Below, piece by piece: positions 1-35,906 of a DNA stretch of 35,906 nucleotides; the stretch's first letter is position 1; every line of letters starts with the position of its first letter. Below the pieces are notes generated by a model, which ran no database searches, was not told the DNA's origin, and saw only the letters and a list, made by a program, of their open reading frames with translations. This DNA is from an uncultured Gammaproteobacteria bacterium (GTDB lineage: Bacteria; Patescibacteriota; Microgenomatia; CAZETR01; Amesbacteraceae): assembly GCA_964356705.1 (NCBI GenBank), contig CAYHIN010000005.1, forward strand, positions 1 through 35,906, read 5' to 3'. The position numbers and the translations under genes are program-made.

Positions 1-1
1 T

Positions 2-625
2 CTCGCCCAGCAAGTAAACGATCCCACTATTCCCAACACTGGCTCAGGTCGCATCTGGGACCCAGAGTTGAAGCATTGTGTTCCCAACACTACTCCCACA
101 CCCACAAATACTCCCACTCCAACTCCCATTGCCTGTCTCCCCGCTTTTGCCTCTACCTTTGAACAAGTGGCCCAGGGTACTCAAAAGAGCGGTGCCGCCG
201 TCCTAGCCAGTAGAAGCAATGGCAACTTTGCCCTAGGCGCTCCCCAATCAGCCGGCACTCCCGTGGACAATCCCGTCGTGGCCAACTCTTTCTTTAGTCT
301 CGGTTTTACAAACGGCTCAATCGTTCTCAAGTTTACCAGCCCCTTCATAGATCAGCCCGGGACAGATCTCTCAGTCTACGAAGTCACCGGTGCTACCAAT
401 CCTCCATACCCAGATGAATTAGTAAAAGTGGAAGTGAGTTCCGACGGATCTTCATGGACCACAGTCGCAGCTGCTTTGAGTCGTGATGCCAATATCGATA
501 TCAATCCAGTCGCTTCTGCCCAATATGTACGCTTGACCGACGTTTCAAACATTGCGTTATTTACAAACGATGCAGACGGCTATGATCTCGACGCGATCCG
601 TGCCAACTGCACAGTCAATGAGTAA
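2..625 (+). CDS. 5'-truncated secreted/surface protein, TasA-operon member with PT linker and C-terminal beta-sandwich-like domain
   Basis: The frame is open from position 2 (LAQQVNDPTIPNTGSGRIWDPELKHCV...). It has a TPTPT linker, then SLGF..GSIVLKF / DLSVYE / YVRLTD / GYDLDAI motifs typical of extracellular beta-sandwich domains. The start lies outside the window. Confidence 0.8.
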   Translation, partial: LAQQVNDPTIPNTGSGRIWDPELKHCVPNTTPTPTNTPTPTPIACLPAFASTFEQVAQGTQKSGAAVLASRSNGNFALGAPQSAGTPVDNPVVANSFFSLGFTNGSIVLKFTSPFIDQPGTDLSVYEVTGATNPPYPDELVKVEVSSDGSSWTTVAAALSRDANIDINPVASAQYVRLTDVSNIALFTNDADGYDLDAIRANCTVNE

Positions 626-634
626 AATAGTGAG

Positions 635-643
635 AGGGGGTGA
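635..643 (+). promoter_or_regulatory. Shine-Dalgarno site of tasA-like gene
   Basis: AGGGGGTGA lies 9 nt upstream of ATG 653. Confidence 0.7.
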
Positions 644-652
644 CCAACAAAG

Positions 653-1510
653 ATGAAAAATATACTCTTAAGTTTATTAGTCGTAGGCGGAGTTACAGCG
701 ACAGTATTAGGAGCGACAAACGCTTTCTTCTCAGACACTGAGACTTCTCCAGCAAACAATCTGACTGCAGGCAAAGTAGATCTCAAGATCGATTCTACCG
801 CCCATTACAACGGCATGATTTGTACCGATGGTCTCTGGAGAGATGAGGACGACAATCTCAACAACAATCCTCGTCCCGAACTCATAGGTACCCAGTGTAC
901 TGGCACGTTTGCCTTAGTCGATTTGACCCAAGAAAAGTTCTGGGATCTAACCGACGTCAAACCCGGAGATTATGGCGAAAACACGATCAGTATGCACATC
1001 GAGGACAATCCCGTCTGGGCTTGTATCGATATACTAAACCTAAACAACGCCGAAAACGATCGCATAGACCCGGAGATAGAAGCAGGAGACGCGACCGATG
1101 ATCCTCAAGGAGGAGAATTGGCTCAAAATATCTACTTCACTTCTTGGGCCGACGATGGCGACAATATCTGGGAGCAAGGCGAGCCATTGTTGTTCACCAA
1201 CGAGCAAGGTCCAGCCAGCGATGTCCTAAATGGCAAGACCTACACTTTGGTCGACTCAGGTTCACCACTTCCTACACCATTCCCAGGTGGTTCTACCCAA
1301 TATCTAGGCCTGGCCTGGTGTGCGGGCACGATGACCATCGATGGTGTCAATTTCACAATCACATGTAACGGCGCATCTATGGGCAATGTCGCTCAGACCG
1401 ATTCTCTGACAGCCGATGTCAGATTCCGAGTGGAGCAACACAGAAACAATCCAAATTTCTTGTGCACTCCAGAACCAACATCAGCACCAACTCCAACTGG
1501 TACTGAATAG
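653..1510 (+). CDS. TasA/CalY (camelysin)-family protein with SipW-cognate signal peptide
   Basis: N-terminus MKNILLSLL...ATNA-FFSDTETSPANNLTAGKVDLK matches the SipW-dependent signal (A-FFSDxExSxxN..TAG). Also DVKPGD motif, adjacent SipW and strong SD. Confidence 0.85.
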   Translation: MKNILLSLLVVGGVTATVLGATNAFFSDTETSPANNLTAGKVDLKIDSTAHYNGMICTDGLWRDEDDNLNNNPRPELIGTQCTGTFALVDLTQEKFWDLTDVKPGDYGENTISMHIEDNPVWACIDILNLNNAENDRIDPEIEAGDATDDPQGGELAQNIYFTSWADDGDNIWEQGEPLLFTNEQGPASDVLNGKTYTLVDSGSPLPTPFPGGSTQYLGLAWCAGTMTIDGVNFTITCNGASMGNVAQTDSLTADVRFRVEQHRNNPNFLCTPEPTSAPTPTGTE

Positions 1511-1520
1511 TCTCTTTGCT

Positions 1521-1577
1521 CTCTCCCGTTTCCAGCGGGAGGGCAGCCCAGAGTTTCGCAAGTTAGCGAGATTCTGG
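1521..1577 (+). other. Two tandem RNA hairpins after tasA-like gene
   Basis: CTCTCCCGTT-tcc-AGCGGGAGGG (1521-1543) and CCAGAGTTTCGC-aagtta-GCGAGATTCTGG (1548-1577). The G-U pairs favour the + strand. No U-tract follows. Confidence 0.6.
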
Positions 1578-1594
1578 ATTGCCAAACCAATTAA

Positions 1595-2248
1595 ATGCAT
1601 CATTTCTTCAAGTCATTCATAGCCGGCTGCTTAGCAGTTTTCACCTCATTTAGTAGTCACGCAAGAGTCTTAGGCGATCGCTTTGATCGAGATCATGATG
1701 ACCGCGACCATCACGAAGAGCGCCGGATTGATCTAAAGATAAATGGGGTAGACAATCCTCCTACAGTCGTCAGTCTGGATGATGTAAAGCCCGGCGACAA
1801 TCGGTATGTAGACAAAGATATATATGTAAAAGACGGTGATGCCAAAGTTTATGTTCATTTGACCAATTTAGTTACCACCCAAGGGGCTACCACCGAACCC
1901 GAGTCCAAGGAAGAAAATGGTACTCCCAAATCCGATATTCAAAACTATCTTCATTACGATCTGACTTTTGGCACCAAAGTAATTATTGCCGAAGAAAGCA
2001 AGCTCCCCTTCCCCGATGCAGTTTCTTGTTGGATACCACTGGGAGAAGTAAAGAGAAACAAGCACGTGACGGCCACTCAGAGCTTTCATATGCCAGATAC
2101 TATTACCAACTGGGCTCAAGGAGACATTCTCACTTTTACTGAAGAATTTGTAGCCATTGATCCCGATGCCCCCGCTCCAGTTACCGGCACTGGTCGAGTC
2201 TGGAGTGCATTTCAAAAAAAATGTATCACCAAGAAATATGATCACTAA
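1595..2248 (+). CDS. Secreted TasA-like paralogue (minor subunit candidate)
   Basis: Signal-like N-terminus, D/H/R-rich patch, IDLKIN...DVKPGD motif shared with 653-1510. The C-terminal TGTGRVW..KKC resembles TGSGRIW..KHC of the first ORF. Confidence 0.7.
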   Translation: MHHFFKSFIAGCLAVFTSFSSHARVLGDRFDRDHDDRDHHEERRIDLKINGVDNPPTVVSLDDVKPGDNRYVDKDIYVKDGDAKVYVHLTNLVTTQGATTEPESKEENGTPKSDIQNYLHYDLTFGTKVIIAEESKLPFPDAVSCWIPLGEVKRNKHVTATQSFHMPDTITNWAQGDILTFTEEFVAIDPDAPAPVTGTGRVWSAFQKKCITKKYDH

Positions 2249-2897
2249 AGTCACAAAATTTATTTCCAACTTTTTACTCATATTCAGTCTGACCATCGGA
2301 GGCTTCTTTGCCATCAATTATTTTCTCGGGGCCAGAGCATTTAGTTTCTTCATCGTTACTTCAGGTTCTATGGAGCCAAGCATTGGGACCGGCAGTGTCG
2401 TAGTCGTCGCTCCCCGACCAGATTATTTTCCAGGTGAGGTCCTCACTTTCAGATCCGGTCCAAAGTCAGTCACCACCCACCGTGTGCTCGCCAAATCCTG
2501 GCCCAAAGATATTACAAATCCGCCGACATTTATTACAAAAGGTGATGCCAATGATTCCACCGACACAAATCAGCTCGCATTAGAAAATGTCACAGGTAAG
2601 GTAGTTCTCACAATTCCCTATGTTGGCTTGATCTCATCCGTCGCCAAGACTCCCATGGGCTTTATCTTTCTAGTCGTCGTCCCCGGCACCATTATTGTTT
2701 ACGAAGAACTGTGCTCTCTTATGAGCCACGTTAGAAAGCTTCCCAGAGCTGCCATCGCTATCCCCATCGTTTGTGCCTTTTTTGTGGGCCTAGGTCTCAC
2801 CGGCGCCTACTTCTCCGATCTCGAAGTCAGCTCCAAAAACAATTTATCTATTTCCACCCCGACTCCTACACCTACTCCCCCCGTACTTCCTGAATAA
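2238..2897 (+). CDS. sipW: SipW-type (S26B, Ser/His) signal peptidase I with C-terminal SipW-type signal motif
   Basis: SGSMEP (catalytic Ser), THRV (His) and TKGDAN motifs. ATG 2238 overlaps the upstream gene end. C-terminus TGA-YFSDLEVSSKNNL plus PT tail. Confidence 0.9.
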   Translation: MITKVTKFISNFLLIFSLTIGGFFAINYFLGARAFSFFIVTSGSMEPSIGTGSVVVVAPRPDYFPGEVLTFRSGPKSVTTHRVLAKSWPKDITNPPTFITKGDANDSTDTNQLALENVTGKVVLTIPYVGLISSVAKTPMGFIFLVVVPGTIIVYEELCSLMSHVRKLPRAAIAIPIVCAFFVGLGLTGAYFSDLEVSSKNNLSISTPTPTPTPPVLPE

Positions 2898-2921
2898 TCT
2901 ACTATATAATCCAGGCCATCC

Positions 2922-3782
2922 ATGGCCAAATCAACCACTCCTCAGCTACTGTTGTGCTTCCGCAGTATCATAAAAAATGATTATGGACAGATCCTCCTTG
3001 TAAAAAGAACCAAAGATCGCAAATACAACCCCAACAAATGGGAGCTCCCAGGGGGAAAATTAGAAGGCACTGGAGACATTTCAGTATTTATTGAACAAAC
3101 CCTAGAAAAGGAGACCAACCTAGTGGTCAAAAATACATCTTCAACTTATTATTATCAATCCCACTTGGTTACTGACCCAGGCAAGTATTATGGTTTCACT
3201 TATATAGAAATTTCTTCAGAAGCCAAGTTCGTAGGCGGATCTATTAAAATCGGCCCCGATCACAGTGATTATGCTTGGGTATCAAAAGATCAGATTTTTT
3301 CATATGACTTATCCTTACCTAGCAAAAAATCACTAACCCAATATTTCTCTGAGTCATCAACCAAAATCCAAATTCTAATCTCAGCCAAAGCCCTCATCAA
3401 AAATTCTCAGGGCAAATATTTAGTTCTAAAAAGATTCTCGGCCGATACAACCGAGCCTAGTAAATGGGATATTCCAGGTGGCAAACTAGATTCATTCGAA
3501 GTCTTATCTGAGTCGCTCAAGCGCGAGGTCTTTGAGGAAACCAGTCTAGTTGTAAAAATTACTAAACCCACCTTATATCTCCATAGCCACGTACTGAACA
3601 AAGGCAAATATCAAGGATTCTCATTCATTGAAATCATCAGCGAAGCAGAAGTCACAGCAGGCAAAATAAAGCTTAGTCTTGAGCACGACAGTTATCGCTG
3701 GATCAGCCCCACCGAGCTACTCGAGCTAGATCTTTCTACTCATCTCAGGCTCCCTCTCACTGAGATTTTCCTCTCTATTTAG
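2922..3782 (+). CDS. Tandem (two-domain) Nudix hydrolase
   Basis: Two homologous halves. Box 2 GKLDSFEVLSESLKREVFEETSL is canonical; box 1 GKLEGTGDISVFIEQTLEKETNL is degenerate. Confidence 0.85.
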   Translation: MAKSTTPQLLLCFRSIIKNDYGQILLVKRTKDRKYNPNKWELPGGKLEGTGDISVFIEQTLEKETNLVVKNTSSTYYYQSHLVTDPGKYYGFTYIEISSEAKFVGGSIKIGPDHSDYAWVSKDQIFSYDLSLPSKKSLTQYFSESSTKIQILISAKALIKNSQGKYLVLKRFSADTTEPSKWDIPGGKLDSFEVLSESLKREVFEETSLVVKITKPTLYLHSHVLNKGKYQGFSFIEIISEAEVTAGKIKLSLEHDSYRWISPTELLELDLSTHLRLPLTEIFLSI

Positions 3783-4122
3783 CCCCAGGCGGTGCATTTT
3801 TCGCGATTACTTCCATGGCGTCCTTGTTTGGTCCTCGCATTTTTCTCGCCATTCTAAGTGCATGTTCAGAGGCTTTCGGATCTACCTTTGGTAATATTTC
3901 AGCCGCATCCAAAAGCAGCGCTCCAGGATTATTTATTCCCACCATCGTCTGCACCGCATCGTCAATCTCTTTTTGTTTATGTGCATCAGCCCTTCTCTTG
4001 AGTGACCAGGTCAGATACACAACCGCAGAGATTGCAGCTAGTCCACCGAACAAGGGCAGTGCCAACGGCCAGTTCTTCTCTGCAATCCTTTTTATGTCTT
4101 CGATGTCAGGTGCTTTACCCAT
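3775..4122 (-). CDS. Hypothetical single-pass membrane protein
   Basis: 115-aa ORF with one hydrophobic segment followed by KRR. Its start overlaps the end of the upstream VOC remnant. Confidence 0.6.
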   Translation of the reverse strand: MGKAPDIEDIKRIAEKNWPLALPLFGGLAAISAVVYLTWSLKRRADAHKQKEIDDAVQTMVGINNPGALLLDAAEILPKVDPKASEHALRMARKMRGPNKDAMEVIAKNAPPGAK

Positions 4123-4204
4123 TCATCGGCACTGGCTGTAGCATTCCCAGTCTCTTGGAGTCCTTATACGGCATCTCAAAATGCACCACCGGATTTTTAC
4201 TCAT
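4115..4204 (-). pseudogene. Internally deleted VOC/glyoxalase-family gene remnant
   Basis: Translates MSKNPVVHFEMPYKDSKRLGMLQPVPMNG*. PVVHFEMP is a VOC N-terminal motif and GMLQP resembles the VOC C-terminus. TGT-TAATAT sits 7 nt upstream of the ATG. Confidence 0.65.
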
Positions 4205-4245
4205 GTCAAAAATATTAACACCTATTTTGTATAAAAAACAGCTTT

Positions 4246-4384
4246 AGTTGATGTACTTTGTGGGCAGAATTTCGCAGCTAGCCTGGGTGGTGAGAAACAA
4301 GATTCAGATCAAGGCTCGGTGGCTAGCGAGAATGCAGATAACGCCTTGGTGGGCGATTATCGGTGCCATGCAAAGTACTCAACT
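4246..4384. ncRNA. Candidate structured RNA (three-way junction), family unknown
   Basis: Outer stem 4246-4266/4364-4384 (~20 bp with bulges). Inner stems GCTAGCC/GGCTAGC (4277-4283/4321-4327) and GATAACGCC/GGCGATTATC (4337-4345/4352-4361). Confidence 0.45.
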
Positions 4385-5710
4385 TGAAATTAATATTTCC
4401 TGATTCAATACCGGCAGAGTAACATCCTCTATTTTTAATTTAGTCTTAATTTGTTGTGATAGGGCCAATCTCGACTCATCCTCTCCATGAGTCAAAAAGA
4501 CTTTCTTGACTCCACTTATGGCCGAGAGCCACGAGACTAGTTGTTTAGAGTCAGCATGCGAGCTCATAGCTTGAGTACTATTTACATTAGCCCTCACAAC
4601 CACTTTCTCACCATATATTTCCACCATCTTTTCTCCTTCTAGTATCTTTCGTCCGATTGTCCCCTCACCCTGATACCCCACTATCAGGATTCTGTTATCA
4701 GGCTCCGGCAAATACCTCTTAGCGTGTTCCATTATCTTTCCCCCCATCATCATTCCAGACCCCGCAATTATTACTTTCGCCCCGGACATATTTCTCATCT
4801 CTTCCTCCAGGCTTTCAAAAGAAAATGGATTCTCGTCTCGCATTTCAGATTGTATATGTGGGTTAAACAGATCCGGATATTTCAGATACACGGCCGTCGC
4901 CTTCTTGGCCATCGGCCCATCCATAAATATTGGTAAGTTAGAAGATACTTTTCCTTCTAGTATCAAGTGTTTGATCATGTGTAGCAGCTCCTGAGTTCTC
5001 TCCAGAGAAAATGCCGGGATCAGAAGTGTTCCTCCATTTTTTTGGATGACATTTATTTCCGAGGCGATTACATCTACTGGGTTTTCAGACGGGTGCAGTC
5101 TTCCTCCATATGTAGACTCCATGACCACGATATCTGCATCTGTTATTGTTTCTGTCTCTCTTACTAGTTCTTCCGGAGTATTCCCGAGATCTCCTGAGAA
5201 CACGATTTTCTTCATGCCAGACTTGGCCTTAGTATCTATTATCTCGAGCGACGCCGATCCCAGCATGTGTCCCGCGTCTCGCATGGTGATCAGGAAGTCT
5301 CCTACTTCAAACTGTTTTCCATACCCTGTTGTCTTAAATTTCTCGAACGTCTTATATACATCCCCCTCATCGTACAATATTTTCTTCTTATCATATTTGG
5401 CGATCTTGGCCGAGTCTAGGAGTGATATCTCAGTCAGATCCCGCGTAGGTTCTGTCATCCAGATGTTACCCCCAAAGCCTTTGGACATCAGTATCGGTAG
5501 TCTGCCACAGTGATCCAGATGCGCATGGGTGAGTATCGCCCCAGACAATCTACTGCAATCATAGTCATAGTCCTGATAATTGAGCTTATCGATCTCATAC
5601 ATTCCCTGAAACATTCCCAGATCAATAAGAATCGACGTTCCAGAGTCAGAAGTGAGGGCATAAGAAGACCCCGTCACCGTCCCCGCAGCTCCCAAAAATT
5701 TAATTTTCAT
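4379..5710 (-). CDS. MBL-fold beta-CASP ribonuclease (COG1236-like)
   Basis: LGAAGTVTGS, THAHLDHCG, DAGHMLGS, FSGDLG, MESTYG, SSHAD and HGE motifs. Confidence 0.93.
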   Translation of the reverse strand: MKIKFLGAAGTVTGSSYALTSDSGTSILIDLGMFQGMYEIDKLNYQDYDYDCSRLSGAILTHAHLDHCGRLPILMSKGFGGNIWMTEPTRDLTEISLLDSAKIAKYDKKKILYDEGDVYKTFEKFKTTGYGKQFEVGDFLITMRDAGHMLGSASLEIIDTKAKSGMKKIVFSGDLGNTPEELVRETETITDADIVVMESTYGGRLHPSENPVDVIASEINVIQKNGGTLLIPAFSLERTQELLHMIKHLILEGKVSSNLPIFMDGPMAKKATAVYLKYPDLFNPHIQSEMRDENPFSFESLEEEMRNMSGAKVIIAGSGMMMGGKIMEHAKRYLPEPDNRILIVGYQGEGTIGRKILEGEKMVEIYGEKVVVRANVNSTQAMSSHADSKQLVSWLSAISGVKKVFLTHGEDESRLALSQQIKTKLKIEDVTLPVLNQEILISS

Positions 5711-5716
5711 CCACGG

Positions 5717-7486
5717 TTAGTATATCTCATACGCATTTAGCAGTTTCTTATTTCCCTCTATCTGGTATTGCAGCAGTTCTGTATATAGTCCCTTTCTTTT
5801 TGCCAGATCTTTGGGAGTTCCCGAGTCCACAATTGTGCCTTGATCCAAGACGATTATCCGGTCCACATTTTGGATAGTCGAAAATCTGTGAGCGATAATG
5901 ATCACCAATCGGTTTTTAAACAGTTTTTCCAGCGCCTCTTGCACCTGACGCTCCGAGTTAGAGTCCAGACTAGACGTCGCCTCATCGAGTATCAGTATGG
6001 GTTTGTCATGGAGTATTGCCCTCGCAATCTGTATTCTCTGTCTTTGCCCTCCAGACAACTTAACTCCCCGCTCCCCGATTTGGGCCTGAAGTCCGTCCTT
6101 AAACTTCATGACAAAGTCGTAAGCATTTGCTTGTTTCAGAGCGGAGACTATCTGCTCCTCAGTTGCCTCTTGTAGTCCATAGGCCACATTCTCAGCGATG
6201 GTCGCCGAGAACAGTTCGCTCTCCTGAAACACCAGCGCCATATGCTCTCTCACCCACGAGTGCTCTGCTTCACTATATTTTTTCCCGGACAAAAGTATTT
6301 CCCCGCCGGTGGGTCCATATAGTTTCAGTATCAGGTTGATAAGAGTTGTCTTACCCGCTCCCGAGTTTCCCACCAGGGCCACCTTTTCTTTTTTGGCAAG
6401 TTTCAGATTGATATCCGCTAAAACGGTTGAGCCGTTTTCGTAAGAAAAGTTCACATGCTCAAAAATTATTTCCGGTTGTTTTACAAGTGGGGCCATTTTG
6501 CCTGTAGTCATTTTTTCCTCACCAGTTACTTCCAAGACTTCAAAAAAAGCTTTGGAATCAGCCTCCGCTCTTTGCACTTGTTCCAGTATGTAGCTCATTC
6601 CAAACAGCGGCCACCGGAGTTGATTTAGTATTTGGATAATCAGGATCATTTCCCCCAGAGTCAGACTCCCCAAAAAAGTACTCCTAAATATCAAAAACAG
6701 GATGACTACAAATACCGCTTCTAGTCCAAACTCCCGCGCAAAGTTCAGTATGTGATATTGCGTCGACTGTTTGTCATACAGCTTGTTTATTTGATCATAC
6801 TTTTCCGACACATACTTCAGTTCGCTTTTTTGAGTGTTATAAGTCTTCACCAGTTTTATATTTCCCACCACTTCCGAGATCCGGCCCCGAGTCGCATCCT
6901 CATGCACATTCTTTTCTTCTTGTAGTTTCCCCCATCTTTTAGTGGAGTATGACGAGATTGCGATATATACCGGAAATACCGCGAGTGCCAACAGTCCAAT
7001 CGTCACATCAAAATACATCAGCACTCCCACTCCAAATATAGCCTGCAAGAGAGCCGGCATTATAAAGTTAGTCGCTCCTCCCATAAATTCTCGGATCGAC
7101 GCAATCCCCCTATTCAGCTGGGCCACTATCTTGCCCGATATCTCAGAGTCAAAATGCTTCTGCGGCAAAGAAAATATTTTTTTGTAATATATTTCAGTGA
7201 GATATCGTCCCAATCGCGAAGAGATGTGATCCCCTAGTCTTTGGTTACCAGTATTCAGTAATACTCCCACCAAATTGACAACCAGTATCAGACCAAAAAG
7301 TGTGATCAATGTCTGATAATCTCCACCTTTACTCGTTATCTGAGCCGCTAGTTCATCGACAATGTATTTTAGAGTGATGGGTGTTGCCTGCTGCAATACT
7401 GCCTGGATTGTGATCAGCACACACGCCGCCGCAATCCACCCATGCTGCGGCTTAGACAACTTGATGATCTTAAAGATACTCTTCAC
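5717..7486 (-). CDS. ABC exporter, fused permease/ATPase (MsbA/MdlB-like)
   Basis: N-terminal TM domain, Walker A GNSGAGKT, signature LSGGQ, Walker B ILILDEAT, H-loop IAHR. GTG start. Confidence 0.93.
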   Translation of the reverse strand: MKSIFKIIKLSKPQHGWIAAACVLITIQAVLQQATPITLKYIVDELAAQITSKGGDYQTLITLFGLILVVNLVGVLLNTGNQRLGDHISSRLGRYLTEIYYKKIFSLPQKHFDSEISGKIVAQLNRGIASIREFMGGATNFIMPALLQAIFGVGVLMYFDVTIGLLALAVFPVYIAISSYSTKRWGKLQEEKNVHEDATRGRISEVVGNIKLVKTYNTQKSELKYVSEKYDQINKLYDKQSTQYHILNFAREFGLEAVFVVILFLIFRSTFLGSLTLGEMILIIQILNQLRWPLFGMSYILEQVQRAEADSKAFFEVLEVTGEEKMTTGKMAPLVKQPEIIFEHVNFSYENGSTVLADINLKLAKKEKVALVGNSGAGKTTLINLILKLYGPTGGEILLSGKKYSEAEHSWVREHMALVFQESELFSATIAENVAYGLQEATEEQIVSALKQANAYDFVMKFKDGLQAQIGERGVKLSGGQRQRIQIARAILHDKPILILDEATSSLDSNSERQVQEALEKLFKNRLVIIIAHRFSTIQNVDRIIVLDQGTIVDSGTPKDLAKRKGLYTELLQYQIEGNKKLLNAYEIY

Positions 7487-7492
7487 AAGAAG

Positions 7493-9730
7493 TTATATTT
7501 TAACCGATTTCAGTCTCAAAGAGTTGAGGACGACCGATACGCTACTCAGTCCCATAGCAGCTCCAGCGATAGCAGGATTTAGTAGTCCAAAAGCAGCCAG
7601 TGGAATCCCTACAATGTTATAGATAAAAGCCCAAAACAGATTTTGCTTGATCACTCTCATAGTAGATCTAGCCAGTTTTACCGCAGCCGGCAGTTTTGAG
7701 ATATGTCCACCCAAAAGAGTGATTCCCGCCGACTCAATTGCCACATCGGTCCCCGTTCCCATCGCCACTCCCACGTCAGCGGTAGCCAGAGCTGGAGCAT
7801 CATTTATCCCGTCTCCTACCATCGCCACCCGGTATCCCTCTTCTTGCAACTTTTTTATCTCGAGTGCTTTATCCCCCGGCAGCACTTCCGCGATCACTTT
7901 GTCTATCCCGACCAGATCAGCAATATATTTTGCCGTCCTCTTATTATCTCCCGTTAGCATTGCCACTTTTATTTTTAGTTTATGTAGACGGTCTACGGTT
8001 TCTTTAGCATCATCTTTGATAGTGTCCGCAATCCCCACATAACCCAGTATTTTCTTTTGAGTCATAAACACAACCGGCGTCTTTCCGAAAGAGACCATCT
8101 CGTCTATGATTTTTTCCTCAGTTCTAAGTCCCAGGTCCGAAACTAGTTTCAGGTTTCCAGCAAAATATTCTTCCTTCCCGATTACTCCTCGTAGACCCTT
8201 TCCTTCTATAGCCGAGAAATCTTTCACCTTTTGTAGTACCAATTTTTCTTTTTTTGCGCGGTCCACGACGGCTACCGCCAGCGGATGTTCAGACAACGCT
8301 TCCAGAGAAGCCAGTAGCTTCAAGAACTCTTTTTCCCCATCTTTTTCTATCGCCAAGATATCGATTACCTCAGGAGATCCTTTAGTGATTGTCCCGGTCT
8401 TGTCCATCACCACAAAATTTATTCCATCAAATTTTTCCAGACTTTCCGCATTTTTTATCAGTATTCCATTTTGCGCCGCCTTCCCCACTCCCACGATTAC
8501 AGCCGTAGGCGTAGCCAGCCCCATTGCACAAGGACACGCAATCACCAGAATTCCCACAAAAGATACTAGCCCCAAGACAGCGTTCCCAGTCAGGATCCAT
8601 ACCCCAAAAGTGATGACCGCCACGACCAGCACCACTGGCACAAATATTCCCGATACTAGGTCGGCAAGTTTCTCGATCGGAGCCTTTGACCCTTGCGCCT
8701 CTTCTACCATGCGGATGATCTGAGATAGCATCGTCTCCTCGCCCACTCGAGAAACCCTGATTTTTAGCGATCCATATTTATTAATAGTGGCTCCGATTAC
8801 AGAGTCCTCCGGCCCTTTATCTACCGGCATTGGTTCACCCGTTATCATGGACTCATCTATGGCAGATTTTCCTTCCATTATTACCCCATCCAGAGGTATC
8901 TTTCCTCCGGGTTTGACGAGGACCATCTCACCCACCTCGACACTATCTATTGGTACTTCCGTCTCGACCCCATCTCGTAAGACTATCGCATTTTTGGCTT
9001 GCAGTCCCAACAGTTTTTCTATTGCCTCACCTGTCTTCAGTTTTGACCTGGCTTCCAGATATTTACCTAGAGTGATAAATCCTATTACCACGATCGTCAC
9101 GTCATAATAATTTTGTTGAGTGTTCACAAGAGTTGATAACGATTCCTCAAAAGCCGTGACTACAAAACTGTACAAGTAGGCCACCGACGTCCCGATTCCC
9201 ACCAGTGTATCCATATTGGCGACTCTGTGTTTTACAAATCTTGCTACCCCTTTCAGATAAGGCAACCCTATTACGAATAGCGCGTATGTTGCGAGTATTG
9301 GTAGCAGGTGGTGAAAAAACTCCATCAGCATGTCTGGCATTTCCGGCCATAGTTTGAGTGGCTCGGCTCCTATTTCCCAGACCATGACCAGTACACTAAC
9401 CACGACCATTGGTATTACTATTTGTACGTGTTTTTTCAGCTTTGCCAACTCCAGCAGCTTTTGTTCCCGGACCGCGGTGTCCGACGACAATGGAGTCATC
9501 ATGTCGTGCCCTGCATGCATCGAGTTATCCATCATTTCATAACCCAAATCCGCAATCTCTTGGTTCATCTTTTCGACAGTTATTTTTTCCGGATCAAAGA
9601 CTAATTGTGCTTTTTCATTCCCATAGTTCACTTCACAAGACTCGACTCCAGGGAGTTTCCCCAACTTTTTTTGGATCACAGATGCGCACGATGCGCAGTG
9701 CATGCCTTTAATTGGTAGCGACAGCTTCAT
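7493..9730 (-). CDS. copA: Cu(I)-translocating P1B-1 ATPase
   Basis: GMHCASC HMA domain, TGE, CPC, DKTGT, HP, GDGIND, YN and MxxSS motifs. Start moved to ATG 9730 (MKLSLPIKGMHC). Confidence 0.95.
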   Translation of the reverse strand: MKLSLPIKGMHCASCASVIQKKLGKLPGVESCEVNYGNEKAQLVFDPEKITVEKMNQEIADLGYEMMDNSMHAGHDMMTPLSSDTAVREQKLLELAKLKKHVQIVIPMVVVSVLVMVWEIGAEPLKLWPEMPDMLMEFFHHLLPILATYALFVIGLPYLKGVARFVKHRVANMDTLVGIGTSVAYLYSFVVTAFEESLSTLVNTQQNYYDVTIVVIGFITLGKYLEARSKLKTGEAIEKLLGLQAKNAIVLRDGVETEVPIDSVEVGEMVLVKPGGKIPLDGVIMEGKSAIDESMITGEPMPVDKGPEDSVIGATINKYGSLKIRVSRVGEETMLSQIIRMVEEAQGSKAPIEKLADLVSGIFVPVVLVVAVITFGVWILTGNAVLGLVSFVGILVIACPCAMGLATPTAVIVGVGKAAQNGILIKNAESLEKFDGINFVVMDKTGTITKGSPEVIDILAIEKDGEKEFLKLLASLEALSEHPLAVAVVDRAKKEKLVLQKVKDFSAIEGKGLRGVIGKEEYFAGNLKLVSDLGLRTEEKIIDEMVSFGKTPVVFMTQKKILGYVGIADTIKDDAKETVDRLHKLKIKVAMLTGDNKRTAKYIADLVGIDKVIAEVLPGDKALEIKKLQEEGYRVAMVGDGINDAPALATADVGVAMGTGTDVAIESAGITLLGGHISKLPAAVKLARSTMRVIKQNLFWAFIYNIVGIPLAAFGLLNPAIAGAAMGLSSVSVVLNSLRLKSVKI

Positions 9731-9932
9731 ATCCCAATTTAGAAATAACCGTGGTAATTTTTTCAAAAGTTACTTTTTTTGGATCAAATTCGATTCTAGT
9801 AGTCTGCTTCACATAATCTGTTCTGGCCTCACATACCCCATCCAAATCCTCGAGGTCAAAATCGATGTTCATTGCACACGCCGTGCAGTGCATTCCATTT
9901 ACCTTCAGACAAATTGATTTATTAGATGACAT
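9708..9932 (-). CDS. copZ: Copper chaperone (HMA domain)
   Basis: 74 aa with GMHCTAC and C-terminal LGY, directly upstream of copA. Confidence 0.9.
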   Translation of the reverse strand: MSSNKSICLKVNGMHCTACAMNIDFDLEDLDGVCEARTDYVKQTTRIEFDPKKVTFEKITTVISKLGYEAVATN

Positions 9933-10899
9933 TTATTTCTCCTCTATACATTCCCATGCTACACATAAAAGCAATTGTTCCTGGGGAGTCGGGTGTGATC
10001 GTTATTTCTTCAGATTTCCCCACTGGAACTATTTTTTGGATCCCAAATGCCGGTATCGTAAATGCTTGTATACACCCCGCTCCGTTTTTATTTACTAGTT
10101 TAAGTTTCACCTCAGTCCCCGCTTTCACATTTACGGTTCTAGGTTCGGTCACGTATCCCGCTCTATCAAAAAATATCGTCGCCTCTGTTACTACCTCCCC
10201 ACCACTTTCCTGGACGTTGTTTGTACTCAAAAGCGTCTCAATAGTATACGGACTACCCATCAGAGCCAAAGCTCCATTCAGGTTATATAGCGCCACCAAA
10301 AAGATGGCGACAGCAGCAATCTTGTTAAAGTTCAGCTTGCCAGATCCACTCATCTTTCGCGTCACATATCCCAAAGCAAAAAACAGCGGTGTCGTTCCTA
10401 GTATAAAAGTAAACATCACGAGTGCTCCATTCCAAGCAGCTCCCGTAGATATCGCATAAGCCATCATGGCTTGTGTTGCCCCACACGGGATCAGGACAGT
10501 AAATAGTCCCAGGAGTGCCGGACCAAATACCGATTTACTTCTAGACTGATTTTTTATTATTCGGGCCAAAAACCTCGGCGGCTGGATCACAAAATATCTA
10601 AATACTGGATGTACATCTAGTAGATTCAACGCCGTCCCCACCATAAAGATGACCGCCAGTATTTGTAAAGCAGATCTCGCAGTCAATGAGAACTGAAATG
10701 CCGATCCCAGTGTTCCTAGTATCACTCCCAAGATTGTATAAGCGATAAGTCTCGCCCCCAAAAATGACAATATGGATATCACGTGATCTCCTTCTTCATT
10801 TTGGGTGGATATCGATGAAGCGAGTAACCCTCCTTGCACCGCCAGACACGTCAACCCTCCCGCAAATAGTCCAGTCACAAATATCGCAAAGAGATCCAT
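9922..10899 (-). CDS. DsbD_2/TauE-like membrane protein with C-terminal cupredoxin domain
   Basis: TCLAVQGG and PCG membrane Cys motifs. C-terminal GC...FMCSMGMYRG is a CupA-like cupredoxin signature. Confidence 0.85.
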   Translation of the reverse strand: MDLFAIFVTGLFAGGLTCLAVQGGLLASSISTQNEEGDHVISILSFLGARLIAYTILGVILGTLGSAFQFSLTARSALQILAVIFMVGTALNLLDVHPVFRYFVIQPPRFLARIIKNQSRSKSVFGPALLGLFTVLIPCGATQAMMAYAISTGAAWNGALVMFTFILGTTPLFFALGYVTRKMSGSGKLNFNKIAAVAIFLVALYNLNGALALMGSPYTIETLLSTNNVQESGGEVVTEATIFFDRAGYVTEPRTVNVKAGTEVKLKLVNKNGAGCIQAFTIPAFGIQKIVPVGKSEEITITPDSPGTIAFMCSMGMYRGEINVI

Positions 10900-10900
10900 A

Positions 10901-11176
10901 TCACGCGTCAGATTTTCTAAATATATTCATCACTTCCGCCACCGCTTGTGCCGTATCTCCTTCTTTTATCGCGTCAGCGACACATCCTTTCAGATGTTCT
11001 TCCAAGATCAAGTTGTCGATCTCTTTCAATGCTTTTTGCACTGCTTGAGATTGATGGATTACATTCACACAATACGCATCATCATCCACCATTTGTTGCA
11101 CTTTTTTCAGATGCCCCAAAGCGATCTTCAGCCTATGCGCGATTCTTTCTTTAGTGTCCTTCGGTCTGTATGCCAT
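10901..11176 (-). CDS. csoR: CsoR-family copper-sensing repressor
   Basis: RLK...GH, YC..V..Q..AV, HLKGC (Cys-His-Cys ligands). First gene of the cop operon. Confidence 0.9.
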   Translation of the reverse strand: MAYRPKDTKERIAHRLKIALGHLKKVQQMVDDDAYCVNVIHQSQAVQKALKEIDNLILEEHLKGCVADAIKEGDTAQAVAEVMNIFRKSDA

Positions 11177-11222
11177 ATCCCCTGTGTGGGGATATACTAA
11201 GTTTAAAAATCAATATTGTCAA
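11175..11222 (-). promoter_or_regulatory. cop operon promoter with CsoR-type operator
   Basis: TTGACA (11222-11217), 17 bp, TAGTAT (11199-11194). The perfect inverted repeat ATATCCCC-tgtgt-GGGGATAT (11175-11195) has the C/G tracts typical of CsoR operators. Confidence 0.8.
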
Positions 11223-11233
11223 TACTCGTTGCC

Positions 11234-11262
11234 TTGACAACCATTTTACACTTTGCCATGAT
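11234..11262 (+). promoter_or_regulatory. Divergent sigma70 promoter of DUF1761 gene (leaderless)
   Basis: TTGACA 11234-11239, 17 bp, (TGC)CATGAT 11257-11262, ATG 7 nt later. Confidence 0.65.
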
Positions 11263-11269
11263 CATTCAT

Positions 11270-11692
11270 ATGGTCCCTGTAAACTACCTCGCAGTTTTGG
11301 CTTGTGCTGTCCTCTCCATGATAATAGGCTCTATCTGGTACGGCCCACTCTTTGGCAAACCCTGGATGAAGCTCATGGGCATGACAAAAGAGAGCATGAA
11401 GGGTTTCAAGAGTTCCGATATGGCCAGACTCTACGGCATCCAGTTACTAGGCTCCCTCGTCATGGCCTTTGTTCTTTCCCACACCATCGTCTTTGCCATG
11501 TCATATTTGGATACATCTGGTGTTTCCGCCGGTCTTCAGACTGGTTTTTGGAACTGGTTGGGTTTTGTCGCTCCCGTTACACTCACCTCAGTTCTATGGG
11601 AGGGCAAGTCCTGGAATCTCTGGCTTCTCAACAATGCCTACTATCTAGTTCTCCTCTCCTCCATGGGCATCGTCCTCGCCCTCTGGATCTAA
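11270..11692 (+). CDS. DUF1761-family membrane protein
   Basis: VNYLAV...IGSIWYGPLFGKPW motif and four TM segments. Start reassigned to ATG 11270. Confidence 0.85.
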   Translation: MVPVNYLAVLACAVLSMIIGSIWYGPLFGKPWMKLMGMTKESMKGFKSSDMARLYGIQLLGSLVMAFVLSHTIVFAMSYLDTSGVSAGLQTGFWNWLGFVAPVTLTSVLWEGKSWNLWLLNNAYYLVLLSSMGIVLALWI

Positions 11693-11694
11693 AT

Positions 11695-11844
11695 ATGATC
11701 AAATCCAAGTGGACCATCTTTGGCCAAAAAGGCCAGCTGAAAAAAACTTACAAAACCATGGGTGAGCTGCAGACCAGAGTAAATCAACTAGAAGAAGAAA
11801 ATGCGACCCTCAAGGATCAAATGCGCCCGCTCGCCTCAGCCTAA
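11695..11844 (+). CDS. Small coiled-coil protein (49 aa)
   Basis: ATG 2 nt after the DUF1761 stop. Heptad pattern LQTRVNQLEEENATLKDQM. Confidence 0.5.
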   Translation: MIKSKWTIFGQKGQLKKTYKTMGELQTRVNQLEEENATLKDQMRPLASA

Positions 11845-12263
11845 GTCAGTTTTCTCTTCGCCTCCAGATAGGCTGACTCAATTAGTTTTTTCAGTACATC
11901 CATATCCACATCCGTAAGCTTACTTATATATAGGCAAGATCCAGAACTCGTTTTATGTTTACCAAGTTTACTCAACACATCTTTATGTCCCTCAAATCCG
12001 CTCATCAGATACAGCGTCAGATTCTGTTTGCGCGGTGAGAATCCCACTAGTGGCCAGTCCCCCTCTTGGGTACTTCGCTCAGATTTGTAGTGATACATCC
12101 CATATCCCACGATACTCGTCCCCCACATTTTTCCTTTCTCACCAGTTATTTTTTCAAACAATTTTAGAAGCTCAAATCCATCTTTTTTCTTGGATTCAGG
12201 TTCAATAGTTTCCAAAAACTCTTTTGGATCCTGATCAGTCAATTTTGTTTTCAGCTCCGCCAC
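11841..12263 (-). CDS. DUF1801 (YdhG-like) protein
   Basis: MWGTSIVGYG.YHY, GFSPRK.NL.LY and LGKHK...SCLYI motifs. Confidence 0.85.
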   Translation of the reverse strand: MAELKTKLTDQDPKEFLETIEPESKKKDGFELLKLFEKITGEKGKMWGTSIVGYGMYHYKSERSTQEGDWPLVGFSPRKQNLTLYLMSGFEGHKDVLSKLGKHKTSSGSCLYISKLTDVDMDVLKKLIESAYLEAKRKLT

Positions 12264-12267
12264 TTCC

Positions 12268-12567
12268 TCATCTCCACACCAGCATTAAAAGCATGGCTGT
12301 GAAAGTAATAACAGCAAATACTCCCACCGTATGCAAAAACAGTTTTACTCCTTCTTTCTTTTTGCCTTCAAAATACAGCATCCCCGGTTGGTACAAAAAC
12401 AGATATCCCATGACAGAGGCAGACAATGTCAGCATAGATAGGGCGAATATTGGGGCCATTATCGTATCATCCGGTTTTGCAAACTTGGTGATCGTCTGCA
12501 TTACGACTGCCACCGCAATCACATACGCCTCCACCAATACCGCATTCTTCACCGCATCCCTACTCAC
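12268..12567 (-). CDS. Small three-TM membrane protein
   Basis: Three hydrophobic segments, LSASVMGYL..P motif, own TGA-TATAGT-N6-GTG promoter. Confidence 0.75.
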   Translation of the reverse strand: MSRDAVKNAVLVEAYVIAVAVVMQTITKFAKPDDTIMAPIFALSMLTLSASVMGYLFLYQPGMLYFEGKKKEGVKLFLHTVGVFAVITFTAMLLMLVWR

Positions 12568-12586
12568 GCCTAAACTATATCACAAA

Positions 12587-12841
12587 TCACTTATCAGTCC
12601 TGTGTGGACACCCGATCCAGCAGCACGGTCTCCTCTTCCCTTTTTTCAGATCCACTTTCACTCTTTCCACATGTTGTTTTCTGGTCTCTTCTTTTTTGAC
12701 AAAAGTCACCCAGCATATCCACTCATTGCGCGCCAACGGCGTCAGACTCTCCCAAGCGGCAAGCACTTTTGCATCAGAGAAAATCTCTCTTAGGTCTGCC
12801 GGCACCTGATGTACTACTCCTCCCATCACAGTCTTAGCCAT
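12587..12841 (-). CDS. YdeI/OmpD-associated family protein
   Basis: VPADL...W..LTPLARNEWICWV...KKEETR...GKRRPCCW motif. Confidence 0.85.
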   Translation of the reverse strand: MAKTVMGGVVHQVPADLREIFSDAKVLAAWESLTPLARNEWICWVTFVKKEETRKQHVERVKVDLKKGKRRPCCWIGCPHRTDK

Positions 12842-12875
12842 AGGACTATTTTATCAAAAAAAATACTACTCAGTT

Positions 12876-14075
12876 TTACCGTGTATACAAAACTGCCTTT
12901 TTTGTAAATCCTGAGACTTCACCACATTCAGATCCAGAAAATACCTCCATTTTTAGCATTCCCATTTCTACCAGTTGATACATCACACATCCTACTGGTG
13001 AATACAGTTTTACTTTTAGATCCTTTGCCAGACTCATTCCATCCCATCTCTCTCCATCGCTTTTCAGATATCCATATTCAAAAAGTGTATATTTCACGAT
13101 TCCATCACCCGGTCCCACTACTTTCGGATCCAGATTATTGTCCCCTATTGCCAGCTGTCGAAATTTCCCCCCAAAGTTTCCAAACGAAGCTATGTATACC
13201 GCAGGATCAATATGATTTGGCACGATTGCCAAATGTGTCTGTGAATACCCATCCATTTTTTGACTCTTTGTTCCCCGGTATCCCTCAGTCCCTTCCAAAA
13301 ACCAGTTTCCAATTAGTTTTCCATCGATGTCATAGTCTATCTTGCCACTAACAGGATGTACCGTTCGTATATATTTAGACACAGCCAATTGTTTCAGTTC
13401 CTCCGTATAGTATTCCAATGGATCCACAGTATGTATTTTCCATCTCTCTTCCTTATAGCTCTCCGAATTTACAAACCCTGGCAGCACCACCTCGGTATCC
13501 CATACGGCAAAATCCAGTGTTTGTCCCCCAATTCGCCCGATTAGTTGCCCCGCTTTTACGGGGATATTCACACTTCGATTTGACCTTCCTTGTTTTACCT
13601 CTCCCGCCGCTTTCAAAATTTCCTCAGACAAGCTCGTGACTAAGTCATAATAATAAAACACTCGACAGCTCATCGAAAAAACCAATCGGTATTCTGTATA
13701 TTCAGGTTTTACTCGTGGTTCAATACTTACGAGTCTTGCGTCAGCCATGGCATACACTTCATATTTGTCTCGTGGTGAACGAAAAACCGTAGGCGAAAAA
13801 TACTGGTGATCTATCGGAGTCACATGATCGCCCACTACTAGTCCATACGGGATAATCATTGAAAAATCCTCATATTGCATTGGCAAATGAGTCAGCTTTA
13901 GTTTCTCCATTCCCTCACACTTCCCACCACTCAATTCCTTTCCTTTTGTCTCCGCCTCACTGCTCCCAGAGCTTATCATTTCCGAAATTTTAGTAACCGG
14001 ACTTTTGCCTGCGTACACTACTACTCCCATAATCACGAGTACTACTACTATTACTCCGATTACGATCCTACCCAT
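12876..14075 (-). CDS. Membrane-anchored secreted protein, possible M23/hybrid-motif-like domain
   Basis: N-terminal TM anchor. VYAMADA and VKAGQLIG segments recall the M23 fold; catalytic HxH is not evident. Confidence 0.7.
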   Translation of the reverse strand: MGRIVIGVIVVVLVIMGVVVYAGKSPVTKISEMISSGSSEAETKGKELSGGKCEGMEKLKLTHLPMQYEDFSMIIPYGLVVGDHVTPIDHQYFSPTVFRSPRDKYEVYAMADARLVSIEPRVKPEYTEYRLVFSMSCRVFYYYDLVTSLSEEILKAAGEVKQGRSNRSVNIPVKAGQLIGRIGGQTLDFAVWDTEVVLPGFVNSESYKEERWKIHTVDPLEYYTEELKQLAVSKYIRTVHPVSGKIDYDIDGKLIGNWFLEGTEGYRGTKSQKMDGYSQTHLAIVPNHIDPAVYIASFGNFGGKFRQLAIGDNNLDPKVVGPGDGIVKYTLFEYGYLKSDGERWDGMSLAKDLKVKLYSPVGCVMYQLVEMGMLKMEVFSGSECGEVSGFTKKAVLYTR

Positions 14076-14100
14076 ACAAACTAGTTTACCTCATTTGCTA

Positions 14101-14457
14101 TCATTCCAGACGTAGAATTTTCTCCATAGTCCTACCTTTCGCCAGCTCATCAATCAGTTTATCCAGATATCGCACCTCTCGCATCAGGGGATCTGTTATC
14201 TCTTCTATTCTCACCCCACAAATTACTCCCTTTATCTGTTTTCGCGCCGGATTAAGCTTGGGCGCCTTTGCAAAAAAAGTTTCAAAGTCTGTTTCTTTTT
14301 CCAGTTGCATCTCCAGCTCATTCTGAGAGTATCCCGTCAACCAGCGAATAATCTCGTCTACTTCTTCTTTCGTTCGTCCTTTCCTCTCGACTTTAGCAAT
14401 ATACAAAGGGTACACCCTCGCCACAGTCATCTTATAGATCCGGTCATTATTCTTCAT
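14101..14457 (-). CDS. DUF2200-family protein
   Basis: [29 protein letters not shown] and [13 protein letters not shown] motifs. Confidence 0.9.
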
Positions 14458-14537
14458 ATCCTTTTATTGCGACGCGTAATACTCCGATCGTCAAATCGTG
14501 AGATGAAGCGTCAAGTTCGGACGAAGTCCGACAGCTT

Positions 14538-14566
14538 AAAATACCCCGACCGTCAGGTCGTGGGTA
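14538..14566 (-). terminator. Intrinsic terminator after DHFR-family gene
   Basis: Minus strand TACCCACGACC-tgac-GGTCGGGGTA followed by TTTT, 2 nt after the stop. Confidence 0.6.
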
Positions 14567-14568
14567 GT

Positions 14569-15162
14569 TTATTCCATTGATCCAGTCTTAACTTCCCCAT
14601 CTCGATGATAGTTAGCAAAGATCACTCCGCTTGGGGTAATGTTTGATTCAACTAGTTTAAACGAAGCAGGGATCGTCCCTTTCTCAAACAACCGTTTTCC
14701 AGCGCCAAGTGTAACAGGAAATATTTTCAGCCAAAATTCATCTATCAAATCAAATTCCATTAATGTCTGAGCAAGATTACCACTTCCATATACTTGTAGA
14801 TCGGGGCCATTTGAGTTCTTCAGCTTTTTTAATTCAGAGTTATCTTTTAGAACGACCGTGTTTTCCCAAGTGGGGTTTATTAAAGTTGTCGAGGCAACGT
14901 ATTTTGTGATTTTATTTACCTGGGGCCACACTTCAATGTGCTGCGGCCAATATCCCGCCCAGATGTCATAGGTTTTACGTCCCAGAAGCAGATCATATTC
15001 CCCGTTCATCTGCTTATCCATTTCTTTCCCCGACTCTTCATCGAAATAAGGAGCGGTCCACCCGCCGTATTCAAAGTCCCCCGAAGTGTCTTCCTCAGGT
15101 CCGCCGGGCGCCTGTATCACACCATCCAGAGTTATAAATTCAAGGACAATAATCTTTCTCAT
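14569..15162 (-). CDS. Dihydrofolate reductase/RibD C-terminal family protein
   Basis: ITLDGVIQAPGG, LLGRKTY, VYGSG.L and P..LGAGKRLF motifs. Confidence 0.9.
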   Translation of the reverse strand: MRKIIVLEFITLDGVIQAPGGPEEDTSGDFEYGGWTAPYFDEESGKEMDKQMNGEYDLLLGRKTYDIWAGYWPQHIEVWPQVNKITKYVASTTLINPTWENTVVLKDNSELKKLKNSNGPDLQVYGSGNLAQTLMEFDLIDEFWLKIFPVTLGAGKRLFEKGTIPASFKLVESNITPSGVIFANYHRDGEVKTGSME

Positions 15163-15191
15163 GTGGCTAGTGTAGCATGAGGATAATTTGT

Positions 15192-15412
15192 TTACACTGG
15201 CCTGCCGAAGTGCTCACCAGACAGAAAATTCTCAACCGTAGGTTCAAGTCCACGACGACGAATAGAGTGGATATTGTCCAATGGGACAAGATCTATCTCA
15301 TATCTAGGGCCAATAAACTTTGGATTACCATAACTATTGCTTCACCGAATTGTAAATTACCAGCAACCGATCTCAAAAACGCATCTGTTATCTCTCTATC
15401 CTCAATTCCCAC
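15192..15412 (-). pseudogene. Probable frameshifted small gene
   Basis: TGA-TAGAAT-N6-GTG at 15412 opens a 39-codon ORF (stop 15293). An overlapping frame runs on to TAA at 15192, so one extra base would give a 73-aa protein. Confidence 0.35.
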
Positions 15413-15481
15413 TCCCAGATTCTATCAAAGTCAGATTCGTTAGATTATCAATCCCAAGTTAGTATAAATCAGGGACGTATC

Positions 15482-18400
15482 CTACAATCCCACCGTAGGT
15501 GCAGCTGGTTCCTCGACTGGTGCAGCTGGCGCACTTTCTGTCGTAGGAGCCGAAGTAGGTTGTTCAGTTGATGTTTGAACTGATTCAACCGTCACAGTTA
15601 TTTCTGTCGCGGTGGTGACAGCCGGGATTTGTTCTACAGAAACTTCTGTTTTAACAGCGGCGATCTCTGTCTGAACAGACTGTGACAAAGTCTCTTCAAC
15701 TGGTGAAGGACTAGAGACCGGACTGGCAAAAATCTCTTCTTGAACTTGGCTAATCGTTTCTTGGAGTAAAGTTTGTTCCTGGGTAAGATTTTGAGACACC
15801 TCACTAGCAGTTTCCTCCAAAACCTGCTGAAATTCTTCCCCACCTACTTGATTAATTACTTTCGCGATCACTGAGCTTTCCTCAATTTGAGTGATGTATG
15901 TTTCCAAAATTTCCGGGCTAGTGACGGCAGTCTCTAATTCCTCCTGAATAATTTCAACCTCGGCTCTGATGGCCACATCAATTTGAGCATCGATAGCCGG
16001 AGGCGATTCTTCCTTGAGTTTGACCAGCGTCTCAATCACTTCAGGCGCAGGCTCGAGCGCTTGGGTAGGATTGTTTGTTACCGTTTCAATAAATTCACTC
16101 ACGATCTGCTCTTCTATCTGTTCAATCGTCTCAATAATCTCAGGTGTTGCCTGCGGTGTTTGCTCAATAATTTCCACCAATTCCTGGATGACTTCCACGT
16201 CACCAATCGTGCTCTTGCCTGTCTGGCTTTGATCGGAAATCAAATCACTTTCAAAAAGAGACTGGGGATTCTCAATAAATTCTTCCACGACTTCTTCTTC
16301 AATGATGGTCTTGATCTCCTCAATTTTCTGTTCAATTGGGGTGGCAACTGATTCCAAAGTACCAGGTGTTTCGACATGGTCTTCAATTTCGATAATAATT
16401 TTTAAGTCCTGGGGTTCGGTTCCTACAACCTCGGTAGCAAACTCCCGTAAAGTCAGGTCATCGGTAATACCAGAGACAATATCTACCAGATTTTCAACTG
16501 CCTCATTCTCCAGGTTGTAGGCCAAAGTCAATGTTTCTTTGTTTTCAAAAGACTCCTTGAGTTCTTCATACGCTTGATAGTGCCGCACTGGATTGCCTGG
16601 CATTCCATCGGCATAGGCGAGCAGTTCCCTCTCCCGTTCCTCTTTATCTATAGTCAAAAGGTTTGCTTCAAAGGCTTTGACCAAACGGATTTCTGAAGCT
16701 TCCAATACTTGACCAATCTTTTCCGGTTGGAAGCGTTTAATTTCAACCAAAAGCTCGATTGCTTTTAGCTCCTTAAACTTACTGCCACTGGCGCCATTAA
16801 CTGTTTGCTCGAGCTTGGCCACTAACACTTGTGCATTGCCACCTGAGAGTTGGAGCAATGTTTCAATGCCATCTTTCAAGATCTGTTGTCTGATTTTTTC
16901 TACCCGTACGTAATCAGCGCCATAGACATGGTCTTCGATCAGCCCAAACACGGTTTGCCTGGCCAAACCGTTTTTGATAATGGCATCAATCAGAAGGTCT
17001 ACCCGCTCGAGTTGCGGCTGTTGCCCCTCCTTCAGTTTTCCCGTGTTTGTTTTAAGGCGGTTAAAATCTTTTTCTATATTCAGGAGAGTTTCGAGCGCCA
17101 AATCTACGCTCTTTCGAGAGTCGCTTTTTTGTAGCAGCAACATAGCTTCCAATGTCCGCTCATTATTTTGCTTGATCAAAAGTTCGACTCGACTAAGCGA
17201 ATCAAAGGTCATGACAAGTTGCAAACGCCTACTCAAATGTTTAAGTGGATAAAGTGGGCTGTCAGGTAAAATTCGTGGTTTTTTGATATCGAGATCCGCA
17301 GCCGTAACACTAAAATCGAGTTTGACTTCCTCACTTTTTTGCCCATCCCTGATCCGAGCTTTGGCCGCCTGCACAATCGCGTGCTGGATATCATGCGACA
17401 GTGGCGCAATAGGAGCAAGAGATATCCCTTCGGGAGTTGTCAGCTGGGGAACATTTCTTGCGGACAACAATTTTTTCAACTCTTGCACTTCTTGACGAAT
17501 GTTCAGGGGCAATTGTTTTTCCAAATCAGTCTCACCTCGGCCGGCAAAGATCGACTGGGTAATTTGCTGCATGACTTCATAAAGTTGCTGTTTTTCAGCC
17601 AAAGCCACTTTTTGAACGACCTGTGCTTTTTTGGCCAAATTGTCATTGAAACTTCTGCCTTCGTATCTTTGAAATGTTTTGTTTACCGCTACAGTTTTGG
17701 TGATATATTGCTCATAATCAGTAAATATCTTAGGGTCGTTCACTTGGGACAGCAGATGTTCGGCACTGATGCCAGCGCTCGCCCTGATAGCTTTATCAAT
17801 GACAGCTCGCTGACCAGCTGGTACCTGCGTCCTCAAATTTTGCAAAATAACCATGCTTTGTGGATGCGAGATCAAAATTCGCACATCGGCATCAGTTGAA
17901 ACAGGGTTATAGGCAAGCTTCGACCGGGTCAAAAACTCACTACTACCAAGTTCTTTGATAAATCTATCCAAAGTCCTGTCTGCCTCTAGACTAAATTGTT
18001 GTTTGAAGTTAGTGGACACCTCCTCCGACGCAGCCACCATTGCATTCAAATTCTGTGTCAGGACTACATCCATCAGGTCAGTGGTGGACAGCTCTTCCGA
18101 TGTCATCTGTTCCAAAAAGCGCGCAATTTTGTTTTGCACACTAGTTTGCATTGTGGCCAATCTGGCAATTTTCTCTGTATCTTGGCCACTGTTAATTGCA
18201 ATCTGCATTTCGCCCAAAATCTTCAAGTCCTCTCGGTTCTTCATCACTCGATCGACATACGCATCAAGATCAGCTTGGTTATCGAGTTCAAAAATCCGCT
18301 CAGCCAACCGTTTCACTGCTACTTCTTTCAGACTATCGATACCCAAAATCATTTCCCGATCAGATAAAAAGTCTTTCATCCGCTCAAACGCTCGCGCTTG

Positions 18401-19279
18401 CAGCAAAGGATCTCCATATGCATAGTGAATATATGACTGTAGCTTTCGATTGCGGACATCGCGGGGCAATCTGAGCATTTTCTTTTCAAAAGCACTCGCC
18501 AGCTCTTTTTCCAAACCGAGTAATTTGAGTCTGGCTTCGGACCTAAGTTTATCTTCAAAATCAATCATGGTTTCCATCGCCTTCAGCTCAGCAAAATCCT
18601 CACCCACAAATGAGGCCACCACCGGAACCGCAATAGAGTGAATTGCCTCCAAACTAGGCGCCGCATCAATAGACCTGACAGCGCTCGCAACCAGATACTG
18701 CAGCCTGGCATCTTCAATGGCTAAATAATCTGTAAACGGCAGTCTGTCCTCAAGCTGCTGGATAATAAGTTGCAAACGGTTGTATTGTTCGATTTGTAAT
18801 GTCAGGACTTCACGGTCGGTTCGAACTTTGGGGTCCGTAACAATTTTGTCCGTCTCAGCACCGATTTGTTTAATTAGAGCAACCAGCTTGTCCCGACCAA
18901 CTTGCCGTTGCAGTTTGCCAATCAGTCGATCAATTTTTTTGATGCGCAACTTGGCACGATCCACTGGATCCCGGGTTGTAAATTCTTTAACATTTACGAC
19001 AATTGACTGGAAAATTCCTTCGTCAGTCGTTTCGACAGGTGCAATAAAAGGCAAAGTGGCATTGGCTTGCTCTTGCTTGATCTGCTGTTGAGCCAGTGTC
19101 TCAATAGCCGCTTGCGTTTCAGCAGGTAACAGCCGTTCTGACTGGGTTAATGACCTGGACCCAAGTATCAGTGTTTCGACAACCCTAGGCGCATATGCCA
19201 AAGCAGCCGTAGCAGAGAAGAAAAACAAAACCAAAATCCAACCGCTCTTTTTGTGCTGAGATTTATTTTCTACAGTCAT
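15482..19279 (-). CDS. Large (1265 aa) membrane-anchored helical protein with duplicated DUF5667-like module and acidic E/T/P-rich tail
   Basis: Start ATG 19279 (MTVENK...) followed by a hydrophobic anchor. ILPDSPLYPLK is DUF5667-like. Internal repeat FAELKAME..GDP..EDLKI / FKELKAIE..GNP..QDLKI. Confidence 0.8.
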   Translation of the reverse strand: MTVENKSQHKKSGWILVLFFFSATAALAYAPRVVETLILGSRSLTQSERLLPAETQAAIETLAQQQIKQEQANATLPFIAPVETTDEGIFQSIVVNVKEFTTRDPVDRAKLRIKKIDRLIGKLQRQVGRDKLVALIKQIGAETDKIVTDPKVRTDREVLTLQIEQYNRLQLIIQQLEDRLPFTDYLAIEDARLQYLVASAVRSIDAAPSLEAIHSIAVPVVASFVGEDFAELKAMETMIDFEDKLRSEARLKLLGLEKELASAFEKKMLRLPRDVRNRKLQSYIHYAYGDPLLQARAFERMKDFLSDREMILGIDSLKEVAVKRLAERIFELDNQADLDAYVDRVMKNREDLKILGEMQIAINSGQDTEKIARLATMQTSVQNKIARFLEQMTSEELSTTDLMDVVLTQNLNAMVAASEEVSTNFKQQFSLEADRTLDRFIKELGSSEFLTRSKLAYNPVSTDADVRILISHPQSMVILQNLRTQVPAGQRAVIDKAIRASAGISAEHLLSQVNDPKIFTDYEQYITKTVAVNKTFQRYEGRSFNDNLAKKAQVVQKVALAEKQQLYEVMQQITQSIFAGRGETDLEKQLPLNIRQEVQELKKLLSARNVPQLTTPEGISLAPIAPLSHDIQHAIVQAAKARIRDGQKSEEVKLDFSVTAADLDIKKPRILPDSPLYPLKHLSRRLQLVMTFDSLSRVELLIKQNNERTLEAMLLLQKSDSRKSVDLALETLLNIEKDFNRLKTNTGKLKEGQQPQLERVDLLIDAIIKNGLARQTVFGLIEDHVYGADYVRVEKIRQQILKDGIETLLQLSGGNAQVLVAKLEQTVNGASGSKFKELKAIELLVEIKRFQPEKIGQVLEASEIRLVKAFEANLLTIDKEERERELLAYADGMPGNPVRHYQAYEELKESFENKETLTLAYNLENEAVENLVDIVSGITDDLTLREFATEVVGTEPQDLKIIIEIEDHVETPGTLESVATPIEQKIEEIKTIIEEEVVEEFIENPQSLFESDLISDQSQTGKSTIGDVEVIQELVEIIEQTPQATPEIIETIEQIEEQIVSEFIETVTNNPTQALEPAPEVIETLVKLKEESPPAIDAQIDVAIRAEVEIIQEELETAVTSPEILETYITQIEESSVIAKVINQVGGEEFQQVLEETASEVSQNLTQEQTLLQETISQVQEEIFASPVSSPSPVEETLSQSVQTEIAAVKTEVSVEQIPAVTTATEITVTVESVQTSTEQPTSAPTTESAPAAPVEEPAAPTVGL

Positions 19280-19362
19280 TTGGGCAGAAATCAGTTCTAC
19301 ATCCAGTCTGAACTGTTTACCCGAAAAACACAAGAAAACGAATTTGGACTGATTCGGCTCTC

Positions 19363-19392
19363 TTGACAAGTATAAAGTATCACGTTATACTT
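19363..19392 (+). promoter_or_regulatory. Promoter of Fic-MerR gene with palindromic operator
   Basis: TTGACA 19363-19368, 17 bp, TATACT 19386-19391. Inverted repeat AAGTATAA-N9-TTATACTT (19368-19392). Confidence 0.75.
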
Positions 19393-19400
19393 AACACTGC

Positions 19401-20387
19401 ATGACTAATATCCTAGCTGTACTCGATAAGAAGAAACAACGACTAGATGGCTTCAGGCCATTCTCTATTGATCAGGTAGCAAACCTCCGTGAGTGGTTTA
19501 AGATCGAGCTAACCTATACTTCTAACGCTATTGAAGGAAATACCCTTTCTCGAGCTGAGACTGCTCTAATAGTAGAAAAGGGGTTAACCGTAGATGGAAA
19601 GACGCTTCAGGAGCATCTAGAGGCGGTAAATCACGCCCAAGCCTTTGATTGGATCATACAACGAATAGACACCACACAGCAGGATATTACCGAAAATACG
19701 ATCTTAGATCTGCACCAACTTATTCTCCAAAAGATTGTTGATAACCAAGCCGGACGATACCGCACTGTGCCAGTTCGCATTGCTGGTTCAACTGTTGTCA
19801 TGCCCAATGCCATGAAGGTCCCCGAACTTATGGGTGTGTACGTCGCATGGCTTCAGAAAAACACGGACAACCCTTTGACTGTAGCTGTTGACGCTCACTT
19901 CAAATTAGTAAGTATTCACCCTTTTGTTGACGGAAATGGCAGAACTGCACGACTTTTAATGAATCTTTTACTTATGCAAGCAGGTTACCCTCCAGCCATT
20001 ATCCGCAAAGAAGAACGCAAACAATATATCGCCAGCATTGAGAAAGCCCAACTTGGAGGATCATTGGCTGATTACTATTCATTAATGTACGAAGCAGTAA
20101 GTCGATCCTTTGATATTTACCTCGAAGCCTTAGAAGGGAAAGAGCAAGAAAAAATTTTAGAAAAGAAAAACGTCCTCAAAATCGGAGAGCTCGCTGAGCT
20201 GGTTGGTGAAACCGTACCAACAATTCGTCACTGGACCAAGGAAGGACTGTTAAATGTAGCTGAGTATTCCCAAGGTGGTTATCAACTATATGGCCAAGAC
20301 CAAGTAACCGTCGTCAAAAAAATCCGAAAATTACAAGATAAGAATCGGTTAACCATCGCTGAGATTAAAAAGAAATTGGCAAATTAG
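19401..20387 (+). CDS. Fic-domain AMPylase fused to C-terminal MerR-type HTH
   Basis: Catalytic HPFVDGNGRTAR, N-terminal inhibitory SNAIEGN (class II Fic), C-terminal LKIGELAELVGETVPTIRHWTKEGLL. Confidence 0.9.
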   Translation: MTNILAVLDKKKQRLDGFRPFSIDQVANLREWFKIELTYTSNAIEGNTLSRAETALIVEKGLTVDGKTLQEHLEAVNHAQAFDWIIQRIDTTQQDITENTILDLHQLILQKIVDNQAGRYRTVPVRIAGSTVVMPNAMKVPELMGVYVAWLQKNTDNPLTVAVDAHFKLVSIHPFVDGNGRTARLLMNLLLMQAGYPPAIIRKEERKQYIASIEKAQLGGSLADYYSLMYEAVSRSFDIYLEALEGKEQEKILEKKNVLKIGELAELVGETVPTIRHWTKEGLLNVAEYSQGGYQLYGQDQVTVVKKIRKLQDKNRLTIAEIKKKLAN

Positions 20388-20408
20388 CTGTCTGTTTATG
20401 TAATTTAG

Positions 20409-20431
20409 TGGTAACTGGGGACGGGTTTCGG
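20409..20431. repeat. 23-bp direct repeat, copy 1
   Basis: TGGTAACTGGGGACGGGTTTCGG, identical to 21199-21221. Confidence 0.9.
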
Positions 20432-20506
20432 GTATCTAACTACCCACTACAAAATCCCAATTAGCCTAATTTACGGGAGCACACTCCTCTAAATTAATAT
20501 TATTTA

Positions 20507-20587
20507 TCAAGGAAACCCACCCTGATTCATCGATTCCCTGGACAACTCAATCGCCCATTTCAAATACTCTTGAGTCTTATCATCCAT
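20507..20587 (-). pseudogene. Truncated nucleoside/guanine deaminase-like gene
   Basis: TGG-TAAAAT-N6-ATG then MDDKTQEYLKWAIELSRESMNQGGFP*, resembling the first helix and GGxP of the cytidine/guanine deaminase fold. No HAE/PCxxC motifs follow. Confidence 0.6.
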
Positions 20588-20603
20588 AATCTGATTTTAC
20601 CAA

Positions 20604-21083
20604 TCACTTAAGTTCTATTTCCACCCTCTTATCAACATATTGATCGTTAACATATTCTCCTTCAGTAAGTTTTGATATCTTAGTCGGGACGGCTTTATAA
20701 ATTCTCCAAGCACCCAAACCAATAACTTCCTCTGTTCTCTTTACTCGAAATTCATCTTTAGTTACTCTCTTGTTTAAGACTTCTATAGCCAGATTTATTT
20801 CATTTTCATCTGATAGTTCCTCTATACTGGCTTCGAAGTAAACACCATCCCCTTGTCCCTCGGGCGCACTTGAATCAAAAATCACGATTGCCACTTGAGG
20901 GTTATCTCTAATGAGTTTTGAATGTTTAGCGTCTTTATTAGACACCCAAAATAAATTGTAGTTATTATCATAAGCGAAGAAAACCGGTGAAATCCACGGT
21001 CTACCATCAAGCGACGTAGTCGCAATAGTTAAATATATATTTTTGGCAATTATTTCCTTAGCCTTTTCAATATACTTATCCAT
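20604..21083 (-). CDS. Pyridoxamine 5'-phosphate oxidase-like (split-barrel flavin-binding) protein
   Basis: YLTIAT...G.PW.SPVFFA, S...A.HSK.I..NPQVAIVIFDS motifs. Confidence 0.85.
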   Translation of the reverse strand: MDKYIEKAKEIIAKNIYLTIATTSLDGRPWISPVFFAYDNNYNLFWVSNKDAKHSKLIRDNPQVAIVIFDSSAPEGQGDGVYFEASIEELSDENEINLAIEVLNKRVTKDEFRVKRTEEVIGLGAWRIYKAVPTKISKLTEGEYVNDQYVDKRVEIELK

Positions 21084-21198
21084 TTCTTAATTTTATCAAA
21101 ATTCAAAAAAAATGAGTCACGCTCCCCTAACGGACTCATTCATTAACGGGCAAGTAATGTTTGATATTGACCTTGAGAGCCTTAAGATATTTCGTAAC

Positions 21199-21221
21199 TG
21201 GTAACTGGGGACGGGTTTCGG
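21199..21221. repeat. 23-bp direct repeat, copy 2
   Basis: TGGTAACTGGGGACGGGTTTCGG, identical to 20409-20431. Confidence 0.9.
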
Positions 21222-21268
21222 ACACGCCTACAAGGCTTTTGTGTCCAGGTCGTATACTTATAGTAGGC

Positions 21269-23743
21269 ATGGCGCTCCCCGATACCAAAGATCAGTACCC
21301 ACAACAATTCGGCTTCCACGATCCCGAGCACTACACTTTCCAGTCTCGCAAAGGCTTAAGCGCTGAAGTAGTCAGAGAAATGTCAGCTATGAAAGGCGAG
21401 CCCTCCTGGATGCTAGACTTTCGCCTCAAAGCCCTGGATATTTTTACCAAAAAACCCATGCCTACCTGGGGCGGAAATATAGATCTCGACTTCGATGACA
21501 TTACCTACTACACCCGGCCTTCAGAACGAACCGAGGCCAGCTGGGACGACGTCCCGGCAGACATCAAAAACACTTTTGACAAACTAGGGATTCCCGAAGC
21601 CGAACGCAAGTTCTTGGCCGGCGCCGGCGCTCAATATGAATCCGAAATGGTCTACCACAGTTTGCAAGAACATCTCAAAGCCCAAGGGGTCATCTTCTTA
21701 AGCTCCGACGATGGTCTCCGCCAACACCCCGAGCTTTTTCGTGAACATTTTGGCACCATCATCACTCCCATGGACAACAAATTTGCAGCTTGCAACAGTG
21801 CCGTCTGGTCAGGCGGCTCATTCCTCTATGTACCAAAAGGGGTTGAAATAGAAATGCCACTCCAAGCCTACTTTCGCCTCAACGCCGAAGGCACAGGTCA
21901 GTTTGAACGCACCCTGATTATTGTCGACGAAGGCGCCAAAGTGCACTATGTCGAGGGTTGCCTTCCCTTAGGTGAACAAGTAAGCCTTGGAGATAGGTGG
22001 GTAAACATTGAAAATGTTAAGTCTGGGGATATTGTCATGAACTCCGACGGCGTTGAAGCCTCAGTGAGTAAAACCCGAACACTTCCCTTTAAGGGTAATC
22101 TGGTTAAGCTCGTACCGATTTCCTCTGAAAATGCTTTACAGGTTACCCCTGAACACCCAGTACTAGGTGTAAAACGCCGAGATGTCCAAACCCCTCGTGC
22201 CGCCCGTAAAAATTGGTTACCTGAAGTCATCACCAAAAAACTTCTCGGAAGAAAACCCGAGTTTATTCCCGCAGGCAAACTCAAACGGGGAGATTTCATG
22301 GTATTTCCCATCAGTAAAACTGTCCGGCCTGACCCAATCCTCACTCCCTCTCTTTTGAAATTACTCGGGTACTATCTCGCAGAAGGGTCTACTTACATGC
22401 ACAAGACTCTAAAACAGCCTATTGTATCTTTCTCTTTTAATGAACAGGAGCGCGAATTAATTGAGGACGCAAAACAATTGATCAAGACTGTAACCAAGAA
22501 GAATGCCATGGAAATCCACCAAAAATCCCGGCACGGCACTGAAGTAAGAGTCTACTCCCAACACCTCATGGATCTATGTGTTCTCCACTGCGGTCGCCAC
22601 GCGTCCCAGAAACAGCTTAGCAAGCAAGTAATGGAACAGCCGCCAAAACTACAAGCTCTTCTTTTAGGAACTTATTTACAGGGAGACGGCAGCGTATATC
22701 TGAAACGTAAACATACCATGATCCGAGCCTGCACTGTTTCACAGGCACTCGCCTGGCAGCTTCAAGAGTTAATTGGACGCCAAGGACATTTTGCTACCAT
22801 AAATATTCGCAAGGGAGGCCAAGACACTATTCTTGGTCGTACAATCCACAGGCGCAACCAATTCATCATTTATTATTCTCCGGACAAACAACAAAGTGAG
22901 GTTCGTCGCAGCAAGGATCACTTTCTGGTTCCCATCAAACACATTGATCACACACCCTATGACGGACCGGTGTTCAACTTCGAGCTCAGTAGCAAGCCAA
23001 ATGCTTACGTAGCTCGCGGATTTGCCGTTCATAACTGTACCGCGCCCTCATACTCCAGGGACTCATTTCATTCTGGCGTGATTGAAATCATCGTCAAAAA
23101 AGGCGCTCATTGTCGCTACACCACCATCCAAAACTGGTCCACCAATGTCTACAACCTGGTCACCCAGCGCGCCATAGTCCACGAAGACGCTTCCATGGAG
23201 TGGGTTGACGCAAATCTGGGATCAAAGTTAACCATGAAATATCCATCTTGTTATCTCGTGGGCGACCGTGCCCACGGCGAGATTCTCTCCATGGCTTTTG
23301 CCGGCCCTGGTCAACACTTAGATACAGGAGGCAAAATTATTCACGGTGCGCCAGACACCTCATCCAAAATCATCTCCAAATCAGTAAGTCTCCGGGGTGG
23401 TCGCACCTCCTATCGCGGCTTACTCAAAGTTTACAAGGGCGCCCAGAACTCCCGCAGCCACGTGGTCTGCGATGCTTTACTCATGGACGATAAGTCTCGT
23501 TCCGACACCTACCCCACCATGGAGATCGACGAAAACGCGGTTACTATTGGTCATGAAGCCACAGTATCAAAGGTCAATGCCGAGCAAATTTTCTACCTTC
23601 AGAACCGAGGACTTTCAGAAAAGGAAGCCATTGGTTTGGTCGTCGGCGGGTTTATAGAAGGGCTAGCTCGAGAGCTTCCCATGGAATTCTCAATCGAGCT
23701 CTATCGTCTTATCCAGCTCCAAATGGCAGGGTCAATTGGTTAA
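21269..23743 (+). CDS. sufB: Fe-S cluster assembly protein SufB, intein-containing (824-aa precursor, 465-aa extein product)
   Basis: AGAGAQYESE, DNKFAA.NSAVWSGGSF.YVPKG, GQFERTLI, VHYVEG|CTAP, YTTIQNWS, MKYPS, HEATVSK motifs. Start ATG 21269 follows TATACT. Confidence 0.95.
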   Translation: MALPDTKDQYPQQFGFHDPEHYTFQSRKGLSAEVVREMSAMKGEPSWMLDFRLKALDIFTKKPMPTWGGNIDLDFDDITYYTRPSERTEASWDDVPADIKNTFDKLGIPEAERKFLAGAGAQYESEMVYHSLQEHLKAQGVIFLSSDDGLRQHPELFREHFGTIITPMDNKFAACNSAVWSGGSFLYVPKGVEIEMPLQAYFRLNAEGTGQFERTLIIVDEGAKVHYVEGCLPLGEQVSLGDRWVNIENVKSGDIVMNSDGVEASVSKTRTLPFKGNLVKLVPISSENALQVTPEHPVLGVKRRDVQTPRAARKNWLPEVITKKLLGRKPEFIPAGKLKRGDFMVFPISKTVRPDPILTPSLLKLLGYYLAEGSTYMHKTLKQPIVSFSFNEQERELIEDAKQLIKTVTKKNAMEIHQKSRHGTEVRVYSQHLMDLCVLHCGRHASQKQLSKQVMEQPPKLQALLLGTYLQGDGSVYLKRKHTMIRACTVSQALAWQLQELIGRQGHFATINIRKGGQDTILGRTIHRRNQFIIYYSPDKQQSEVRRSKDHFLVPIKHIDHTPYDGPVFNFELSSKPNAYVARGFAVHNCTAPSYSRDSFHSGVIEIIVKKGAHCRYTTIQNWSTNVYNLVTQRAIVHEDASMEWVDANLGSKLTMKYPSCYLVGDRAHGEILSMAFAGPGQHLDTGGKIIHGAPDTSSKIISKSVSLRGGRTSYRGLLKVYKGAQNSRSHVVCDALLMDDKSRSDTYPTMEIDENAVTIGHEATVSKVNAEQIFYLQNRGLSEKEAIGLVVGGFIEGLARELPMEFSIELYRLIQLQMAGSIG
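21959..23035 (+). mobile_element. Intein with LAGLIDADG homing endonuclease in sufB (359 aa)
   Basis: Starts CLPLGE (block A), TPEHP (block B), LLGYYLAEGS and LLGTYLQGDGS (LAGLIDADG blocks), VFNFE (block F), ends FAVHN followed by Cys+1. Confidence 0.95.
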
Positions 23744-24174
23744 GAAGAAAATTCTTTTGAAAACTCAATTATCCACTCAATACCGTATTTATCTCTAAAC
23801 ATCCCCGCATATGAGCCCCACGGACTATCCCCTATAGCCCCTTCTACTTCTCCTCCAGCCGAAAGGCCAGTAAATAATCTGTCCGCCTCTTCTTTACTTT
23901 CCGCGACTACCAAAATTTTGCTTCTATTTTCATGCTCATTTACTCGCCCCAAAACCTCCGGAACATCATTTGCAATCAACATAGTGCCAGCGCCAACTGG
24001 TAAGGCAATCTGCATTATTTTGTTTTCTTCCTTTTCTGCTACTGGGAATCCAGCACTAGCAAGATCTTTGAAACGCACTACTTTCGCAAACTCTCCACCA
24101 AAAACAGATTTATAAAACGTAAATGCTTCTTCAGCATTACCATTGAAGTTAATCCAAGGATTAATTGTAGCCAT
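23740..24174 (-). CDS. VOC-family PhnB-like protein
   Basis: INPWINFNGNAEEAFTFYKSVFGG and PWG..AGMFRDKYGIEW motifs. Confidence 0.9.
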   Translation of the reverse strand: MATINPWINFNGNAEEAFTFYKSVFGGEFAKVVRFKDLASAGFPVAEKEENKIMQIALPVGAGTMLIANDVPEVLGRVNEHENRSKILVVAESKEEADRLFTGLSAGGEVEGAIGDSPWGSYAGMFRDKYGIEWIIEFSKEFSS

Positions 24175-24230
24175 ACAGCAATAATAGCAAATTAAAGTTA
24201 GCTCGGCTTGGTTGGCTATGTAGGGAACTT

Positions 24231-24644
24231 CTACCGAGAAAATGCATTGACAATGGCTTCTTTATAGAAATCTGGCATATTAAGCCCTTTTACTTCTTCT
24301 TGGGTAAATGATTCAAACTTTGCTTCTCCAGCTTCTCCTTGAAATTCAAAGTCGCCTACTTTGTTGAGAAGGCTACAAAGATAAGTTACGACCAATACCC
24401 CTTTTGACTCATCCTCAGATTTTTTAATTGTGTAAAGATACGATTGAATAATATCTATTACTTCAGTTTTAAACCCCAACTCTTCTTCAAGCTCTCTGAT
24501 AATTGTTTCTTCAGGTTGTTCTCCTTGGTCTAATTTTCCTCCAGGCAGTTCCCACTCATCTCTTTCATTTTTCCTAAGCCAAACTTTTCCTTCATCAAGA
24601 ATTATTCCTTTAACTGATACGGGCACAAAATAAGCAGCATTCAT
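24231..24644 (-). CDS. Nudix hydrolase
   Basis: WELPGGKLDQGEQPEETIIRELEEELGF is a canonical Nudix box. Confidence 0.9.
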   Translation of the reverse strand: MNAAYFVPVSVKGIILDEGKVWLRKNERDEWELPGGKLDQGEQPEETIIRELEEELGFKTEVIDIIQSYLYTIKKSEDESKGVLVVTYLCSLLNKVGDFEFQGEAGEAKFESFTQEEVKGLNMPDFYKEAIVNAFSR

Positions 24645-24741
24645 TCCTTGATTCTACCAAAAGTTAGAAAAAGAACTTGTGGTATCTCAGTATGACGGTT
24701 TTCGAACTAGCTCCACCTGATAGAAAATACCAGAACCTATT

Positions 24742-25395
24742 TTATCTCCACGGATCAAATGCCATACCAAACCTCACTCTGATTTCACCCAAAAGGTTAA
24801 AGATTGTCATCGCAAAGTGATACAGCCAATCGGCTTTTAATCCATAAAACTGAATGTGAAGATAATTGTTAGGATATGGTTTTATTCCTTTCTCTACCAA
24901 AAGCAACAACTCTCTTTTTCGCTTTGGATTGTTCTTGGATGACATTACCCCAGCAGCCGAAGCCCTTTCTGGAATACTCACATAGGTTATACCCTCAAGT
25001 GTGTAGTTTGTTTTTTCCAACGCATTTGCCTCAACCGTGAGATTTATTCGCCTGCCTCCCATAACAAACGAGCCGTCTGATTCCCATTTGCCATAAAAAT
25101 ACCCAACTTCTAAAAGATGTGGGTGATCGAGTGTTTCTAAGCAAAGATATTTACGGGCAAATGTGAACATTCCTTTGGCGGGATAATAGCCCAACTTCTT
25201 TAATCCAGAATAAAGTACATCCTTACCCTGAAAGTCTACCAGCAAATCAAGATCACCTAAATTGCGATGCAATTTTCCGTTAATGCCAGCCACAACAACC
25301 GAACCAAGAAATCGGTAATTGATTTTGTTTTCCTCCAAGATTTTCAGAACACGTCGAAGAGTAGAAACAACAATCTCAGTATTAAACTCCGTCAT
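24742..25395 (-). CDS. Pol-beta-type nucleotidyltransferase family protein
   Basis: FLGS...HR.LGDLDLLV (hGS-DxD) signature, as in aminoglycoside/lincosamide NTase-like proteins. Confidence 0.65.
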   Translation of the reverse strand: MTEFNTEIVVSTLRRVLKILEENKINYRFLGSVVVAGINGKLHRNLGDLDLLVDFQGKDVLYSGLKKLGYYPAKGMFTFARKYLCLETLDHPHLLEVGYFYGKWESDGSFVMGGRRINLTVEANALEKTNYTLEGITYVSIPERASAAGVMSSKNNPKRKRELLLLVEKGIKPYPNNYLHIQFYGLKADWLYHFAMTIFNLLGEIRVRFGMAFDPWR

Positions 25396-25415
25396 GAAAG
25401 TAAAATTATTACAGC

Positions 25416-25766
25416 CTAATAAAATAGAATCTGAAAATAAAAGATCAAAAATACCAAAATATGCACTGGAGCAGTAACCAACCCTGGAACATACTTTTTA
25501 ACACACCCCGACCAAACAAGATGCTGAACACCGTTAGCAAACATTAGAGCCAAAAAAAATCCTAATAATCCATCTCTAGCGGGAAAACCATGGTTAAAAA
25601 TCACCATTCCCCAAAACAAACTAAAGCAAATTTCAAAGACTAGGAACACCTCAAATGGCATTTTGAACACATACCACTTTTTGTGAAAGCCAGTTAATAG
25701 CTCTTCAAACGAGTGTAAAAGCTGAACGCCAAAAGAAATAAGTGCACATTGATCTAAAATAGTCAT
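25416..25766 (-). CDS. HXXEE-domain membrane protein
   Basis: LHSFEE, N..QH and YVPGL.TA motifs with hydrophobic segments. Confidence 0.8.
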   Translation of the reverse strand: MTILDQCALISFGVQLLHSFEELLTGFHKKWYVFKMPFEVFLVFEICFSLFWGMVIFNHGFPARDGLLGFFLALMFANGVQHLVWSGCVKKYVPGLVTAPVHILVFLIFYFQILFY

Positions 25767-26224
25767 TAATTAAGTGTATCAGAAGTCCGAACGTCTAACT
25801 CTGGATGAAAAAAATTCATCTCAAATATCATTTCGGGCTCTTTATTATAATCTGTGTATCGTATCCAAGTTGGTTTTATTTTCAGATAAACCTGATTCGG
25901 ATGAGCTTCATATTTCTTTGAACTAGGAGTTTTTTGAAAATATATGTTTTTGTATTCTTTCAGTTCGTCACCTTCCAAAACTGAAGCCACCCCCTCGTAT
26001 TGAAGAGTTATTTTCTCGTTGTTTCCAAATACAATTGCGCAATTGGGATTCTTCTGAATATTATTGAACTTTCTTGTTGTAGTATAGGTACCAAAGACCA
26101 AGCTCAAATCATCTGCTGAAGCAAATCCAACTAGCGCTGCCTCGGGTTTATCAACTCCGATAGTCGATATAACCATGTGAATTTGACTATTTAAAAATTC
26201 GCGTACTAAATTAGATTTATCCAC
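25766..26224 (-). CDS. Pyridoxamine 5'-phosphate oxidase-like protein
   Basis: VIST...PEAALVGF, TRKF.NI.KNP, TLQYEG.A, PTWIRYTD motifs. TGA-TATAAT-N6-GTG promoter. Confidence 0.85.
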   Translation of the reverse strand: MDKSNLVREFLNSQIHMVISTIGVDKPEAALVGFASADDLSLVFGTYTTTRKFNNIQKNPNCAIVFGNNEKITLQYEGVASVLEGDELKEYKNIYFQKTPSSKKYEAHPNQVYLKIKPTWIRYTDYNKEPEMIFEMNFFHPELDVRTSDTLN

Positions 26225-26279
26225 TGAATAATTATATCAAAGCCTCGAAAGCCCAACTCGTGGCAATGAGAATATGAGC

Positions 26280-27302
26280 CTAGTTTTTTGCAGACTTACT
26301 CTCCTCCTTAATCAATTTTTTCACCACTCTATCAAAATCAGACTCAATAGGTTGGGTCTTATTAAATTCCTTATACTCCCCCTGAGCTTTTTTGTCAGCA
26401 TCGTCTTTGGAAATCTTTCCTTTTCCATCCAGTATCTTATATTCATTGAAGGTCAGAAATTTGTTTACACTCTGGGCAAACTCGTCCATAGTGAACGCTT
26501 GTTTGTTCTCGATCAAATTCTCCACATAATCAAAAAAACCAGTTACAGTCCTCTCCAATCTGCGGATTTCATCATGAGCTAAATAATTTTTGGCCACAGT
26601 CACATCACTTACCAATATCCTCCCCACGGGGGCATTCTTCCAAGTCGAAAGGCCCATATTTGGCCTCTTACGATCAGACTTAGTAACCACTATCTCAGCG
26701 GCCGTCTGTCCAGTTATTGCGTAGTGGAATTTATTTTGCACCGTAGCAAAAAAGTCTTTTGTAGACTGGGATAGTGGGTCATAGTCAATGCTGCATTCGG
26801 CAAAGATATCTGCTATCTGCTGATAAACCCGTCTCTCACTGGCGCGAATCGAGCGAACCTTTTCTAATAGCTCTCTAAAATAGTCCTGGCCAAAGACATT
26901 TTTGCCCTGCTTCAGCCGCTCATCGTCCAAAGCAAACCCCTTGACAATAAAGTCCCGCAATATCCCCGTCGCCCAGATTCTAAACTGAGTAGCCCGCTGC
27001 GAGTTAACCCTATACCCTACTGCAATAATCGCATCCAAATTATAGAAATTCGTAAGGTATTGTTTTCCGTCTGGTGCAGTTATTCGAATTTTTCGAACAA
27101 CTGAATCTTCAGATAGTTCGGCACTATCAAATATCTCTTTCAGATGATAGTTAACCGTGTGCGTTTCCACTCCAAACAGCTCGGCCATCATCTTCTGGGT
27201 CAACCATAGGGTCTCATCCTGGACAGACACATCCAACCTCACGTCACCGTTTGGAGAGGTGTAGAGAACAAATTTTTCAACTTGAGTTAAATCCTTATCC
27301 AT
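26280..27302 (-). CDS. RhuM-family (virulence protein RhuM/DNA-binding) protein
   Basis: ETLWLTQK.MAELF, YNLDAIIAVGYRVNS.RATQFR.WAT, IRASERR.YQ, VQNK.H.AI.G.TAAE motifs. Confidence 0.9.
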   Translation of the reverse strand: MDKDLTQVEKFVLYTSPNGDVRLDVSVQDETLWLTQKMMAELFGVETHTVNYHLKEIFDSAELSEDSVVRKIRITAPDGKQYLTNFYNLDAIIAVGYRVNSQRATQFRIWATGILRDFIVKGFALDDERLKQGKNVFGQDYFRELLEKVRSIRASERRVYQQIADIFAECSIDYDPLSQSTKDFFATVQNKFHYAITGQTAAEIVVTKSDRKRPNMGLSTWKNAPVGRILVSDVTVAKNYLAHDEIRRLERTVTGFFDYVENLIENKQAFTMDEFAQSVNKFLTFNEYKILDGKGKISKDDADKKAQGEYKEFNKTQPIESDFDRVVKKLIKEESKSAKN

Positions 27303-27317
27303 ATCAAAAAACTCTTG

Positions 27318-27389
27318 CTCCCCCGCGAGGATTCGAACCTCGAACCTTGAAGTTAACAGCTTCCTGCTCTACCGTTGAGCTACAGGGGA
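27318..27389 (-). tRNA. tRNA-Asn (GTT), CCA not encoded
   Basis: TCCCCTG-TA-GCTC-AACGGTA-GAGC-A-GGAAG-CT-GTT-AA-CTTCA-AGGTT-CGAGG-TTCGAAT-CCTCG-CGGGGGA-G. TGG-TATAAT upstream at 27423-27415. Confidence 0.95.
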
Positions 27390-27444
27390 ATAAATTTTCA
27401 AAGATCTAGCCTCAATTATACCAAGCTATATCCCGAAGCGGGAG

Positions 27445-27525
27445 GGTACCTACAAGACCAAAGCTGAAGCCCAAAAACGTCTACGCCAGATCGAATTCTT
27501 CAAACACTTGAAAGCCAAGTCCTAA
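27445..27525 (+). pseudogene. Start-less remnant of a small basic protein
   Basis: GTYKTKAEAQKRLRQIEFFKHLKAKS* resembles a recurring small hypothetical protein C-terminus (from recall). No ATG/GTG/TTG start back to the in-frame TAA at 27391. A TCCCG-aag-CGGGA hairpin sits at the break. Confidence 0.45.
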
Positions 27526-27542
27526 AGTGCTCTAATAGTCTT

Positions 27543-28262
27543 ATGTACAAAATGAAAACTTTTCTCCTCACCCTCGCTCTCCTTACTTCCTCCGCTCTTC
27601 CAGCTTTCGCCAAAGAAACCCCCGAAGTCAGTGGCGATTATCCAGATCCTGCCAACCCCATGCTCAGAGTCAGAGTGTTCGTCCACGAGCCTCGTCGACC
27701 AGTCCTTAGTGAAAACCTCCTGTGCACTGACCCGGATTCCCAAAACGTAGTTGACACCACCGGCTGGCATCTGTCTTCCTCAATTTCATACCGCCTCAAT
27801 CTCAACAATGCTCCCACAGACCTCGTCACTATTGCCGAATTAGCTTTTGGCACTTGGCAAACAGCTGCCAATGACAAAGTCATTTTCCAGCGTGGTGCAG
27901 ATACCTCCGTTTCCAAGTCCAAACTCGACTACCAAAACGTCGTCGCCTGGAACCGAACTTCTGGCAATGCCCTCGCCACCACTTATACCCGCTACTATCC
28001 TTCCACTGGCCTAGTCGCCGATGTGGACACCATCTTCAATAGGCGCTTCCCCTGGGGTTGGTCCACCGTCAGTTGCAATCCTAACTATTACGACTCTCTA
28101 AATGTCCTTACCCATGAAGTCGGTCATTGGATGGGATTGGATGACGAATATACAGCCGGCTACCTGAACAATACTATGTATGGCTATGCCGACCCTGGCG
28201 AAATCAAAAAAGATACCCTCACGACAGGGGACAGCGTAAACTTACCCACTATCTACCCATAG
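27543..28262 (+). CDS. Secreted matrixin/M10-like zinc metalloprotease
   Basis: Signal peptide, HEVGHWMGLDD (HExxHxxGxxD) and Met-turn TMY. Confidence 0.85.
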   Translation: MYKMKTFLLTLALLTSSALPAFAKETPEVSGDYPDPANPMLRVRVFVHEPRRPVLSENLLCTDPDSQNVVDTTGWHLSSSISYRLNLNNAPTDLVTIAELAFGTWQTAANDKVIFQRGADTSVSKSKLDYQNVVAWNRTSGNALATTYTRYYPSTGLVADVDTIFNRRFPWGWSTVSCNPNYYDSLNVLTHEVGHWMGLDDEYTAGYLNNTMYGYADPGEIKKDTLTTGDSVNLPTIYP

Positions 28263-28270
28263 ACCACAAT

Positions 28271-28396
28271 ATGTCAACTTACGGCAAACGTCCACTCTGG
28301 CAGTGGCTGGTCCTATACACCATCATCGGTGGCATAGTGTACGCAGCCATCTACTACTTCTTCTTCACCAAAACAGGCACTACCTACCCTTATTAA
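28271..28396 (+). CDS. Small membrane protein (41 aa), absent from ORF track
   Basis: MSTYGKRPLWQWLVLYTIIGGIVYAAIYYFFFTKTGTTYPY*, one TM helix, starting 8 nt after the protease stop. Confidence 0.7.
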   Translation: MSTYGKRPLWQWLVLYTIIGGIVYAAIYYFFFTKTGTTYPY

Positions 28397-28429
28397 AAAG
28401 GGCAGGCAGACTGGAAAAAAGTGAAGTAG

Positions 28430-28645
28430 TTACTTCTTTCCGCACAGTTTACAAGCTTCCTTGTGGTTTAGCAGTTCAAAAACTGCCGAAACACCAACAA
28501 GAACGTATACCACTCTTTCTAGCATCGGCCATGCTCCTAGCAGTGATCCCACTAGGTTATAACCAAATAGTCCCACTAGTCCCCAATTAAGTGCACCGAC
28601 CCAAACCAAAGTGACAGCTAGCATATGCAAATTCTTCTTGTCCAT
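28430..28645 (-). CDS. DUF378-family small membrane protein
   Basis: LV.VGALNWGLVGLF..NLV...VY.LVG motif. SD AGGGGGTGA at 28661-28653. Confidence 0.9.
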   Translation of the reverse strand: MDKKNLHMLAVTLVWVGALNWGLVGLFGYNLVGSLLGAWPMLERVVYVLVGVSAVFELLNHKEACKLCGKK

Positions 28646-28745
28646 CATTCACTCACCCCCTCGCCCATCGTAGCTCGCTCCGTGAGCCGTGTTCGAAATC
28701 GAACTGCAAAGGCGAACGGTAAGAGCAGTTGGGCATTCTTAATCT

Positions 28746-28780
28746 ATTGTCAATTGTCCATTCTCAATTGTCAATTCTCT
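28746..28780. repeat. Heptamer tandem repeat (ATTSTCN x5)
   Basis: ATTGTCA ATTGTCC ATTCTCA ATTGTCA ATTCTCT directly after the rpoD stop. Confidence 0.75.
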
Positions 28781-29883
28781 CACTCCAAATAGTCTTGCAA
28801 CTTTTTACGTCTAGACGGGTGCTTTAGCTTACGAAGTGCCTTGGCTTCTATCTGTCTTATGCGCTCTCGCGTCACTCCAAACTCCCGTCCCACCTCTTCC
28901 AGAGTCATGGGATTCTTGCCATCCAACCCAAATCGCATTCGCAGCACTTTTGCTTCTCGGTCCGTCAATGTCGATAACACTTCTTCTATATTCTCTTTCA
29001 GGAGTTCTTTAGAAGCCGCCTCGATTGGCGTCGGTTGGGAAGTGTCGGCGATGAAGTCTCCCAGTATGCTGTCATCCTCATCTCCCACTGGAGTTTCCAG
29101 ACTGGTCGTGTCTTGGGCGATCTTTAGGATCTCTCGCACACGTGTGCCGGTCATCCCCTCTCCCATAATGTCCGCGATCTCTTGTGACTCCGGCTCTCGT
29201 CCTAGCTTTTGCATCAGCTGTCTTTGGATCCGGATCAGCTTATTGATCGTTTCAATCATATGCACCGGGATCCGGATGGATCTGGCCTGATAAGCAATAG
29301 CCCGAGTGATAGCCTGTCTAATCCACCAGGTGGCATATGTGGAGAACTTAAATCCTTTTCTCCAGTCATACTTCTCGACGGCTCTTATCAATCCCTGATT
29401 TCCTTCTTGGATTAGGTCGAGTAAAGATAGTCCTCGCATCACATACTTTTTGGCTATAGATACCACCAGACGTAAGTTACTCTCAGTCAGCTTTTTCTTG
29501 GCTTTTCGGTCGCCTTTTTCTATTTTTTGCGCCAGAGAGATCTCCTCTTCCGATTTCAGCAGTGGGATGCGTCCTATTTCCCGCAAGTACATCCGGACCG
29601 GGTCAGTGGTGACTCCCACCTCGACTTTGGTCAGAGCCTCTATCTCTTTATCCAGCTCCACCATCGACTTCTCGTCTACTTCTATCTCTTCCTCAGTTAC
29701 CGTCTCAAATACATCTACTCCCGCCTCCAGCATTTCCAAAAACAGCTGGTCTATTTCTTCGACTTTTTCTTCAGCATCCGCATACACTTCCAGTATTTCG
29801 TCCAAGGTCAAATAGCCTTGGTTTTTGCCCTTGGATAGGAGTTTATTGGCTATATCCGTCAGTGAATTTTTTGCTTTTGCCAT
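28780..29883 (-). CDS. rpoD: RNA polymerase primary sigma factor
   Basis: Region 1.1 [57 protein letters not shown]. Follows dnaG. Confidence 0.97.
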
Positions 29884-29976
29884 AGTCTTTTGGAACTAAA
29901 AAAGGCCTGTGTCAACTAATTCTGGCCAGGGCCACAAAAAGCGTCAGGATCCTATACTGATAGAAATAATACCCCA

Positions 29977-31683
29977 CTATAGCCCCCGCGTCAACTCTGC
30001 CTTTCTCCTGGATAGTATTGCCACCTCAGGAGGTTCTGCGACTTTCATCTTTTCTTGTATTTCTACCCGCTCCAGCTCTGAGATCGCCTTCCCCCATTCC
30101 TCATCATCCTCAGGCCCTTCTTTGAGCATCAGTTCCTCCACTTTCGGCCTCAATTCCCCCGGCATCATGGCCACAATCTCCCCAATACTTAATACTTGAT
30201 ACTCGATACTTGATACAAAATCGATAGTCTTCCTCCAAAATCTCGTTTTGATCCATTGGTTAACTGGTTCACTGACTAGTTGTTCCACTTTTCCCGCTCT
30301 CAATGCCAATCCCACCACATACTCCTCCACAATTTCCCGTCTATTACTCATACCTATTGATCCTTTTGTCGCTTGTTTAGAGGTTAGAATTTCGTGCTTA
30401 GAGTTTATATTCATCTGTAGTCTTAGTACTTCCACCTCCACTCCAGAAGCCACAGCCAATTCCTTTACGTACTCATCTCGTCTCACCACATCCTCGATCG
30501 CGGCAATTGCAGGTAGCACCTCTTTCACTATCTTTGCTTTCCCCTCCGGACTCACCCCAAATCTTTTTACAGAAAGGTTTATCAAAAATTTATATACCGG
30601 GATCGTCTTTCTAGACAGCGCCACCCATTCTTCGGGGGAAGAAAAAGCAATATCGGCCACATCCTTAGCTCCCGCCACGCTCAGCGTCCCCAGCTGTGTC
30701 CAGTCTATCGTCTCCACATATAGTCCCGCTTTTTCGCATATCAAAAGACCTCTTTTCGCAGCCATGTTTCCCGCCAGATCTGCATCCAGTCCTAGCACCA
30801 CCGTCTCACATACTCGTCGCAGCATTTCTACTTGCTGTTCCGTCAGGGCCGACCCCTTGATGGCCACTACATTTTTTACTCCCGAGGCGAAACTCGCCAT
30901 CATATCTATCTCGCCTTCTACCACGATCACTCGCCCACTCTTTTTAATTTCAGATCTAGTCAGATCGTATCCATACAATAGTTCGCTTTTGTGATAAATC
31001 TCAGTTTCCGGCGTGTTCACATACTTAGCTTGATCAGACTGTCCCAGTATCCTTCCCGCAAACCCAACTATTTGTCCCCGAGAATTATTGAGAGGAAACA
31101 TGATCCTATTTCTAAACCGGTCATATCTTCGTCCCGGCACCACGAGTCCCGCTTTTTCCAAATCATCTAGTTTGTAACCTTTTTTCTTGACCAAAAAGTC
31201 TTCCAAAAAATTCCAGTTATCAGGAGCAAATCCCAAGTTAAATTGGGAGATTAAATCATCACCAATTCCTCTTTTATTCAGATACTCCAGGGCTTCCTTT
31301 CCCGACTTGTGTTTGGTCAAAAGAAAATTGTACGCTTGGGCCGCCAGAGTATTTATCTGGATCAGAGTTTCTTTTTCTTGCTCGATCTTGGTTGGTTTAA
31401 AACTTTCTAGTTTCACTCCCACCCGGTCTGCCAGAGTCTTGAGCACTTCCCCAAATTCCATTCCTTCGATCTTTTGCAAAAAAGTATACACATCTCCCCC
31501 CTCCGCACACCCAAAGCACTTAAATATCTGTAGTTCGGGGTTCACCATAAAAGACGGGGTCTTTTCTCCATGAAACGGACAGTTGCCCTTGTAATTTCTC
31601 CCCGCCTTCTTCAGCGTCACATACCCAGATATCACCTCCACGATATCAACCTTCTTTTTGATTTCTTCCACTTGCTCAGACAT
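29977..31683 (-). CDS. dnaG: DNA primase
   Basis: CPFH...CFGC zinc finger, DRFRNRIMFP, KYVNTPET, TOPRIM EG..D / DAD. TGATG overlap with the upstream gene. Confidence 0.97.
   Translation of the reverse strand: MSEQVEEIKKKVDIVEVISGYVTLKKAGRNYKGNCPFHGEKTPSFMVNPELQIFKCFGCAEGGDVYTFLQKIEGMEFGEVLKTLADRVGVKLESFKPTKIEQEKETLIQINTLAAQAYNFLLTKHKSGKEALEYLNKRGIGDDLISQFNLGFAPDNWNFLEDFLVKKKGYKLDDLEKAGLVVPGRRYDRFRNRIMFPLNNSRGQIVGFAGRILGQSDQAKYVNTPETEIYHKSELLYGYDLTRSEIKKSGRVIVVEGEIDMMASFASGVKNVVAIKGSALTEQQVEMLRRVCETVVLGLDADLAGNMAAKRGLLICEKAGLYVETIDWTQLGTLSVAGAKDVADIAFSSPEEWVALSRKTIPVYKFLINLSVKRFGVSPEGKAKIVKEVLPAIAAIEDVVRRDEYVKELAVASGVEVEVLRLQMNINSKHEILTSKQATKGSIGMSNRREIVEEYVVGLALRAGKVEQLVSEPVNQWIKTRFWRKTIDFVSSIEYQVLSIGEIVAMMPGELRPKVEELMLKEGPEDDEEWGKAISELERVEIQEKMKVAEPPEVAILSRRKAELTRGL
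30184..30218. repeat. Heptamer tandem repeat inside dnaG
   Basis: AATACTT AATACTT GATACTC GATACTT GATACAA. Confidence 0.7.
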
Positions 31684-33008
31684 CACCGCGATATTACCGT
31701 ATCACGATCAATTGTAACATCCGCCTCGATCTTTCCCTCCACGATCAGTTTATAAGCAAAGCTCTCCATCCCCGGCTGCCTTCTAACAAATATTCTGACT
31801 CCTTCTCCCCGCTCATTTCGAAGGAGAGGGGCAGGGGGTGAGGTATAAGAAACCTCCGCAGTCACTGTCTCTTGAGCCGGCACCACCGCCCAAAAACCAA
31901 TTATTTGTAAATCGCCCCTCTGTTCTATCACATACATATCTTCCGACATTCCCTGTCTTAGAGAATTTGGTATCGCAAAATCAGCTAGCGTTGCAGCTCG
32001 CAGCTCTCGGTCTTGGAGCTTGATGGCTTGGAGCTTGTGACTTGCTGGGATTACAATCCTAACGTAATCCCTGTAGTCTCCTCCCCAAAACACGGGCGGC
32101 CTCGGTATCTCAAACTCATTATTATTTTCCCAATTGATAATCACGTGCTCATCATGGCTATTTATCTCATGTGTAATCATGCGCTTGACACAACAGTTTG
32201 CCTTATTAGTCCCCAGATTACTTTCTACTATATATAGATAATCATCTTCCCCGTTCCATCCTTGTGTCAGTCTCCCCGCCCATTTCATCTTCTCCGCGAT
32301 TTTCTGCAACTCAGGGTCTTTCATCCACACCAGTATCTGTCCGTTATTTAACTCATCCTTAATCAGCTTAATTAACTTCATTAACTTAATTAACTTGATC
32401 GCCCTCAGCTCATCTATCAGTCTCACACCCACCATCCCCAAAAATCCTCTCTTATCTCCACCTACTTCTGCATACCGCTGTGCCAGCTGGTAAAAGTTTT
32501 TATCAGTGATCACCTCATCATAAGTCTCCAGTTTTATCGGCCCTAGTATTCCAATAATCTGATTAACCGTAGACTGGTTAATCGCCACCACTCCATCTAC
32601 AGACTTCCGGCCAGAGTGAGACATAAACCAGTCTACAGCGGCCGCGGCCGAGGCATAGTCCACATCCCAGTTTGCATCCCGCAGTTTCCACCACCCCTGA
32701 CCAAAAGCTTCCTGCACTGGATACGGGGGCTCCACATGTCCGTCCAGTTTTCCATCCGGCTCATAGATATCTTCTACCGAGATCGTCATTTTTTTTATAC
32801 AATCCTGAGGCAGATCACCAAACTTGACCGTCGCAAAACTACCCATAAATCCTCCCGACGGTCTCAGTTCCATATTGTTTTGCAGCAAAACCAGATACTC
32901 TTTCCCAATAATGTAGTTTTCCAATACCTCATGCGATACCTTCCAAACAATACCCACACCCACCGTCACGACTATTAGTATTGATACCAAGAAAATCATT
33001 TTCCTCAT
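31683..33008 (-). CDS. DUF4012-domain membrane-anchored protein
   Basis: YLVLLQNNMELRPSGGFMGS, LRDANW..D, VDGV.AI and NLG.NKAN motifs. Start reassigned to ATG 33008 before the TM anchor. Confidence 0.85.
   Translation of the reverse strand: MRKMIFLVSILIVVTVGVGIVWKVSHEVLENYIIGKEYLVLLQNNMELRPSGGFMGSFATVKFGDLPQDCIKKMTISVEDIYEPDGKLDGHVEPPYPVQEAFGQGWWKLRDANWDVDYASAAAAVDWFMSHSGRKSVDGVVAINQSTVNQIIGILGPIKLETYDEVITDKNFYQLAQRYAEVGGDKRGFLGMVGVRLIDELRAIKLIKLMKLIKLIKDELNNGQILVWMKDPELQKIAEKMKWAGRLTQGWNGEDDYLYIVESNLGTNKANCCVKRMITHEINSHDEHVIINWENNNEFEIPRPPVFWGGDYRDYVRIVIPASHKLQAIKLQDRELRAATLADFAIPNSLRQGMSEDMYVIEQRGDLQIIGFWAVVPAQETVTAEVSYTSPPAPLLRNERGEGVRIFVRRQPGMESFAYKLIVEGKIEADVTIDRDTVISR
31801..31843. repeat. 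REP-like palindromic element inside DUF4012 gene
   Basis: CCTTCTCC...GGAGAGGG stem followed by GCAGGGGGTGAGG, read in frame as SPPAPLLRNERGEG. Confidence 0.55.
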
Positions 33009-33270
33009 GTATATATATATTACCCGAAATCGCAATTCTTTTTCTCTGCACAAATCGTACCCAGTCAACCTATAATTCATTTGATAGGAATCAGTAAACC
33101 GCATCAACCCATGCTTATCTCTTATAGCAGTAGTCAGGTATAAAGTGTGCATATAGCACACAAATATTGTCCTAAGCTTTCAGCGCCGAAGTAGTATCCC
33201 TATGTCCCGAAGCAATACCGCATGCTTTTCCCCGCAAACACAGGCGTCATTCCTCGCATATAATATCAGC

Positions 33271-34395
33271 ATGTCAAAACAGACTTGGATCATTATTCTT
33301 ATTTTTGCTGCATTCATTCCTGTCGCTATTTCAGCAACAATTCACAAATCAGTACCCTTTCAGATCACAAGCCACTCCAACTCATTTCATCACTTTCTTC
33401 CCGACCACAGGATCACTCAAAACAAGTTCTTTTTGCCAAATGCTCTAGCCCAAGCAGATTCTCAATGGTACCTAAAAATAGCCTCGGATGGTTATCCCAG
33501 AAGTCCAGTTCTCACTACCCTAGCAGACAAAAAAAGTATGGATTACCCCTCCTATGCATTCTTCCCCTTATATCCCATGTTAATACGTCTTGTGAATCAG
33601 GTGGTGGGAGACGTCGAGATCTCCGCCTTCATTCTCATGATAATTCTATTGGTATCAAACACGATTCTACTAAGCAAATATTTTGGTCCCAAAACAACGC
33701 TTCTGATACTCATCTTCCCTTTCAGTATTTTTTTTCGCAGCTACTACACAGAATCACTCCAGATACTCCTACTCACTCTCTTTATAGTTTCTCTCGTCAA
33801 AAAAAGACTAGTTGCAGCCAGTCTCTTCGTAGGACTACTTACTATAACCAAAGGCACTACCCTCCTTCTCCTGCCCTTTACTTGGTATAAGTTGATATCC
33901 AGCACCGATAGTCTAAAGTCCAAATTTACAGGCTTCATCTTGAGCATCTTGCCCATCACACTTTGGAGCACTTACTGTTATCTTCAAACTGGCGACTTTT
34001 TCATCTTTTTAGGTGTACGGTCTTTGTGGTTTGAAGCAAACTTACTAACTCCTCTTTATAATCTAGGTTCTCTGCTCAACACCCGATTTCTCGAGTCTCA
34101 CTTTCCTCATTACTCCTTCATCGAAAATACCTTTTTCTTATTCTTTTCAGTCGTTTTGTTAAAAGCAAAAAAGCTACTTACATCAGACATGTTTCTGATA
34201 GGTCTCTGTTTGTTTATTCTCCCGATATTCACGACCGACCTTACCTCTTTTTCCCGTTATCAATCTATAAACATTCCTCTATTCCTCTTTCTGAGCAAAA
34301 TTCGCCACCAAAATTATGTGTTAGTAGCGCTGACCTTTTTTCTCTCTCTCGTCTTTATCACTCCCTTTTTCATAAACTGGTATTGGGTCGGGTAG
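33271..34395 (+). CDS. GT-C mannosyltransferase (PIG-V/Mannosyl_trans2-like)
   Basis: DSQWY..IA..GY, AFFPLYP, YTES and RY motifs with many TM segments. TATAAT-N6-ATG at 33271. Confidence 0.8.
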   Translation: MSKQTWIIILIFAAFIPVAISATIHKSVPFQITSHSNSFHHFLPDHRITQNKFFLPNALAQADSQWYLKIASDGYPRSPVLTTLADKKSMDYPSYAFFPLYPMLIRLVNQVVGDVEISAFILMIILLVSNTILLSKYFGPKTTLLILIFPFSIFFRSYYTESLQILLLTLFIVSLVKKRLVAASLFVGLLTITKGTTLLLLPFTWYKLISSTDSLKSKFTGFILSILPITLWSTYCYLQTGDFFIFLGVRSLWFEANLLTPLYNLGSLLNTRFLESHFPHYSFIENTFFLFFSVVLLKAKKLLTSDMFLIGLCLFILPIFTTDLTSFSRYQSINIPLFLFLSKIRHQNYVLVALTFFLSLVFITPFFINWYWVG

Positions 34396-35898
34396 AGACC
34401 GGTCCTCAAAATTGCATTCATCCCAAATAATCAAAAATGTTGTCCCCCCCAGAGTTTCTACCTTTTTCATCTGACACATGTTACCCAACACAAAAAACGC
34501 CTGTCTTTTAGAATCGTAAAATGGACTTGTGTTCAAATCAGCCATATATACAAATTTTTTCAACCCACTCTCGGCCAACCTAGTTCGCACCTGGTCCAGA
34601 CTCAATTTCCGAGCTCTTAAGTCCAATCCCTCAAGACCCAATACTCTCTTTGTTATATTATGAGCTCTTGTAGAGCCTACAATGTCATAGATATTCACAC
34701 CAGCTGCTCCCTCTATTTCAGTTCTTTGAATCAAAAAAACCACACTAAAATTCGGGTGCTCACTAATAAATCCAGCCCCAGGACCAACATCAGATATAGT
34801 CTGCGCCAGCTTATCGCTAAACCAACCCGGGTCATAAGTCAAAACCCCAGCCGCACCCGATACAAAAAAGATAAAGATGCTCCACGCTACGGCTTTTTTT
34901 CCCAGTTTATTTCTCGCCCACACATTCTGCAGTCCCATCCCAATAACTAAACATCCAATAAAATACAAAGGCACTGCATATCTAACCAGGATAAATCCCC
35001 GCATTCCCACGTACATCAAAAGTAGCGTCAATCCCCCAACTACAATCCATATCCATCGGGCCACGTTCTTTTGTTTTCTTCGAGCGATCAAGCGGGTCGC
35101 GCCTATTATAAACCAGGTGACAAGCACGACGAGAATCGCATCCCCAGCCCAATCTGAAAATGGTCTACCAATAAAGAAAGCCTGAAAGCCAGAAAAAACA
35201 CTACTCTCTCTACTTACTGTCCAGCCAAATCTAGTGACATTGTTTATTGTCTGTTTCCAACCAACAGCCAGGACCACTAGTAACACGGACCCAAGAAAAG
35301 TAAGTCCTCGGCCTAAATATTTTTTGTCTCTATTGATCCACCACTGAAGTCCCATAAGTACGACCAAAACTGCCGAGTATCTATAGTCAAACCAAATAAT
35401 CACCATAGACAGCACCGCCCACAATATCTCTTGTTTTAGATTAAGCTTTTGCTCCCAAGACAATATCCATATCCAAAACCACCACAACCATACTGGAACC
35501 GTTACTACTCCCTGTTTTACGTCCATGCCACTCCACAAGTATCCATATGAGGTCAAAAAAACAATTATTCCCAGTCGAAATTCCTCCCAGTTGCGGACAT
35601 TCCGAACTGCCCAAATTACCCCCCCCACTAATAGCACTTCAGAAACAAACAACAAGGACAATCGTGTCACAAGTGGATTATCAACAGGGAAAAGTTTCAA
35701 CAAAAAATAAAACCCAGGCGGGTGCGGCTCAGATGAGACCGTGTCCAAAAGCATCTCAATACCTTGTTTACTAATATTGGCAACGATTGCTTCGTCATAC
35801 CAATAATCAGTATCTCTCCCCACCAAAACCCCAACCCTAAGCACAAACCCCCAAAGCAATACAAATACCAAAAGTTTATTCATCCGTGCGGTATTCAT
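34321..35898 (-). CDS. GT-C (family 39/PMT_2-like) glycosyltransferase
   Basis: YWYDEA, EPHPPGFY and RY motifs with many TM segments. Start is 35898 or 35883, at the window edge. Confidence 0.75.
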   Translation of the reverse strand: MNTARMNKLLVFVLLWGFVLRVGVLVGRDTDYWYDEAIVANISKQGIEMLLDTVSSEPHPPGFYFLLKLFPVDNPLVTRLSLLFVSEVLLVGGVIWAVRNVRNWEEFRLGIIVFLTSYGYLWSGMDVKQGVVTVPVWLWWFWIWILSWEQKLNLKQEILWAVLSMVIIWFDYRYSAVLVVLMGLQWWINRDKKYLGRGLTFLGSVLLVVLAVGWKQTINNVTRFGWTVSRESSVFSGFQAFFIGRPFSDWAGDAILVVLVTWFIIGATRLIARRKQKNVARWIWIVVGGLTLLLMYVGMRGFILVRYAVPLYFIGCLVIGMGLQNVWARNKLGKKAVAWSIFIFFVSGAAGVLTYDPGWFSDKLAQTISDVGPGAGFISEHPNFSVVFLIQRTEIEGAAGVNIYDIVGSTRAHNITKRVLGLEGLDLRARKLSLDQVRTRLAESGLKKFVYMADLNTSPFYDSKRQAFFVLGNMCQMKKVETLGGTTFLIIWDECNFEDRSLPDPIPVYEKGSDKDEREKKGQRY

Positions 35899-35906
35899 TG
35901 TACAAA

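Follow-up and report, generated by a model that had tools for sequence, protein, structure and literature searches.

Start-codon-proximal −10 boxes as a candidate leaderless-type expression mode in a CPR genome, with highest density in a variable gene zone beside tRNA-Asn

The 35,906-bp stretch of DNA analysed here (the window) is part of an 852-kb genome of the Microgenomates/Amesbacteria type within the CPR. The features around the tRNA-Asn gene are listed in Table 1. Apart from the SufB-like gene, the assembly contains no SUFBD_core match. The two PNPOx-family genes share 26% identity, and the closest relatives of the first are found in other phyla (50-66% identity). The start codon of the HXXEE gene overlaps the stop codon of its upstream gene. 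The 39-aa ORF belongs to no family and has no convincing relative in 41 genomes; it may be the remains of a gene or encode a small protein, or the box may be a promoter serving something else.

Table 1. Coordinates and start regions of the features between the DUF1801 gene and tRNA-Asn.
Feature	Coordinates	Strand	Start region	Remarks
DUF1801 gene	11841-12263			Starts 4 nt past the stop of the 99-aa ORF; two-gene unit with the 99-aa ORF first
99-aa membrane-type ORF	12268-12582	-	TGATATAGT-N6-GTG	Homologues with 46-48% identity in G017 and G036
OmdA/YdeI-family gene	12587-12856	-	TGATAAAAT-N6-ATG	84 aa; Pfam PF13376, 1.8e-13
399-aa ORF	12876-14091	-	TAAACT-N7-ATG (near variant)	Without known family
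DUF2200 gene	14101-14457	-	Without leaderless-type promoter	
RibD_C gene	14569-15177	-	TGCTACACT-N6-ATG	197 aa; dihydrofolate-reductase-like
39-aa ORF	15293-15427	-	TGATAGAAT-N6-GTG	
1295-aa ORF	15482-19369	-	Longest start without N6 box	DUF5667 domain
Fic-MerR fusion gene	19363-20387	+	TTGACA-17-TATACT, ending 9 nt before ATG	
23-bp perfect direct repeat, left copy	20409-20431	+		
Deaminase stub	20507-20602	-	TGGTAAAAT-N6-ATG	Cytidine-deaminase-fold gene of which only the first 26 codons remain
PNPOx-family gene (first)	20604-21098	-	TGATAAAAT-N6-ATG	159 aa; GC 0.358
SufB-like gene	21161-23743	+	In-frame ATG at 21269	Split by a LAGLIDADG intein
23-bp perfect direct repeat, right copy	21199-21221	+		Upstream of the sufB in-frame ATG at 21269
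Glyoxalase/PhnB-like gene	23740-24189	-	TGCTATTAT-N6-ATG	144 aa
NUDIX gene	24231-24659	-	TGGTAGAAT-N6-ATG	137 aa; GC 0.362
217-aa ORF	24742-25395	-	TAATTT-N7-ATG (read by eye)	Without known family
HXXEE-domain gene	25416-25781	-	TGATACACT-N6-ATG, inside the upstream gene	116 aa; GC 0.353
PNPOx-family gene (second)	25766-26239	-	TGATATAAT-N6-GTG	152 aa; GC 0.346
RhuM-family gene	26280-27302	-		Directly adjoins tRNA-Asn
tRNA-Asn (GTT)	27317-27389	-		Conserved border of the variable zone

The original prediction held that nine ORFs in this region are preceded by TGN-TANNNT exactly 6 nt before the start codon. All nine sites were confirmed on the minus strand at exactly the predicted positions, with ATG or GTG as the start codon; however, only seven of them precede real genes, with ORFs of 84-197 aa (the 99-aa ORF, OmdA/YdeI, RibD_C, glyoxalase, NUDIX and both PNPOx genes), while the site at 15412 precedes the 39-codon ORF and the site at 20587 the 26-codon deaminase stub. 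In the window, 11 matches to TGNTANNNT-N6-RTG were counted, compared to 2.07 ± 1.37 expected from dinucleotide shuffles, and 0 of 100 shuffles gave 11 or more. All 11 sites are on the minus strand and span positions 12565-26239. Two of them were absent from the original list, i.e. the site at 25764-25781, which is upstream of the HXXEE-domain gene (25416-25766), and the site at 23552-23569, which is antisense within sufB, opens no ORF of at least 50 aa, and is probably one of the ~2 chance occurrences expected in the window. None of the eight TGN sites that precede called genes of the region has a -35 score above 3/6. The five near variants also proposed are TGT-TAATAT-N7-ATG at 4204 ahead of a 29-aa gene remnant, TAAACT-N7-ATG at 14075, TGC-TCTAAT-N6-ATG at 27543, in which hexamer position 2 is not A, TATAAT-N6-ATG without TG at 33271, and TTGACA-17-CATGAT-N7-ATG at 11270, which is not a TANNNT.

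Genome-wide, genes were predicted using a crude in-house ORF caller that chooses the longest ORF or, where the motif precedes an in-frame start, shifts to that start. TANNNT at N6 was detected before 235 of 1005 predicted genes, and 78 of these 235 have the TGN form, i.e. TG at -15/-14. Among longest-ORF starts, 175 of 945 (18.5%) have TANNNT at N6 compared to 0.63% of 13,418 internal in-frame start codons, and the TGN form was found at 74 of the 945 but at none of the 13,418. The spacers N0, N3, N9 and N12 gave 31-66 of 945, counts that are inflated because in-frame TAA and TAG stops stand upstream of ORFs. Similarly, among 1283 TGNTANNNT motifs, 78 have a start opening at least 60 codons at exactly N6, compared to 6-27 for each of the other spacers from 0 to 30. 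The motif has the consensus TAtaaT; position -15 is T in 50% and position -14 is G in 45% of cases, and 17 nt upstream there is a weak TTG. Matches of 4/6 or better to the -35 box were present at 56 of 157 plain sites (35.7%), 11 of 78 TGN sites (14.1%) and 13.5% of non-motif starts.

No Shine-Dalgarno (SD) signal was detectable: anti-SD-complementary 4-mers precede 29% of non-motif starts and 73 of 235 motif genes (31%) compared to 34% of internal controls. TTG is the start codon of 15 of 235 motif genes compared to 110 of 712 others. Because the crude caller blurs any SD signal and makes TTG and GTG starts too frequent in the non-motif class, both arguments are weaker than these raw numbers. 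Moreover, an SD sequence would not fit into the 6 nt that separate the box from the start codon of motif genes. Nevertheless, the 3' end of the 16S rRNA in four relatives is GGATCACCTCCTTT. The sharp genome-wide N6 peak, the lack of an SD signal and the -35 matches of the TGN class, which do not exceed background, indirectly support the original proposal that the motif behaves as a compact promoter from which transcription would begin on the start codon.

Motif genes account for 6 of 105 genes at a 4-nt overlap and for 90 of 224 (~40%) at gaps of 11-100 nt. The TGN form is about twice as frequent in small genes (21/178) as in large genes (10/196), and it has no tie to low GC (0.443 vs 0.448). 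When 115 motif genes from the genome beyond the window were scanned with Pfam, the core genes matched included those for LepA, S16, RNase HII, LeuRS, a class-I W/Y tRNA synthetase, a Mur ligase, PilB, class-I aldolase, TIM, RpiB, QueA, TGT, RelA/SpoT, CCA-adding enzyme and TsaE. An N6 box was present at 7 of 27 first starts in a same-genus locus, at 31 of the 233 in 12 loci from the family and at 27 of the 200 in eight loci from the class, compared to 3-16 for any non-N6 spacer in the same loci. Thus, the layout is not peculiar to accessory genes: numerous core genes throughout the genome have it, and it is found class-wide.

DnaG, RpoD and tRNA-Asn are syntenic among relatives, while beyond the tRNA, on its far side, no two of the genomes examined agree with the present one in gene content, in agreement with the earlier proposal that this is a stretch of gene gain and loss. 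The distance from tRNA-Asn to the DUF2200 gene, which is the first gene common to the same-genus genome on that side of the zone, is ~12.9 kb here compared to ~1.6 kb in that genome. Four zone genes with GC of 0.346-0.362 are in the bottom 1-2% of the 1005 genes; other genes of the stretch, e.g. OmdA, the 1295-aa ORF and SufB, have ordinary GC. A deaminase gene is truncated within the zone, and a VOC gene elsewhere on the same contig is internally deleted. The 23-bp repeat is present in exactly two copies in the genome, which bracket the deaminase stub and the low-GC PNPOx gene; searches of metagenome contigs and of 11 related loci did not recover it. In total, the two gene stubs and the 23-bp perfect direct repeat are marks of turnover. 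Terminators do not separate the genes (14 were found compared to 13.8 expected), and read-through transcripts are therefore likely.

TGN-type genes are also densest in this zone, with eight in a run of 16 genes compared to a maximum of four on any contig other than C5, and this density was reached in 3 of 2000 label permutations scanned genome-wide with a sliding window. By contrast, the density of any N6 box (9/16 genes) is not exceptional, as 8/16 is reached on contig C1. In a post hoc test, the spacing classes of the genes gave an expectation of 1.39 TGN genes compared to eight observed, leaving part of the excess unexplained by spacing.

Orthologues sited elsewhere in the genomes of relatives mostly retain the -10 box at N6, including the OmdA orthologues in G014 and G017. 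For RibD_C, the start region in G014 is TGGTAGAGT-N6-ATG, and the G034 copy follows the 3' end of a tRNA. The glyoxalase promoter is conserved with the G014 orthologue to about -27, and glyoxalase and OmdA orthologues elsewhere in relatives have the promoter in common but not the sequence further upstream. By contrast, homology in the DUF1801 orthologue pair begins at the start codon, and the promoter is lost. The expectation that breakpoints fall just upstream of the TGN was borne out in two of four testable orthologue pairs, and the DUF1801 pair contradicts it.

Altogether, the boxes are real and, in the TGN form, densest in a hypervariable gene zone flanking a tRNA gene, and these observations make it likely that they represent a genome-wide and lineage-wide leaderless-type expression mode. 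The motif would be a -10 box of the usual sigma-70 type, in many cases with a TGn extension that would make a -35 box unnecessary. Extended -10 (TGn) promoters function without a -35 box, and the sites described here resemble them in the TG at -15/-14 and in that -35 matches are at background in the TGN class and enriched in the plain class; they would differ in that the box is fused to the start codon with all signals in ~15 bp. Judging from the spacing statistics, a box 6 nt ahead of ATG or GTG would direct RNA polymerase to start on the start codon, giving a leaderless mRNA on which 70S ribosomes would initiate. Tightly abutting genes (typically with a 4-nt overlap) are seldom boxed, and gap-separated genes often are. 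The zone at 12.3-27.3 kb appears to be filled by small, separately acquired, gap-separated detoxification and house-cleaning genes; such genes would therefore each have their own compact -35-less promoter, which would make the zone look like a cassette array, and TGN sites would be densest here because this is a fast-changing zone of such genes beside a tRNA gene. How genes enter the zone is inferred.

Alternatively, the box could be a signal at the mRNA level, i.e. either an A/U-rich element that enhances translation or an unstructured stretch in a longer leader, with transcription starting further upstream. SD-poor genomes are known to rely on A/U-rich, unstructured start regions, non-motif starts are likewise A-rich upstream, and read-through between genes is likely. 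However, T-A-n-n-n-T with TG 2-3 bases upstream and, in the non-TG class, TTG 17 nt further up corresponds to sigma-70 anatomy rather than to an A/U-rich tract, the spacing is sharp at 6 nt, and the same layout has been experimentally validated as a promoter in Deinococcus (PMC12340547), making an mRNA-level signal quite unlikely. It is also unlikely, if less so, that the local cluster is an ascertainment effect of a genome-wide motif that appears wherever many short same-strand genes lie, without special biology: it was the motif that led to the choice of the region, C1 nearly equals it in the density of any N6 box, and the TGN form favours small genes; nevertheless, the TGN permutation result argues against this, and low GC, gene stubs and non-conserved content set the region apart independently.

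A dedicated integron-like system, in which promoter and gene would be moved as a unit by specific recombination, would account for the variable content of the zone, for the highest density of compact -35-less TGN promoters in the genome, for the low-GC unit bracketed by the genome-unique repeat, and for the glyoxalase and OmdA orthologues that keep the promoter but not the sequence upstream of it. Moreover, the zone resembles integrons and sedentary chromosomal integrons in that small genes, unrelated to each other and for the most part accessory, are arrayed on one strand. However, a scan of 36 ORFs in the window gave no Phage_integrase match or other integrase/recombinase family, and the only two tyrosine recombinase genes of the genome are on contigs C41 and C51. 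Gene junctions share no repeat family or recurring imperfect palindrome resembling attC, the 23-bp pair being the sole perfect repeat, and this 23-mer was absent from the other sequences searched; neither intI nor attI was found in the stretch, and the zone contains no copy of the tRNA end. Integron cassettes are promoterless and depend on a common Pc for expression; the reverse is seen here, with eight genes that each have their own TGN -10 box at N6. Because core genes bear the same promoter type and the DUF1801 pair breaks between promoter and start codon, such a system is further disfavoured, and we consider it very improbable. Thus, with no integrase, attC-like repeat or tRNA-derived repeat found, the term "integron-like" in the original prediction is not supported.

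The zone resembles tRNA-adjacent genomic islands and plasticity zones in that it directly adjoins tRNA-Asn, varies in content between relatives and contains several genes with deviating GC; moreover, a RhuM-family gene is located at the tRNA border, where relatives carry ABC-3C and AbiE defence systems. It differs from them in that the window lacks an integrase, a tRNA-end repeat and mobility genes. A bolder, rather doubtful extension of the leaderless-type reading is that, in CPR bacteria translating without SD sites, the start codon and an extended -10 box joined to it form a complete ~15-bp expression signal and the tRNA-Asn flank is a recombinase-free landing zone. Genes carrying this signal would accumulate there, would be exchanged, for which DNA uptake and recombination are a possible route, and would decay, with the 23-bp pair as the scar of one insertion. 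If so, a boxed gene would be expressed wherever it is inserted, and the fusion of promoter to start would drive gene portability in ultra-small bacteria.

Our literature searches on CPR, Patescibacteria and Saccharibacteria returned no description of a leaderless layout in CPR. The closest described organisation is that of the TA-led genes of Actinobacteria and Deinococcus-Thermus, for which Zheng et al. 2011 (PMC3160421) and PMC12340547 describe TANNNT with the first T ~12 nt before the start, in >20% of genes, core genes included, and a TG peak before the box in lower-GC genomes. The genome analysed here is alike in all four respects; it differs in being of the CPR/Microgenomates and in having no detectable SD class alongside. 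The transcriptomes of M. tuberculosis and D. deserti (PMC3898074 and PMC4007540) also fall under this organisation, and a CPR transcription-start set, that of Nanosynbacter lyticus, is named in a table in PMC12641261.

The original prediction listed nine ORFs, each preceded by an extended -10 box, TGN-TANNNT, positioned 6 nt upstream of the start codon (N6). All nine boxes were present at the sequence check, each followed after 6 nt by ATG or GTG on the minus strand; however, real genes lie behind only seven of the nine, and the remaining two boxes open very short reading frames (Table). In the window, TGNTANNNT-N6-RTG occurs 11 times, in all cases on the minus strand between 12565 and 26239, compared with 2.07 +/- 1.37 times in dinucleotide shuffles, and 11 occurrences were reached in 0 of 100 shuffles. 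Pfam gave no meaningful match for three short ORFs, and a convincing relative of the 39-aa ORF was found in none of the 41 genomes compared.

Features of the window and of two relatives' loci (window coordinates unless a locus is named)
Feature	Coordinates	Strand	Description
29-aa ORF	4115-4219 (start 4204)		Outside the flagged stretch; TGTTAATAT-N7-ATG upstream
Copper-type operon	7493-11215		CsoR-family repressor, DsbD_2-cupredoxin protein, small ORF, P-type ATPase with HMA domain
Spacer	14458-14580		~120 nt, two short G+C hairpins; borders the DUF2200 gene, which is conserved in the genus
TGN site	15412	minus	39 codons only behind box
23-bp direct repeat	20409-20431 and 21199-21221		Perfect; only two copies in the genome
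TGN site	20587	minus	26 codons only behind box
SufB-like gene	21161-23743		LAGLIDADG intein inside
TGN site	23552-23569	minus	Antisense within sufB; probably a chance occurrence
TGN site	25764-25781	minus	Before HXXEE gene; absent from the original list
tRNA-Asn	27317-27389	minus	Without intron
Seven TGN sites		minus	Real genes: 99-aa membrane-type ORF, OmdA/YdeI, RibD_C, two PNPOx-family, glyoxalase/PhnB-like, NUDIX
tRNA-Asn of G001	L011 8217-8479		Split by group I intron at L011 8239-8433
RibD_C orthologue of G034	L004 ~2085-2130		9 nt after apparent tRNA 3' end; without -10 box

The genome comprises 852 kb in 70 contigs with a GC content of 45%, and the window is the complete contig C5. All gene counts come from our own crude ORF caller, which gave 1005 genes. 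Among 1283 TGNTANNNT motifs in the genome, 78 have a start codon opening at least 60 codons at exactly 6 nt, compared with 6-27 such starts at each other spacer from 0 to 30 nt. TANNNT at N6 precedes 175 of 945 longest-ORF starts vs 0.63% of 13,418 internal in-frame start codons, and the TGN form precedes 74 of the former and none of the latter. With nearby in-frame starts allowed, 235 of the 1005 genes are motif genes, i.e. have TANNNT at N6, and 78 have the TGN form. Counts at the in-frame spacers N0, N3, N9 and N12 are inflated by the in-frame stop codons TAA and TAG; these spacers nevertheless reach only 31-66/945 each, and 58% of the hexamers begin with TAT or TAC. We therefore rejected a mere in-frame stop-codon effect as the cause of the N6 peak. 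Moreover, in ~400 kb from 22 relatives, in which first starts were counted per spacer, N6 accounted for 7/27 first starts in the same genus, 31/233 in 12 family loci and 27/200 in eight class loci, and any other spacer for 3-16.

The aligned sites have the consensus TAtaaT with T at -15 in 50% and G at -14 in 45%, and a weak TTG lies 17 nt further upstream. Textbooks divide promoters into those with -35 and -10 elements and those with an extended -10 element. The same division is found here: a -35 element matching in four or more of its six positions is enriched at plain sites, i.e. TANNNT at N6 without TGN (56/157; 35.7%), whereas TGN sites (11/78; 14.1%) are at the background of 13.5%, which supports the proposal that the whole signal is contained in ~15 bp. 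All eight TGN sites before called genes of the flagged stretch (~12.3-27.3 kb) have a -35 score of at most 3 of 6. TTG starts are rarer at motif genes (15/235) than at other genes (110/712), as expected if transcription has to begin on a purine; this is weak support, as start assignment inflates TTG among non-motif genes. In total, the N6 box looks like a promoter, and leaderless expression is well supported by the sequence statistics but unproven.

No Shine-Dalgarno (SD) peak is visible upstream of starts genome-wide, and anti-SD-complementary words precede 29% of non-motif starts vs 34% of internal controls. The 16S gene is absent from this assembly, and the anti-SD was therefore read from relatives; the 3' end of 16S rRNA is GGATCACCTCCTTT in four relatives (one from the same genus, two from the same family and one from the same class), so that the anti-SD is of the canonical type. 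If SD sites are not used, translation of a downstream gene would depend either on tight coupling to its neighbour or on a leaderless transcript of its own. An overlap of exactly 4 nt is found in 105 of the 693 pairs of same-strand neighbours in the genome, in keeping with translational coupling being the principal alternative to a leaderless start where SD sites are not used. Motif use varies with gene spacing: motif genes make up 6/105 of the genes at 4-nt overlaps and 90/224 of those at gaps of 11-100 nt. In the flagged stretch, gaps lie between the genes, and each gene therefore has its own box. Gene spacing does not explain everything, however, and leaves part of the local TGN excess unexplained: in a post hoc comparison, the stretch has eight TGN genes among its 14 genes, whereas its spacing classes predict 1.39. 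In an unbiased sliding 16-gene window, the stretch reaches eight TGN genes vs at most four on any other contig, and at least eight were reached in 3 of 2000 permutations. For any N6 box, the stretch (9/16) is matched by contig C1 (8/16).

The suggestion that this layout is specific to accessory genes did not hold. When 115 motif genes from ten other contigs were scanned with Pfam, many core genes were found, including LepA, ribosomal protein S16, RNase HII, LeuRS, a class-I W/Y tRNA synthetase, Mur ligase, PilB, class-I aldolase, TIM, RpiB, QueA, TGT, RelA/SpoT, the CCA-adding enzyme and TsaE, together with antitoxins, NUDIX hydrolases and many family-less ORFs. By our tally, the TGN form accounts for 39 of the 115, of which ~10 are clearly housekeeping genes and 16 lack a Pfam match. 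The GC content of TGN genes genome-wide is not lower than that of other genes (0.443 vs 0.448). A promoter fused to the start codon would be best described as this lineage's normal expression route for genes without tight coupling to a neighbour.

DUF4012, DnaG, RpoD and tRNA-Asn are syntenic in relatives from the family and the class. tRNA-Asn and DUF2200 are ~1.6 kb apart in the same-genus relative G001, with three small genes between them; in this genome they are ~12.9 kb apart, and 12 called genes as well as two short ORFs with a promoter box lie between them. The genes that G001 and the relative G014 have in this zone are different ones but of the same functional theme (GNAT, PhnB-like, TspO, YdeI with DUF1905, cupin, pentapeptide and DUF1801). 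In 11 further relatives, for which the 64 of 117 called zone-side ORFs nearest the tRNA were scanned, the content differs each time and comprises ABC-3C and AbiE defence genes, GIY-YIG, metal efflux, peptidases, glycosyltransferases, NUDIX and many unknowns. Genes of the flagged stretch are scattered along one contig in G014 (RibD_C at ~441 kb, glyoxalase at ~942 kb and HXXEE at ~971 kb). Four genes (both PNPOx, NUDIX and HXXEE) have a GC content of 0.346-0.362, i.e. in the lowest 1-2% of all genes, and the first PNPOx gene has its nearest relatives, at 50-66% identity, in Acidobacteriota, Melainabacteria, Saccharimonadales and Gammaproteobacteria MAGs. The two PNPOx genes were also considered as recent duplicates with a copied promoter, which was rejected at 26% identity over 73 residues. 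The best description of the stretch is a plasticity zone beside tRNA-Asn, made up of small genes that were acquired separately.

An integron-like array, as originally proposed, is not supported. In agreement with the initial remark that the window has no integrase and no recognisable attC sites, no recombinase family was found in the 36 window ORFs scanned, and no repeat family recurring at gene junctions was found in the zone; the two tyrosine recombinase genes of the genome are on contigs C41 and C51. Neither was a copy of the tRNA end found inside the zone, and terminator-like sites are at chance (14 vs 13.8 expected), giving no evidence of insulated units. One feature fits a discrete insertion, namely the 23-bp repeat pair, which brackets a 790-bp low-GC unit of a deaminase stub and a PNPOx gene. 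The 23-mer was not found in metagenome contigs or, with up to six mismatches allowed, in 11 related loci (L002-L012), and a deaminase gene was not convincingly found beside PNPOx in 14 related loci of other phyla (sole match, E 0.016).

Whether the promoter travels with its gene differs between orthologues, which are 65-80% identical, so that breakpoint positions are imprecise. For glyoxalase, homology between this genome and G014 extends through the promoter to ~-27 and then ends, and for OmdA, TAAAAT at N6 is kept in all three orthologues, with TTTGATAAAAT also common to G017. In G014, the TGN box of RibD_C occupies the same position but differs in sequence; in G034, the position of RibD_C behind the tRNA end (GGTTCGAATCC...CCA) suggests that it may be co-transcribed with the tRNA. 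By contrast, homology of DUF1801 with G001 begins exactly at GTG, and where G001 has TTTGGTAAAAT-N6-GTG, this genome has the 3' end of the 99-aa gene. The promoter thus appears usually, but not always, to remain linked to its gene, which is to be expected of any functional promoter.

The 26-codon ORF matches the N terminus of full-length ORFs of 150-192 aa in G040 and G034, of which the latter encodes a dCMP_cyt_deam_1 protein, and the sequence past codon 26 in this genome is unrelated. The 29-aa ORF matches both the N and the C terminus of a 145-aa glyoxalase/VOC-family ORF of G001 and is, therefore, an in-frame internal deletion. In both remnants, the gene has been lost but its promoter and start persist.

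Ribosome-binding sites are assumed both by gene callers and in expression vectors for the Candidate Phyla Radiation (CPR) and Patescibacteria. If at least a fifth of Microgenomates genes are leaderless and SD is unused, start-codon annotation, operon prediction and heterologous expression in CPR would need adjusting. CPR-type genomes are usually described as streamlined and static, and the region offers a concrete, testable gene-turnover hotspot in such a genome. According to Zheng et al. 2011 (PMC3160421), TANNNT ~12 nt before the start marks leaderless genes, and genomes of low GC content show a TG peak as well; in PMC12340547, a -10 box adjoining ORFs was validated as a promoter in Deinococcus. 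In the CPR and Patescibacteria literature covered, no relevant account of leaderless genes was found, and there was none among the matches listed for Saccharibacteria, Microgenomates, Parcubacteria or TM7x.

The spacer beside DUF2200 belongs to a dispersed element: partial copies lie on contigs C34, C9 and C52, and matches occur in many relatives; Rfam gave no match at the gathering score. The intron in tRNA-Asn of G001 matches Rfam RF00028 (57.8 bits), and split DNA matches suggest that G014, G017, G010, G005 and G030 also have a tRNA-Asn intron. In this assembly, which is 93% complete, the SufB-like gene alone matches SUFBD_core, and no SufD-like partner was found; matches in several relatives are contiguous and intein-free, and a second SufBD gene adjoins the SufB-like gene in G030 and G008. 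Finally, a G+C-rich palindrome with an interruption, ATATCCCC...GGGGATAT, immediately precedes the ATG of the CsoR-family repressor and looks like a putative operator of the copper-type operon.
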